This document shows positions 1-53,179 of a stretch of 53,179 nucleotides of DNA, piece after piece. The DNA comes from a virus (taxonomy: Duplodnaviria; Caudoviricetes), in the IMG/VR virus record IMGVR_UViG_3300032053_000105, positions 1 through 53,179 of that record. One strand, written 5' to 3'. How positions within the stretch are numbered: position 1 is the first letter of the stretch; each line of letters starts with the position of its first letter. The notes under the pieces are model-generated. The model had not been told where the DNA came from. It did not search any database and worked only from the letters and a program-made list of their open reading frames with translations. Both the position numbers and the translations under genes were made by a program.

Positions 1-125
1 TTAATCACCCAACTTTTAGCCGAACAAAATGACAAACTGAACAAATACTGCGAAAAGAAAATAAACCAAGCCTACGCCGACGCTCAAGACGGAGCGGACG
101 AGGCAACGCACAAAGCGATGGACGA
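1..125. repeat. Terminal direct repeat, copy 1 (identical to 53033-53157)
   Basis: Direct comparison of both ends; identity stops after ATGGACGA (126 A vs 53158 G). Confidence 0.95.
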
Positions 126-246
126 AGAGTTAGCCGAACAGAAGAAGGAGTTTGTGAAGGTGTTGGAAAATGTTTTAGACCCGACTAAGGGCGACCTGAG
201 GGGTAGACAACAAATTGAGGAAATATCTAACTTTTTAGCCAGATAG
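1..246 (+). CDS. 3' part of hypothetical protein that begins at 52868 if circular
   Basis: Frame 1 open (LITQLLAEQ...NFLAR) to TAG 244-246; in frame with ATG 52868 across the repeat. Confidence 0.7.
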   Translation, partial: LITQLLAEQNDKLNKYCEKKINQAYADAQDGADEATHKAMDEELAEQKKEFVKVLENVLDPTKGDLRGRQQIEEISNFLAR

Positions 247-256
247 AAAGGACTAA

Positions 257-577
257 ATGAAAAACATAACGATTGAAAGTATTGAGAAAGAGTTTGATGA
301 AAGATTTATTTTGCCTGACCCAATAGAAATGGAACTACACGGGCAAATAGTTAGGCTTTCACCAAAAATTGCCAGACGAATCAAATCCTTCTACCGCTCC
401 CAAATCAAGGCAATAGTTGAGGGAATACCGAGTGAGAAGTTAAGATCTCCAAAAGCATTAAGGAGAGCTATTAAATATCTTTCTGGTAAAGAGCAAGATG
501 GTAAAGATGTTCAAGGTTACAACGCTAAAGCCCAAGAAGTCTCTAACTATAAGCAACAGGTTTTAGAAAGGATCTAA
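257..577 (+). CDS. Hypothetical protein, paralogue of 578-829
   Basis: Shares MKNITIE, IKAIVxGIP, EVSNYK; SD AAAGGA. Confidence 0.8.
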   Translation: MKNITIESIEKEFDERFILPDPIEMELHGQIVRLSPKIARRIKSFYRSQIKAIVEGIPSEKLRSPKALRRAIKYLSGKEQDGKDVQGYNAKAQEVSNYKQQVLERI

Positions 578-829
578 ATGAAAAACATAACGATTGAAAA
601 GAAAGCAAAAAGTATATTGGATAAAGAAGCGTTTTGTTTAGTAAAGAATGGTGTTCATTATCGTCAAGCCACCAAAGAAATTATGTCTTTAATCAAGGCA
701 ATAGTTGATGGAATACCTGAATACAAACACAAAGAAGGTTTAGATATTTTTGAAACAGCAAAGGCAGGAAGTGATTATATGAGTGAAGTCTCTAACTATA
801 AGCACCAACTAAAGAAAGGATTGAAGTGA
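578..829 (+). CDS. Hypothetical protein, paralogue of 257-577
   Basis: Same shared blocks; SD AAAGGA. Confidence 0.8.
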   Translation: MKNITIEKKAKSILDKEAFCLVKNGVHYRQATKEIMSLIKAIVDGIPEYKHKEGLDIFETAKAGSDYMSEVSNYKHQLKKGLK

Positions 830-1002
830 GCATATTTCTAAAGATTGTAGTAGTTTTTTTAATCTTATGGGCTTTGAATATCTGGCTAATTAAAAGACGA
901 TGGTATAAAAATTGGAAATCGTTAGACTTTGAAGATTATAGTATGGCTTTTTTGGGGGTATTAGTAGAACCAGCATTTTTGTTTATACATTTTAGTAGAT
1001 AA
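826..1002 (+). CDS. Small membrane protein (58 aa, not in ORF track)
   Basis: GTG within repeat; hydrophobic N-terminus SIFLKIVVVFLILWALNIWLI. Confidence 0.65.
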   Translation: MSIFLKIVVVFLILWALNIWLIKRRWYKNWKSLDFEDYSMAFLGVLVEPAFLFIHFSR

Positions 1003-1028
1003 TAGCACCAACTAAAGAAAGGATTGAA

Positions 1029-1223
1029 GTGAAGATAGAGATAAAAGACCCAAAATTTGATGAGGAAATTTACAGAGTAGTATTTCGTGCTTGTGCTATA
1101 TATGGGTTACCTTTTGCCATATGGATAAACAAGAATATGGACAGATTTTACGATGAATACTTGAAAGAAAAAAGATTACCGCCAAATAACTATAAGCAAC
1201 AAATAAAGAAAGGATTGAAGTGA
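1029..1223 (+). CDS. Hypothetical protein
   Basis: Starts and ends in junction repeats; C-terminus NYKQQIKKGLK resembles 578-829. Confidence 0.7.
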   Translation: MKIEIKDPKFDEEIYRVVFRACAIYGLPFAIWINKNMDRFYDEYLKEKRLPPNNYKQQIKKGLK

Positions 1224-1387
1224 TGAACGATGAGTTATATGTAAAATATAAAGTCAACTTTAGAGGCTCTATCGGTGAATACTTTGAATCGCTTGCCAAG
1301 TTAGACGACAACAAACTGAACCGTTTTAATTTATCTGCCAATGACAGGTACACCGTTTCTTTGGTTAAAAGATTAAACGGACAATAG
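1220..1387 (+). CDS. Hypothetical protein (55 aa, not in track)
   Basis: Open frame exactly between repeats 3 and 4. Confidence 0.6.
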   Translation: MMNDELYVKYKVNFRGSIGEYFESLAKLDDNKLNRFNLSANDRYTVSLVKRLNGQ

Positions 1388-1410
1388 CACCAACTAAAGA
1401 AAGGATTGGG

Positions 1411-1569
1411 GTGAATTATTTACACGCTGTCGGTTGGGGAATATTCTCGCTTATTATTTCTATGCTCGTGATAAGTATATTTTTAGTAGGCAATGCGGGA
1501 AAGGTTTATAAGGAAATTATCATCATATCTGTTTTTATTGGTTTGGCGGTATTTTTAATAACCCTTTAA
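1411..1569 (+). CDS. Small two-TM membrane protein (52 aa, not in track)
   Basis: GTG in repeat 4; two hydrophobic stretches. Confidence 0.65.
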   Translation: MNYLHAVGWGIFSLIISMLVISIFLVGNAGKVYKEIIIISVFIGLAVFLITL

Positions 1570-1589
1570 CAAATATTAGGAGGTAAGAA

Positions 1590-1721
1590 ATGAGTAGATT
1601 TAGTGGAACTTGCGACTGTCAATGCGGTAATTGCCAAAATAAATTACACCAGCATTGTGAATTTAACTGTGATGAACAGGCGAGAAAGGATAGTGAAGAT
1701 GATGCAATGTCCGAAGTGTAA
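1590..1721 (+). CDS. Small Cys/His-rich protein (43 aa)
   Basis: SD AGGAGG; CDCQCGNC...HQHC...C. Confidence 0.6.
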   Translation: MSRFSGTCDCQCGNCQNKLHQHCEFNCDEQARKDSEDDAMSEV

Positions 1722-1856
1722 GAAAGAGATAAAAGAAATAAGGTTAGAAGATTATCTAAATTCTTCTGGAACGCAAGGGACAGAACCTTTATACAAACTG
1801 AAAAAGACAAGTTTTAAAGAAGTTAAATATGTCAGAACAACTCCTTAAACATTTTA

Positions 1857-1938
1857 TGGGCTGGGATAGTGGTGTGCCAAGTTGCGAAACTTGATGTATA
1901 CCGCACAGAAAAGTGCAGACTATTTTCGCCCCAGCCCA
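1857..1938 (+). ncRNA. Putative structured intergenic RNA element
   Basis: Closing stem TGGGCTGGG/CCCAGCCCA, inner CAAGTT-GCGA-AACTTG and GCAC/GTGC hairpins. Confidence 0.5.
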
Positions 1939-1969
1939 ATTGAGCGTTTAAGAAGAAAGGAAAAGAGGA

Positions 1970-2377
1970 ATGAAGATAGAAATTGTTATCCCCAAAGGTG
2001 CTGGAACGAATACTGAATTAGGATTGGTGGCTTTAACCGAAGCCATAAGCAATAAAACTGGTGAAAGTGGAGGTTATGGTTTGGGTGGCGAAAATGGTTA
2101 TGGGCATAATTATGAGAACAAAACTTTTATGATGCACCGCTTCTGTTGGTGTGAAAAAGAGGATTGCGGTTGGTGTGCGGGGATTGGGGCTATGCCTCAA
2201 CTGGTTAGAGATTCTATGGGTGTTAAATACTCTGAAAGCGAAAGATTACCAAATTTTCTTTATAAGCCAACTAATGTAAAAATTTGGTGGTATAAGTGGA
2301 TTGGAAGAAGCCAAGAGCAAAAAGGAAAATTGCCAAAGGGTTGGTTGAAAAAATGTTTAAAAAGTTTAAGTCTTTAA
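1970..2377 (+). CDS. Hypothetical phage protein (Cys-containing)
   Basis: 135 aa ORF with SD; FCWC..C..C and WYKWIGR. Confidence 0.75.
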   Translation: MKIEIVIPKGAGTNTELGLVALTEAISNKTGESGGYGLGGENGYGHNYENKTFMMHRFCWCEKEDCGWCAGIGAMPQLVRDSMGVKYSESERLPNFLYKPTNVKIWWYKWIGRSQEQKGKLPKGWLKKCLKSLSL

Positions 2378-2406
2378 AAACTTAATTAGAGAGAGAGGAG
2401 AGAAAG

Positions 2407-2628
2407 ATGGGAAAGATTATGTTAGTTATTGGTTTAATTGTTAGCGGATTAGTTTTTTCGGGATGTACTACCTATAAATATGCTGTTTGCTCGTCAGGAT
2501 TTAATTCAGTTTGTATAGTTACCGATAATCTTAATTCACTAAAAAAAGAAGGTAATTGCATTACTGATGGCGTGGAACAAATTTGTGGTAGTTATAGTAC
2601 TTATGATCGGGGTGGATATTCTAAATAA
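2407..2628 (+). CDS. Putative small lipoprotein
   Basis: Signal peptide with FSGC lipobox. Confidence 0.6.
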   Translation: MGKIMLVIGLIVSGLVFSGCTTYKYAVCSSGFNSVCIVTDNLNSLKKEGNCITDGVEQICGSYSTYDRGGYSK

Positions 2629-2847
2629 ACTTTTAACTAACCTTAAAGATTAAAAAGACACCAATGAACCGTAAAACATTCTGTAAATTATTAGAAGCCT
2701 TTGAAAGTTATGTCGGTATTACTAATGACTGGTTTGATTTAACACCCTACGAGAAAAGAATCTTAAAGAGAGCCCACCAAAAAGAATTTTTAGACTGTTT
2801 GAGAACATATAAAGTTTTTATAAAATAATAAAAGTAAAGGAGAAGAG

Positions 2848-3690
2848 ATGACAAGAATCGGAATAATTGGCTTTGGAATGGTAGGTAAAGCGATTGAGTT
2901 TGGTTTTGGTCTAACTCACGAAGTTAAAATCTATGATCCAAAGTATCCTGAATTGGATACGATCAAAGATGTAGTCGAAACAAGTGACTATATTTTTGTA
3001 TCCGTGCCAACACCGATGAAGAAAAATGGCGAAATAAATCTCAAGACTCTGAGTGCGGTAATTGATAATCTGGCTAAAACCATTCCGATAACTCGTCATC
3101 CGGTTATTATCATTAAGTCAACAATCATCCCCGGCACGACTCGAAGATATCAACAGAAGTATTCCTATCTCAAATTTGTCTTTAATCCCGAATTCTTAAC
3201 CGAAAGGAATCACAAGTTAGACTTTATTAACACGGCTCGGATCATACTCGGCGGGGAAAAGGAGATCGTAAATAAGATTGAGAAAGAAGTTTACCGACCG
3301 AGATTCGAACATACACCGATTTTCAAAACTGATTGGGAAACAGCCGAATTTGTTAAATACATGTGTAATACTTTTTTTGCCAATAAAGTCATCTTTATGA
3401 ATGTTATTAGAAAAGCAGTTGACAAATTCAATGAAAGTAATTTGGGTGCAAATATAGATTGGGATATGGCGGTTAAGTGTTTTTTGGCGGATCAGAGAAT
3501 AGGTAATTCTCACTACCAAGTGCCGGGACACGACGGAGATTTTGGTTTCGGCGGAACTTGTTTTCCTAAAGATCTAAACGCTTTTATCTGGTGGCTTAAG
3601 GATCAAGGTTTAAAAGATGAAGCGAATTATTTCAAGAGTGTTTGGAAATTAAATCTTAAATATAGAAAAAACAAGGACTGGGAAAAATGA
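2848..3690 (+). CDS. UDP-glucose/GDP-mannose dehydrogenase family (short, lacks the C-terminal domain)
   Basis: GFGMVG, VPTP, IKSTIIPG, NPEFL, GFGGTCFPKD. Confidence 0.92.
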   Translation: MTRIGIIGFGMVGKAIEFGFGLTHEVKIYDPKYPELDTIKDVVETSDYIFVSVPTPMKKNGEINLKTLSAVIDNLAKTIPITRHPVIIIKSTIIPGTTRRYQQKYSYLKFVFNPEFLTERNHKLDFINTARIILGGEKEIVNKIEKEVYRPRFEHTPIFKTDWETAEFVKYMCNTFFANKVIFMNVIRKAVDKFNESNLGANIDWDMAVKCFLADQRIGNSHYQVPGHDGDFGFGGTCFPKDLNAFIWWLKDQGLKDEANYFKSVWKLNLKYRKNKDWEK

Positions 3691-4601
3691 AAACTTTAGT
3701 TACGGGCGGATCGGGTTTTATAGGGAGTCATATTGTTGATAGATTAATCAAAGATGGCCATGAAGTGACTGTGATTGATAATCTTTCGACAGGCAAGTTT
3801 AAAAATTTAGAGAAATCTATTGCTGACATAATTTTTATTAATGGTGATATTAGGGATTTAGATTTACTAATGGACAAATTTAAAGGGATTGATGTAGTCT
3901 TCCACACCGCCGCCAAAGCGAGGGTTCAACCCTCTTTTACCGATCCTTTATTTTACTCGGACAATAATATCGGTGGGACGCTTAATGTCTTATGGGCGGC
4001 GAAGGAGAACAAAGTCAAGAGGGTGGTCTATTCCGCTTCGAGTTCCGCTTATGGTGATCAAGATAAGATGCCTTTAAAAGAAACGATGATCCCGAATCCT
4101 AAATCTCCTTATGCTCTGACAAAGTATGTAGGAGAATTAAATATGAAACTCTGGGCGGATTATTACGGCGTGGAAACTGTGTCTTTGCGTTACTTCAATG
4201 TTTACGGAAAAAGACAGACTGATTTAATTGATGGTGCTTATGCGACTGTAATTGGAGTATTTTTAGGACAAGTAACACAAAAGAAACCAATTACAATCGT
4301 TGGAGATGGGTTTCAAAGGCGTGATTTTACTTATATCGATGACATTACCGAGGCAAATATTAAGGCGGGTATGTCGCAAAATGTAGGTAAAGGTGAAGTT
4401 ATAAATATCGGTTATGGGAAAAATTATTCTATTTTAGAAGTTGCCGATTTAATTGGTGGCAAAGATTATCCTAAAAAGTTTCTGCCAGCGAGAAAAGAAC
4501 CAAAAAATACTCAAGCTGATAATACTTTGTGTCAGAAACTACTCAGCTTTAAACCAGAGATATCTTTAAAAGAAGGATTGAAATGTATAAGCCAGAAATA
4601 A
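3687..4601 (+). CDS. NAD-dependent nucleotide-sugar epimerase/dehydratase
   Basis: TGGSGFIG, SSSAYG, YALTK, LRYFNVYG, RDFTYI. Confidence 0.95.
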   Translation: MKTLVTGGSGFIGSHIVDRLIKDGHEVTVIDNLSTGKFKNLEKSIADIIFINGDIRDLDLLMDKFKGIDVVFHTAAKARVQPSFTDPLFYSDNNIGGTLNVLWAAKENKVKRVVYSASSSAYGDQDKMPLKETMIPNPKSPYALTKYVGELNMKLWADYYGVETVSLRYFNVYGKRQTDLIDGAYATVIGVFLGQVTQKKPITIVGDGFQRRDFTYIDDITEANIKAGMSQNVGKGEVINIGYGKNYSILEVADLIGGKDYPKKFLPARKEPKNTQADNTLCQKLLSFKPEISLKEGLKCISQK

Positions 4602-5203
4602 GATTAAGTTTTGATGATGCCGGAAGAGATGAAAATGATAGTGACGATATGCAATTAGCAAAGTTATTGAAAAAATACGGATTCGGGAAAGTTGTAACTT
4701 TTTATTGTATGCCATTTCAAAAGGATTTGATTAGGTATTTAGCAAAAGATTTTGAGATCGGTGCTCATACAGTCAATCATCCGCAAGATTTAAAAGAATT
4801 AAGTGGTTGGCAGGTGAAATATGAAATTGAAGAATCAAAGACTTTATTGGAAAAGATTTGTAAACGGACAATTAAATCATTCTGTTATCCAAGAGGACGA
4901 TATGGTAATCGGGAAATCAGATATGTTAAAGGGGCAGGTTTTAATGAAGCAAGAACGACGGTTGTGGGTTGTATTGAGAAGCCGGATAATCCATTTCGGC
5001 TTGACACTTCAGCCCATATCTGCCCGATAAGAAAAGAATATGTAGGCACGACTTGGTTTGATGAAGCGAAGAAGTTATTTGATAAGGTGATGAATGGGGA
5101 AGGTGATTATTACCATTTGTGGTCGCACGGATGGGAAATTAGTAAATATAGCGAATGGGATAATTTAGAGGAGTTTTTATACTATATGAGGAGTAAATTA
5201 TGA
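4583..5203 (+). CDS. Polysaccharide deacetylase (NodB/CE4)
   Basis: SFDD, EIGAHTVNH, FCYPRG, HLWSHGWE. Confidence 0.88.
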   Translation: MYKPEIRLSFDDAGRDENDSDDMQLAKLLKKYGFGKVVTFYCMPFQKDLIRYLAKDFEIGAHTVNHPQDLKELSGWQVKYEIEESKTLLEKICKRTIKSFCYPRGRYGNREIRYVKGAGFNEARTTVVGCIEKPDNPFRLDTSAHICPIRKEYVGTTWFDEAKKLFDKVMNGEGDYYHLWSHGWEISKYSEWDNLEEFLYYMRSKL

Positions 5204-5330
5204 AAATAGAAGGTGAAAATTGTGGATGTAGTTGTTTAGGTTGTGCATTAGAATTATTTGGATTAGCTTTGGTTATTTATATGCTGACACACTGGGATAA
5301 AGTAATGGGTTTAGTAGAAAGGATTTTTAA

Positions 5331-6191
5331 TTGAAAATCTACATCCCACAACTTTTCAGACAAGGAGTATTTGGAGGGGGTTGGCAATTCAGCCATACCT
5401 TCGCCAAGTTCGCTAAATGGGCGGAGTTCGTTGACGACCCAATGAAAGCGGAAATTTATTTTATTGCTGGTAGTAGCCAAGTTGAAGATAAATACGAACC
5501 CGAAAGAGCCAAAGCCAATGGAGCGAAAATTATACTCCGTATTGACAACGCTTTAAAAAATTCCAATAATCGGGGAACAGGAATGCCGAGAATGAAAAAG
5601 TATTCTGGGCTTGCTGATCTGGTGATTTACCAGTCGCAGTGGGCTCGGGACTATTTGAAACCTTTTACTGAAAAAGATGGTCCCGTTATTTTAAACGGGG
5701 TTGACCAATCAATTTTTAAACCGCCAAAGCAAAGATTAGATAATGTATATCTTTATTCCCGCAGTTCCCGTGATGACCAGAAAGGCTGGCATCGAGCGTG
5801 GTATGAATATCAGATGATCCAAAGAAAAAACCCCAATGCTCAACTATGGATAATAGGAAAATTTAGTAAAGAGAATTTAGAATATAATTTTGATTTTTTC
5901 AATAACGAAAACTGGAAGTATTTAGGTGTTATCAGCAATCAGGAAACAATGGCACAGATTTATCAAGATGCGAGTTATTTACTTTTCACGGCATTTGGGG
6001 ATGCGTGTAGTAATACTTTAATTGAGGCACTGGAAAGCGGAATGCGATTAGTTCCAACTTACGAACTAACTACTGGCGGTTCGCCTGAAATAATGGATTG
6101 CAAAGATTTATCGGCGGAGAGAATGGTAAAAGAATATCACGAGGAGTTTTATGAGTTATTACAAAAACCAGCTGAACGAGTATCTGGCTAA
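5331..6191 (+). CDS. Glycosyltransferase, GT-B (GT4-like)
   Basis: GGG loop, VILNGVD, DACSNTLIEA. Confidence 0.88.
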   Translation: MKIYIPQLFRQGVFGGGWQFSHTFAKFAKWAEFVDDPMKAEIYFIAGSSQVEDKYEPERAKANGAKIILRIDNALKNSNNRGTGMPRMKKYSGLADLVIYQSQWARDYLKPFTEKDGPVILNGVDQSIFKPPKQRLDNVYLYSRSSRDDQKGWHRAWYEYQMIQRKNPNAQLWIIGKFSKENLEYNFDFFNNENWKYLGVISNQETMAQIYQDASYLLFTAFGDACSNTLIEALESGMRLVPTYELTTGGSPEIMDCKDLSAERMVKEYHEEFYELLQKPAERVSG

Positions 6192-6744
6192 ATCAGAAGT
6201 AAAGACTGGCAAAGTGCTTGATATTGGAGGATCGGCAGGTTCTGTGAAAGACAAAGTAAAATCATTTAAAGTTGACGAATATCTGATTTTAGATAATAAT
6301 GCAGAAGCCAAATACTGCAAAGATTGGAAACAACCAGATTTATTCTGGGATATGAATAAAGATATCGAGGAATCGTTAGAGTTAAAAGATTACCATAACT
6401 ACTTTGACCAGATATTTATGTTAGAAGTCGCAGAATATTTATACGATCCAATGACTGCTTTTCAAAATATAACGAAACTTTTAAAGCCAGGCGGAGTGTT
6501 AATCTGTTCTGGGCCATTTATTTACCCTTATCACTCGCCAGGAGACATTGATTATATGAGATATACCCTGAAGGGGATTCAAAAATTGATTGAAGAAGCA
6601 GGTTTGACTTTGTGTGCTTTACATAAGAGAGTGGCGAAATATCCGGATGTTTTATCTGATTTTTATATGTTAGAGAAAATGCATCCATTAAAAGGTTCGC
6701 CAGATCACGAAGTCATCGGGTTTATCGTGGAGGCAGTCAAATGA
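6151..6744 (+). CDS. Class I SAM-dependent methyltransferase
   Basis: VLDIGG, LLKPGG, PFIYPYH..DYMRYT. Confidence 0.88.
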   Translation: MSYYKNQLNEYLAKSEVKTGKVLDIGGSAGSVKDKVKSFKVDEYLILDNNAEAKYCKDWKQPDLFWDMNKDIEESLELKDYHNYFDQIFMLEVAEYLYDPMTAFQNITKLLKPGGVLICSGPFIYPYHSPGDIDYMRYTLKGIQKLIEEAGLTLCALHKRVAKYPDVLSDFYMLEKMHPLKGSPDHEVIGFIVEAVK

Positions 6745-7403
6745 ATATAATTCTTATCGTAGTGGGTTTAATCATATTTGAGATTGTTACCAGCATAGAT
6801 AATGCTATTATTAATGCCGATGTCTTGACTAAAATGCAACCTAAAGCAAGAAAATGGTTTCTGACTTGGGGAATATTTATTGCAGTATTTGTGGTGAGGG
6901 GAGTGTTACCGTTTATACTGATTTATACACTACAATCAAAAATTTTGATAATAGGTGGAGTATTTTTAGTATTATTATTTGCAAGATGGATTATTGAGAA
7001 ACACAAATATTATGAATTTTTAAAGAATAAAGTTAATAAAAGATTCAATATAGATAATGATACCGGAAGAATAGTTTATTTAGAAATTTTAGACGCTTTT
7101 TTCTCAATAGATGGCGTAATAGGAGCATTCGCTTTTACTCTTTCAATACCTTTAATATTAATTGGAAATGGAATAGGTGCGATTGTAGTCAGACAGTTGA
7201 CGATTTATAATATTAGTTTATTAAAACAGTTTGCTTATCTTAAAAATGGAGCTATGTGGGCGATATTATTTCTTGGTTTAATTATGATTCTGGAAGGTAA
7301 TGGACAGAATTTTCCTTATTGGTTTTCGCCTATAATAACTTTCATAATTATTGGAATATTTTTATATAAATCTATTAAAAGAAATAGGAATTATGCGAAT
7401 TAA
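6741..7403 (+). CDS. TerC-like/DUF475 membrane protein (shortened)
   Basis: FEIVTSIDNAIINA and LEILDAFFSIDGVIGAFA; multiple TMs. Confidence 0.85.
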   Translation: MNIILIVVGLIIFEIVTSIDNAIINADVLTKMQPKARKWFLTWGIFIAVFVVRGVLPFILIYTLQSKILIIGGVFLVLLFARWIIEKHKYYEFLKNKVNKRFNIDNDTGRIVYLEILDAFFSIDGVIGAFAFTLSIPLILIGNGIGAIVVRQLTIYNISLLKQFAYLKNGAMWAILFLGLIMILEGNGQNFPYWFSPIITFIIIGIFLYKSIKRNRNYAN

Positions 7404-8436
7404 CATTTTTACAACACTTTCCGATCCTGAAAATAAGCAGTATTTTTGGAAAGAAGCTTTAGAAAACTATTTGGATTTTGCTGATGAGGTTATAGTTGTT
7501 GATGGTATGAATTATAAGGGGAAATGCCAAGATTTCAGTCTTCATGACCAAGATCATGATAAAAAGCATGATAGAGAAGAAACCGCATCAGAAATAAGAT
7601 ATTTATTATATGAAGATTTAGTTATTAAAACACATAAGGATGATGCTTACGATAAATTAAAAATTATTAATTATCCTTGGCCAGAAGAATTTGATTGGAA
7701 ATTTATCGGCGAGCAAATGCAACGAGGTTATGACGCTTGCACTGGTTCGTGGTGCTTGCGACTTGACGCAGATTACCTAATTCACGAAGATGACTTCCAA
7801 GCCATTCGAGACTTTTTAGAACATTGCGACAAACCGATTGCCCGCTTTGCCAAAAAACAATTTCTATTAGCCGATAGATACCGAGTGAAATCACTTTTGC
7901 CGATCGCTTTTAATAAAGGAAAGTTTGGTGATAGAATAAAATTGAATGGTGGTGGTGATTTGTGTCAGCCGACCATTGACGGGCGAGAACCAAGGGGAAA
8001 CGAGGTTGCTCCGATTTACAGACCCAAAATCTTAATAGCGATGGATGATGATACAAAAGAAGTGCAGAAACGAATGCCCGATATATTTGTCAAAAATGGA
8101 ATTACTTATCAAATGGTTGAGAGTATACCGATTTGGAATTATGAGTGTTTATTGAGAACGAAAGAAGTAGAAGCGAAAGAGTTTCATAGATTTGCTAAGG
8201 CTTGGAAGCGAACATTTAAAGAAGACCATTTAGGGGCTACATCAGAAAAGACCGCTTTGAAAAGTTTTATGGATATGCAGTTAGGAAGATTCAAAAATCA
8301 AACTTGGAAAAAGATACCATTAAGTCATCATCCGAAAGTTATACAAGAAACAATTAAAAATTTAAATAAAAACCAGTTCGGGTATTCCTTGTGGGAAAAT
8401 GCCGAACCAGCAAGTTATTTTAAGGAACACAAATGA
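7393..8436 (+). CDS. Glycosyltransferase, GT-A (GT2-like), paralogue 1
   Basis: DEVIVVDG, LDAD; start moved to ATG 7393. Confidence 0.8.
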   Translation: MRINIFTTLSDPENKQYFWKEALENYLDFADEVIVVDGMNYKGKCQDFSLHDQDHDKKHDREETASEIRYLLYEDLVIKTHKDDAYDKLKIINYPWPEEFDWKFIGEQMQRGYDACTGSWCLRLDADYLIHEDDFQAIRDFLEHCDKPIARFAKKQFLLADRYRVKSLLPIAFNKGKFGDRIKLNGGGDLCQPTIDGREPRGNEVAPIYRPKILIAMDDDTKEVQKRMPDIFVKNGITYQMVESIPIWNYECLLRTKEVEAKEFHRFAKAWKRTFKEDHLGATSEKTALKSFMDMQLGRFKNQTWKKIPLSHHPKVIQETIKNLNKNQFGYSLWENAEPASYFKEHK

Positions 8437-9437
8437 AAAATTATTGGCAACTAACGCAAGAATTTTCGACAGTTGGTGACAAAATGCTTCAACATTGCGA
8501 GGTATTAAATAATATTCAGAATAATAAAAAGTGGCGACCAATCACATTTCAGCTTTCACCGACAGGGGTTTGCGATTTTAATTGTCATTTTTGTTCAGTC
8601 GCTAACAGAGATAAAACCTTAATTTTGCCCTTTGAACAGATTGAAAAAGCCTTGAAAGATTTTAAGAGACTCGGGGCGAAAGCATTGGAGATTACAGGTG
8701 GCGGGAATCCGCTTTTATATCCTAAAATAAATGAAGTGATTGATTCGGCATATCAATTAGGCTATGATATTGGCGTGATTTCAAACAGTGTTGAACCTTT
8801 TAAATACCTGACCAGACGATCCGCCGAGCAATTAACTTGGTATCGGGCAAGTTTGAGTGCCTTTGATAATTTCGAGAACTTTAACTGGAAAAGATATAAC
8901 TTTGACGTAATTCCGAAAGGGATATTGGGGTTCTCTTACATCATTAACTCAAAAACGACCGAAGATAAGATCAGAAAGATTTACGAGTTGGTCAAAAGCC
9001 GACCTGATGTTAAGTTTGTGCGGATTGCCCCGAATTGTCTTGAGCCCGATTCAATTAAAACTTTTAAAATAAAATGGCAACCGATTATTGAAAAAATTGA
9101 TGATACGGGCAAATTCTTTTTGAAAGAAATCACCGAAGCCTATTTACCTTATCCTGATTTCTGTGCGGTGGGGATGATACGACCTTATGTCTGTGAAGAT
9201 GGATATATTTATTCTTGTTCAAGTTTCCTACTACGCAAGCGAAGGTTAGAACCTGAATGGCGGATAGGACATATCTCTGATATCAAGGGTATGTATAAAG
9301 AGTGTAATAAACGATATAAAGAAACTGGCAAGCCTTATGATGTGCCGATTGATAAGTGCTTTCATTGTATGCTTCCGAACAATAATAAATTTTTACATAA
9401 TGTTTGTCGAGAGATGAAAGATAAAAACTTTGCATAG
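8433..9437 (+). CDS. Radical SAM protein with C-terminal Cys cluster (SPASM/twitch-like)
   Basis: CDFNCHFC, ITGGGNPLL, DGYIYSC, CFHC. Confidence 0.92.
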   Translation: MKNYWQLTQEFSTVGDKMLQHCEVLNNIQNNKKWRPITFQLSPTGVCDFNCHFCSVANRDKTLILPFEQIEKALKDFKRLGAKALEITGGGNPLLYPKINEVIDSAYQLGYDIGVISNSVEPFKYLTRRSAEQLTWYRASLSAFDNFENFNWKRYNFDVIPKGILGFSYIINSKTTEDKIRKIYELVKSRPDVKFVRIAPNCLEPDSIKTFKIKWQPIIEKIDDTGKFFLKEITEAYLPYPDFCAVGMIRPYVCEDGYIYSCSSFLLRKRRLEPEWRIGHISDIKGMYKECNKRYKETGKPYDVPIDKCFHCMLPNNNKFLHNVCREMKDKNFA

Positions 9438-9777
9438 GAGGAAAATGAAAAAAAGATTTATGATTAAATATCTTATTGCGGAAGCGAAAGATCCAACAAA
9501 AAAGTTTGATTCTAAAAAAGAAGCTTTACGATGGGTTGATCAAATGAGAATTAAATTTCTCAAAATGGGACAATATTTTGAATTTGTATATTTATATGAT
9601 AAAAAAATAAAGAAATGGTTTCCTGTAGGTGGAATCAGAGGCTTAATCCGTATATATAATGATGGAACATTATATTATGATAAATGTTTTATTGATACAG
9701 AATGTTTTTCTATCGCTGAAAATCATGCAATAGCTTTGAATGATTTACAAAATTATAAAGCTTATGGATATATTTAG
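9430..9777 (+). CDS. Hypothetical protein (start uncertain)
   Basis: Tightly packed ORF. Confidence 0.6.
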   Translation: MHRRKMKKRFMIKYLIAEAKDPTKKFDSKKEALRWVDQMRIKFLKMGQYFEFVYLYDKKIKKWFPVGGIRGLIRIYNDGTLYYDKCFIDTECFSIAENHAIALNDLQNYKAYGYI

Positions 9778-10054
9778 AAAAGAGAGATATATGGATTTTA
9801 AAATCGGTGGTTTTTACGAAACGAAAGATAAAGATTGGTTTTTTATCAATGAAATGAAAGGTAATGATATAAGTGGCAGATTTATTTATATTGATGATGA
9901 ATTTTACGATGAAGATATTGTGGACATTACCAAACAAGAATTGGCAGAAAAGTTATTAGACGGAAAGTGTTGGGTTGGCAGATATGACAAAGACAAAGGA
10001 TTGTACGCAGTTTGGGATGGAGCGAATAAATCAACATTAAGGAAATTAAGATGA
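9740..10054 (+). CDS. Hypothetical protein (start uncertain)
   Basis: Tightly packed ORF. Confidence 0.6.
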   Translation: MIYKIIKLMDIFRKERYMDFKIGGFYETKDKDWFFINEMKGNDISGRFIYIDDEFYDEDIVDITKQELAEKLLDGKCWVGRYDKDKGLYAVWDGANKSTLRKLR

Positions 10055-10327
10055 GTGAAACTTATGACCATTGATGATTCAGATACAATTTGTAGCTTAT
10101 GTGACAAGTTGAAAGACACGCCATATAAAAATATAGGCGAAAAGATTAGAGAACTTTCAACTTACGACGAATTTCTAATCGGTGATTGCTTGACTTATTT
10201 GGCAATAAAAGAAGGAACGGAAAAGTTTTGGACTTGGCAAGAATTCAATGGAAACAAAAATGCTGGGATTAGAAACTATGATAATGTAGTCATCAAAAAT
10301 AGAAATAATTGCGGAGTATTAGTATGA
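10055..10327 (+). CDS. Hypothetical protein
   Basis: Tightly packed ORF. Confidence 0.55.
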   Translation: MKLMTIDDSDTICSLCDKLKDTPYKNIGEKIRELSTYDEFLIGDCLTYLAIKEGTEKFWTWQEFNGNKNAGIRNYDNVVIKNRNNCGVLV

Positions 10328-10935
10328 GCGAAATTTACGATCGTGAATACTTTGAAGATGGGATCAAAACTGGCAAATCTGGTTATGAGAATTATCGCTG
10401 GCTTCCTGAAAGAATTTACCGAGAAGTAAGAGCGGTAATTCATTTACTTGGAATTGAGCCAGGTCAATCAGTTTTAGATATAGGTTCAGCCAAAGGTTTT
10501 TGGGTTAAGGGTTTTAGACATTACAATATCGAGGCTTATGGCTTTGATACTTCTGAATATGCTCTTTCACATGCTGATAATGAAGTGAAAAGATACTTAG
10601 TTGATTATTTACCAAACCAAAAGTTTGATTATATTGTTTCCCGAAATACTTTTGAACATATAAAAGAAGACGAATTAAAAGAAATATTTAAAAAATGTCT
10701 TAAAATGACCGATGTAATGTTTTTTACCGTGCCTTTAATTGATCCCAAAACTGGCGATTATATTATGCAAGTTTTAGATACGACCCACGAAATAAAATGG
10801 TCAAATGAGCAGTGGATTCGGTTTTGTGAAGATTGCGGCTGGAAAAATGTAAGGATAATGTTTCAGTTGCCTGGCATTCACGATAAATATAACGAGTATC
10901 CTAACTCAATCGGGTTTTATGTATTAAAGAAATGA
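10324..10935 (+). CDS. Class I SAM-dependent methyltransferase
   Basis: VLDIGSAKG, GFDTSEYA, TFEHI. Confidence 0.88.
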   Translation: MSEIYDREYFEDGIKTGKSGYENYRWLPERIYREVRAVIHLLGIEPGQSVLDIGSAKGFWVKGFRHYNIEAYGFDTSEYALSHADNEVKRYLVDYLPNQKFDYIVSRNTFEHIKEDELKEIFKKCLKMTDVMFFTVPLIDPKTGDYIMQVLDTTHEIKWSNEQWIRFCEDCGWKNVRIMFQLPGIHDKYNEYPNSIGFYVLKK

Positions 10936-11552
10936 AATTAACGATCCTTTTTCAATTTGCCGGTCGCCCATACCTTGAAAAGATTGCACGGGATTTTTTA
11001 GAAGATAGTTTAGGTAAATTTAAAGATTATGACTGGATAGAATTAGATTGTAGTAATTTAACAATCGGGGCTGGGTATAACAGATTAGTGGAACAAGTAA
11101 AAACAGAATTTGTGATGACAGTATTAGACGATTTTGGCTTTTTTCCTGCTACGATTGGTGATGAAAGTGGCCAATGGGTAAAAGATGCAATAACGATTTT
11201 AGACGAGAGACGGGATATAGGAGTAATTCAGTTAAGAAAAGAAAATGATTGTGTCGAGTTAGGAAAATTAGGAGAGATAGAAAAAGTTAAAGATACCTCG
11301 TTTATCAATTATAAACCTTGGGATAATCGAGGTTGGGTAATTAATCCAATAATTACGAGAACTGAGGTATTAAAACAGATCGTTCCTTTAGATGAATTAG
11401 ATACGGGCGGTAATGTAACTGAAACCTCTGGCTGGGACAAATGGAAAAAGTTAGGATTAAAAACAGCCAAACTGAATGTGCCCTATAAGGGAGTTTGCTT
11501 TCATCTTGGCTGGCATAGAAGTAAAGTTTTTGGTTGGAAGGACAAATTATGA
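10932..11552 (+). CDS. Putative GT-A glycosyltransferase
   Basis: GAGYN, VLDD, HLG. Confidence 0.65.
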   Translation: MKLTILFQFAGRPYLEKIARDFLEDSLGKFKDYDWIELDCSNLTIGAGYNRLVEQVKTEFVMTVLDDFGFFPATIGDESGQWVKDAITILDERRDIGVIQLRKENDCVELGKLGEIEKVKDTSFINYKPWDNRGWVINPIITRTEVLKQIVPLDELDTGGNVTETSGWDKWKKLGLKTAKLNVPYKGVCFHLGWHRSKVFGWKDKL

Positions 11553-12115
11553 ATAATACTTTACAAATGTTAAATAAAACAATCGGCAGAAAGAGTTTTT
11601 TAATTGGTGGTCAGCTTTTAGGGGCGATTCGAGAAAGTAAATTCTTGAAAAATGAACACGATATTGATTTGGGAATTTTAGTTGAAGATTATAAGGAAGT
11701 TTTAAGTATATTAAAAAAGGATTTATTTCTTGGTAAAATTTCAATTCGTAAAGTCGAAAAGACTAATATAATTAGATGTATAAAGTTTAAAGTTGGCGAA
11801 ATTCTGGTTGATATATTCTTATTTTATTTAATAGGTGATAATAGATTTAATATTACCAGTTGCGATTCATTCGCCTTTCACAAATATCCAAAAGAGATTT
11901 TTGAGAATTTGGGTGAGATTGAGTTTTTTGGCAAACAATATAAATGCCCAAATCCGCCAGAAGCATTTTTACAACTTGAATATGGTGATGACTGGTTGAT
12001 ACCGAGAGGAAATTGGAGTTGTTGTTATGATCCGCCTTGCGTGGTTTGGGATAAAGAGGAGTTAATTAAAATAATAAAGGAATTAGATGAAAATTCTCAC
12101 GATAGGCGTTTTTGA
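11549..12115 (+). CDS. LicD-family phosphotransferase
   Basis: GGQLLGAIRE, HDIDLG, VDIF, YGDDW. Confidence 0.88.
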   Translation: MNNTLQMLNKTIGRKSFLIGGQLLGAIRESKFLKNEHDIDLGILVEDYKEVLSILKKDLFLGKISIRKVEKTNIIRCIKFKVGEILVDIFLFYLIGDNRFNITSCDSFAFHKYPKEIFENLGEIEFFGKQYKCPNPPEAFLQLEYGDDWLIPRGNWSCCYDPPCVVWDKEELIKIIKELDENSHDRRF

Positions 12116-12479
12116 TCTGCTTCACAAAGGACACATCAATTTAATAAAAAAAGCTTCTGAATTAGGCGATCTGATTATAGCGGTCAAATCATCTGAAGGA
12201 ACTTTGATTATAAAAGGTAAAAAACCATTACAATCTCTGGAAGATAGGATTAGAACAATTAGAACGAAACTCGCAAAATATATTAAATTGGTTGTCGGAA
12301 TTGATAATGATGAAGATAAACTGATCGAATTGCTGAAACCAGATATAATTTGTCGAGGTGATGATTGGTTGGATTTTCCAGGAGTTAAGACTGCTAAAAA
12401 ATTAGGGATGAAAACCGTTTATTTTAAATATACTAAAGGGATAAGTTCAACTAAATTAAGGAGTAAAATTGAAAATTAG
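12087..12479 (+). CDS. Cytidylyltransferase (TagD/glycerol-3-phosphate CT-like)
   Basis: GVFDLLHKGH, GDDW, YTKGISST. Confidence 0.92.
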   Translation: MKILTIGVFDLLHKGHINLIKKASELGDLIIAVKSSEGTLIIKGKKPLQSLEDRIRTIRTKLAKYIKLVVGIDNDEDKLIELLKPDIICRGDDWLDFPGVKTAKKLGMKTVYFKYTKGISSTKLRSKIEN

Positions 12480-13275
12480 TAGTTTTGTTATAATTTCGGA
12501 AGTGGAAAAACTAAAATACCCTTACATTGAAAGCATTAAAAGTTTTTTGCCCTTATGTGATGAGATTAATGTTGTTTATAATGTTGTACCTGGCTTTGAA
12601 GATGGCTCGCTGGAAAAAATAAAAGCGATTGGCGATCCCAAGATTAAACTTATAGCAGGGATTTTTGATTATGATAAGTTTGGCTGGGCTTCGCAGGGGA
12701 TTATGCGGACACTTGGTTATTACGCTTGCAGTGGCGATCTGGCGTTGATGTTTGATGCAGATGGTATATTACACGAAAAAGATGTAGACAAGGCCAAGAA
12801 CGAGCTACAACGCTTGTATGACGATCAGGTTGCCTATGGATTTTGGATGAAACACAGAATCAATCAAAGAGAAACTTGGGTTCGACAATGCAAACATTCG
12901 GGAATTTACAATAAAAGTATTATAGGCAATGGTTTTAATTTTTTTGGCGGGAATGGACTTTCACATCCTAATTGGGGAATCTTGCCAGAGGAACAACAAC
13001 GAGGTAGGCAGACCGATGTTTGGATTTATGGTTATGAGAGATGCTGGGATGATAGGAAATTATTTGATTACAAATTAGCCAAACGCCGAATAATGGAAGC
13101 TTCGGCTCACAAGGTTTTGGGTGAGGAAGATTACATTCAGGATTTTTTAGACGAAAGGCGTGAAAAAAACAATAATGAAGGTCAACATATATCGATAGCA
13201 GAACAGCCGGCAATAATACAAGATAAATTAAGGGAGATAACTGAAAAGCAATTTGGTTATTTGTTATTTAAATGA
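12469..13275 (+). CDS. Glycosyltransferase, GT-A, paralogue 2
   Basis: YPYIESIKSFLPLCDE, FDAD, shared C-terminal motif. Confidence 0.8.
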   Translation: MKISSFVIISEVEKLKYPYIESIKSFLPLCDEINVVYNVVPGFEDGSLEKIKAIGDPKIKLIAGIFDYDKFGWASQGIMRTLGYYACSGDLALMFDADGILHEKDVDKAKNELQRLYDDQVAYGFWMKHRINQRETWVRQCKHSGIYNKSIIGNGFNFFGGNGLSHPNWGILPEEQQRGRQTDVWIYGYERCWDDRKLFDYKLAKRRIMEASAHKVLGEEDYIQDFLDERREKNNNEGQHISIAEQPAIIQDKLREITEKQFGYLLFK

Positions 13276-13976
13276 AATGTAATTTCGGCTTCCGTCATTA
13301 TTTAGAAATTCTGGAAAAGTTTAAGCGAAAAGGCTATAAGTTTGGTTTGTTTGATGAAGAAACAAAAGATAAAGTAGTCTATTTAAGGCACGATTTAGAT
13401 CATTCTATTGAAAAAGCAGTCCCGATTGCCGATTTAGAGCGAAGTGTCGGAGCGAAAGCAACTTATTGTATCCGTTTAGCCTCACCATTCGATAATCTGT
13501 TTAATCACAAGAGCCGAGATGCAATCCAAAAGATACATAGTCGGGGGCATACTATCGGGCTTCACTATGAGCGAGAAGCTTGGAATGGCATAGTTGAAGA
13601 AGAAATAGCGAGACAATTAGAAATCTTAAAAAAGTATTTTCCGATTCAAAATATTGTTTCTTTCCACCGCCCGCAAGAAGATATATTTAATAAAGAGTTT
13701 AAGGGTTTTATAAATACTTACGGGCAAAGGTTTTTTGGTGATGTTAAATATTTATCCGACTCAACGGGAACTTGGCGAAGCGGTTGCCCTTGTAAGAATT
13801 TAGATCGGATTAAAGATAAGAATTATCAGTTTTTAACTCATCCTGTCTGGTGGGGAAGAGAAGAGGGTGATGCCTGCAAGCATTTACATAATTTTTTTAG
13901 AGAGAAGATATTAAACGAAGAGCAAGATTTTTATGAAGATAATCCGTTTTATACGGAGAGATTGGAGTTAAAATGA
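13272..13976 (+). CDS. Polysaccharide deacetylase-like (WbmS-like) protein
   Basis: LRHDLD, IGLHYE, SFHRP, YLSDS, THPVWW. Confidence 0.78.
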   Translation: MKCNFGFRHYLEILEKFKRKGYKFGLFDEETKDKVVYLRHDLDHSIEKAVPIADLERSVGAKATYCIRLASPFDNLFNHKSRDAIQKIHSRGHTIGLHYEREAWNGIVEEEIARQLEILKKYFPIQNIVSFHRPQEDIFNKEFKGFINTYGQRFFGDVKYLSDSTGTWRSGCPCKNLDRIKDKNYQFLTHPVWWGREEGDACKHLHNFFREKILNEEQDFYEDNPFYTERLELK

Positions 13977-14121
13977 AAGACGATGAAATGTGTACTGATG
14001 ATTGCCAAACTTGTGGTGGTAGTTTAACTAATAAAGAATGTAAAGAGCGAGCAGGAAATAGTTTGCCTTTATTTTTTCTTTTTATTATATTTTGTATTTA
14101 TATAATTATTCGGAGTATTTT

Positions 14122-14970
14122 ATGACACTCGGTTGCTATATTTTAATGCAAAATCCAAAAACTAATAACTACCCTTATTTAGAAGTGATAAATTGTTGTT
14201 TAGATTTATTTGATGAGATTCTGATTGTTGATGGCGGGACTGATGATGGTTCGATTGAAGAAATTGATAAAAGATATGAATATTTAGGAGATAAAACTAA
14301 GATACCACATGAAGACAAAGTAAAAATTATTGAGAGATTGTGGTCAGTTAATGCCGATTGGGATTTTTTAACTCAACAATATGACTGCGGGCTTCAAAAT
14401 CTCACGACTGATTGGAGAATGAAAGTTGATGCTGATTTCTTATTTCACGAACACGATTTATGGCAGATAAGAGAGTTCTTATATGGACATAGAGATTATA
14501 GAATAGTTTCATTTGAAAAGGCGGCTTTCAACCTGATTGACCGATACCGCTCTAAGACTAAAGTAGGTTTGGCGGTTAATAAAAAAATGTATCCGAATAT
14601 CCACTGGAACACTGATGACAAATACCAAGATGGCGATGAGGTTTTAGAAGAGGAAACTTGGATACCTTCGGGGATTAAAGTTTATTCTTATGATAATTGT
14701 TTCAAGACAAAGGATAATATCAAAAAGACAATGTATAAATTCGCCAAAGCAGTTTATAAAAAATATGGCAAGAACTGGGGACACGAATCGCCAGAAGCGG
14801 CTTTGAAGTTTTTTATTGATATGGCAAGGACAAGATTTGATGCCCATAATCAAAGCGAGATTCCGTTAGAAGCCCACCCGAAATATATTCAAGAGAAGAT
14901 TAAAAATATGACCGAAGAGCAATTAGGTTTTTCGCTATTCGGTTATAAGAAAGCGAGTTATTTTGCGTAA
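14122..14970 (+). CDS. Glycosyltransferase, GT-A, paralogue 3
   Basis: DEILIVDGGTDDGS, VDAD. Confidence 0.85.
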   Translation: MTLGCYILMQNPKTNNYPYLEVINCCLDLFDEILIVDGGTDDGSIEEIDKRYEYLGDKTKIPHEDKVKIIERLWSVNADWDFLTQQYDCGLQNLTTDWRMKVDADFLFHEHDLWQIREFLYGHRDYRIVSFEKAAFNLIDRYRSKTKVGLAVNKKMYPNIHWNTDDKYQDGDEVLEEETWIPSGIKVYSYDNCFKTKDNIKKTMYKFAKAVYKKYGKNWGHESPEAALKFFIDMARTRFDAHNQSEIPLEAHPKYIQEKIKNMTEEQLGFSLFGYKKASYFA

Positions 14971-15529
14971 AATCTTTATCGATGTCGGTTGTGGAAATTG
15001 CGAAGATTTATTGAATTTCTACCACAAGAATAAGGATTATATTTATTATGGGATTGACGCTTCACATGATTATCACCACAAATGGATTGAGTTGGAAAAA
15101 AAATACCCGATTACTTTTATCAACCAAGCGGCCTGGATTAAAGATGGTGAGATAATTTTCTATGATGAGCAGTTAGATAATCCGCAAGGTTCGACTTTGA
15201 TTAAAGAGAAAAAAGGCATTGGGAATATGGAAGCAATTTGGGTAAAAGGATTTGATTTTAGCGAATGGCTTAAACAATTCAAAGATGATTATGTAATTTT
15301 ATTTATAGATATTGAAGGGGCAGAATATGATGTCTTGAATAAAATGTTCGAAGACGGAACTATCTCAATTCCAAAAAAGATATTCTACGAAGGACACGCT
15401 CATAAAGTTTATAATGATAGGATAAAAGAATTAGCCTTACAAGTTGAAAAGAAGTTAGAGAAAATTAGACATTGGAAAATAGGCAGTGATGAAGTAATAG
15501 ATACTGAATATTTTGGAGAAAAAAAATGA
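14963..15529 (+). CDS. FkbM-family methyltransferase
   Basis: FIDVG, AAWIKDG, DIEGAEY. Confidence 0.88.
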   Translation: MRKIFIDVGCGNCEDLLNFYHKNKDYIYYGIDASHDYHHKWIELEKKYPITFINQAAWIKDGEIIFYDEQLDNPQGSTLIKEKKGIGNMEAIWVKGFDFSEWLKQFKDDYVILFIDIEGAEYDVLNKMFEDGTISIPKKIFYEGHAHKVYNDRIKELALQVEKKLEKIRHWKIGSDEVIDTEYFGEKK

Positions 15530-16614
15530 AAATAATCAAAAATCCCAAAATTGAAATTATGCCCGAACGAGGCAAGCATTGTTTTATAGGTAAGATAGAA
15601 AATGATACCTATCGGATTTTTGATGTGATAAATGCCGATGAGTTGACCGAAGAATGGATGGATAAAAACTTCCATTGGGGTGATTATCCTTCCGAAAATA
15701 AACCTTATCACGGTTGGGCGGGATTGAAAGAAGCGACCATAATTCAGAACATCTGTTGGTATCACGGATTAGCTCCGAGAGTTTACGAGATAGTCGGGAT
15801 TGAGACTGAAGGCAAAAAGTGGTTTGCTCAAAGGATTGAGGATATAAGTAGCTTGTCTTATGTGAATGAACATAAAGATGCCGAACCGATTTATAAGGCA
15901 GTTAAAAAGTTAGGTGAAACTTATGGTTTCCACACTGAGAAGGATGATGTTTCAAGGCGAGATGTAATGGGCGGAAAATTGGTTGATTTTAATACCTTTC
16001 ACTTTACTGATGACTATAGAGAAAAAGTAATGGCGATTGTTAGAGATAAGGGTCATTATGGTAAGACCGTATATCAAGATGAGCCCAAATTGGATATTAT
16101 TAGCACACCAAGAAAAACCGCCCATAGGATTAAGGTAATGAAATTAGATAAGATAGATTTTGCGAACAAAATTGTGTTAGATTTAGGTGCAGCAACAGGC
16201 GGGTTTTGTCGATATGCTAAAGATAGGGGAGCTGGTAGGGTTTTTGGTATAGATTTTGAGGATGTGATAGGGACAGATACTCGGTTAGCCGCTTATCTGA
16301 TTAGTTGGGAGTTAGGATATTTTGATATAGAGTTTGTTCAGCTTGATTTAAGAAATAATTTTAGATTAGAAAGAGGCGAAAAAGCCGATATAGTTTTCTT
16401 TTTATCGATGTCCTTTCACATAGGAATCCCCGATTGGCTTGGTGAAATTACTGAAGAACTTTTAATCTTTGAAGAGAACTCAAGAGGATTTAAAGAAAAT
16501 CCCGAAGTTACTAAAAATACAATAGCAAAATTGGAAACTATGTTTAAAAGGGTCGAGTTAGTTGGTTATAGCCGAGACCGAGAACCACAACCGATATTTT
16601 GGTGCTGGAAATGA
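15526..16614 (+). CDS. Kinase-like domain fused to SAM methyltransferase
   Basis: N: EATIIQN..GLAPRVY, KLVDF; C: VLDLGAATGGF. Confidence 0.7.
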   Translation: MKIIKNPKIEIMPERGKHCFIGKIENDTYRIFDVINADELTEEWMDKNFHWGDYPSENKPYHGWAGLKEATIIQNICWYHGLAPRVYEIVGIETEGKKWFAQRIEDISSLSYVNEHKDAEPIYKAVKKLGETYGFHTEKDDVSRRDVMGGKLVDFNTFHFTDDYREKVMAIVRDKGHYGKTVYQDEPKLDIISTPRKTAHRIKVMKLDKIDFANKIVLDLGAATGGFCRYAKDRGAGRVFGIDFEDVIGTDTRLAAYLISWELGYFDIEFVQLDLRNNFRLERGEKADIVFFLSMSFHIGIPDWLGEITEELLIFEENSRGFKENPEVTKNTIAKLETMFKRVELVGYSRDREPQPIFWCWK

Positions 16615-16835
16615 TGCGAATAAACTTAAAGAAATATACTGAATGTTGTATTAATGGACATAAATTTGATGGAATTCCACCGAGAAAAAATTTATATAAC
16701 ATTAAAGGAAAATTAATCGGTATGACATCTTTTTGTACTAATTGTTTTTTAGACCATCCAGATTTTTATTTTCCTTTTAAAGAATGGAAAAAATCTAAAT
16801 ATTTTACAAATATACATAAAGGGAGTTTAATTTGA
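16599..16835 (+). CDS. Small Cys-containing hypothetical protein
   Basis: CINGH...CTNC. Confidence 0.5.
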   Translation: MVLEMMRINLKKYTECCINGHKFDGIPPRKNLYNIKGKLIGMTSFCTNCFLDHPDFYFPFKEWKKSKYFTNIHKGSLI

Positions 16836-17407
16836 AACCAAAAAACTGGTGGAAAAATAATTCAGAAACTTGGCTTAAAAAGATGGCAAGTTGGGAAAAA
16901 CAAGAAAAAGGAAATTCAAGGCATTTTGAAGATGAGAAAATGTTTTTGATAACAAGAATTAACCATATTATGTGGCACGATGAAAAGCTAAAAAAAGTTT
17001 TAGAAGTTGGAGCTGGTAACGGAAGGATTATTGGCTGGATTGATGCTGATCGTTCTTCAATAGATATTAATCCAGAATTATCAGCTTATGTAAAAAAGCA
17101 TTATCCAGAAATTAAAACCTTAGTCGGTGAAATAATAGATTTACCCTTTAAAGATAAATCATTTGATTTGGTTTATACCCACGAAGTTTTACAGCATATT
17201 GAACCAAGTGAAATTGATAAAGCTTGTTCGGAATTAAAGCGAGTAGGAAAGGAAGTTTGGACTTTGGAAAACTGGCGAGATAAAGAAATAGACCAAAAAG
17301 TTTCCGATGCTCACGGCGGGAGATGGAACTGGGACTTGAAAAAATACTTTAATGTCTATTATGAGTTTTATACGGATTGGGGACAGATGTTCCTAAAATC
17401 AAAATGA
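16832..17407 (+). CDS. Class I SAM-dependent methyltransferase
   Basis: VLEVGAGNG, LPFKDKSFDLV. Confidence 0.9.
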   Translation: MKPKNWWKNNSETWLKKMASWEKQEKGNSRHFEDEKMFLITRINHIMWHDEKLKKVLEVGAGNGRIIGWIDADRSSIDINPELSAYVKKHYPEIKTLVGEIIDLPFKDKSFDLVYTHEVLQHIEPSEIDKACSELKRVGKEVWTLENWRDKEIDQKVSDAHGGRWNWDLKKYFNVYYEFYTDWGQMFLKSK

Positions 17408-18354
17408 GTTATAAATGTGTAGTTAAGTTGGCGGACGCTTATCGTTCTGAGTCAAGACGAAATACACTTGCTTCATCAAGGGTTAGGGGTCATTGGCTTT
17501 CAAAATACTGGAAAGAATGTGATGATAACTTTTATCCATCTGATTATAACTGGAAAGGCAATGATTTCTTTTCAATAAAGACGCAACTTGACAATTTAGA
17601 ACCATATGATGTAATAATAATGAATAAGACTTATGAAGCGGAATTGGTTAAACGATTAAGGGAACGAGGACAGAAGGTTATTCTTGATTTATGCGACCCT
17701 GATTGGCAAGAGCCGTATTACTCTGATAAAAATCGAAAGCGAAAATGTTTGGAGACAATGAAGGAAGTTAATGTTTTAGTGATAAATGGTATTGAAATGT
17801 ATCAGTCAGTTAAAAAAATGTTTCCTAAAAAACCGATTTACATTATTCCTGATAGGATTGATCTTGACTGGCACAAACCCCGAAAACAAATTCACAACAA
17901 AGAACTTAAGAATATTTGCTGGTATGGTTATTCGGCAAATCTGGTAACGCTTGAACCTTACATAAAAGATATAATAGATATGGGACTTCAACTGACAGTT
18001 ATCTCGGATAAGTTTTTTGAAAATTTAATCTTATTAGGAGTAAAAAATCCAAGAGAGTTTATCTCGTTTAAAAAATGGGATTTAAAAACGATAAATGAAT
18101 TGATAGTTGAACAAGACTGCGTTTTTCTCGGCGATAAACTGACAAAGTGGAAATCAAATAACAGAATGCTTACCGCTTGGGCTTTAAGAATGCCCGTAGC
18201 CAAAAATATAAAAGACTTAAAGAAGTTAGTAAATATTGATGAACGAATTAAAAATGCCAGTCAAGGTTTTGAAATGGTTAAAGAAAAATTTGATATAAAA
18301 GAGAGCGTAGAAAATTATAAACAACTTATTTGGAAAGAATGGAGAATGAAATGA
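17404..18354 (+). CDS. GT-B glycosyltransferase-like, paralogue of 21867-22736
   Basis: ASSRVRG, DLCDPDW, WYGYS, KSNNR...WALRMPVA. Confidence 0.75.
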   Translation: MSYKCVVKLADAYRSESRRNTLASSRVRGHWLSKYWKECDDNFYPSDYNWKGNDFFSIKTQLDNLEPYDVIIMNKTYEAELVKRLRERGQKVILDLCDPDWQEPYYSDKNRKRKCLETMKEVNVLVINGIEMYQSVKKMFPKKPIYIIPDRIDLDWHKPRKQIHNKELKNICWYGYSANLVTLEPYIKDIIDMGLQLTVISDKFFENLILLGVKNPREFISFKKWDLKTINELIVEQDCVFLGDKLTKWKSNNRMLTAWALRMPVAKNIKDLKKLVNIDERIKNASQGFEMVKEKFDIKESVENYKQLIWKEWRMK

Positions 18355-18560
18355 ATCAATATTTAAAGATTATTATTAGCGGAGTACAACTGGCAGTTAT
18401 GGGTATTTTTACATTTTTATTTTATAAACTTTTACTTGGTGATAAAATTTGCTGGTATGAAAACAGCCAGATAATTGCTGGTATAGAACTTACGCTTTTT
18501 GGGATAGTGACTATATTTACTCTAATACAATTTATTAAGTCAGTTGGAGGTAAAAAGTGA
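18351..18560 (+). CDS. Small two-TM membrane protein
   Basis: Two hydrophobic segments. Confidence 0.65.
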   Translation: MNQYLKIIISGVQLAVMGIFTFLFYKLLLGDKICWYENSQIIAGIELTLFGIVTIFTLIQFIKSVGGKK

Positions 18561-20110
18561 AGAACATTTTAATTGTTTGTGACAAAGAAAATTCAGCGAT
18601 CTGGCGTATGGCAAAAGGCGTTGAAGCGAACCTGCCTCATCTAAGTATTCGAGTGATTGCAGTTCATCCTAAACGACCCGACCCAGACCAACTCAATGCC
18701 TATCTTGACGGCGTTCAATGGGCGGATGTTTGCGATTATCAATATTGGAAAACAGCTCTTATGTTATTAGAAAAATATCCGAATAACAAACCCAAAATTC
18801 TTCAGCATCACAATCCCTACAATTTACACGAAAGCGACTGGAAACAATTTGATAAAGTAGTGGTTAATAATAAAACAATGCAAAATGATCTCAAAGGTTC
18901 GGTTCTTATCGGCAATGCGATCGATCTCAATGTTTTTAAATACCAACGGGAATATCCCGAAGATTCAAAAACAATTATTATGGTGGCAGCAAGGATTGAA
19001 AGTAAAAAAGGGATATTGGAAGTAGCTCAAGTTTGTAAAGATTTAGGTTATAAACTTTTACTGGTCGGTTCAATCTCCGACCCTGATTATTTCAACAAAG
19101 TAATGACAACTGGAGTGGTTGATTTTCGGGAAAAAATTTCCGATGGGGAATTGGTTAAATGCTATCACCAGTCGGCTTTACATATTTGTAATTCGGTGGA
19201 TGATTTTGAATCCGGGACAAATCCGATTTTAGAGGCGATGGCAACCGGCGTGCCTGTAATTACTCGCAGAGTGGGGCATGTGCCAGATTTATTTAATGGT
19301 TTTAATATGGTGGTAAGAAAAGGGCAACTAGATGATATTAGTGATTTAAAAACCGAAATAATAAATTTAATGAATGATTTACCAAGACGAAAAGATATGC
19401 GAGAGAATGCTTGGAAAACTGCCAAAACGAGGGGAAATTGGCGAAGGGCGATTGAATATGAAAAATTATACTGGAAAGTATTCGCTCCTTTTAAGGAATT
19501 GGTATCGATCATTATTCCCACTTTTAATCGTAAAGAATTATTGGCAAAGGTTTTAGAAGGTTGTTTATTACAAGACTGGGAGGCGAGAGAGATTATTATT
19601 TGCGATGACGGATCGTGGGATGGGACAAGGGAGATGGTAATGCTTTTGAATTCTCAATCAAAAATACCGATTAAATATATCAATACGGGTTTAAAAGATA
19701 AATATGGTTTAGCACAGGCAAGGAATCAGGGGATTATCGAAGCGGGTGGAAACATTTTAGTTTTCTTGGATGACAGATACTATCCCGAACCACGATTAAT
19801 AAGTGAGTTTCTCCAAAAATTAAAACCAAAAGTCTGGCTTTATGGCAATAAGGGCAAGAAAAAAGATTTTGTCGAGAATGTTAGTTGTTGTTATCGGGAA
19901 GATATAATCAAGGCAGGAATGTTTAATTCTTCCGTTCAGCTTTATGGTTTTCAAACACAGGAACTCAAAAGCAGATTCAAGTCTCAAGGCTGGAAATTTG
20001 AATATGTTGAAAATGCAAAAGTTAAAACACTTTCAACTACTAAAAGTAAATATACTAAAAAAGAAGAAATAAGGGTTTCGAAGGACTTGTTATGGAAACT
20101 CGGCTTATAA
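18557..20110 (+). CDS. Bifunctional GT4 + GT2 glycosyltransferase
   Basis: ESGTNPILEAMATGVPVI then VSIIIPTFNR, CDDGS, FLDD. Confidence 0.92.
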   Translation: MKNILIVCDKENSAIWRMAKGVEANLPHLSIRVIAVHPKRPDPDQLNAYLDGVQWADVCDYQYWKTALMLLEKYPNNKPKILQHHNPYNLHESDWKQFDKVVVNNKTMQNDLKGSVLIGNAIDLNVFKYQREYPEDSKTIIMVAARIESKKGILEVAQVCKDLGYKLLLVGSISDPDYFNKVMTTGVVDFREKISDGELVKCYHQSALHICNSVDDFESGTNPILEAMATGVPVITRRVGHVPDLFNGFNMVVRKGQLDDISDLKTEIINLMNDLPRRKDMRENAWKTAKTRGNWRRAIEYEKLYWKVFAPFKELVSIIIPTFNRKELLAKVLEGCLLQDWEAREIIICDDGSWDGTREMVMLLNSQSKIPIKYINTGLKDKYGLAQARNQGIIEAGGNILVFLDDRYYPEPRLISEFLQKLKPKVWLYGNKGKKKDFVENVSCCYREDIIKAGMFNSSVQLYGFQTQELKSRFKSQGWKFEYVENAKVKTLSTTKSKYTKKEEIRVSKDLLWKLGL

Positions 20111-20340
20111 AAGAAGTTCGAGATTTAAGACGCCGGATACGAATAAACTGCAGAGAATGTACGGGCGGGCAAAGTTTTGATTGTAAGCAAACAGATTGTA
20201 TATTTTATAAAGTTAAAGGAAGGAATAAAAAAAAATTGAATAAAAACGATAATCAAGACAATATACTACAAGATGTACAAGAAGTTATGGATCAAGAAAG
20301 AAAAGACGAAGAAGCATTGGGATATTATGGATCGCATTAA
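20092..20340 (+). CDS. Small Cys-containing hypothetical protein
   Basis: CRECTGG...C...C. Confidence 0.5.
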   Translation: METRLIKEVRDLRRRIRINCRECTGGQSFDCKQTDCIFYKVKGRNKKKLNKNDNQDNILQDVQEVMDQERKDEEALGYYGSH

Positions 20341-20366
20341 TAATAAATTAAAAGAAAGGAAATCCA

Positions 20367-21656
20367 ATGGATAATGAAAGGAAAACACGCCAGCATCATC
20401 AACAACGACCACTTCGTATTGTTGATGTATGCTGGCACTAACATGTATCCCACAATGAAACTTTAACTCATATTCCGAATACGGAATGGTATTATATTAT
20501 GAACTTTATCCGAAAACCATGGCAATATAACGCCCGACCGCTCCCTAAAAATGTTCGTTATATCCCTTATTACGAACCGGGAAAATATGATCTGGCTATC
20601 TTACATATTGACCAACAAGCAATAGACCCGATGATTGGTAAAGGAAAGTTGTATCGGCATTTGAATGAAGCGATAAAGGATATTCCAAAGATAGTTATTA
20701 ATCACGGCACACCCGACTGGCCCGAAAGATGGGAATCGGCAGGTAGTTGGTGTTGGAAAATGCCATTAGAAGTTGAGAAAGCAGGTAGTAAAGCGATTAA
20801 AGTCTATCAGAGGGATTTTCTGATCGAAGGAGGTCAGACAATCCAAAAAGATGAATTGGTAGAAATTGAAGGTCTTAAAAAACTGATTGGTAATAATACG
20901 ATGGTAGTCAATTCGTTTGAAGCGGCTAAACAATGGGGATTTGGGATTCCGATTTGGCACGGAATTAATCCTGATGATTGGTTTTATAAATTACCAAAAG
21001 AACCGAGATCTGTAATTGTTATGGGGCCAGCGGGACTCGATCATTATTATGGTAGATTTTTACTCAATGATACCAAATCTAAACTGCGAGATAATTATGG
21101 TCTAAGATTAATTCAGATTGGTGAACCACACGAATGGACAATCCAAAAACATAGAAGATTTAGTAGCGGAGAATGGGACGGATTCAGGGCTTATCGTGAT
21201 TATCTTGGCAGAAGTTTAATTTATGTTAATCTTACTCAAGAATCGCCAATGCCGAGAGGTAGAACAGAAGCAATGCTTTCTGGACTTTGCACTTTGACTA
21301 CTCCTTTTCAGGATGCGGATAAATTTATTAACTGTGATACCAGATTAATATGGAAAAATGTTGAAGGTATAGGCGAGTATATTAAAGTGATTGATGAATT
21401 GATTATAACTCAAAAAGATATTAACGGGTTTATTATACCGAACAACCCTTTGCCTATAGCGGCATTAGTGAATCATCTGATTTATAAAAGATATAATGAG
21501 GCAGTTAGGATTGGTCTGAACGGCCGTAAAACTGCTAAAAAGTTATTTAATCCCGATCGTTACAATTCTGAATGGACAGATTTGTTAAATCGGGTTATAA
21601 AGGAGTTTCATGACCAAAGAAGTAAAACTGACAAGAGCCCAGTTAAGACGGCTTAA
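20367..21656 (+). CDS. GT-B glycosyltransferase; N-terminal 24 codons separated by in-frame TAA (20439-20441)
   Basis: SD AAAGGA + ATG 20367 in frame with 20499; ESPMPRGRTEAMLSG GT4-type motif. Confidence 0.7.
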
Positions 21657-21870
21657 TAAAGAATTAAAAAACGCCAAAGTGAGAACCGAGATTACAGAAG
21701 CCTGTGAGCATAAAGAGTTAGAACAATTAGTTGAAAAGAATTCTTGGTATCAATGCAAGAATCCAAAATGCAGAGTTATCTTTTTCCTAAATAATATGCC
21801 AGGTTGGAGTCCTTCTGGTCTTATAAATCTATTGGCAAGTTTGGCAAAACATGTCAAGGAGAAAATATGA
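21610..21870 (+). CDS. Small putative zinc-binding protein
   Basis: CEH...CKNPKC; SD AAGGAG. Confidence 0.6.
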   Translation: MTKEVKLTRAQLRRLNKELKNAKVRTEITEACEHKELEQLVEKNSWYQCKNPKCRVIFFLNNMPGWSPSGLINLLASLAKHVKEKI

Positions 21871-22736
21871 AAGAAAATATTGAAGGTGCTTTCATTTTGC
21901 ATGAAAATGTACACGGAAAAAGAGATTTAGCATCTTCTCGAATTAGAGGAAGATGGATAATAAAATATTGGCCGGGTGTAGAAGAATATGTAAGTGGTCG
22001 TAAGTATAAATTTTTAATTTATCAAAAAGCCTATCTGGTTGAAATGGCGAAAATGTTTGACGGCATAAAGATATTTGATATCTGTGATCCGGATTGGGTA
22101 AACCAAGAATTAGTAATCGAGATGATCGAGGTTTGTGATGCGGTTACTTGTTCGTCTCCTGCGCTTCAAGAGTATCTTTCAAGGATTACCAAAAAGCCCG
22201 TCTATTATATCCCTGACAGAATAGATATGGAATATGTCGGTAGAAGGAAAAAAATTCACAGAGGACAAGCAAGAGAGGTAGTCTGGTTTGGATATTCGCA
22301 CAATTCCCATACTTTAAAATCAGCTGTTTATGCTCTCAAAAGATATAAATTAGGACTTTCAATTATTACTGAGAATATGAAAACCATTACTGCTTATAGT
22401 AGTTCGCCAGATGAAAGACGAATACCAGAACGCTGGACGAAGTGGGATTTAAATACATTTTGCGATGAGGTTTTGAAATCTGATATTTGTATAATGCCAG
22501 GCAGTTTAAGGGCAAATGATAGGTTTAAATCTAATAATAAAACCACTTTAGCTTGGGCTTTAGGACTGCCAGTGGCGACCGATGCCGATGATCTTAAAAG
22601 ATTCTTAGACCCTAAAGTAAGGCAAGAAGAAGCGGATAAGAGATATAAGGAAGTGAGGGAACTTTATGATGTTAAAACTTCTATAAAAGAAATGCAGAAA
22701 ATAATTGAGGATATAAAAAATGATTCAATTATCTAA
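21867..22736 (+). CDS. GT-B glycosyltransferase-like, paralogue of 17404-18354
   Basis: ASSRIRG, DICDPDW, WFGYS, KSNNK...WALGLPVA. Confidence 0.75.
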   Translation: MKENIEGAFILHENVHGKRDLASSRIRGRWIIKYWPGVEEYVSGRKYKFLIYQKAYLVEMAKMFDGIKIFDICDPDWVNQELVIEMIEVCDAVTCSSPALQEYLSRITKKPVYYIPDRIDMEYVGRRKKIHRGQAREVVWFGYSHNSHTLKSAVYALKRYKLGLSIITENMKTITAYSSSPDERRIPERWTKWDLNTFCDEVLKSDICIMPGSLRANDRFKSNNKTTLAWALGLPVATDADDLKRFLDPKVRQEEADKRYKEVRELYDVKTSIKEMQKIIEDIKNDSII

Positions 22737-23313
22737 TTTAAAGGTTAATAAAGATAACCCAAGAATTATTAAAGATGCTAAATTTGAAAAACTTTGTAAT
22801 TCTATAAAATCATTCCCTAAGATGATGGAGTTACGCCCAATTATTGTAGATGAGGATAATATGGTTCTCGGTGGAAACATGCGTCTAAAAGCCTTACAAT
22901 CGCTTGGATATACCGAGATAGAAGATACTTGGGTAAAACAAGCAGTTGGATTGACTGATGAGCAAAAAAAAGAGTTTATTATTAAAGATAATGTAGGATT
23001 TGGTGAATGGGATTGGGATAGTTTGGCCAATAACTGGGAAAATCAAGTTTTAACTGATTGGGGATTAGATTTAAGGGCTTGGAGTGATATTAATGCTTTA
23101 GGAGATGAAGATTTTGGAGAATTTGACGGGGTTATCCAGAATGATGAATATTTTCATTTAAATATTACTTTTAAAATTGAAGAAGAAATGAATAAATTCA
23201 TGGAAACAAATAATATAATTTTAGATAATAATTTTAAAAAAGTTAATAAAACTATATCAATTCATTGGCCGTTAGAAAAAAGAAGGGATATTAAAAATTT
23301 AGAGTTTAAATAA
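22720..23313 (+). CDS. ParB/Srx N-terminal domain protein
   Basis: NKDNPR, RPIIVDE, LGGNMRLKA, IKDN..FGEWD. Confidence 0.88.
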   Translation: MIQLSNLKVNKDNPRIIKDAKFEKLCNSIKSFPKMMELRPIIVDEDNMVLGGNMRLKALQSLGYTEIEDTWVKQAVGLTDEQKKEFIIKDNVGFGEWDWDSLANNWENQVLTDWGLDLRAWSDINALGDEDFGEFDGVIQNDEYFHLNITFKIEEEMNKFMETNNIILDNNFKKVNKTISIHWPLEKRRDIKNLEFK

Positions 23314-24173
23314 TGAAAACTAAATATCCTATTTTTATTCCATCTAAGGATCGTTATAATAATTGTTTAACTCCTAAATATCTGATAAAAGATAATATAG
23401 ATTTTAAGATAGTTGTTGAACCAGTCCAATATAATAAATATGCTGAAAAATTTAATAAAAAATATTTATTAGTATTACCTAGAAATAATATGAAATTATT
23501 AGGATCAAGAAATTGGATTATGGAATACTCTATTAAGCAAGGGGATAAAAGACACTGGCAATTAGATGATAATATTAGGGGATTTAAAAGATTATATAAA
23601 AGTATTCGTATAAGAGTTAATGGATATTACGCTTTAAAATTTGTTGAAGATATAACAGATAATTATAAAAATATTGGTATAAGTGGCATGAATTATGAAA
23701 TGTTTGTTACTCCAAAAACTAAATCAGTAATAGTGGTTAATCATCATATATATAGTTGCTCATTGATTAATAACGAAATCCCTTATAGGTGGAGACTGAT
23801 TTATAATGATGATACTGATTTATGTATTCAAATATTAAAAGGTAATTGGTGCACTTTATATACCAATGTTTTTTCGGCTTGTAAAATAAGGACTATGACC
23901 ATGAAAGGTGGGAATACTGATCAACTATATCAAGATAAAGGTAGATTTAAAATGGCTAAATCATTAGAAATGTTACATCCAGATATAGTAAAAACTAAAT
24001 GGAGATTTGGGAGGCCACAACATGTAGTTAATTGGGAAGTATTTAAACAAAGATTAATTCCAGTAGATAATCCTAAAAAAATAGGTTTAAATAATTATGG
24101 GAAGTTGATTGCAGTAGGAAAAATAAAAAATAAACAATTAAAAGAATTATTAATAAAGGCGAATAATGGATAA
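23313..24173 (+). CDS. TAGT/GREB1-like glycosyltransferase
   Basis: YPIFIPSKDR, IVVEP, WQLDDNI, YSCSLI, NDDTD, KGGNT. Confidence 0.75.
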   Translation: MKTKYPIFIPSKDRYNNCLTPKYLIKDNIDFKIVVEPVQYNKYAEKFNKKYLLVLPRNNMKLLGSRNWIMEYSIKQGDKRHWQLDDNIRGFKRLYKSIRIRVNGYYALKFVEDITDNYKNIGISGMNYEMFVTPKTKSVIVVNHHIYSCSLINNEIPYRWRLIYNDDTDLCIQILKGNWCTLYTNVFSACKIRTMTMKGGNTDQLYQDKGRFKMAKSLEMLHPDIVKTKWRFGRPQHVVNWEVFKQRLIPVDNPKKIGLNNYGKLIAVGKIKNKQLKELLIKANNG

Positions 24174-24543
24174 TGAAACCTCAGAACAGGTTAAAGTTCC
24201 TAATCCAACTGGTAAAGGTGGATTTCAAGACCACCCTGAATTAAGGAATTCTGGTGGGAGACCTAAAAACCAAGAATCATTTGCTTATTGGATTAATTTT
24301 TTTAAGAATCTTAAGGTAAAGAAATTTTTAGAATATGAAACTAAAAAACCAGATAATAAAAGATTTGTAGCAGAAAGTATTGCTTATGCTCGGGTTGCCG
24401 CTGCAAGAACAGATTTAAAAGAATTTAAAGAGATTGCTAATAGGACTGAAGGTATGCCAAAACAAAGTTTAGATTTACAGGGAAATTTAAATGTTAGTAA
24501 TGTTATTAATAAACTAAACAAAGAGATCGATGAAAGCGAGTGA
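24166..24543 (+). CDS. terS: Terminase small subunit (putative)
   Basis: NPTGKGGF..GRPK, RTEGMPKQ; directly before TerL. Confidence 0.75.
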   Translation: MDNETSEQVKVPNPTGKGGFQDHPELRNSGGRPKNQESFAYWINFFKNLKVKKFLEYETKKPDNKRFVAESIAYARVAAARTDLKEFKEIANRTEGMPKQSLDLQGNLNVSNVINKLNKEIDESE

Positions 24544-25855
24544 TTTTGCCAATTTTTTCAAGATTGAGGATAAACCAGTCATACTTTCAAAAGGGCAGAA
24601 CGATATATTCCGAACGATTATTAAAAGAGAACATCCGAGAAACAATGTCATCTGCCCAACCCAATATGGCAAGTCCCTGACGGTAGCACTGGCGGTTACT
24701 TTAAGATTTCTGTTTAGAAACGAAAAATGGGCTTTAATCGCCCCTTCTGAAAAAAAAGCCAAAGTGATAATGAATTATATTATTGAACATTGTTTTGATG
24801 ATCCGTTCTTTTACAATCAACTTGAAATTACCGAACCACTGGAAAGATTAAAAAGAGAAAGAAGCAAATTAAGATTAACAAGTAAATGTGGAGGCGAAGT
24901 ATTTTTGGTAACTGCCGATGCCCGAAACAGACAAGCGGTCAAGAGTTCCTTAATGGGTTTCGGCGCTCAGAATGTTATTGAAGACGAGGCGGCACTTATC
25001 CCCGACGATTTACACTCTACCGTGATGAGAATGTTAGGGGGACATAAAGATAATTTTCTATTAAAGATTTCCAACCCCTGGAATCGGGGACATTTTTTCC
25101 GAAGTTGGCATAACGATAAATATCACAACATTTTTATTGACTATAAGCAAGCAGTTGAAGAAGGCAGATTCAGTCAGGATTTTATTGATGAAATGAAAGG
25201 GGAAGCGTTTTTCAGTATCTTATATGGTTGTAAATTTCCTGAAGCAGACGAAATCGATGCAGAAGGTTGGCGAATTCTTTTAACAGATATTGCGGTTGAA
25301 AATGCTTTTGTTGACGATGCGGAATTCGGCGAGAATAAGAAACTTGGTGTTGATGTTGGTCGGGGTGGAGATTATACGACTTATGTTTTAAGAGATGATA
25401 AATCAATGAAACTTTTAGAAAAAAACCAGAGTAATGATCTGATGGAAATTGTGGGGCGGATAATCCATTATAAAAACGAATTAGGATTAGAAAATAGTAA
25501 TATCTTTGTTGATGATATTGGTGTCGGCGGTGGTGTTTCGGACAGATTAGAGGAACAAGGCTTTGGGATTACGCCAGTTAAAGTAGGAGAAAAAGCTTTG
25601 GATGAAAAGTTTGCTAATAAAAAAGCAGAGAACTACTGGCACTTTAAGGAATGGATTGATAATGGCGGGAAGATTGTTAGGAATAGTGATTGGATGGAAT
25701 TGACACAAGTTAAATATAAAGAAAATTCAAGCGGGAAATTACAGATGGAACCAAAGGAGAGATTATTTAGAAGAGGTGAGCATTCCCCAGATATTGCGGA
25801 AGGTGGAATGTTAACTTTTAGCCAAACAATAGAACCAAGAGTGAGATTTATTTAA
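24530..25855 (+). CDS. terL: Terminase large subunit
   Basis: PTQYGKS, IEDEAA, ISNP, GVDVGRGGD, DDIGVGGG, SPDIAE. Confidence 0.95.
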   Translation: MKASDFANFFKIEDKPVILSKGQNDIFRTIIKREHPRNNVICPTQYGKSLTVALAVTLRFLFRNEKWALIAPSEKKAKVIMNYIIEHCFDDPFFYNQLEITEPLERLKRERSKLRLTSKCGGEVFLVTADARNRQAVKSSLMGFGAQNVIEDEAALIPDDLHSTVMRMLGGHKDNFLLKISNPWNRGHFFRSWHNDKYHNIFIDYKQAVEEGRFSQDFIDEMKGEAFFSILYGCKFPEADEIDAEGWRILLTDIAVENAFVDDAEFGENKKLGVDVGRGGDYTTYVLRDDKSMKLLEKNQSNDLMEIVGRIIHYKNELGLENSNIFVDDIGVGGGVSDRLEEQGFGITPVKVGEKALDEKFANKKAENYWHFKEWIDNGGKIVRNSDWMELTQVKYKENSSGKLQMEPKERLFRRGEHSPDIAEGGMLTFSQTIEPRVRFI

Positions 25856-25860
25856 AGGGC

Positions 25861-25888
25861 TTGACAAAAAAAACCAGTATTCTATAAT
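25861..25888 (+). promoter_or_regulatory. Sigma70-type promoter
   Basis: TTGACA-16nt-TATAAT. Confidence 0.75.
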
Positions 25889-25899
25889 AAAGGATAGAA

Positions 25900-26064
25900 A
25901 TGGACTTTAATGATTATCGGTGTGAAAAATGCGGGCATCTGATTTGCAGAGAACGGATATTTATAGGCAGGATGGAATCGAAATGCCCATCCTGTGGTTG
26001 GATGAATTATTTTGAGAATTATAACTTTGACGAAATATTTAGCGGAGAAGCGATAAAAATTTAA
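25900..26064 (+). CDS. Com-like zinc-ribbon regulator (54 aa, not in track)
   Basis: YRCEKCGHLI...MESKCPSCG; spacing like phage Mu Com; SD AAAGGA. Confidence 0.75.
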   Translation: MDFNDYRCEKCGHLICRERIFIGRMESKCPSCGWMNYFENYNFDEIFSGEAIKI

Positions 26065-26071
26065 AAAACTC

Positions 26072-26126
26072 TTGAGGTCTTGAACCCAACTTGAGGTCTT
26101 TGAACCCACACAAGTTGGGTTTTTTT
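26072..26126 (+). terminator. Intrinsic terminator overlapping tandem TTGAGGTCTT(T)GAACCC motifs
   Basis: AACCCAACTTG/CAAGTTGGGTT stem then T run. Confidence 0.75.
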
Positions 26127-26139
26127 GTTAAAAGGAAAT

Positions 26140-27489
26140 ATGCCAGAAGAAACAGAACGATTTATAAGATTACCGAATCCAAAACATATACAAACTGGAT
26201 GTCAAAATATTCGGACTATTGCGATTAATAAATCAAAAGGCATATCCGGACTCTATTGTATTGATCATAAAAGTATTAAAACATATCTATTTTTAAGAGC
26301 TAAAGGCTGGACGATGGAAACTGCCCGTGAATGGGTAACCAGCCATTCCAAAGGAGTATCGATGGAAAAAGTTAAGACTGAAGAAAAATTAATGAATGAG
26401 TTAGCAGAAAAAATTAAAGATGCTGTTTATACCAAAGCTGTAAAAGAAAAAGATGAAAAGGGTGATAGTGTTTTTGTTGTTTCAAGTGATGTTGAAGACA
26501 GAGAAGGGGAAGTTATCTCAACTGAGGGCTGGAAATTAGAGAATTACAAAGCATATCCAGTCCTTTTATGGTCGCATAACGCAACGGAACCTTTAATTGG
26601 ACACGGGACAAATTTGCGTTATCGAACAATTAATGGAAAGAAAAAATTAACTTTTACGCCAAAGTTTCATCGAAAGAGTGAGCTTTCTCGATTGGTAGCC
26701 GATTTGGTTGATGAGGATTGGATTAGAGGTGTTTCGGTTGGTTTTAAACCGATAGAGAAAGAAGGCAATGTTTATACCAAACAGGAACTTTTGGAAATCA
26801 GTTTAGTTAATGTTCCCGCTAATCAAGACGCTTTAAGATTAGCAATGGCTAAAGGTTACAAAGAAGATACAATCGGCAAGGTAATGGATGTTAAAAAAGC
26901 TAAAGCAATGCAGGAAAAGATTGACAGAAAAGAAAAAGAAGTTGAAGTAACTAAAGAGATTTTAGAGCAAAAGAAAAAAGAAGCAAAAAAAGTTAAAGAA
27001 GATCCAGAAAAAGCGATTGAAGAAGAAAAGGCCGAAAACAAACCAGAAGAAATAAAACCTGAATTTCCGAAAGAATTAAGTGGCGAAGAGACAGAAAAAC
27101 CAAAAGAGAAACCAGATAAAAAGGAAATGGATAATGAACGCATTGATAAAATTGAAACAACTATTGAAAAACTTGCTGAAATCGTTAAGGGTTATAGTGA
27201 AGTTTTTAATCAGAGTAATAATAAGGTACAGGACGAATTTAAAAAGGTTCGATTAGAACTTAAAGGGTTAAATCCAGATGGTGGATTTGATGAAAGATTA
27301 TCAAATATTGAAGATAATTTAGAGAATTTGGCAAAAAGCCTTAGCTCTAATACTCAAGGTAAATCAGAAGGTCGGGCTGATGAAATCGATGAGTCTAATA
27401 AAGAAACTGCTGATAGAGTAAAAATCCTTAAATGTCTAAACAAAGGTATCAAAGCTCTAATCGCAGGTAAAAAAGAATTGAAGGATTAA
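26140..27489 (+). CDS. HK97-type prohead protease with N-terminal extra domain and charged scaffold-like tail
   Basis: DREGEVI, VLLWSHN, VSVGF, LLEISLVNVPAN. Confidence 0.92.
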   Translation: MPEETERFIRLPNPKHIQTGCQNIRTIAINKSKGISGLYCIDHKSIKTYLFLRAKGWTMETAREWVTSHSKGVSMEKVKTEEKLMNELAEKIKDAVYTKAVKEKDEKGDSVFVVSSDVEDREGEVISTEGWKLENYKAYPVLLWSHNATEPLIGHGTNLRYRTINGKKKLTFTPKFHRKSELSRLVADLVDEDWIRGVSVGFKPIEKEGNVYTKQELLEISLVNVPANQDALRLAMAKGYKEDTIGKVMDVKKAKAMQEKIDRKEKEVEVTKEILEQKKKEAKKVKEDPEKAIEEEKAENKPEEIKPEFPKELSGEETEKPKEKPDKKEMDNERIDKIETTIEKLAEIVKGYSEVFNQSNNKVQDEFKKVRLELKGLNPDGGFDERLSNIEDNLENLAKSLSSNTQGKSEGRADEIDESNKETADRVKILKCLNKGIKALIAGKKELKD

Positions 27490-27490
27490 T

Positions 27491-28645
27491 ATGTCCGATA
27501 TAGAAAAAGACGAATTGGATAAAAAAGCAGAAGAGATGACCGAAGGTGAAAAGAAAATCGCTGATTCAATTCAAGATACAATGATGAAGTTAATTGATTT
27601 GAAAGCGGCAGAAAAATCTAAAATGGATTCTGATGTTAAAGCCAAAGAGATTGCTGAAAAGTCTGTTTTAACCAAAGATATGGTTACGACAATGAGTGAT
27701 CAAGATAGAACCGGCGAATTCATTAAAGCCTTAGTTAATGGCGATAAAATTCGCTGTAAAGTTCTATCTGAAGGCACAAATGCTGATGGTGGGTTTCTCG
27801 TTCCCCAAGAGTGGTATAATACCATAATTGCGGATTTGAGAGACCTTTCTTTCTTGGTTAGTAAAGTGACCAGAGTTCCGATGACGACAAACCAGATGGA
27901 TATGGCGCAACTTGCTTCTCAACCCCAGACTTATTGGCAGGGTGAGCAGGCAATTAAAGAGACTTCAACGGCGACCTTCTCGGAAATCTCACTCACTCCT
28001 TACTCTCATGCTGTCATTGTCGTCTTCACAAAACAATTAGTAGCAGATGCTTCGATTGGACTTCCACAAGGAATCATCGACTTTGTTACTAAACTGATTG
28101 TTGAAGAAATGGCGGCTAATGACGACTGGATGATCATGAGAGGTTCAGGTGCGACTCAACCAACAGGTTACGAAACCTATCGAGCGGCTGGAACGATTAC
28201 ATCAGTTGCCACCGGTGCAAATGTAGCCAGTTACACATCAATGGTTGACGCTTGGGCGAGATTAGGTGCAAGGTATCGACAAAAAGCAGTCTGGATTATG
28301 AATAACATTTCATTGAGAAATGTGATGAATATTGTTGATACGACTAATCGACCAATTTTTGTAGCTGATCCAACTGGAAATCTACCTGGCACAGCTCTTG
28401 GCAGACCGATTCTTGAAGCTAATAGTTTACCTAACGGAACTATCTATCTTGCTGACCTTTCAGGTTATTACTGGGGTGTCCGTGAGGGCATTTCCGTAAT
28501 GCAATCTGAAGAAGCCTCTATTACAAGAGGTGTTAGCGAAATCAACTTATTTGAACGCAATATGGTTGCGGTTCGAGTTGAGGAAAGAGTAGATGGCGAG
28601 TTGGGAGATGTTCGTTCTTGTATTGCTGTAACTGGGTTTAATTAA
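27491..28645 (+). CDS. Major capsid protein, HK97 fold
   Basis: GGFLVPQE, AVWIMN, LGRPI, LFERNMVAVRVEERVDG. Confidence 0.95.
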   Translation: MSDIEKDELDKKAEEMTEGEKKIADSIQDTMMKLIDLKAAEKSKMDSDVKAKEIAEKSVLTKDMVTTMSDQDRTGEFIKALVNGDKIRCKVLSEGTNADGGFLVPQEWYNTIIADLRDLSFLVSKVTRVPMTTNQMDMAQLASQPQTYWQGEQAIKETSTATFSEISLTPYSHAVIVVFTKQLVADASIGLPQGIIDFVTKLIVEEMAANDDWMIMRGSGATQPTGYETYRAAGTITSVATGANVASYTSMVDAWARLGARYRQKAVWIMNNISLRNVMNIVDTTNRPIFVADPTGNLPGTALGRPILEANSLPNGTIYLADLSGYYWGVREGISVMQSEEASITRGVSEINLFERNMVAVRVEERVDGELGDVRSCIAVTGFN

Positions 28646-28664
28646 ACCATAACTTTCTGATATA

Positions 28665-28747
28665 CAGCCTCTTCATTTGAGCAAACAAAAATTGCTTATC
28701 CGCTAAGGGCGGTTGAGTGGGGACGGAGACCACACCTCAAGAGGCTG
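28665..28747 (+). ncRNA. Putative structured RNA element after capsid gene
   Basis: CAGCCTCTT/AAGAGGCTG enclosing three small hairpins. Confidence 0.5.
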
Positions 28748-28763
28748 GCATTAGGAGGTAACT

Positions 28764-28943
28764 ATGCAAACAATTATATTTTTAAAAGATGCGGAAGGTT
28801 TTTTAAGGGGCGATGTTAAGATTCTACCAAATAACGATGCCCATCGGCTGGTTTTTAATAGAGCGGCGAAACTTTACAATTATGCTGATAAAATGATGAG
28901 TGCCAAGCAGAGGAAAGGCAAGAAAGGTTATAAAGTCAAATGA
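28764..28943 (+). CDS. Small basic protein resembling the bL9 N-terminal domain (59 aa, not in track)
   Basis: SD AGGAGG; IIFLKD..GF..GDVK. Confidence 0.65.
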   Translation: MQTIIFLKDAEGFLRGDVKILPNNDAHRLVFNRAAKLYNYADKMMSAKQRKGKKGYKVK

Positions 28944-29539
28944 CACTTGTCGCTTATGCTTTGGTAAATCTTGCTGATACGAAAGAAACTCTTGGCATTA
29001 CTGATAATATACAGGATAGTTTGTTGACTAATCTGATTAACCGAGCAACGGATATTATTGAACGATACTGCAATGGAAGAAGATTCGCTTCTACTGTTTA
29101 TACTAACGAGGAATACGACGGTAAGGGTTCGGATTATCTTAATGTAAAACACTACCCAATTACGACCTTAACGAGTATTGATGGACGATCTGGCGACTTC
29201 TCTAACCCGAATTGGAGTTCATTAGATGACGCTCTTTATAAACTGATTGACGATGGCACAAGCGGTCCCGGACAGATTTATTATTCGGGCAGATTTATAA
29301 AGGGTGTAAGGAATTATCGGGTCAGTTATACTGCAGGTTTTGCGACAATACCCAATGATTTACAACAGGCGTGTATTACGCTTATCGCCTTTTTGAAGAA
29401 CCAGACAAAGTCGACTGGAATGAAATCAGAAACACTTGGTAGGTATAGTTATACTAAATCAGACGAGGAAAAAGATATTAAGGAATTAGGTTTAGATGCG
29501 GTTTTGGATTATTACCGAACTCCCGTGATTGGAGGTTAA
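28940..29539 (+). CDS. Head-tail connector/adaptor
   Basis: LADTKETLGI, IERYC, YTAGFATIPNDLQQAC. Confidence 0.88.
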   Translation: MTLVAYALVNLADTKETLGITDNIQDSLLTNLINRATDIIERYCNGRRFASTVYTNEEYDGKGSDYLNVKHYPITTLTSIDGRSGDFSNPNWSSLDDALYKLIDDGTSGPGQIYYSGRFIKGVRNYRVSYTAGFATIPNDLQQACITLIAFLKNQTKSTGMKSETLGRYSYTKSDEEKDIKELGLDAVLDYYRTPVIGG

Positions 29540-29540
29540 A

Positions 29541-29855
29541 ATTTTATACTTTTTAGATCGAACATTTACAATACGACGATTATCAAATATCGACGGCACA
29601 CGCTCAATCTTTTCGGCAACGGGAACAGCGGCAGGTTATCCTTGTTCTTGGCAAGAACCCTCACCTGAGACTTTAGAAGCACAAGGACATGTTCAGAACT
29701 TGTATGAGTGTTATACCGATATTTCCTGCCCGATTAAGGATGGCGATCAGATCGTTCAGGCAGGGATTACTTATGCGGTGAGAGATGTTGAGGTGATGGA
29801 CTTCGGTTCAACCCAATATAAGATGATTATTGCTTCTAAAGGAGATATAGGTTGA
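29541..29855 (+). CDS. Head closure (stopper) protein; probable ATT start
   Basis: Synteny; IKDGDQI; SD GGAGG 5 nt before ATT. Confidence 0.7.
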   Translation: MLYFLDRTFTIRRLSNIDGTRSIFSATGTAAGYPCSWQEPSPETLEAQGHVQNLYECYTDISCPIKDGDQIVQAGITYAVRDVEVMDFGSTQYKMIIASKGDIG

Positions 29856-30223
29856 ATATTACTATCAAGATTAAGAATTTAGATAAGTTTATGCGGGCTT
29901 TAGCAAGATCACCCCAGATTGTTAGTAAATATGCTAATACTGCTATTAGGCAATCTATTTATCAAATTGAAAGGGAAGTAAAACCAAGAACACCGGTTGA
30001 TACAGGTCAATTAAGGAATACTCAAGAATCGAGTTATGGTAATCTAATAGGTAGATATTATCCGACTGTTGAATATGGGATATATGTTGAAATGGGAACT
30101 TACAAAATGGCGGCACAACCCTATTTGAGACCTGGCGTTGAAGCCTCTTTACCAGCGATCACCAAGATATTTGAACAAGAGATAAATAAAGCAATGGACG
30201 AAATAGCGAAAGAGAGCAACTAA
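29852..30223 (+). CDS. HK97 gp10-like neck/tail completion protein
   Basis: PVDTGQLR, YVEMGT, AQPYLRP. Confidence 0.9.
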   Translation: MNITIKIKNLDKFMRALARSPQIVSKYANTAIRQSIYQIEREVKPRTPVDTGQLRNTQESSYGNLIGRYYPTVEYGIYVEMGTYKMAAQPYLRPGVEASLPAITKIFEQEINKAMDEIAKESN

Positions 30224-30687
30224 TGGCAAATAGAACCGAAATTGATGAAATAAAAACAGAAATCCAACACTTAATTGACGATAATATTACGACAGTCCAA
30301 GAAGTCAATAAATACTACAAAACTATTTTTAAAGGTTATCCAGTCGTTAATATCGTCTTTATGGGCGTTGAGAACGAATTCAGAAGCACAGCGGAGAATT
30401 TACGCACTTTTCACTTTCGCTTGCAGATTTTAGAGCAGGTTTCCCAAGTGCCAGACGGGGCAATTGAAGATGTCCAGATGGAAAGGGCAGAAAAGATTAT
30501 TGATGCTGTCGTCTCGGATATGATTGATATCTTTGACCAGAAATATGACAGTTCTGATATGGATAGTACGATCACTTATGGACTTCCCTCTAATACTGAA
30601 CCGAAAATGGTGGTCAAAATGGGAAACGGGGCGTGTTTAATGCAAGAAATAAATATAAGATATACAAAGTTATTTAATGTAACTTAA
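30223..30687 (+). CDS. Tail terminator (putative)
   Basis: Size, acidity, synteny. Confidence 0.65.
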   Translation: MANRTEIDEIKTEIQHLIDDNITTVQEVNKYYKTIFKGYPVVNIVFMGVENEFRSTAENLRTFHFRLQILEQVSQVPDGAIEDVQMERAEKIIDAVVSDMIDIFDQKYDSSDMDSTITYGLPSNTEPKMVVKMGNGACLMQEINIRYTKLFNVT

Positions 30688-30698
30688 AGGAGAAAATT

Positions 30699-31664
30699 AT
30701 GACAAACTATGTGGGTCGACGAGCAACATTAGGGCTGGCGGTTGAAGCAATAAGAGGGACAGCAACTGTGCCAACTTTTTATTTGCCTTACAAATCTCTC
30801 TCAATCGACGATAAAGCGGTGGCAGTAGTCCAAGATACAGCTTTTGGGCAGTTGGGCGATTCGGATGAGACTTATATTACTAAAAAATATGGCGAAGGTG
30901 ATATTGAATTTGATATGGAAGATTTGGCATTAGGAGCGATCCTTTCGGCAGTGATGGGAGCTTCGCCTTCATCAACTGGGCCAACAACTTTCACTCATGC
31001 TTATACTTTGGCAGATACTTCCAATCAACATAAAGCTTTATCACTTCTTATTCAAGATCCAAATGGATCAACCATTTTCCCGATGTCAATGGTAGACACT
31101 TTCGAAATCACGGTTGAGCCAGAAGGATTGGTTAATTGCAAAGTTGGTTTCAGAAGTAGAAAAGGTAAGGATTGGGGAACAGTAACACCAGTTTATACGA
31201 CACTCGGTAATAAATTCCTGCATCAGCATCTTGAATTCAGGGTGGATACGACTATTACTGGTTTGGCAACGATTGGCGAGATTGATTTGCGGGGATTGAC
31301 ACTGACAATCGAGAAAGCCCCAGTTGATTGGGATGATATAGGAACGGTCAGTGCTAATGATATTCTCAACAGACAAATCTCGGTCAGTGGACACATTGAT
31401 TTGGCTTATGGCGATAGGACTTGGAGAGACTATTTCTTAAAAGAAACTGCATTGGCGGTTGAGATATTCTTAAGTAGGGCGACCAATTCCTCGCTAAAAA
31501 TTCAATTGCCGAAAGTGAAATTTCAGAGTTGGGAACCGAGTAAAGATTTAGACGAGATTGCTGTTCAGGGGATTGACTTTAAAGCCCACTACGATGCGGC
31601 TAATGCCCAAAAGATAATTCACCTTTGTAATTTAATAAATACTTATGCTGGTACGAACTATTAA
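30699..31664 (+). CDS. Major tail tube protein
   Basis: Synteny; LAVEAIRG, FTHAYT, KIQLPKVKF. Confidence 0.85.
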   Translation: MTNYVGRRATLGLAVEAIRGTATVPTFYLPYKSLSIDDKAVAVVQDTAFGQLGDSDETYITKKYGEGDIEFDMEDLALGAILSAVMGASPSSTGPTTFTHAYTLADTSNQHKALSLLIQDPNGSTIFPMSMVDTFEITVEPEGLVNCKVGFRSRKGKDWGTVTPVYTTLGNKFLHQHLEFRVDTTITGLATIGEIDLRGLTLTIEKAPVDWDDIGTVSANDILNRQISVSGHIDLAYGDRTWRDYFLKETALAVEIFLSRATNSSLKIQLPKVKFQSWEPSKDLDEIAVQGIDFKAHYDAANAQKIIHLCNLINTYAGTNY

Positions 31665-31681
31665 AATAAAGAAAGGTAAAT

Positions 31682-32023
31682 ATGGAAAGACCAACAAAAG
31701 TGCTGGAAACACCGATTGATAAGCACAAAATTGAGGTCAAATCTTGGGTTTCTGGTGGTGAAATGGAACAGATACAAGGAGTCTGGCTTGAAGGTATGGA
31801 AATGCAAGTCGGCGAAGAAACCCAGCCAAAAGTTAAAGGTTCTCAACTGACAACGGCGAATCATAAATTAATTGAATTATTAGTAGTTAAATTTGATGAT
31901 TCGGCTGACGGGATTTTGGAAAAAGTCTTGGATATGAAAAATGATGATTATCAATTTTTAGTAGCTGAATTAAACACAATAACAAATCCTTCGGCTGAAA
32001 AAAAAATAGCCAAAAAGGATTAG
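31682..32023 (+). CDS. Tail assembly chaperone (gpG-like)
   Basis: Between tube and tape measure; ends at A9 slippery run. Confidence 0.8.
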   Translation: MERPTKVLETPIDKHKIEVKSWVSGGEMEQIQGVWLEGMEMQVGEETQPKVKGSQLTTANHKLIELLVVKFDDSADGILEKVLDMKNDDYQFLVAELNTITNPSAEKKIAKKD

Positions 32024-32181
32024 TTAGTTTATGTCGGGCTTTAAACTGGACATATCAAGATTATATGGATAATCCGAGTTGGTTTAATGAAATGATGTTT
32101 AAATTTTTAATGGAAGAACAGAATGAAATGAAACGACAGGATTCGGCAAATACAAGAACATTAAGGAGTTACCGTGGCTGA
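31998..32181 (+). other. Programmed -1 frameshift site and gpT-like extension
   Basis: A9 at 31998-32006; -1 frame open to TGA 32179-32181 (LCRALNWTYQDYMDNPSWF). Confidence 0.8.
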
Positions 32182-33670
32182 TGTCAGATTACAAGCTATT
32201 TTATCGGCAAGAGATAATACCGGAGGCGCTTTTAAAAGTGCTTCTATGGGTGTGGGAAAATTGGCGGCTGGCGTTGCCTTGGGACAGGCTGCTTATATGG
32301 CATTTAGTAAAGCGGTTAATCTTGCCACTGGTTTTATTAAAAGTTCTATCAAGGCTGGACTGGAAGCGGAAGATGCCCAAGTAAAAATGGCTCATTTGCT
32401 TAAAAATTCTGGCAAGGTTACAAACCAACAGATAAAATCTCTACAAAAGTGGGCAGAAACGATACAATATAAAACTGGCATTGACGATGAATCAATCAAA
32501 AAAGGTATCGGAATGCTGGGAACTTTTAAATTACAATACTCATCGATCAAAAAGTTAGCTCCCGTTATGCTTGATTTAGCAACTGCTTATTCAAATGCAA
32601 CTGGCGAGGAAATGGATTTACAGCACTGGGCAATTATGCTCGGAAAACCAGGAGCTTTACCAGAGCTTGCTACTAATTTAAGACGAATTGGTATTGTTTT
32701 ATCAAAATCCCAAATTGAAATGATGAAGATGGGAAATGAAGAGCAGAGGGTGGCGATTTTAACCAAGGAGTTAAAAGCAGAGTTCGGCGGGTTAGCAGAG
32801 AAAATGGGCAAAACGCCTGCTGGACGATTAAGGATTTTAAATATTGCTTGGGGGGAATTTAAAGAAAAAATAGGTTCAGCACTTATAAAAGGTTTGTATC
32901 CAATGATAACAGCGATGGGAAAATTAGCCCAAGACCCATCATTTCAAAAGAGAATTCAAGATATTGCCACAAAGGTTGGGGAATTAACGACTAAAGCGGT
33001 GAATTGGATTACATCTGTTGCAGTTCCATGGGTAAATAAACACTGGCCTGCAATTAAAACTGCGATTAAAAATGCTTACGATAAATTGGTTAGTTTTATA
33101 AGTAAAGTCCAAGCGTTTATAGATAAATATCCATTTATGGCGACTGCACTTGGAGTAATATCGGCTGCATTATTACTTCTTTCAGCAACAAGAATCCCTA
33201 ATACGATTCTTGCAATAAGTCGATTAATAACAAAAATTGGGTTAATCCCTTCTTTAATCACTATTGGTCTTGTCCTCGCTACTGCTGATTTTTATAAAAC
33301 TTACAATAGGGTAAGAGAGAAATTAAGAACCATACAAGGTCCTTGGTATATTAAGATTATTCCCGCTATGCAAGAAGCCTTCGATCCGAGAAAGGCTGGA
33401 ACTCCTTGGTTTGGTAATATCCCAAGATTGGGTGCATTGGTTGCTGGATTAATAAAAGGAAAACAATCAGGTGGCGTCATTTCTTCTACTGGCCAATATA
33501 TGCTTCATAAAGGCGAAATAGTTAAAGCCCAAGGAACTCATACTGGCGGTGGTGGAGATGTAAATGTTTATATTACTGGCCCATTAAATATGGGTTCAAA
33601 CACCGACATTGACGCTTTTGCTAAAAGACTGGGACGGCAAATTCAACTGGCGAAAGTTGGTGCCCTATGA
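32174..33670 (+). CDS. Tape measure protein (short, 498 aa)
   Basis: LSARDNT start, helical A/G/K-rich, QSGG...MLHKGEIV end. Confidence 0.9.
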   Translation: MADVRLQAILSARDNTGGAFKSASMGVGKLAAGVALGQAAYMAFSKAVNLATGFIKSSIKAGLEAEDAQVKMAHLLKNSGKVTNQQIKSLQKWAETIQYKTGIDDESIKKGIGMLGTFKLQYSSIKKLAPVMLDLATAYSNATGEEMDLQHWAIMLGKPGALPELATNLRRIGIVLSKSQIEMMKMGNEEQRVAILTKELKAEFGGLAEKMGKTPAGRLRILNIAWGEFKEKIGSALIKGLYPMITAMGKLAQDPSFQKRIQDIATKVGELTTKAVNWITSVAVPWVNKHWPAIKTAIKNAYDKLVSFISKVQAFIDKYPFMATALGVISAALLLLSATRIPNTILAISRLITKIGLIPSLITIGLVLATADFYKTYNRVREKLRTIQGPWYIKIIPAMQEAFDPRKAGTPWFGNIPRLGALVAGLIKGKQSGGVISSTGQYMLHKGEIVKAQGTHTGGGGDVNVYITGPLNMGSNTDIDAFAKRLGRQIQLAKVGAL

Positions 33671-34908
33671 TAACCATCACTTTAAATAGTTTAAATATAA
33701 ACTCAGGTAATTACTCGGTTAATACAATCCAACACGACTCGGGGACGCCATTAGAGTTGAACACTTTAGTTTTGGCAAGAGAAGATGGCGAGAAGTTAAT
33801 CTCAACCAGATATAGTGCTAAAAAGTTTACCATTGAAGGTTTGATTAAGGGTGATACTCAACAAGAATTGGAATACCGGCTTGATACTTTCAAAAAGACG
33901 GTTTCTGGTTCGGCTTTAAATCTTGATATTGATTATGGTTATGGCAGAACGAGAAGATATGTGGTGGCGGTTTCTAATATAGCGATTACAAGAGAATTTT
34001 TTAATCTTACTTTTGCTCCTTATAGTTTAGAATTATCAGTTTTAGATCCGCCTTTTGGGCAGGAAACGACAGAAGAGGAAGTTTTTAGTGGTAATGCTTT
34101 TACTTTACCAACTGAAACTTTTTCTTGTGTTTTTTCGGGAACGGCAGAACCGAAACCAGAAATTGAGATGACGATGGATACGGTGGGTGGATTAGGAAAT
34201 ATCGCTCTTAAAAATCAAACTACTGATACTCAAATGGATATTTATACGGCTTGGGCTAATTCTGATATTTTACAAATTGATACTGCTCTTAAAAAAGTTC
34301 AACTCAATAGCCAAGATATTGAATTTGAGGGGATATTTCCTGAATGCGAATTAGGTTTGAATAATTTACTTGTTCAATTCGATGCTGCTACTTCTCTAAA
34401 TCAAACACAAACAGAGTGGACTAATCCTAGTAATAGTTATGCAAGTAAATGGAATGCACAGTCATTTTTAGGAACAGCCGAGACATATAATAGATTGGAT
34501 TTAATTTTATATGCTGGTGATTATTGGGATGATCCAGTGATTAGAATTGAAACTGATAATGGCGGAAAGCCATCAGGGACATTGGTTCACGCTAATGCAA
34601 CCGCCACCCTTTCCAGTTCTGACATTCCGTCTACGCCGAATTGGGTATCAATTAATTTCAATCCTTTTAATTTAACTGCAGCAACTTATTGGATTGTTGT
34701 AAAATCACCAGGGACAACTTCGTTGAGACCTCTCTTATGGGAATTAAAGAATTCGAGTGTCTATGCTGATGGTGTTGCCGCTTATACACTTAATAGTGGA
34801 TCAACTTGGACATCAACCAGTTATGATTTTACATTTAAATTATATCGTCAAGTAACACCAAACTGGTCGATTGATACTAAAGTTAAATATACCCGACGGT
34901 ATTTATAA
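33667..34908 (+). CDS. Distal tail (Dit-like) protein with inserted beta-rich domain
   Basis: Synteny; DPPF, GTAEPKP; insert AQSF...RIETDNGGKPSG. Confidence 0.75.
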   Translation: MITITLNSLNINSGNYSVNTIQHDSGTPLELNTLVLAREDGEKLISTRYSAKKFTIEGLIKGDTQQELEYRLDTFKKTVSGSALNLDIDYGYGRTRRYVVAVSNIAITREFFNLTFAPYSLELSVLDPPFGQETTEEEVFSGNAFTLPTETFSCVFSGTAEPKPEIEMTMDTVGGLGNIALKNQTTDTQMDIYTAWANSDILQIDTALKKVQLNSQDIEFEGIFPECELGLNNLLVQFDAATSLNQTQTEWTNPSNSYASKWNAQSFLGTAETYNRLDLILYAGDYWDDPVIRIETDNGGKPSGTLVHANATATLSSSDIPSTPNWVSINFNPFNLTAATYWIVVKSPGTTSLRPLLWELKNSSVYADGVAAYTLNSGSTWTSTSYDFTFKLYRQVTPNWSIDTKVKYTRRYL

Positions 34909-34917
34909 GGATTAAAT

Positions 34918-36993
34918 ATGGCTAAAACTATTCACAATTGCGATACATATGATGGGAATGGGACTTGGGTTAATTTAGGCGATCCACATATTTTTAATAT
35001 TGCTACTGATAATAATATAAAACAAGAAGGAATTGGATCTGTTAGTTTTGAAATTAATAATGACGGAAGCAGTGAAAGTGCAATAAGTATTAGTGATATG
35101 GTTTCTGTCAATTTATCTAATTATGAAAATACTGGTAAAATCAGATTTTGGCTTTATTTACCCACTCAAGAAATTGCTAATATAATTACGGGGCTTGAAT
35201 ATCCTTGTATATTTGGTTGGGGAAATGATATATCAAATAAATGGTATAAGCATTTTACTACTCAATATAATGGTCAACCATTTATTCAAGGATGGAATTT
35301 GATTGAAATAGATTGGTCTATTGCATCTAAATCTGGTTTGCCCACCAGTAATAATATAACTTTTATGTATATAGTGATTAATTATGATATTAATTTAAAC
35401 GCAGTCGGTTATCGATTAGATTATTTTAGGGTAATTGCCGCCGATGAAAATGAAGATATTGTAGTAACCCAACGATCTAAAAAATATTTTATTAAAATCT
35501 ACAAACCAAATGGCAATTACATCACCACCATTTCTGATGCCTCCTTTGACGGATTTAGAAAACAGATCAACGGTGGATTGGGTGAATTGACTTTTAAATT
35601 GGCAAGAAAGTTTGATGATTTTAATGAGGGAAACGAAATCACTCTAAATAATAAGGTTGAGATTTGGTTATCGGATAGAGACACCGATTCCACTGGTCGC
35701 AAAATATACACAGGCTATATCAGTTCTTATTCGCCTTGGATTGACGGGGAAAATGAAGGTGTGAATGTAACTTGTCTTGGTTATGCGACAAAACTGGCAA
35801 CTTCTATTTACAAGAACGGTTCATCGGTGGAGATAGTTCATACTTCGGTTGATCCTTCTGCAATTATCAAAGATGTTATCACCAGATATCGAGCCGAAAC
35901 AATGAAGGGACAGAAGTATATGCAATCTGGAACTGATTATATTCAAGATACAGGCACGACAGTCAGTTATACTTTCAACTCAAGCACCTTTTTAGATGTT
36001 TTAAGTAAAGCGGTTGAACTTTCACCCGCTGGTTGGTGGTGGTATTTAGACGAGAATGGATATTTGAAGTTTGGCTCAACTCTTGCCATTCCAACTCACC
36101 GATTTACTTTTGGCAGGCATTTTAAAAAAGTGGAAGTAGTTAAAAATATGGAAAACGTGACAAATGATGTTTTATTTATGAGTGCTGATGGCGAGAAAAA
36201 GATTTTCAAACATTATAATAATTCGGATTCAGAAGATCAATACGATGAGAGATTTGAAGTTATTAACGATGGGCGGGTAACGATTGAAGCAACCGCAGAC
36301 GAGATGTCTAATGCGGTTATCAATCAGAAAAAAGACCCAGAAGAAACAACGGTGGTTGAGATAATCGACAATAACGGCAGTGATTTTGGTTATGATATTG
36401 AGTCAATTCAACCCGGCAATACCTGTAAATTTATGGGATTTAACTCAATTACTTCGAAAACTTTTGCTGACGTGATGCTAATTAAAGCGGTTGAATATAA
36501 TCTTAATTCGGTTACTTTGGAACTTGAATCTTTACAAGAACAGATTGCCAGAAAACAGGCAAAGGCAAGCAAAGATTTGCAAGAGCAAGTCAGCCACGAT
36601 TATCCAACTTCTTATCCGAGTGTCAATGTTGCAGATACGATTGGTAGGAAAATAATCTTATTTGATCAAATAGTACAGGTACTTAATCAAACAAATAGAT
36701 CTGATTTAACTTGGACTGATTTAGATCTTTCAAGTTATATTAGTGATCAAGCAAAGGGAATCATTATTGAAGTATTAGCTAATGATACTGGTGGTTATGG
36801 TGCTTATTTAGCAATTAGGAAAAATGGTGATATTTCTGGTGCAAGTTTGGCGGCGAGAACACAAGTGGCCGGCTGGATTCATAATGCGGGTATTATTCCC
36901 TGTGATGCCAATCAGGTGATTGAATATTCAAGAAATGCAACAGGAACAGGGACACTCGATTGTCAAATAAATCTGTTCGGTTATATTGAATAG
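34918..36993 (+). CDS. Baseplate hub/minor tail protein with N- and C-terminal extra domains
   Basis: Synteny; INGGLGELTF, IYTGYI, DIESIQPG. Confidence 0.7.
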   Translation: MAKTIHNCDTYDGNGTWVNLGDPHIFNIATDNNIKQEGIGSVSFEINNDGSSESAISISDMVSVNLSNYENTGKIRFWLYLPTQEIANIITGLEYPCIFGWGNDISNKWYKHFTTQYNGQPFIQGWNLIEIDWSIASKSGLPTSNNITFMYIVINYDINLNAVGYRLDYFRVIAADENEDIVVTQRSKKYFIKIYKPNGNYITTISDASFDGFRKQINGGLGELTFKLARKFDDFNEGNEITLNNKVEIWLSDRDTDSTGRKIYTGYISSYSPWIDGENEGVNVTCLGYATKLATSIYKNGSSVEIVHTSVDPSAIIKDVITRYRAETMKGQKYMQSGTDYIQDTGTTVSYTFNSSTFLDVLSKAVELSPAGWWWYLDENGYLKFGSTLAIPTHRFTFGRHFKKVEVVKNMENVTNDVLFMSADGEKKIFKHYNNSDSEDQYDERFEVINDGRVTIEATADEMSNAVINQKKDPEETTVVEIIDNNGSDFGYDIESIQPGNTCKFMGFNSITSKTFADVMLIKAVEYNLNSVTLELESLQEQIARKQAKASKDLQEQVSHDYPTSYPSVNVADTIGRKIILFDQIVQVLNQTNRSDLTWTDLDLSSYISDQAKGIIIEVLANDTGGYGAYLAIRKNGDISGASLAARTQVAGWIHNAGIIPCDANQVIEYSRNATGTGTLDCQINLFGYIE

Positions 36994-36994
36994 A

Positions 36995-37022
36995 TTGACA
37001 AAAAAAATACAATTTGTATAAT
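36995..37022 (+). promoter_or_regulatory. Sigma70-type promoter
   Basis: TTGACA-16nt-TATAAT with the same A-run as 25861. Confidence 0.75.
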
Positions 37023-37031
37023 ATAATTAAA

Positions 37032-37069
37032 TTGAGGTCTTGAACCCGAATTATGTTCGGGTTCTTTTT
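37032..37069 (+). terminator. Promoter-proximal intrinsic terminator overlapping TTGAGGTCTTGAACCC
   Basis: GAACCCGAA/TTCGGGTTC + TTTTT. Confidence 0.8.
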
Positions 37070-37084
37070 ATGAAAGGACTATTT

Positions 37085-39667
37085 ATGAGTTTTATTGATG
37101 ATTTCTTCACTAAAAGGTTGAAACCGCAATTAAGTAAAGAAATACGGCCAAAGATTGAAAAACAAGTTGAACAGAAATTAGAAAAAAAGTTCTCAAAAAG
37201 TCTCGACAAGTTTGTCCGCAATCTTGATCCATTTTTGAATCGTAAAGATGCTGTTTTACCTGGGAATTGGAAAGTTGTCAATCCAGGTGATTTGGGTTTG
37301 GGAGCAAAAAGCAGTGAATATTTGAAACAATATATGGAGTGGGTCTATGCCAATGCTTCGGCGATTTCAGAAGCGGTAAGTGCGATTGAGTTTCAATTAT
37401 TCAAATATATCGATAGTGGCGATGAAGGGGAAGATGTCGAGGAAATACACGAACATGAACTTTTGGAAATACTTTATAAGGTTAATAACTATACTACAAA
37501 AACAGATTTTATTTATGCGATGCAACTTTATCTTACTCTAACCGGCGAAGCCCCTATCAGATTAAGGATGACTGGTAAAACGATTGATGAGTTGTGGCTT
37601 TTGAACCCTGCTTATTTTAAGGTTTTTGTCGGTAAGGACAATGAGGGTTTTGAAATGATTACAGGATATAAATATTCTGATCCGAGAACGCCAGGTAAAG
37701 ACATTGATTTGAAACCATGGGAAGTAATTTTTATTAAAACTCCCAATCCCGAAAATCAATGGCGAGGAATTGGTGTAATCGAGGCGGCGGCAAGAACGAT
37801 TGATATCTTGAATTATTCCGAGCAATACAATCTGCAATTCTTCAAAAACTCAGCCATTCCATATATTGCTCTTCATACCGACCAGAAGTTAAGTGATGCC
37901 ACCTTTGAACGATTGAAGGAGAATTTTAAGGCTGAACATCAGGGAGTTGATAATGCCTACAAGACTGCCATTTTGGAATCAGGTTTGAAGATTGAACGCT
38001 TACAAACTTCGGCAAAGGATATGGACTTTCTGGAACAGCAAAGATTTATGCGAGATAAATTGATGGCAATGTTTAAAACGACTAAAGTAGTTTTGGGAAT
38101 TACCGAGGATGTCAACCGAGCCAATGCCGAAGCCTCTGAATATGTCTTTATGAAACATTGTGTCAGACCAAAAATGAGAAGAATCTGCGACCAGTTGAAT
38201 GAATTTTTTGTACCGTTATTTGATACTTCTAAGAAATTGTTTCTGGATTTTGAAGACCCGATTACTCAGGATATGACAGAGAAATCTAAAGAATACGCTT
38301 TAGCAGTTGACAAATGGATGACCAAGAACGAGATCAGGCGTGAACTTGATTTGCCCGATATTGATGGCGGTGATGAGATCTGGCAACCTTTGATGCTGGC
38401 GCCAATGGGAGAAAAACCCGAACCGATTATCCAAGAAAAACCAGTTGAAGAAAAACCAACCGAAGAAGAAATTCAAAATCCCGATGAAGAAAAACCAAAA
38501 GAAGAATTACCAAAAACAGAAGAAGGTAAAGTCATTAACTATCGTGTCTTAAAAGTTAAAAATGATCCGAAAAAGAGATTACTTAAAAAATATAAAGAGC
38601 AAATTGCCAGACTCAAAAACAGAAATGTAACCATTAAACAATTAACCAAGAAACTCGAAACCCAAATTAATAAAGTGGCTAAAAGTTATGCGATTAAAAA
38701 ACGGGTAGTGATCGAAAAGAAATATAAAGATTATAAAACTTTTGATACTCAAGAATTCTTCTGGAAAAACCAGATTAAGATGTCTGAGCCTTATGAGAAT
38801 AAGATCAAATCTGAAATTAGATTAAAAATCTATAACGAGCAGAAAATAGATATCTTAAATAAATTACGAAAAGCGGGCAAAGGATTAAAGTTTATTATCC
38901 GAAAACCTCGAAAAGTAGTTGTTAAATCCGCTTCCGATTATATGTATGACAAAGATTTGTATGTTAAAGCGGGAATTGATCTCTTGACGCCAATAATGAA
39001 AGAACTGATCGAGCAACACGGTGAAGAGGCATTAGAACTTTTGGGAAGTGATGTTTCCTACGAGTTATTGAGTGAAGCCCGTAAATACCTCACCAGCGAG
39101 CCTTTGAAGGCCTCAAAAAGCCTAAATAAAACGATCTATGGCAAAGTAAGGAAATCTCTGGCTGATGGTTTGGAAAATGGCGAAGGGATTCCTAAACTCG
39201 CAAAGAGGATTGATAAAGTTTATTCAGGTTTGGAAGCCTATCAACTTAATGCAATTGCCCGCACTGAAACTTCAAGGGCGGTTAATTTTGCGACAGTGGA
39301 TGGTTACCGTCAGTCAGGTGTAGTGAATGGCAAAGAATGGTTGACAGCCTTTGATGAACGCACCTGTGATTGGTGCGAGGAAATGAACGGAAAAGTGATT
39401 GCTCTTGATGAAGATTATTTTAAAGAAGGCGATACAATGAAAGTTGGTAAAGAAAGTTTGGATATATCTTATGAAGATGTTGGAGAACCTCCTTTGCATG
39501 TTTCTTGCCGGTGTACCACTATCCCAGTTATTGGTAAAAGTTTCAAACCAAAGATCAAACGAACTAAAAAAGTTAATCCAAAAGAAAAAGCCAATAAACT
39601 TTTAGAGCAAATTGAAAAGGAGATAAATGGACCAGAAACCGGACAAGGAAAAGCTCAAAAAGTATAG
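37085..39667 (+). CDS. Portal protein fused to Mu gpF/SPP1 gp7-like minor head domain
   Basis: LTGEA, LWLLNP, KDMDFLE, NRANAE, MTKNEIR; then IARTET, KEWL, DERTC, PPLHVSCRC. Confidence 0.93.
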   Translation: MSFIDDFFTKRLKPQLSKEIRPKIEKQVEQKLEKKFSKSLDKFVRNLDPFLNRKDAVLPGNWKVVNPGDLGLGAKSSEYLKQYMEWVYANASAISEAVSAIEFQLFKYIDSGDEGEDVEEIHEHELLEILYKVNNYTTKTDFIYAMQLYLTLTGEAPIRLRMTGKTIDELWLLNPAYFKVFVGKDNEGFEMITGYKYSDPRTPGKDIDLKPWEVIFIKTPNPENQWRGIGVIEAAARTIDILNYSEQYNLQFFKNSAIPYIALHTDQKLSDATFERLKENFKAEHQGVDNAYKTAILESGLKIERLQTSAKDMDFLEQQRFMRDKLMAMFKTTKVVLGITEDVNRANAEASEYVFMKHCVRPKMRRICDQLNEFFVPLFDTSKKLFLDFEDPITQDMTEKSKEYALAVDKWMTKNEIRRELDLPDIDGGDEIWQPLMLAPMGEKPEPIIQEKPVEEKPTEEEIQNPDEEKPKEELPKTEEGKVINYRVLKVKNDPKKRLLKKYKEQIARLKNRNVTIKQLTKKLETQINKVAKSYAIKKRVVIEKKYKDYKTFDTQEFFWKNQIKMSEPYENKIKSEIRLKIYNEQKIDILNKLRKAGKGLKFIIRKPRKVVVKSASDYMYDKDLYVKAGIDLLTPIMKELIEQHGEEALELLGSDVSYELLSEARKYLTSEPLKASKSLNKTIYGKVRKSLADGLENGEGIPKLAKRIDKVYSGLEAYQLNAIARTETSRAVNFATVDGYRQSGVVNGKEWLTAFDERTCDWCEEMNGKVIALDEDYFKEGDTMKVGKESLDISYEDVGEPPLHVSCRCTTIPVIGKSFKPKIKRTKKVNPKEKANKLLEQIEKEINGPETGQGKAQKV

Positions 39668-40184
39668 AGAAAAAGTCCTCAAAATTCTTGGCAAACCCGA
39701 ACTCCTTGAATTGACCGAGATAAAAGAACTTTTACAGGAACTCATAAAAAAGGAAGTAGTAGAGCGTAAAGTTATTACTCGAGAAACTTTACCTGATTTG
39801 ACATCGGTTATTAAAAAACTCGATGAGATTTTGAATAAAGAACCTTTGAAAATCGAACAAAAAAATGTGCATTTCCCCGTAGTCATGAAAACAAAAGTAA
39901 CTAATTTCCCTGATAAACCCGTTAAAGTCGAGGTAACAAATAATCCTGAGATAGACTGGTTTAAACCTTTTAAATGGCTCTGGGATAATTTGGAGAAAAT
40001 TTTAACGCCATCATTAAATAAGATCATCTCCCTAATTAGCGAACCAGATAAGACAGAAATAAATCGCACTGGTTACGGCTATATCCAAAGTATCACTGAT
40101 CATTACGGTAATCGAAAGGTTACTTATCAGATTGAGCGAAATGATACCAATAAAATAAAATCGGTCATAAGAAGTGAAAAATGA
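39627..40184 (+). CDS. Hypothetical structural-region protein
   Basis: SD AAGGAG; KVTNFP/EVTNNP. Confidence 0.7.
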   Translation: MDQKPDKEKLKKYREKVLKILGKPELLELTEIKELLQELIKKEVVERKVITRETLPDLTSVIKKLDEILNKEPLKIEQKNVHFPVVMKTKVTNFPDKPVKVEVTNNPEIDWFKPFKWLWDNLEKILTPSLNKIISLISEPDKTEINRTGYGYIQSITDHYGNRKVTYQIERNDTNKIKSVIRSEK

Positions 40185-43100
40185 ACGGCAAAACACTCAA
40201 AGAACATGAATTAGAACATGACATACTGGGCGTTACTGAAGAAATTGGTAAGGCTAAATTTTTGGGTGGTGGCGGAGGGGCTGGAAGCAATGCTTCTGAA
40301 ACCGACCCTATCGTCGGTGCTGTTAATGGAATAGTAAAAGCTGACGGGGCGGGGAATATCTCGGTTGCAAGTGATGGGACAGATTATCTTTCCCCAATTA
40401 CTGGGTTAAAACTCGACCAAACTACTCCGCAGAATGTTACAGGCGGTCAACCAGACTTTAACGCAGGACTTCGTGCAGGTTCTACTGACCAATTAAGCAT
40501 AGACGCTTCAGGAAATCTCACCACCACAGGCACAGGTTCATTTAATTCTGTAGTAATCCCAACTGTCTTTACCGCAATGACCGAGCCATCTGGATTTGTG
40601 GATAGGACGGCGACTTTAAGTTTTGTGGATGCCACGAGAGTCTTCACTATTACGGGTAATCACGATATTTATATCAACGGGGTAAAGACAACCAAAGGAA
40701 CTGCCTCAATTACCATAAATGACGCAACAGGAATGAATTGGATTTACTATAATGCTTCAGGAGTCTTATCACAGGCGACTTCTATCCCCTCTTTTTCTCT
40801 GCCTTTGATAGCAACACTTTATTACAACACGGTAACCGACAAAGGGCTTTTAGGCGAGGAACGCCACGGTATCAAAATGGATGGAGATACCCACCATTTA
40901 ATGCACAATACCGTAGGAGTAAGATATGAAAGTGGACTTGCGGGGACTTTTGCCGATACTACATTTTCAATCGCATTAGGCAAAATAGATGACGAAGATT
41001 TAGAACACACTATCACCCCAGCACAGACGACCTGTAATGTCTTATACAAAGATGGTGCGGCAGATTTTAAGTGGCTTGCTGGACAGACGGTTTATTATTA
41101 TACTTCTGGTGGAAATCTTTATTATAATAATGGAAATACTTTAACTGCTTTAGGTGCTAATAAGTATATGGCGGTATGGATATTTGCCACTAACGATACG
41201 ACCACACCGATAGTTTCATTAATAGGGCAGAGAACAGATGATAATATAGCCGATGCGAGAGCAAATAATAAATATGAGAGTTTAACTCTTGGAACTTTAC
41301 CATTTCAAGAGATGAAACTTCTTTACAGGGTAATATTAAGAAACGACGCAACGCCCTATGAAGAAGCACAGGACTTAAGGAATATCTCTAACTTACCAGC
41401 AGGAACTTATGTCGCTACCGACCACGGAGTATTGACAGGTTTGGGCGATGACGACCACGCTCAATACTGGGCAGATACTACCATAGGAACAAGGACAACA
41501 AACTATGCCACCACAGGAAGCCTAAGTGCGGGGGCGATAACAGGAACTTCATTTATACTCGGTGTGAATACAATGGATGCTGATGTATTTACTTTATCTC
41601 TCCCTGCCAATACTACAATTTCAACTTTTGGAGCTTCCTTGATTGATGATGCCGCCGCCGCTAATGTGATTGCTACTTTAGGTTTAGACGCAGACATTGC
41701 TACCCTATCTTTACCAGCTTCTACGACTATCACCGCCGCCGCCGCTACAATTCTTGATGATACAACGGTGGGAGCGATAGCGACGACTTTAGGTTTGGGG
41801 ACTACTGATAATCCTACTTTTGGACATTTACACCTCAACGACGACACAAACCAAATAGTCTTAAATGCTGACGGCGGAGTAGCGGCTCTTACTTTGACAG
41901 GGGCTTCTGTCACTTCAGCGAAAACGATAACTTTCCCTAACTTTACTGGAACGGTCTATGTTTCAAGTGGAACCGATGTCGCTGTCGCTGATGGCGGAAC
42001 GAATCTTTCAACGATTGCCGATGGTTCTGTTTTAGCCACCAATGCGGTAGATGTATTATCGGCTATCACTTGGCATTCCGCTGGCACTAAAGTATTGACC
42101 AACACTTCGGGAACGATAAGTTGGGAAACGGCATCTGCTGGTGGTCTTGCCGACGGCGACTATGGCGACATCACGGTGGGTGGCACGGGGACGACTATGA
42201 CTATAGATGTTGAAGCCGTTACCTACGCCAAAATGCAACACATCTCGGCCACAGATAAGTTATTAGGCAGAGTATCTGCTTTAGCGGGTGATGTCGAAGA
42301 AGTAACCTGCACGGATTTTGCTCAATCAATTTTAGACGACGCTGCTGCTGTTAATGTTATTGCTACACTTGGTTTAGATGCAGATATTGCGACTCTTTCT
42401 CTCCCTGCCTCCACCACTATCACCGCCGCCGCCGCTACAATTCTTGATGATGTCAGTGTTGCGGCAATAGCCACTACTTTGGGATTGGGGACGGCTGATA
42501 GTCCGCAATTCGCCACTATTGAACTCGGAGCGGCAACGGACACAACTATCGCTCGTGTGTCGGCTGGAGTGGTTTCTATTGAGGGAAAGAATATTTATCT
42601 GGCTGGCGGAGCAGATGTCGTTGTCGCTGACGGCGGAACTAATAAGAGTTCTTGGACACAATACGCTATCCCTTACGCTTCAACAACTACTGTTTTATCA
42701 GAAATCGCTATCGGAGCGGCAGGTAAAGTATTAGCTGTTGCCGCTGGAGCGACGGGATATGAGTGGGCTTCAATGCTTACCAACCCAATGACGGCTGTCG
42801 GAGATATTATTTACGGCGGAGCGTCTGGTGTGCCGACAAGATTAGCCGATGTTGCTGTGGGTTCTGTCTTGGTTTCTGGCGGAGTAACGACTGCCCCTGC
42901 GTGGTCAAGTAGTCCGACTATAGGTGGAAACCTGACGGTCAGCGGCGAACTGCTCGGAGCGAGAGAATCATTTGTTTTAAGTAATGCGACAGGTGGCAGT
43001 GGGGCAATTATTTACTTTAAAGCGGGCGAAATAACGATGACAGCCACAAAAGGACTTTTAATGCCGAGAGCGGGTTCTATTGTTGGTATTTCTCTCCAGT

Positions 43101-43345
43101 ATGACATTACCGCCGACAACGTCGCTGCTATGGCTCTGGAAGTTTATAAAGACGGAGTAAGCGTCTGGAGTAATACTTTAAGTCACACTGTCGCCGCAGA
43201 CAAAGAAGCATATTTTACACAGGCAAGAAATACAGACACTTTTACGGCAGGTCAGGTCTTAACGGTGGGGGTAACACAGGGTGGAGGTGCTAAATCATCT
43301 TGGGATGATGGAATATGTGTGCTTGAGGTGGTATTTGATTCATAA
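40181..43345 (+). CDS. Fibre-like virion protein, Thr/Ala/Gly-rich with internal repeats
   Basis: 1054 aa; VADGGTN and LDADIATLSLPASTTIT repeats. Confidence 0.8.
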   Translation: MNGKTLKEHELEHDILGVTEEIGKAKFLGGGGGAGSNASETDPIVGAVNGIVKADGAGNISVASDGTDYLSPITGLKLDQTTPQNVTGGQPDFNAGLRAGSTDQLSIDASGNLTTTGTGSFNSVVIPTVFTAMTEPSGFVDRTATLSFVDATRVFTITGNHDIYINGVKTTKGTASITINDATGMNWIYYNASGVLSQATSIPSFSLPLIATLYYNTVTDKGLLGEERHGIKMDGDTHHLMHNTVGVRYESGLAGTFADTTFSIALGKIDDEDLEHTITPAQTTCNVLYKDGAADFKWLAGQTVYYYTSGGNLYYNNGNTLTALGANKYMAVWIFATNDTTTPIVSLIGQRTDDNIADARANNKYESLTLGTLPFQEMKLLYRVILRNDATPYEEAQDLRNISNLPAGTYVATDHGVLTGLGDDDHAQYWADTTIGTRTTNYATTGSLSAGAITGTSFILGVNTMDADVFTLSLPANTTISTFGASLIDDAAAANVIATLGLDADIATLSLPASTTITAAAATILDDTTVGAIATTLGLGTTDNPTFGHLHLNDDTNQIVLNADGGVAALTLTGASVTSAKTITFPNFTGTVYVSSGTDVAVADGGTNLSTIADGSVLATNAVDVLSAITWHSAGTKVLTNTSGTISWETASAGGLADGDYGDITVGGTGTTMTIDVEAVTYAKMQHISATDKLLGRVSALAGDVEEVTCTDFAQSILDDAAAVNVIATLGLDADIATLSLPASTTITAAAATILDDVSVAAIATTLGLGTADSPQFATIELGAATDTTIARVSAGVVSIEGKNIYLAGGADVVVADGGTNKSSWTQYAIPYASTTTVLSEIAIGAAGKVLAVAAGATGYEWASMLTNPMTAVGDIIYGGASGVPTRLADVAVGSVLVSGGVTTAPAWSSSPTIGGNLTVSGELLGARESFVLSNATGGSGAIIYFKAGEITMTATKGLLMPRAGSIVGISLQYDITADNVAAMALEVYKDGVSVWSNTLSHTVAADKEAYFTQARNTDTFTAGQVLTVGVTQGGGAKSSWDDGICVLEVVFDS

Positions 43346-43362
43346 AATAGAAAGGAAATAAA

Positions 43363-43560
43363 ATGTTAAATCTTGAAGAAAAGAAAATTAAGTTAGACGA
43401 ATTCTTGGCTAAAAAGAAAACAGCAGACGACCAATCGGCTCTTTTGAATCGGGCGATTGATGTTTTACAAAAAGAAATTAACCAAGAAGAAAACCCGCCC
43501 GTAAAAGCCGAAGTGTTGGTGGCGGAGGCGGAAGCAATAGCAAAAGAAATAATTAAATAA
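43363..43560 (+). CDS. Small coiled-coil protein
   Basis: SD; helical composition. Confidence 0.65.
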   Translation: MLNLEEKKIKLDEFLAKKKTADDQSALLNRAIDVLQKEINQEENPPVKAEVLVAEAEAIAKEIIK

Positions 43561-43571
43561 TTGGAGGAAAA

Positions 43572-43916
43572 ATGAAATTACGGATCAACGAGCGAATCAA
43601 TCTTTTGGAATTACTGCCAAAAGAGAACGACTTTCTGACGATGAAAAAGATTAGTGAATTAGCGGAGAGACTAAACTTTACCGATGAGGAAGTGAAACAG
43701 TATGAGATTAAAGTGAGTCCCGCACAGATGGGTGGTCGGTGGACTTGGAACAAAAAAGGTCAAGATTACAAAGCAGACATTGAGATTGGCGAGATTGGCG
43801 AAAAAGAAATCGTGGAAGCATTAAAGAAAAAGAACGAAGAAAAACAACTAAAAGCATTTGAAGTTTCGCTCTATGAGAAATTTGTAGAAAAGAACTTCGA
43901 GGAAGAAAAAAAATGA
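43572..43916 (+). CDS. Hypothetical protein (possible fibre chaperone)
   Basis: SD GGAGG; position after fibre. Confidence 0.65.
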   Translation: MKLRINERINLLELLPKENDFLTMKKISELAERLNFTDEEVKQYEIKVSPAQMGGRWTWNKKGQDYKADIEIGEIGEKEIVEALKKKNEEKQLKAFEVSLYEKFVEKNFEEEKK

Positions 43917-44179
43917 AAGGGGCAGTGTTGGATAAAGTATCTCGATCCGAGTTTGAAGAACATTGTGTCGCAAATCTTAAAACCGATCATAAATTAGACA
44001 GACTAATGCCTCTGGCAGAGTTGATTCCGACTCTTAGAAGGATCGCAGAGGACGAGCAGAGCAAGCGCTGGCTGGCTAAAAGAATCGTTAGTTTTCTTAA
44101 AATTACAGCGATCATTATTGGTTCAACGGTGGCTGTGATTGGAATCGTATGGCAGCTTATAAAAGAAATAAGAAAGTAA
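43913..44179 (+). CDS. Membrane protein, holin/antiholin-like
   Basis: C-terminal TM; precedes endolysin. Confidence 0.6.
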   Translation: MKGAVLDKVSRSEFEEHCVANLKTDHKLDRLMPLAELIPTLRRIAEDEQSKRWLAKRIVSFLKITAIIIGSTVAVIGIVWQLIKEIRK

Positions 44180-44192
44180 CATAGGAGGAATT

Positions 44193-44600
44193 ATGTTTCC
44201 TTTAAGAAAAAGAATTGTCATCAGGGGTTGCCAAGCTCACATTAACGCTGGTCTTGGCTGTGCCACCGATTACAAAACTCAAGGAATCTGGATTGGTGAT
44301 TTACCGTTTTGGAGCAAAAAGAAATTAAGAGCACCTTTTTCGGGTAGCGTTCTGGCACTTCCCGACGATTACGATCCAAGAGGCGGAAAATGGTTGAGAT
44401 TGACTCGCAGTAACGGTGACAAGATTGAATTTTCTCACCTTGATCGTAGATTTGTCGGCAACAGGATTAAAACGGTCAAACAAGGACAGTTGATGGCTTA
44501 CACTGGTAATACGGGAACTTTGACAACGGGTGCGCATTTACATTTACAGGTCAAAAATAGAGCGGGTTTGCGTTTGAATCCTGAAAATTACAGGTGGTAA
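44193..44600 (+). CDS. M23 peptidase (endolysin candidate)
   Basis: APFSG, FSHL, TGNTG..TGAHLH. Confidence 0.88.
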   Translation: MFPLRKRIVIRGCQAHINAGLGCATDYKTQGIWIGDLPFWSKKKLRAPFSGSVLALPDDYDPRGGKWLRLTRSNGDKIEFSHLDRRFVGNRIKTVKQGQLMAYTGNTGTLTTGAHLHLQVKNRAGLRLNPENYRW

Positions 44601-44602
44601 AT

Positions 44603-44861
44603 ATGTTCTGGGACAAGCTTTGTGTTTATTTATTCATTTTAATGGCAATCATTGTATTGGCAATGTGGGTGGGTTTATGTACAACGATCTAAAACCTATC
44701 ATCTGGGTAGCTATTCTTTTAATGGCTACCTTAATGATGGGTTACTTCTATTCCCACTCTTGGCTATAGGAGGTGAGATGGTACTGGGATTGGTCGCCTT
44801 TCTGGTTTGTATCGGACTGCTGATGCTTATCAAGTGGCATCTGGACAGGAGATTTCTATGA
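44603..44861 (+). CDS. Three tandem single-TM micropeptide ORFs (44603-44692, 44677-44769, 44778-44861)
   Basis: Each 27-30 aa hydrophobic; third has SD GGAGGTG. Confidence 0.5.
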
Positions 44862-45040
44862 AGGCAACCTACGAGTTCCTCTGTCCCCGCTGTAAGACTT
44901 CACTCTTCCGCACAGGCGGAACGCCCGAACGACTGGAAGTGCGTTGTCCTTTGTGCAGACACTGCTACATTGTCCTTGCACCGCAAGTGCTGGACACTCC
45001 CAATCCAAGGGGAGGCGACAATGAGTCCCAAGTGGCGTAA
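44858..45040 (+). CDS. Second Com-like zinc-ribbon protein
   Basis: CPRCKTSLF...LEVRCPLC; SD AGGAG. Confidence 0.65.
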   Translation: MKATYEFLCPRCKTSLFRTGGTPERLEVRCPLCRHCYIVLAPQVLDTPNPRGGDNESQVA

Positions 45041-45242
45041 GTGGTTGCGAAAGCGACGAGCGAGGAGGTGATCCACAATCTAACGGGGAGAGGGAACTGA
45101 GCGGCAGCTACTTATGTAGCACACAAACAAGCGAAGCCCCCTCCCCCATTCTTTACGAATAAAGCGGGATCGACCGCTTTAGAATATAAACAGGCTGGCG
45201 GGGAAACTGCCCTTGCCAGCCAGAAATTAATCAAGGAGTATT

Positions 45243-45431
45243 ATGTTAGAAAAAATTAAAACTCTTTTAGGATCAATCCGATTTTGGCTTATTACTATCG
45301 CTTGGTTGGGTGTGTATTTAGCAGTAGTTGAAAAGAGCGGTTTCCAACTTCCAGAATTATTTACTCAAATCGGTATTTGGCTTGGAAGTATTGCGACGGT
45401 AGGAACGGTTGACAAGTTTAGTAAAAAGTAG
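45243..45431 (+). CDS. Holin-like two-TM protein
   Basis: SIRFW, two TMs, basic C-terminus. Confidence 0.7.
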   Translation: MLEKIKTLLGSIRFWLITIAWLGVYLAVVEKSGFQLPELFTQIGIWLGSIATVGTVDKFSKK

Positions 45432-45593
45432 TCCAAAACCCTTGACAAAGACAGACCTTTTGTGTTAGTATATTGTCAAAGAGAGTTTTAGGTCTCTCTG
45501 AATCTAAACCGAAATAGAGTTCCGAGCATAGAAGCCAGAACTCTATTTTTGGTTAAATTCGTGCCTAAAATTAAATTATCTTCCCTAAAACTA

Positions 45594-45622
45594 TTTACAA
45601 ATAAAAAGGGATTTGTTATAAT
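45594..45622 (+). promoter_or_regulatory. Sigma70-type promoter with extended -10
   Basis: TTTACA-17nt-TATAAT, TGn. Confidence 0.7.
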
Positions 45623-45780
45623 GAATTTATGAAGAATAAAAAACTTGATTTACAATTGTATGAAAGTTTAGTATTCTCATCCAATAATGAGCCCGTGATT
45701 TATATCTGGGCTCATTTTGGTTCTCACAAATAAATTAGAGAAAAAGGAGTTTAAGGTAATCTCCAAAGAATAAAATACCT

Positions 45781-45896
45781 TCAGTAGACTAATAGTATAC
45801 GACCTGTGTCCTAATCCTATCGTGAGATAGAAAAAAAACCAGGCAACGGTTATTCCACCCAGATCGCAGAGGTGCGATAGTTAGTCTAAATACTGA
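45781..45896 (+). ncRNA. Putative multi-stem ncRNA
   Basis: TCAGTA/TACTGA and GACTAA/TTAGTC closing stems; CTATC-GTGA-GATAG; ATCGCA/TGCGAT. Confidence 0.5.
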
Positions 45897-46122
45897 TTTT
45901 TGATCTCCATTTTTAGACAGTTAATATTACCTATTAGTATTAGGTAAGAAGGGTGTATGACAATAGAAGAAGCTAAACAAATTCAATGGGAACGGTTTGC
46001 TAACGGTGAATTGTCTGTGGATAACTATATCAAGAATATTAATTTTATTTATAAAAGAGCGAAAAGAAATAAAGAAAATACGATAAATCGAGCCTAAATT
46101 TAAATTATCTTTCCCAAAACAC

Positions 46123-46151
46123 TGGACAAATAAAATCGTATAATATATAAT
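46123..46151 (+). promoter_or_regulatory. Probable early promoter
   Basis: TGGACA-17nt-TATAAT; upstream 29 nt nearly duplicates 45563-45591. Confidence 0.65.
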
Positions 46152-46165
46152 ATAATTAATATATA

Positions 46166-46887
46166 AAAGGTTGGGGATAACTTTGCTTTTTAACAATCCG
46201 GCAGGAAATTGAGAGAGAGGAGAAAATATGAAAGTCATTGCTTGCGAAAGCGTTTTGGTGAAAGCGGAAAAATTAACACACAGCGAAAGAGGGACACGAG
46301 AAGTTTGGATTTCAGTAAATGTAAATGATGTCAAAGAGGTAATATGAAATATGGAACTTGGACGACAATTGATGCCCCGACAAAAAAACAAGGTGAGGCT
46401 TTTGTATGGTTGAAAAAGCAATTTGATAAAATAGATGGCAAAGTGAGAATCCTGAATAATCCGCACGACTTCGGACCATATCAGAGTTTCGAGGTGGACT
46501 ATCCAGTAGATATGGAAAATGTAGAAGATGATGATGGCTCTAAAGATTATATTAAAGAAGAATGGTTAGTGAAAGAGGAATGGATTGAGAAGGCAAATAA
46601 TATAGAGACAGATTACAATAAAAAATTTAACAAATATTTGTGATAATATGAAAACATTTAAAGTTTCTATTAAAAGTCATTGCGATTATCCTACTTATGA
46701 AGATACTTGTCAGGCAAAAGATAAAGATGAAGCAATAGTAAAGTTTTTAAAAATAATTCTCAATTAAGCCACTCAGAGGCTTCTCTTAGCTGAGAGGCGA
46801 GAGAAGCCTTTAATCCTGCCGGGTTGTTAGAAAGTAAAGGGAGGGGGCGGATCAATCAACGCCATTCTAAAGGTTGGGGATAACTTT
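46166..46887 (+). repeat. 19-bp direct repeat AAAGGTTGGGGATAACTTT (46166-46184, 46869-46887) and 26-nt inverted repeat (46181-46206 / 46814-46839)
   Basis: Read directly. Confidence 0.9.
46344..46643 (+). CDS. Hypothetical acidic protein
   Basis: SD GAGG; NPHDFGPYQSFE. Confidence 0.75.
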   Translation: MKYGTWTTIDAPTKKQGEAFVWLKKQFDKIDGKVRILNNPHDFGPYQSFEVDYPVDMENVEDDDGSKDYIKEEWLVKEEWIEKANNIETDYNKKFNKYL

Positions 46888-46898
46888 TGAAGGAAAAT

Positions 46899-47057
46899 AT
46901 GAAACTTTATACATTTATAGGAATTAATATCCAAAATCATAATATAAAAGATATTGATCGATTTATTAAAGACAGTCGAGGAATATTTAGAAATAGAACT
47001 CATTTTTTCGAGGTAGCGGCGATGGAATATATAAAAAATAAAAAAGGAGGAGTATGA
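46899..47057 (+). CDS. Ribbon-helix-helix (CopG/Arc-like) regulator, putative (52 aa, not in track)
   Basis: IGINI strand, IKDIDRFI helix, FRNRTHFFEVAAMEYI helix. Confidence 0.55.
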   Translation: MKLYTFIGINIQNHNIKDIDRFIKDSRGIFRNRTHFFEVAAMEYIKNKKGGV

Positions 47058-47463
47058 ACATCGGATTGACGGTTTTCTTGACCGCTTTCGGTTTATTCGC
47101 AATTTGGGGGATTTGGAAGACGATTAAAGAGGAAAAGTTGGAGGACTATGCCAAATGGTATAGAGATACTCACGAAGTGTGACTGGTGCCATAAGGCGGT
47201 GAAAAGAATTGAAAAGTATGTTGATTTGCAAGGTGAGGTTCATCGAATATGTAAAGACTGTGAGGATTATGCTGATGAGACGAAAGTATTAGAGGCAAAT
47301 AATTTTTAAAAGGAGGGTTTATGTGGTCAAAAGCAAAAGAGATCTACTTCGGAAGAATTATATCTCAGGTCGATCAGAGACTGGTCGCCAAACATATTAT
47401 TAAGTATGTGGCTGGCGATCAAGCGGAAGAAATAGAAAAAGAATTAAATATTGACGAGGAAAA

Positions 47464-47919
47464 ATGAAAGTAAAAATTGTTGAACCAAAAGAGTGGACAA
47501 CTAAAACGGGAAAGAAAAAAGTACTTTTTAAAGACGGGAGTGGTAATATGCTTGATAGTTGGGATTTAGGGCTTTTAAAAATGGTAAATCAAGAAATTGA
47601 AGGAAACTTATCAAGCCGGGAATATAATGGAAAGACATATACGACCTTTACGCCATCAGAAGAAAAAAAGATTAAAGAGGAAATTCCAGAACCTATAAAA
47701 ACCCAAGAACCGTCAAAAGTACCATCGGAAGTTTGGGAAGCCAAAGATAAAAGAATGGTGAGAATGCATACCCAAAAAGTAGCCGGTGAGATAGTTAGTG
47801 ATTGGTTACAGGCAGATATGTGGACCAAAGAAACCAAAACCGCTGAAGAGATTGTTAAAAGAATTAAAGCGATTGCTCACGAATTAGAGGATGATGTATA
47901 TAGAAAAGAAATGGAATAA
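47464..47919 (+). CDS. Hypothetical protein, possible OB-fold ssDNA-binding/recombination protein
   Basis: Beta-rich N-terminus, linker, KDKRMVRMH helical domain. Confidence 0.5.
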   Translation: MKVKIVEPKEWTTKTGKKKVLFKDGSGNMLDSWDLGLLKMVNQEIEGNLSSREYNGKTYTTFTPSEEKKIKEEIPEPIKTQEPSKVPSEVWEAKDKRMVRMHTQKVAGEIVSDWLQADMWTKETKTAEEIVKRIKAIAHELEDDVYRKEME

Positions 47920-47920
47920 T

Positions 47921-48259
47921 ATGGAATACCAAGAATATACAATGCCCAAGATAACTAATCGTTTAATTGAATTGCCTGCTTCTATTGCTAAATCTGAATA
48001 TGATTGGGAAATAGAAAAGATTGAATTAGAAACATTAGAGGCAGATTTAATTAATGAAATTGATAATACTATTTACAAGAATGCCGAGATGCGTCAAGCA
48101 TTTATAAATAGTAATGCAGGATATTTGATACAAGCAAAAAAAGTAGTTAAATTGAGGGTTGAATATCATAAATTAATTAACGAAAAAGATTGTCTATTCG
48201 AGATTGCCCGAAACAAAAGAGCTGAAATGAAATCTCAAATAGATAGTATTAAGGAATAG
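47921..48259 (+). CDS. Coiled-coil hypothetical protein (UvsY-like possible)
   Basis: Helical; KNAEMRQAFI. Confidence 0.5.
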   Translation: MEYQEYTMPKITNRLIELPASIAKSEYDWEIEKIELETLEADLINEIDNTIYKNAEMRQAFINSNAGYLIQAKKVVKLRVEYHKLINEKDCLFEIARNKRAEMKSQIDSIKE

Positions 48260-48260
48260 T

Positions 48261-48461
48261 ATGGAAGTGATCTTAGTAAATATCGCCATTGCCATTCTCT
48301 GTTATGTAATGGCAGAACACAGAGGTCGTGAGAAATGGTTGGGTTTTGCTTCTGGGTTGTTATTTGGTTTATTTACGGTTATCTATTACTGGATTGTCGG
48401 AGATACACGAGAATTAAGGATTCAAAAGGCAAAAGAATTAGTAAAATTAATTAAGGAATAA
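48261..48461 (+). CDS. Small membrane protein
   Basis: TM-AEHRGR-TM pattern. Confidence 0.7.
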   Translation: MEVILVNIAIAILCYVMAEHRGREKWLGFASGLLFGLFTVIYYWIVGDTRELRIQKAKELVKLIKE

Positions 48462-48619
48462 TATGGAATTGTGGGACTTTTTAGGTATCTACGGCGTAAT
48501 CGGTTTGACTTTTATGGCAGTTACGGGTTGGGTTTTATACCTAAAAAAATAATTAGTCAGGGTGGCACACCTCACATTAAGGGGCGAGTGCCACCCAAGA
48601 CTAAATCAAAGGAGAGAAA

Positions 48620-48955
48620 ATGGGGATTTTCAAAAGATTTTGGGGGATGCCAGTTGAGGAAATATTGGATAATGGTAAAATTATTTGGAAAGTAATCATT
48701 GTCAGACCTTTTATTCGTAAAGATAAAGAACCGATGTTTGGTTTAAATTATAGATTATTAGATAAAGCAATTAACGCTAACGCAACCTTACAAGTTGAAT
48801 TTCAGGATAGAGATGTTATTTTAAGAATAAGTCCATTAGAGATTGTGGGTTATAAAGAAATACATAAAGAACCTTCGAAGTTATATCCAGGAACGACCTT
48901 TAACATATTTTTATACCCGATACCAAAAGACGAGATCGGGAATTTACCTCGATAG
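48620..48955 (+). CDS. Hypothetical protein
   Basis: SD AAGGAG. Confidence 0.7.
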   Translation: MGIFKRFWGMPVEEILDNGKIIWKVIIVRPFIRKDKEPMFGLNYRLLDKAINANATLQVEFQDRDVILRISPLEIVGYKEIHKEPSKLYPGTTFNIFLYPIPKDEIGNLPR

Positions 48956-49048
48956 CAGACGCCTTCTTGAGTTTGAGTCCCTCCTTTTTCTCAAGAAGTG
49001 GTACTTGTCTGCTATCAGGGTGAGTTAAAGATAATTTACGAGGTTTAT

Positions 49049-49480
49049 ATGTCAAGAGGAATTTACAAACATAAACCGCTTTCAAGACAAGCTAAACTAA
49101 AACTAAGTCTCGCCCGTAAGGGTATAAAATTTTCGGAAGAACATATAAAAAAATTAAGTTTAGCTAATAAAAATCAAAAAAGACCATGGATGGTAGGAAA
49201 TAAAAATCCAAATTGGAAAGGCGGAATATCAAAATATCGTAGAACCGAACGTCAATTGATGATGATAACTATAAAGTATAAACGATGGCGTAGTGATGTT
49301 TTTCAACGAGATAATTGGACTTGCCAAACTTGTAATAATAGAGGTTGTCAATTAGAAGTACATCATATAAAATCTTGGAGAGATTTTCCAACATTGCGTT
49401 TTGACATTGATAATGGTGTTACGCTTTGTAAAGAATGTCATAAATTAACTGATAATTATGGTAATAGAAAACACAGTTAA
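49049..49480 (+). CDS. HNH endonuclease with NUMOD3-like region
   Basis: SEEHIKKLS, NPNWKGG, RDNWTCQTC, VHHI, NGVTLCKECH. Confidence 0.92.
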   Translation: MSRGIYKHKPLSRQAKLKLSLARKGIKFSEEHIKKLSLANKNQKRPWMVGNKNPNWKGGISKYRRTERQLMMITIKYKRWRSDVFQRDNWTCQTCNNRGCQLEVHHIKSWRDFPTLRFDIDNGVTLCKECHKLTDNYGNRKHS

Positions 49481-49507
49481 AATTGGATTATCAAGGCAAG
49501 GAGATAA

Positions 49508-49654
49508 ATGGAAAAAGATTACAAAAAGAACCAAATTAAACACGATAAAGATTTTGTCACCTGTCCTAAATGTAAACAAAAATATTTTTATCCTTATATA
49601 GATTCAGTTCAAAAATGTAATTATTGTGGTTATGAGAAAAAGGCAGAGACTTGA
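49508..49654 (+). CDS. Small zinc-ribbon protein
   Basis: CPKC...CNYCG; SD AAGGAG. Confidence 0.6.
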   Translation: MEKDYKKNQIKHDKDFVTCPKCKQKYFYPYIDSVQKCNYCGYEKKAET

Positions 49655-49998
49655 AACTAAAATCATTAAGAAATAGAGCAGATAAAGCTTTTAAAGAAAA
49701 AGTATTAGAAATTAACAAGTATTATTGTGAGGTCTGCGGATCGGAAGCCTCAACTGCTCACCACTTCATTCCCCGCTCTCAAAGCAATGCTACGAGATAC
49801 TACCTGCCTAATGGAATAAGTATTTGCCAGAAATGCCACTTTCAGCATCATACCAAAGGCGATCCCTCAATCCACGCTGAACTTATCAAGCTGAAAGGCT
49901 GGGACTGGTATAACGATCTTCAGCTCAAACGCCAACAAATATGTAAAGTAAATAAGTCGTTTTATGAGAATATAATATCTAACTTTAAGGAGGAGTAA
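49651..49998 (+). CDS. HNH/NinG(Rap)-like endonuclease
   Basis: CEVCG, AHHFIPRS, NGISICQKCH. Confidence 0.85.
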   Translation: MKLKSLRNRADKAFKEKVLEINKYYCEVCGSEASTAHHFIPRSQSNATRYYLPNGISICQKCHFQHHTKGDPSIHAELIKLKGWDWYNDLQLKRQQICKVNKSFYENIISNFKEE

Positions 49999-50052
49999 AG
50001 CGAATAAAGCAGTTTACGATATAAGTAATATTCACTAACAAGGAGTTTTTCT

Positions 50053-50634
50053 CTGTACAAACTTCTGTGGCTACTTGCCGCTTCTCTGATTCTCGCTATG
50101 AGCATTACCGATAAAGCTCAAAGTAGCCCCAAGACACACGAGGTTCGACTGACCCTCAACCAAAATGTCGTCCAAGTAATAGCAATTAAAAAACCGCATT
50201 TCAAACTGACCAAAGATCGTTATGTAATTCAAAGGAGCAATCTTGAAACTCCCTTCATTCGTCCCGAAAAGGATCAACCAGTTAAAAGACAATCGGCTGT
50301 CAAGGCTGGAGTGGTTTCTCATCGGTCTGTCACTCGGAGTTTCAGTTACTCTCATGGCAGTATTACTGAGTATGCTCGGACACTTGTAGTTGAGAGGTGG
50401 GGCGAATCAAACTGGTATGCTTTTTACCAAATAGTCAATCACGAATCTGGCTGGAATCCTTACGCTGTTAATAGAAGTTCGAAAGCGTGTGGTTTATTCC
50501 AAGCCCTGCCCTGCTCAAAGATGGGAGGGATGGGGATAACGAATCAGCTAAACTGGGGAATAGGTTACATTGCTGGGCGTTACGGATCGCCCAATCAAGC
50601 GTGGGCGTTCTGGCAAGCACATCGATGGTATTAA
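50053..50634 (+). CDS. Exported lytic transglycosylase (SLT/lysozyme-like); probable CTG start
   Basis: HESGWNP, GLFQALP, YIAGRYGSP; SD AGGAG + CTG adds signal peptide. Confidence 0.82.
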   Translation: MYKLLWLLAASLILAMSITDKAQSSPKTHEVRLTLNQNVVQVIAIKKPHFKLTKDRYVIQRSNLETPFIRPEKDQPVKRQSAVKAGVVSHRSVTRSFSYSHGSITEYARTLVVERWGESNWYAFYQIVNHESGWNPYAVNRSSKACGLFQALPCSKMGGMGITNQLNWGIGYIAGRYGSPNQAWAFWQAHRWY

Positions 50635-50653
50635 ATAATTTTAGGAGGATAAG

Positions 50654-51040
50654 ATGAAAAAGTGGTTACTTGTTCCGTTAGTGGCGTTAATGGCGTTGAT
50701 GTTTGCTGGTTGTTCAACAGATGCAGATGTCGCATCATACAACCTGTCAAGATCCGCCGATATGTTCGAGGTGAATAGACGGATAGTGTTTTATAACGGA
50801 ATCACAGGGGAATATATGCTGACAATAGAGGGGTATTGTTCTCTTGGCAATAATGACACTGACAGAAAAAGAACAGTCACCTGCAAGACTGGGGAAGATC
50901 AATACAAAAAGCATTTTCTGGGGCTGTCGGACAATGTTACATACTTTGCCGAGCAATTAGAGTCGAAAAATGTTAGTAAATATCATTATCGGGTTATTTT
51001 CAAACCTTCGACGATAATTCCTGATATAGATATAAAATAG
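50654..51040 (+). CDS. Conserved phage lipoprotein
   Basis: FAGC lipobox; RRIVFYNGIT, KKHFLGLSDNVTY. Confidence 0.8.
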   Translation: MKKWLLVPLVALMALMFAGCSTDADVASYNLSRSADMFEVNRRIVFYNGITGEYMLTIEGYCSLGNNDTDRKRTVTCKTGEDQYKKHFLGLSDNVTYFAEQLESKNVSKYHYRVIFKPSTIIPDIDIK

Positions 51041-51138
51041 TTTAACAAAATAGAGTTGGGCGGCAGATCCACTTTATCCTCGTGTAGGAGTATGTGGAGT
51101 CGCTCAGGGCGGTGTGGAACAAATAAACAAAGCCCCGC

Positions 51139-51287
51139 CCCCTTCTGGCGGATAGAGACAAGCTGACGAACCGAAAGGTGGGGCTAACGCCCCTGCTCGG
51201 CTAAATCTCTATCCACCTGAGGGGCTTTCTGGCGGATAGATTGCGGGGGGTTTATCTTTTGCTCTTCACAATCTATCCACTTGAGGG
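51139..51287 (+). ncRNA. Two tandem hairpins with shared closing sequence
   Basis: TTCTGGCGGATAGA...TCTATCCACYTGAGGG twice. Confidence 0.6.
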
Positions 51288-51298
51288 AAAGGAATATT

Positions 51299-51520
51299 AT
51301 GTCAGCTGATAATTACATTTACATTGATAAAAAGAATAAGGTTTGGGATTGTATTGCTTCTTGTGTATCTGATGATATTCGGGATCAGAAATCGTCTTTA
51401 TTGGGTAAGGCAAAAACCCTTGATGATGCAATGAAAATTGCCGAAGAATACGAGAAAGAATTAGAATCAGAGGGTTGTTATGTCGAGTATGGCATTACAA
51501 GAAAATTATGGTGTAAATAG
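51299..51520 (+). CDS. Hypothetical protein
   Basis: MSADNYIYI...VEYGI; SD AAAGGA. Confidence 0.7.
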   Translation: MSADNYIYIDKKNKVWDCIASCVSDDIRDQKSSLLGKAKTLDDAMKIAEEYEKELESEGCYVEYGITRKLWCK

Positions 51521-51907
51521 TCTCCAGCCTTGCGTTAAATTAAAACGGAAGGAATATATGAAAAAACAAAAGATTTTATACGCCACTGACAAAGCCGTTG
51601 AATGGGCGACTAAAATAGTTATTAAAAAATACAAATGGGATTTAATTGAATTGGCTAAATATTAAGGAGCTTAAATGAAACAACTTGATGATATTGATAA
51701 AAAAATAGTTCGAAAATGGTATCAGGAACTTCAAGAAAAAAAAGAAATGTTAAAAAGGATTTTTAATTAAAGAGCTTAAATGAACATCATTGAGAATTGT
51801 ATCTGTGGCCATTGTGGGCAAGAAGACGATCTCGGCAAAACGATCAATAATGAAGAAACTAATAATACTGATCAATATTGGTGTTTTGAATGTACAAAGG
51901 AGTCCAA

Positions 51908-52450
51908 ATGAAAAAGTTTAAACTGACAATCGGCTGTAAAACTAAAGCACAGTTATTAAAAGAATTAAAGAAAATCAATATTTCTGATTACGCAATGGAT
52001 ATGATTAAAAAAATTGATTTTCAAAAAGAGAAAGAAACATTAGAATTAGTAAGAATAAGTGTCAAAGAACTCGGATTTAATAATTTGGCAACTATTGAAG
52101 AAATCTACAAAAAAGCCAAAGAACAAGGATACGAACTTTGTCCGCCCGAGGTAGGGGTATATCAGAGACTAAAAGAGACAAAACAAACATCAGACGATCG
52201 GTATTTAATTGGAATGAAGACCATCGCTGACCGGAACGGCAACCCGGACGTTTTCGACCTCCGTCGCGATGCTGGGGGCTTGAGGCTCTGCCACTATTGG
52301 GCTGATCCAGACTACGAGTGGAGTCCTGACGATGAGTTTATGTTCCGTGTCCGCAAGTCCCAGACTCTTAAACCCTTAGACACTTTATCTCTGGAAATTT
52401 CTGAAATTAAAATAAATAATAAGGTTTATAGGAGAATTGATAATGCCTAA
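51908..52450 (+). CDS. Putative DGR-target-like protein with C-terminal variable-region-like segment
   Basis: GYELCPPEVG; DRNGNPDVF...W..PDYEW.PDDEFMFRVRK. Confidence 0.65.
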   Translation: MKKFKLTIGCKTKAQLLKELKKINISDYAMDMIKKIDFQKEKETLELVRISVKELGFNNLATIEEIYKKAKEQGYELCPPEVGVYQRLKETKQTSDDRYLIGMKTIADRNGNPDVFDLRRDAGGLRLCHYWADPDYEWSPDDEFMFRVRKSQTLKPLDTLSLEISEIKINNKVYRRIDNA

Positions 52451-52871
52451 AACATTAACTAATGAACATCGTAAAAATATATCTTTGGGTCTTAAAAATT
52501 ATCATCAAGGTGGCAATGGTTACTTTGATTCCAATGGATATAGAAGAAGATTTGTTAATGAAAAAGAATATTATGAACATAGGTTAATTATGGAAAATTA
52601 TTTAGGAAGGAAATTATTATCTACGGAATGTGTACACCATATAAATTACGACAGGACAGATAATAAAATAGAGAATCTTCAATTAATGAGTAACAACGAA
52701 CATGCAAAAATGACTATAGGACCAAAGAAATATTACCCAGAGCCAAAAAAATGTAAGTCGTGTGACAAGGATTATAAATATAATAATAAATCGGGTATTA
52801 AACAGTTTAATCTTTCTAAATATTGTTCTAATAAATGTAAATATAATAGAAACAGATTGGTGGACAAATGA
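52443..52871 (+). CDS. HNH homing-type endonuclease
   Basis: EHRLIME, VHHINYDRTDNKIENL, YCSNKC. Confidence 0.9.
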   Translation: MPKTLTNEHRKNISLGLKNYHQGGNGYFDSNGYRRRFVNEKEYYEHRLIMENYLGRKLLSTECVHHINYDRTDNKIENLQLMSNNEHAKMTIGPKKYYPEPKKCKSCDKDYKYNNKSGIKQFNLSKYCSNKCKYNRNRLVDK

Positions 52872-53179
52872 ACGAAAAACAAACCGAAAAAGCTGAAGCA
52901 ATAGCCGATGATTTGAGGGAACACGGGATTTATCCGAAGGGTTCGATTCGAGATTGGATCGAAAGATTCCATAAAATCTCACCGATAATTGGAGATACTT
53001 ATGATTGTGAGAGCGAAAGTAAAATTATGTCTTTAATCACCCAACTTTTAGCCGAACAAAATGACAAACTGAACAAATACTGCGAAAAGAAAATAAACCA
53101 AGCCTACGCCGACGCTCAAGACGGAGCGGACGAGGCAACGCACAAAGCGATGGACGAGGAACTGGAAGCCCAAAAGCGG
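52868..53179 (+). CDS. Hypothetical protein running off the window end
   Basis: ATG overlapping previous stop; open to end. Confidence 0.65.
   Translation, partial: MNEKQTEKAEAIADDLREHGIYPKGSIRDWIERFHKISPIIGDTYDCESESKIMSLITQLLAEQNDKLNKYCEKKINQAYADAQDGADEATHKAMDEELEAQKR
53033..53157. repeat. Terminal direct repeat, copy 2
   Basis: Identical to 1-125. Confidence 0.95.

Follow-up and report, generated by a model that had tools for sequence, protein, structure and literature searches.

The window analysed here, i.e., the whole 53,179-nt stretch of DNA, is a complete 53-kb siphovirus record. Across its entire length only two sequences match the sigma-70 consensus at 12 of 12 positions, the runners-up scoring 11/12. 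Both of these perfect promoters (TTGACA-16-TATAAT) lead into an identical 16-mer, which extends into the 5′ arm of a U-tract-bearing hairpin and is followed by a Shine-Dalgarno sequence (SD) and start codon. The features of the two sites are as follows.

25861–25888, + strand: promoter P1, TTGACA-16-TATAAT, 12/12; 11 nt separate the end of the −10 hexamer from the com ATG
25900–26064, + strand: com-like gene, predicted to encode a 54-aa CCCC zinc ribbon of the Com family
26072–26087, + strand: motif copy 1, small hairpin GA-[GGU, 26076–78]-CUUGA-[ACC, 26084–86]-C, its 3′ strand within the 5′ arm of the terminator
26082–26126, + strand: terminator-like hairpin 1, 12-bp stem, core 26085–26119, −13.4 kcal/mol, then T7 at 26120–26126
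26091–26107, + strand: motif copy 2 (17 nt), small hairpin GA-[GGU]-CUUUGA-[ACC]-C at 26095–26106
26131–26142, + strand: SD AAAGGA and ATG (26140) of the prohead protease gene
36995–37022, + strand: promoter P2, TTGACA-16-TATAAT, 12/12; predicted transcription start a few nt 5′ of the motif
37032–37047, + strand: motif copy 3, small hairpin GA-[GGU]-CUUGA-[ACC]-C at 37036–37046
37042–37069, + strand: terminator-like hairpin 2, 10-bp stem at 37042–37064, −13.3 to −14.5 kcal/mol, z −3.6, then T5 at 37065–37069
37073–37087, + strand: SD AAAGGA and ATG (37085) of the portal-MuF fusion gene

The prohead protease gene heads the head-tail operon, which extends to 36993. The TTG starts listed at 26125 and 37040 are in-frame codons upstream of the ATGs at 26140 and 37085. 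Promoters and terminators were predicted from sigma-70 and hairpin/T-run criteria, and their function is assumed. All of the elements claimed in the initial annotation, i.e., the promoters, 16-mers, hairpins, SDs and the 54-aa CxxC ORF, were located at their positions with small corrections.

The proposal that the 54-aa ORF encodes a Com homologue is upheld: to judge from its sequence, the product is a member of the Com family. Its cysteines, C8xxC11 and C29xxC32, have the arrangement of an N-terminal CCCC zinc ribbon (CxxC, ~17 residues, CxxC), and all four are invariant across an alignment of 21 Com-like proteins. Against Pfam PF10122 the window protein reaches 22.4 bits, 0.5 bit under the gathering cut-off of 22.9; the Com-like protein of relative L001 scores 30.8 bits, and 20 of the 21 proteins match PF10122 at E ≤ 0.01. 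At the profile level, hhalign indicates homology to Mu Com and to the products of com genes upstream of methyltransferases, as the window protein aligns with a classical Com profile that includes Mu Com at 97.1% probability (E 6.8e-11), and the profile of its clade does so at 98.3% (E 1.9e-14). Searching PDB sequences with this clade profile returned nothing under E 0.039. A scan of genome contigs gave five loci, none of them a clade member and the top one, from a Saccharibacteria MAG, a 166-aa fusion protein; thus, no host is inferred. Three DNA runs and no RNA run are listed for this DNA, and at least half of the sampled words occur in one of the three.

The 16-mer TTGAGGTCTTGAACCC occurs exactly at 26072–26087 and 37032–37047. 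The third reported copy, at 26091–26107, departs from it by one inserted T and is 17 nt long. At three or fewer mismatches the window contains three matches against 0.39 expected, a number reached in 1 of 100 shuffles. A search for the exact 16-mer elsewhere gave 18 IMG/VR matches, about the chance level, all in unrelated sequence lacking promoter and terminator context, and these were set aside. The motif had been read as a linear word; its sequence instead argues that it is a small RNA hairpin, GA-[GGU]-CUUGA-[ACC]-C, the stem of which is only 3 bp in the window. Genome-wide, the generic structural motif shows no enrichment (seven matches against 6.9 expected), so that the weight falls on position and on the composite signature only. 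With a stem of 3–4 bp and five fixed bases, the small hairpin carries too little information for a covariance-model search of 53 kb. The latter, i.e., a small hairpin, an overlapping terminator and a T-run, occurs exactly three times in the window, always on the + strand. Rfam at gathering thresholds gave no match anywhere in the window.

Could the motif act as DNA? The inverted repeat GGT-N5-ACC might be bound by a dimeric DNA-binding protein controlling P1 and P2, since the motif is an imperfect palindrome and at site 2 lies 10–25 nt downstream of the −10 hexamer. At site 1, however, the promoter is 185 nt upstream of the motif, and the spacer ranges from 5 to 12 nt among relatives. The motif also has asymmetric, strand-specific features (5′ GA, the C..GA loop, 3′ C) that are always on the sense strand, and the Com family is described in PMC6483171 as binding RNA. 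We consider this arrangement very improbable.

The small hairpin resembles the RNA target of Com from phage Mu. For decades Com has been known to activate the translation of a single DNA-modification gene. Its SELEX motif, as given in PMC6483171, is NGAGNNCC(N)2-3GAGNNCCNN, in short GAGNNCC(N)2-3GAGNNCC; the hairpin loop holds CC(N)2-3GAG and adjoins a translation-inhibition stem. As a positive control, 1,918 nt of Mu sequence were put through the structural scan, which gave two overlapping matches, both at the published 19-mer, the match being GA-AUGC-CUGCGA-GCAU-C abutting a CCCAC...GUGGG stem. The window motif and the Mu target have the same build: a 5′ GA, a C(N)2-3GA loop and a 3′ C, beside a second, inhibitory hairpin. 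Short hairpins of this kind, of the type GA-GGU-CUUGA-ACC-C, stand beside such a hairpin three times in the window. In both phages, a small protein with an N-terminal CCCC zinc ribbon is encoded immediately 5′ of the regulated gene. The inhibitory hairpins differ: that of Mu encloses the SD and GUG start, whereas those of the window carry a U-tract, lie 5′ of the SD and are terminator-like. The cargo in the window is morphogenesis operons rather than a DNA-modification enzyme, and, unlike Mu, the window has a consensus sigma-70 promoter 6–15 nt from the com start and at least one extra target without a com gene beside it. Motif copy 3, which has no adjoining com gene, would thus act as a trans site.

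At both sites, the leader between promoter and cargo gene contains a predicted intrinsic terminator (about −13 kcal/mol followed by T7 or T5). Folding bears out the claimed overlap, as the small hairpin shares nucleotides with the terminator 5′ arm and the two structures exclude each other. Copy 2 overlaps an alternative, shorter terminator stem (GAACCCA/TGGGTTT). The observation that the stems differ while the motif is kept also stands, the 16-mer being identical at the two sites and the adjoining stems different. Eight sites from the window and its relatives were folded, comprising only loci that have both the strict hairpin and a terminator. Forming the small hairpin strips basal pairs from the terminator, and when small hairpins were enforced the residual stem ended 4–7 nt short of the U-tract in 8/8 sites. 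In the folding model, a small hairpin in place of the terminator costs about 8–15 kcal/mol. It follows that Com would need to act kinetically, on the nascent RNA.

Translation of the com ORF, rather than its product, might steer folding of the terminator by ribosome-mediated attenuation; the com stop codon is 7 nt 5′ of motif copy 1 and 17 nt 5′ of the terminator arm. Yet no ORF lies between promoter and terminator at site 2, and in relative L035 the com stop is ~165 nt 5′ of the terminator. Attenuation of this sort is, in our estimation, exceedingly unlikely.

Relatives carry the same module. In 11 distinct relatives, com lies directly 5′ of a protease homologue. A hairpin and T-run are present in nine of the 11 (the T-run is imperfect in one relative and missing in one), and the strict small hairpin in six. 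Strict-motif matches are absent from the other five (L031, L035, L096, L071 and L058), four of which show, by eye, relaxed versions only. Relative L093, which has no com, also has no terminator. Among com-downstream intergenic regions, 10 of 18 contain the strict motif, against 0.19 ± 0.42 in shuffles (maximum 2 in 1000). The small-hairpin stems vary among phages, i.e., GGU/ACC, GAAC/GUUC, GGCU/AGCC, GAUC/GAUC, GUC/GAC and GACU/AGUC, and a sigma-70 match of at least 10/12 lies immediately 5′ of com in 9/9 core-clade loci. These sequence comparisons indicate that relatives conserve the promoter-com-target-terminator-protease module and that its stems covary. Recurrence of the promoter-com-target-terminator module in distant relatives with different sequences is beyond chance. 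The two-locus design proposed at the outset is not shared by relatives: 3/3 of those having the portal region lack site 2 in front of the portal gene. A DNA search of deposited phages with 24500–28700 gave no match, and a terminase-based locus search gave no relatives.

Taken by itself, promoter-gene-terminator is a normal monocistronic layout, and the hairpins might be ordinary operon punctuation that ends the com unit and the tail operon, with late genes expressed by leaky read-through, the motif being a duplicated cassette and the zinc ribbon doing something else. The lineage-specific nature of site 2 and the lack of genome-wide enrichment of the generic motif agree with this. We nevertheless find it improbable, as the gap from T-run to SD, 19–20 nt, is too small for a promoter, and P2 would yield merely a 40-nt RNA. 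Neither the identity of the 16-mer beside different stems nor the recurrence in relatives of the Mu-type target build, with covarying stems, is what punctuation would predict.

More serious is a purely translational switch, as in Mu, in which the hairpins either act as constitutive attenuators or are no regulated terminators at all, and the SDs of the protease and portal genes are freed by Com. Translational rather than transcriptional control is the sole activity established for the Com family in the available text of PMC6483171 and PMC3299994. Moreover, at four other Com loci, namely L076 (5′ of Dam), L088 (5′ of a capsid gene), and L091 and L048 (5′ of methyltransferases), the hairpin encloses the SD and has no T-run. 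The minimum-energy folds of 7/8 sites pair the SD with the small-hairpin region, e.g., GGUCUU:AAGGAC at window site 2, where the contact is a weak outer helix only. Against this, no inhibitory hairpin encloses the cargo SD or start codon at either window site, where the SD follows the U-tract, and throughout the window clade the SD lies 19–35 nt past the T-run and thus beyond the regulated hairpin. As noted, nine of the 11 relatives retain the U-tract, and shuffled 5′ parts yield similar SD-pairing values. Enforcing the small hairpins lowered SD pairing in 4/8 sites and raised it in 4/8, including both window sites; a model of SD unmasking was set aside for this inconsistency across the eight folded sites. 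We regard purely translational control as unlikely.

The reading we favor, at a probability of roughly 0.55, is that a Com-stabilized antiterminator gates the late genes, i.e., that Com probably switches them on by preventing stop signals from forming. The 54-aa zinc ribbon would bind GA-[3-bp stem]-C-UU-GA-[stem′]-C hairpins in nascent leader RNA of the late genes. Site 1 has two of these hairpins and site 2 has one, and in each the small-hairpin 3′ strand and the C residues following it would form the base of the 5′ arm of the intrinsic terminator. Without Com, RNA polymerase coming from the strong sigma-70 promoters P1 or P2, or from the upstream operon, would halt at the terminators. Bound Com would lock the small hairpin and leave the terminator without the basal pairs beside its U-tract; the weakened terminator would then allow read-through into the operon of protease, capsid and tail genes and into that of the portal. 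A timing element, such as the threshold timer of the initial annotation, may be built in as well. Because the −10 hexamer is only 11 nt from the com ATG, P1 transcripts would have little or no SD for com, and com may therefore be translated mainly from upstream read-through transcripts.

Antitermination by Com would have parallels in other systems. BglG/SacY/LicT-RAT and HutP are RNA-binding antiterminators, the targets of which overlap a terminator. The proposed Com switch likewise has a protein-stabilized RNA element sharing nucleotides with the terminator 5′ arm, but the protein fold is unrelated, no sugar or amino acid is sensed, and the setting is phage late genes. The layout is also that of λ Q and PR′-tR′, in which a strong late promoter is closely followed by a terminator before the late genes, with a small phage protein as the release factor, the role proposed here for Com. 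Q is a processive factor that contacts DNA as well as RNA polymerase, whereas each terminator in the window has its own RNA target, so that Com action would be local. None of 62 ORFs scanned against PHROGs (26 also against Pfam) matched a Q-like family, and a Q-type pairing of protein and late-promoter DNA binding element was not found. Com-like genes are reported in PMC6240691 and PMC3299994 to precede varied cargo, namely Pseudomonas llpA bacteriocins, a tailocin lysis enzyme, levansucrase and FluMu methyltransferases. Neither terminator-type targets nor structural-gene cargo appear in the available portions of these papers, and one of the two describes the role as still “to be explored”.

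A third site of similar composition, overlooked in the initial annotation, is put forward as a low-confidence candidate:

45442–45550, + strand: candidate site 3, promoter TTGACA-18-TAGTAT (10/12) and 75-nt structured leader, z −3.97
45507–45521, + strand: candidate small hairpin UA-[AAC]-CGAAAUAGA-[GUU]-C
45515–45545, + strand: candidate terminator hairpin, overlapped by the small hairpin, then T5

Additional Com targets are possibly located at 45491–45521.

A broader idea, which we advance tentatively and hold to be somewhat more doubtful than not, is that Com zinc ribbons are a general-purpose RNA switch, the output of which is set by the adjacent hairpin. In this clade of environmental siphoviruses, where the adjacent hairpin is a predicted intrinsic terminator, Com would serve as a master late-gene antiterminator. 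Its small regulon would consist of gate RNAs close to promoters, of which two sites are certain and one is a candidate, with the near-leaderless com behind P1 supplying a delay. If antitermination by Com is true, a 54-aa protein and an 11-nt hairpin would constitute a new and very compact phage late-gene switch, and an RNA-binding regulator would have shifted from translational to transcriptional control merely by a swap of the adjacent stem. The pair would also be a portable, orthogonal antitermination part. The module further provides an annotation rule for spotting, in uncultured phages, com-like genes that lack annotation together with the targets of such genes.

The window encodes a second Com-like zinc ribbon, at 44858–45040, which was also overlooked initially and has a hairpin of its own at 44986–44998. 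A role for this protein in binding sites 1 and 2 is disfavored, since in relatives com conservedly adjoins its target, which favors the gene at 25900.

The window, 53,179 bases long, is an entire IMG/VR virus record and is complete according to CheckV; its G+C content is 36%, and nearly all of its genes are on the + strand. PHROGs and Pfam scans gave the following gene order.

First in order: long block of sugar-nucleotide, glycosyltransferase, radical-SAM and methyltransferase genes
23313–24173, within this block: TET-associated glycosyltransferase (PF20691)
24530–25855: large terminase
25900–26064: 54-aa com-like ORF, between large terminase and prohead protease
26140 (ATG) to 36993: prohead protease, then major capsid, connector and tail genes
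37085 (ATG) to 39667: portal-MuF fusion
After the portal-MuF fusion: 1054-aa protein
44193–44600: M23 peptidase, in the lysis region
Lysis region to window end: small genes

No replication genes were recognised in the window by these scans. The ~20 kb from 2848 to 24173 encodes sugar-nucleotide enzymes, several glycosyltransferases, radical-SAM and methyltransferase proteins, a ParB-like nuclease and the PF20691 protein, a content that suggests elaborate modification of DNA or of a surface glycan. The portal (37085–39667), to which a Mu-F-like head morphogenesis domain is fused, is located downstream of the tail genes, not beside the terminase, as it also is in the related loci L025 and L026 and the L034 contig.

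The initial annotation described two promoters, each followed by a motif overlapping a terminator. The two promoter-like sites, P1 (25861–25888) and P2 (36995–37022), are the only places in the window where TTGACA-16/18-TATAAT is matched at 12/12. The 16-mer motif is exact at 26072 and 37032, with a 17-nt copy carrying one extra T at 26091, and at both sites the motif is followed by a stable hairpin and T-run, then a Shine-Dalgarno (SD) sequence and start codon. Thus, all elements of that description are present. At site 1, upstream of the protease, there are two alternative terminator stems, and the two copies of the motif together cover both. The 16-mer word itself is not a widespread element, as none of its 18 exact matches in IMG/VR lies in a window-like promoter/terminator context.

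The combination of com, small hairpin and terminator, which the annotation had proposed to seek in related phages, recurs with differing sequences among protease-linked relatives. A capsid search found L001 (44% capsid identity), which has the window's layout in a different sequence: the end of the terminase gene is followed by TTGACA-17-TATAAG, a 56-aa ORF with CxxC...CxxC, a short element that is repeated, a hairpin ending in T7, and then the SD and protease. Scanning IMG/VR with a protease profile gave 11 loci, 10 of them new; a CxxC ORF lies directly upstream of the protease in seven of these, representing four distinct phages (L029/L030, L031, L033/L034 and L035/L036), and is absent from that position in the three most distant loci of the scan (≤39% identity). 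A metagenome scan gave four loci, three with the ORF (L094, L095 and L096) and one, L093, with neither ORF nor terminator, in which the usual portal-protease order is kept. Finally, scanning IMG/VR with a Com profile gave 52 loci, which encode 41 distinct proteins. Among them, the gene downstream of com is an S78 protease in L040, L058 and L071, a DNA methyltransferase in L048, L076, L089 and L091, a capsid gene in L088 and a tape-measure-like gene in L068. The module is real, conserved and regulatory. The proposed two-locus design is not general, since site 2 has no counterpart before the portal in three of three relatives: in L025, L026 and the L034 com contig, the portal directly follows the preceding gene, with neither promoter nor motif nor terminator before it. 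Site 2 therefore belongs to the window's lineage alone.

The 54-aa protein had been called a homologue of Com, the zinc-finger RNA-binding translational activator of phage Mu mom, and by sequence its membership in the Com family (PF10122) is well supported. Its PF10122 score, 22.4 bits, is just under the cut-off of 22.9; the L001 protein scores 30.8 bits, and 20 of 21 aligned Com-like proteins match at E ≤ 0.01. The reference profile combined Mu Com, taken from the phage Mu com-mom region, with seven com genes, four of which (L076, L089, L091 and L061) are here upstream of methyltransferases. Against it, hhalign gave 97.1% probability (E 6.8e-11) for the window protein and 98.3% (E 1.9e-14) for the clade profile. 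No solved structure matched the clade profile by sequence. In a Candidatus Saccharibacteria MAG, a protein of 166 aa (L097, 2486–2986) has a Com-like zinc ribbon at its N-terminus, fused to a longer C-terminal part; its surroundings do not resemble phage.

Side-by-side comparison of the intergenic regions revealed that what looks like a direct repeat is formed by the two arms of a small hairpin, 5′-(G/A)A-[3–4 nt]-C-N(2–10)-GA-[complement]-C-3′, the stems of which vary from phage to phage.

Window: GGU/ACC
L095: GAAC/GUUC and GGCU/AGCC
L001: GAUC/GAUC
L030: GUC/GAC, twice
L033, L040 and L094: GACU/AGUC

The published in vitro selection motif of a Com protein is NGAGNNCC(N)2-3GAGNNCCNN (PMC6483171). 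Of 18 intergenic regions downstream of com (the two window sites and 16 loci, some related to one another), 10 contain the strict architecture, versus 0.19 ± 0.42 in shuffles (maximum 2 in 1000). Across the wider family, 10 of 41 regions contain it, versus 1.95 ± 1.34 in shuffles, and 0 of 41 upstream control regions do. As a positive control, 1,918 nt of phage Mu gave two overlapping matches, both at the known target GA-AUGC-CUGCGA-GCAU-C, which abuts a CCCAC...GUGGG stem that contains the SD and GUG start of mom. Genome-wide, the generic motif shows no enrichment (7 on the window's + strand versus 6.9 expected), so that the evidence for the small hairpin rests on position and context. The composite signature of small hairpin, overlapping hairpin and T-run has three occurrences in the window (26076, 37036 and 45507), each on the + strand; among the + strand hairpin/T-run candidates listed, these are three of the four that are intergenic and have at least five consecutive T. 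Binding of the small hairpins by the 54-aa protein is considered more probable than the antitermination discussed next.

The neighbouring hairpin in Mu lacks a T-run and takes in the SD or start codon, as is also the case in L076, L088, L091 and L048. In the window clade, by contrast, that hairpin is followed by 5–8 T, and the SD lies 19–35 nt beyond. Both window sites have this arrangement, as do 9 of the 11 distinct relatives in which com precedes a protease gene; of the other two, L033 has an interrupted T-run and L058 lacks the hairpin. The module is a Com-family member in its protein and its RNA target alike, with a terminator replacing the translation-inhibition stem. Of the 18 regions, the eight sites with both a strict small hairpin and a terminator were folded (the two window sites, L095, L001, L030, L033, L040 and L094). 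The free fold is the terminator extending to the U-tract. When the small hairpins are enforced, all eight sites lose 3–6 basal terminator pairs, and the remaining stem ends 4–7 nt short of the U-tract, at a modelled cost of ~8–15 kcal/mol. Antitermination would be the module's main output, with a probability of about 0.55. The small hairpin might instead, or in addition, unmask the SD, which in the minimum-energy folds pairs with the small-hairpin region at 7 of 8 sites. However, modelled SD pairing probability under enforcement drops at just four of the eight. It goes up at the two window sites, and shuffling the 5′ parts gives similar behaviour. The modelling thus decides neither for nor against SD unmasking, to which it lends no specific support in the window.

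Com-like genes also lie directly upstream of a capsid gene (L088, 1468–1666) and of tape-measure-like genes (L068, 2489–2676; L099, a Clostridiales MAG, 2507–2700). In these loci, the hairpins take in the SD and lack a T-run, so that Com switches placed on structural genes exist in a translational form as well. Our literature search found no published account in which a Com-type protein controls structural genes or termination; one paper describes com-like genes as preceding bacteriocin, lysis and levansucrase genes, in a role that it calls unexplored (PMC6240691).

In each of the nine core-clade loci, com is closely preceded by a sigma-70 match of 10/12 or better. From the end of the −10 hexamer to the com start codon there are 6–15 nt in 8 of 9 clade members, 11 nt in the window (25889–25899), and P1 transcripts should therefore begin at or just before the com start, without most of the SD. 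Promoter-derived com mRNA would be leaderless or nearly so, and transcripts from the terminase operon would carry the com SD. This suggests that Com may be made mainly from upstream read-through RNA, and that it might then open the gates on P1 and P2 transcripts.

An island of 52–57% G+C within the lysis region encodes a second, more distant Com-like zinc ribbon (44858–45040, 60 aa), which matches the Com profile at 96% probability (hhalign) and gives no PF10122 match. Inside the 3′ end of its gene is a Mu-type small hairpin, AGUG-CUGGA-CACU-C (44986–44998), after which a CUCCC...GGGAG stem covers the SD of an ORF of 16 codons rich in Arg/Lys (ATG 45022). Downstream is one more feature.

45442–45550, + strand: promoter, 75-nt structured RNA (z −3.97) and terminator with a weaker small hairpin

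The promoter-like site matches at 10/12, with a TG. The RNA forms two hairpins with the terminator at its end, the 5′ arm of which overlaps the weak Com-type hairpin. This unit may serve as a third gate, or may yield a small RNA that titrates Com; its first hairpin contains AGGUCU, as does the main motif.

Follow-up and report, generated by a model that had tools for sequence, protein, structure and literature searches.

The window, which is the whole 53,179-bp stretch of DNA analysed here, corresponds to an entire virus record (CheckV completeness 100%), and the sole sequencing run carrying the whole record is labelled as a sediment metagenome; none of the listed runs containing this DNA is registered as RNA. 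Every sizeable ORF lies on the + strand. PHROGs and Pfam scans recognised a siphovirus-like structural block, an M23 peptidase and several HNH endonucleases, many ORFs having no family match in these scans. The capsid and portal proteins share less than 31% identity with those of cultured phages, and a blastn search with positions 45500-47500 returned no match among 50,697 phage records. No tRNA was found. The 65 ORFs compared with PHROGs and the 36 compared with Pfam included no recognisable integrase, invertase, transposase, RNase III or RNA ligase.

About 20 kb of the record (2800-24200) is occupied by nucleotide-sugar, glycosyltransferase, methyltransferase, radical SAM, LicD and polysaccharide deacetylase genes, and nowhere in this record, rated complete, did the scans recognise a DNA polymerase, primase, helicase or integrase; such gene content is unusual for a 53-kb tailed phage. 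The order of the structural module is also unusual: the portal gene (37040-39667), which carries a fused head-morphogenesis domain, comes after the tail genes and far from the terminase (24530) and capsid (27491) genes.

The locus under study carries three small ORFs between two complementary stretches, called arms hereafter. Its features are:

46123-46151, + strand: sigma-70-like promoter TGGACA-17-TATAAT (11/12 matches), with an inferred start near 46158
46166-46184, + strand: copy 1 of the 19-nt direct repeat AAAGGTTGGGGATAACTTT, a small hairpin, its last 4 nt overlapping the 5′ arm
46181-46206, + strand: 5′ arm of the predicted long-range helix, 26 nt, in the 5′ UTR
46185-46195, + strand: boxA-like word GCTTTTTAACA, one mismatch (position 4, C to T) from GYTCTTTAANA
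46228-46347, + strand: ORF1, 39 aa, with AGGAG 5 nt upstream, its stop overlapping the ORF2 start (ATGA)
46344-46643, + strand: ORF2, 99 aa, conserved family
46648-46767, + strand: ORF3, 39 aa, beginning 4 nt past ORF2
46775-46811, + strand: strong 16-bp hairpin, 8 nt past the ORF3 stop and 2 nt ahead of the 3′ arm
46814-46839, + strand: 3′ arm of the predicted long-range helix, 26 nt, in the untranslated spacer between ORF3 and ORF4
46869-46887, + strand: copy 2 of the 19-nt direct repeat, 29 nt past the 3′ arm and directly before the ORF4 ribosome site
46899-47057, + strand: ORF4, 52 aa, the first gene past the helix

The original prediction placed a promoter about 30 nt before the 5′ arm and three small ORFs (46228, 46344, 46648) in the loop. 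Both statements were confirmed: the promoter is TGGACA-17-TATAAT, the 5′ arm begins 30 nt past its −10 hexamer and about 23 nt past the inferred start, and the three ORFs are all on the + strand. The promoter is a paralogue of another one at 45594-45622, the two lying in a 74-nt direct repeat with 74% identity (copies at 45556 and 46085). The cassette had also been called the first early genes; this is inexact, as two more promoter-like sites (45442, 45594) and two small ORFs (45629-45733, 45957-46097) precede it.

This upstream stretch has its own particularities. A promoter-like TTGACA-18-TAGTAT with a TG is followed by about 80 nt containing two hairpins (45442-45560), the second of which (45500-45560) has 23-nt arms and a T run at its end; right at the beginning of the early region, a small RNA or else a leader that is terminated could be made here. 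At 45594-45733, the TATAAT of the repeated promoter's first copy ends 6 nt before the ATG of a 34-aa ORF (45629), which makes translation of a leaderless mRNA possible. The next 220 nt (45734-45956) hold no listed + strand ORF of at least 25 aa; on the − strand of that stretch we observed a terminator-like hairpin with T8 (45862-45839) and a promoter-like site (45963-45936), and an antisense RNA some 100 nt long may be encoded there.

The 5′ arm ends 9 nt ahead of the ORF1 Shine-Dalgarno and 22 nt ahead of its start codon. A 12-nt repeat, GAAAATATGAAA, is found at 46222 and 46893, ahead of ORF1 and ORF4 respectively. On the other side of the cassette, the 46775-46811 hairpin has a weak U tract and was left unflagged in a terminator scan; it might nevertheless stop a share of the transcripts short of the 3′ arm. 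No promoter-like + strand site lies between this hairpin and ORF4, hence any RNA expressing ORF4 and beyond would have to carry both arms.

Among the enclosed genes, ORF2 has four database homologues (54-68% identity). An alignment-based search located copies of the gene at 3 viral and 7 metagenome loci, 9 of them distinct and 8 of these near full length; L045 is a partial copy. With 19 invariant columns in 13 sequences, ORF2 is, as judged by alignment, a real gene of a conserved family. Its structural model (pLDDT 87.1) consists of a beta-alpha-beta-beta unit and a long helix, and comparison with the PDB returned no chain at an E-value of 0.001 or better. ORF1 and ORF3 gave no family above threshold. 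None of the three ORFs looks like a mobility enzyme.

Pairing of the two untranslated arms

The arms lie 607 nt apart and are Watson-Crick complementary at 23/26 positions. The three other positions are G.T, T.G and T.G on the + strand, so the sense RNA has 26 pairs without a break; on the − strand the same positions are A.C mismatches. The 26-bp duplex of the original prediction (23 Watson-Crick and 3 G-U pairs) and its claim that all three departures are G-U on the + transcript were thus both borne out.

We then compared this pairing with chance. When Watson-Crick and G-U pairs are counted within 3 kb, the arm helix is the longest run in the whole 53-kb genome (26 pairs); the runner-up runs, of 21, 20 and 19 pairs, are G-U-rich, and the best run on the − strand has 20 pairs. 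In first-order Markov genomes, none of 61 reached 26 pairs (best runs 18-23), and the Watson-Crick pairs in a fully paired run were at most 19 in all 61 against 23 observed. The Watson-Crick count by itself, in 26-nt windows, was less discriminating: 23 was reached in 0/40 simulations, and since these gave 20-22 matches, the arms exceed chance only modestly when taken simply as a DNA repeat. Their pairing as a sense-strand RNA helix is far beyond chance. The 20-nt core of the arm has one other copy in the window, inverted and with 2 mismatches, and two matches were obtained in 0/100 shuffles. In the viral collection, a 21-mer arm pattern had 0 matches and a 16-mer arm core had 8, all chance.

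The direction of the departures was also considered. By our reasoning, neutral decay of a perfect repeat would yield a sense G-U with a chance of about 1/6 to 1/4 per substitution, and three of three with p of about 0.005-0.016, three pairs being a small sample.

Folding predictions agreed with a preference for the sense strand: the duplex energy is −41.2 kcal/mol for the sense and −28.6 for the antisense strand. The helix is present in both the minimum-energy and the centroid folds of 46158-46900, and the mean probability of its 26 pairs is 0.97-0.99 in transcripts 46158-46900, 46158-47500 and 45629-47500. Taken by itself, the 5′ leader folds weakly (−11.4 kcal/mol over 73 nt), so the 5′ arm should remain free until its partner is made. 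From these models we infer that the helix would form in vivo. The RNA-level character advanced in the original prediction is thus supported by the three sense-strand G-U pairs, the untranslated position of both arms and the high pairing probability. The helix is present in the sequence, non-random, sense-strand-favoured and located in untranslated RNA.

Stems at other loci carrying the 99-aa gene

Single-protein locus searches of viral contigs with ORF2, a 151-aa neighbour and the M23 peptidase returned no relative, and the genome collection contained none. The loci carrying the 99-aa gene have nothing else in common with the window and are not syntenic with it.

One of them, L043, carries at 1969-2339 a long-range stem of 26-28 nt around a DUF7249-like ORF, and a repeated leader motif, AAAGGATTGAGGTAA, ahead of two ORFs. 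Its stem is a 26-nt inverted repeat, 24/26 complementary, with one sense G-U and one A.G mismatch, and can be extended by a C-G and a U-G pair. The two strands lie in the spacers on either side of the DUF7249-like ORF, which is the next one after the 99-aa gene. This stem was found in the minimum-energy and centroid folds, and its 5′ arm begins about 35 nt after the end of a promoter-like site. As L043 shares only the 99-aa gene with the window, it is an independent analogue of the stem, and the layout of an arm, a ribosome site, small early ORFs and a second arm is found twice with unrelated arm sequences.

Other candidates were rejected. In L036, 19-pair and 18-pair runs both fall within large genes; immediately ahead of the 99-aa gene, this locus has a stable local hairpin (3899-3993, z = −4.5). 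Stem tops of the GGCAGG/CCTGCC type are common to the window, L036 and L038, but the resemblance is weak because GGCAGG occurs 22 times in the window. Scans of the whole records of three related viral contigs gave three candidates and no further clean analogue: G001 contains local hairpins only, a 21-pair run of G003 lies inside coding sequence, and G002, the record of L037, has a 21-pair stem (20 Watson-Crick, coding strand) around a 216-aa ORF (49895-50620), the 5′ arm of which is upstream of the promoter-like site of that ORF itself. The G002 stem is borderline against the null, and it could be a mobile gene.

DNA-level exchange and the boxA-like word

A 26-bp imperfect inverted repeat around about 600 bp is what invertible segments and miniature inverted-repeat elements generally look like. 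The arms might accordingly be DNA recombination sites, terminating a small transposable element or bordering a segment whose inversion would switch the cassette off. We consider this extremely improbable. The arm ends show no target duplication (the left flank ends with GATAA, the right one begins with GGAGG), and the 19-nt repeat overlaps the left arm yet sits 29 nt beyond the right one. A single arm pair is present in the window and none in the viral collection. Neither the PHROGs (65 ORFs) and Pfam (36 ORFs) scans nor those of the enclosed ORFs recognised a transposase, invertase or integrase, although the host could supply such an enzyme. The sense-strand G-U bias is likewise unexplained by recombination sites. 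The original prediction had named as its refutation arms behaving as transposon ends without G-U bias; we found neither target duplication nor extra copies in the window nor a transposase among the scanned ORFs, and the bias is present. Contigs of 4 runs over 45000-48000 listed no joint at the arms, their scrappy coverage being uninformative on inversion.

Modular exchange is another matter, as regulatory direct repeats ring the cassette: the 74-nt promoter repeat, the 19-nt repeat and the 12-nt repeat. Two copies of the 19-nt repeat were obtained in 0/100 shuffles. A 16-mer of this direct repeat had 33 matches, the longest stretch shared with the window being 26 bases (blastn), with no tblastx match. 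In run X3, a 277-nt contig matches the leader (46167-46212) with 5 differences and a 1393-nt contig matches the hairpin and most of the 3′ arm (46750-46834) with 4 differences, each continuing into unlike flanks; these low-depth contigs, compared by match coordinates and difference counts, suggest that leader and hairpin/arm pieces travel between contexts.

PeSLs, described in the cited report as composite terminator/promoter repeats mediating exchange in T4-type phages (PMC4122927), offer a parallel. As far as the cited sections go, they resemble the 74-nt and 19-nt direct repeats of the window and not its inverted arms, and they too are repeated promoter/leader motifs beside small early ORFs of no known function (PMC4122927, PMC2839356). 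PeSL-like character was found here for the direct repeats only, that is the 74-nt (promoter), 19-nt (small hairpin) and 12-nt ones, and not for the inverted arms.

Cassette exchange probably shaped the locus, and the 19-nt repeats suggest a DNA-level exchange that could be the origin of the arm arrangement. A stronger version would take arms and 19-nt repeats together as traces of such PeSL-like exchange and the RNA helix as a functionless by-product. The modest excess over chance of 23/26 as a plain DNA repeat is in its favour. However, it is direct and not inverted repeats that serve PeSL-type exchange, and this version leaves unexplained both the sense-strand pairing at all three mismatches and the equal geometry of L043 with a different sequence. 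We regard it as possible but unlikely.

The original prediction went further on the RNA side: a boxA in the 5′ arm would recruit NusB/NusE antitermination, the arms would be joined in the manner of an rrn leader, and RNase III would free a protected or circular mini-mRNA. The string itself was confirmed, since TGCTTTTTAACA (46184-46195) is one base from the 12-mer quoted, 30 nt past the −10 hexamer; its function as a boxA was not, the word having a mismatch at position 4 and occurring at chance level. One-mismatch copies of the quoted 12-mer number three in the window. The published consensus GYTCTTTAANA is gamma-proteobacterial (PMC5725501) and may not be that of the host. It has no exact occurrence in the window and 25 one-mismatch sites against 17.5 +/- 4.5 expected, with 7/100 shuffles reaching 25. 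Position 4 is the one broken here, and in the experiments cited C4T together with T6C abolishes suhB boxA function and Nus recruitment (PMC5725501).

The location of the word is a further difficulty. In the E. coli rrn leader, as the cited account presents it, boxA acts as a linear stretch, and it is boxC that becomes part of the RNase III helix (PMC8632103); in the phage the boxA-like word itself lies within the 26-bp helix and would be accessible only until the 3′ arm has been synthesised. Reading of the leader revealed neither a boxB hairpin nor a boxC, and Rfam models matched nothing, whether at gathering scores in the whole window or at up to E = 1 in 45300-47100. The stem of L043 is devoid of a boxA-like word. 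A 17-mer spanning the word and the arm had at least 120 genome matches in many phyla of bacteria and archaea; 80 of these were fetched, and none of the 40 loci scanned with Rfam had an rRNA gene beside it. Seven matches from Fibrobacteria have the same flanking sequence, read as one conserved gene. The 17-mer scan also chanced on L078, which contains at 739-982 a group I intron (RF00028, 119 bits) in an apparent tRNA gene of an uncultured gamma-proteobacterium.

Mimicry of an rrn leader is thus not upheld, given the broken consensus, the chance-level word, its position in the helix, the absence of an identified boxB or boxC in the leader and of a counterpart in L043. What speaks for it, besides the string and its distance from the −10 hexamer, is the proposal in the cited work that the rrn antitermination complex brings the leader strand to the partner lying downstream (PMC8632103). 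For the circular-RNA part, no RNA ligase was recognised among the scanned phage ORFs. Taken as a whole the proposal appears very improbable; a small probability is kept for boxA because the consensus is gamma-proteobacterial and may not apply to the host.

A putative RNase III site on the early transcript

The best reading, to which we give about even odds (roughly 0.5), is that the duplex between the 5′ UTR and the 3′ UTR of the cassette would be a site for host RNase III on the early transcript. RNase III sites of B. subtilis mRNAs, in the part of the survey cited, include long-range helices of 10-36 bp formed by stretches up to 505 nt apart (PMC11780869). Like these, the phage helix would join distant stretches of one mRNA, and its 26 bp are within their range; unlike them, it belongs to a phage early transcript, with its 5′ strand right after the start and three ORFs looped out, and its loop of 607 nt is slightly above the 505-nt maximum (PMC11780869). 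It also resembles the rrn stalks in having flanking complementary stretches with the 5′ strand in a leader soon after a promoter, but, by the description cited, differs from them in that the stem encloses translated mRNA, without a valid boxA and with the boxA-like word in the helix (PMC8632103). On the basis of this length and of the likeness to rrn stalks, the helix is taken as a probable RNase III site.

The following course of events can be proposed on sequence grounds. One early + strand transcript, starting near 46158, would carry both arms. Once the polymerase had passed 46839, the 5′ UTR arm would pair with the arm behind ORF3, and the resulting 26-bp helix would close a 607-nt loop holding ORF1-3 and the strong 3′ hairpin. 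Host RNase III would then cut the helix, and the three-gene cassette would be freed of its triphosphate leader and of the early genes downstream. The cassette message could in this way acquire its own fate, its 3′ end being guarded by the 46775-46811 hairpin and its new 5′ end lying near a strong ribosome site. Cutting and its consequences are what we infer from the arrangement, and the whole finding is a sequence-level prediction.

On the early polycistronic mRNA of T7, host RNase III cuts between genes and a hairpin is left at the 3′ ends. The T7 sites are local hairpins, like the 3899-3993 hairpin of L036, whereas the present helix is long-range.

The same duplex might act mainly without a cut by RNase III, closure of the 5′ UTR on the 3′ UTR limiting ribosome access to ORF1 or shielding the ends. 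The structural evidence is equal for closure and for cleavage. With the 5′ arm ending only 22 nt short of the start codon of ORF1, the helix could compete with a ribosome initiating there. Yet a 26-bp helix is unlikely to escape RNase III where the enzyme is present. The S. aureus icaR message is a precedent, in which the UTRs of one message pair and the pairing of the 3′ and 5′ UTRs can control translation (PMC3868564). According to the cited sections, however, the icaR pairing is short, covers the Shine-Dalgarno and also makes an RNase III substrate, whereas the phage helix has 26 bp, stops 9 nt before the Shine-Dalgarno and so leaves it free, and its transcript, unlike icaR, continues into further genes (PMC3868564). 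Closure free of cleavage is thus less likely for so long a helix, and we rate it distinctly unlikely.

Returning to RNase III cutting, long-range helices for this enzyme are already known in bacterial mRNAs, and the phage early case most likely adds a member to them. If the helix is cut in vivo, this class of sites would extend from bacterial mRNAs to viral takeover genes, and phages would use rRNA-style long-range stalks, beyond the local hairpins of the T7 type, on early polycistronic RNA. The early RNA would then be carved into units with separate fates. A bolder generalisation, which we hold to be a long shot, is that some uncultured phages package each earliest cassette as a closed-loop message. 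An arm near the promoter would be carried along, maybe with the aid of a degenerate boxA-like Nus site, and zipped to its partner behind the cassette, and RNase III would excise a self-contained early mRNA with duplex-protected ends, whose timing and stability would differ from those of the remaining early operon; if this were true, the same layout with a different sequence in L043 would represent a recurrent design of phage early regions. Finally, as the 99-aa family recurs in the early regions of several uncultured phages and matches no known fold, the cassette may give useful access to an early function as yet unknown.
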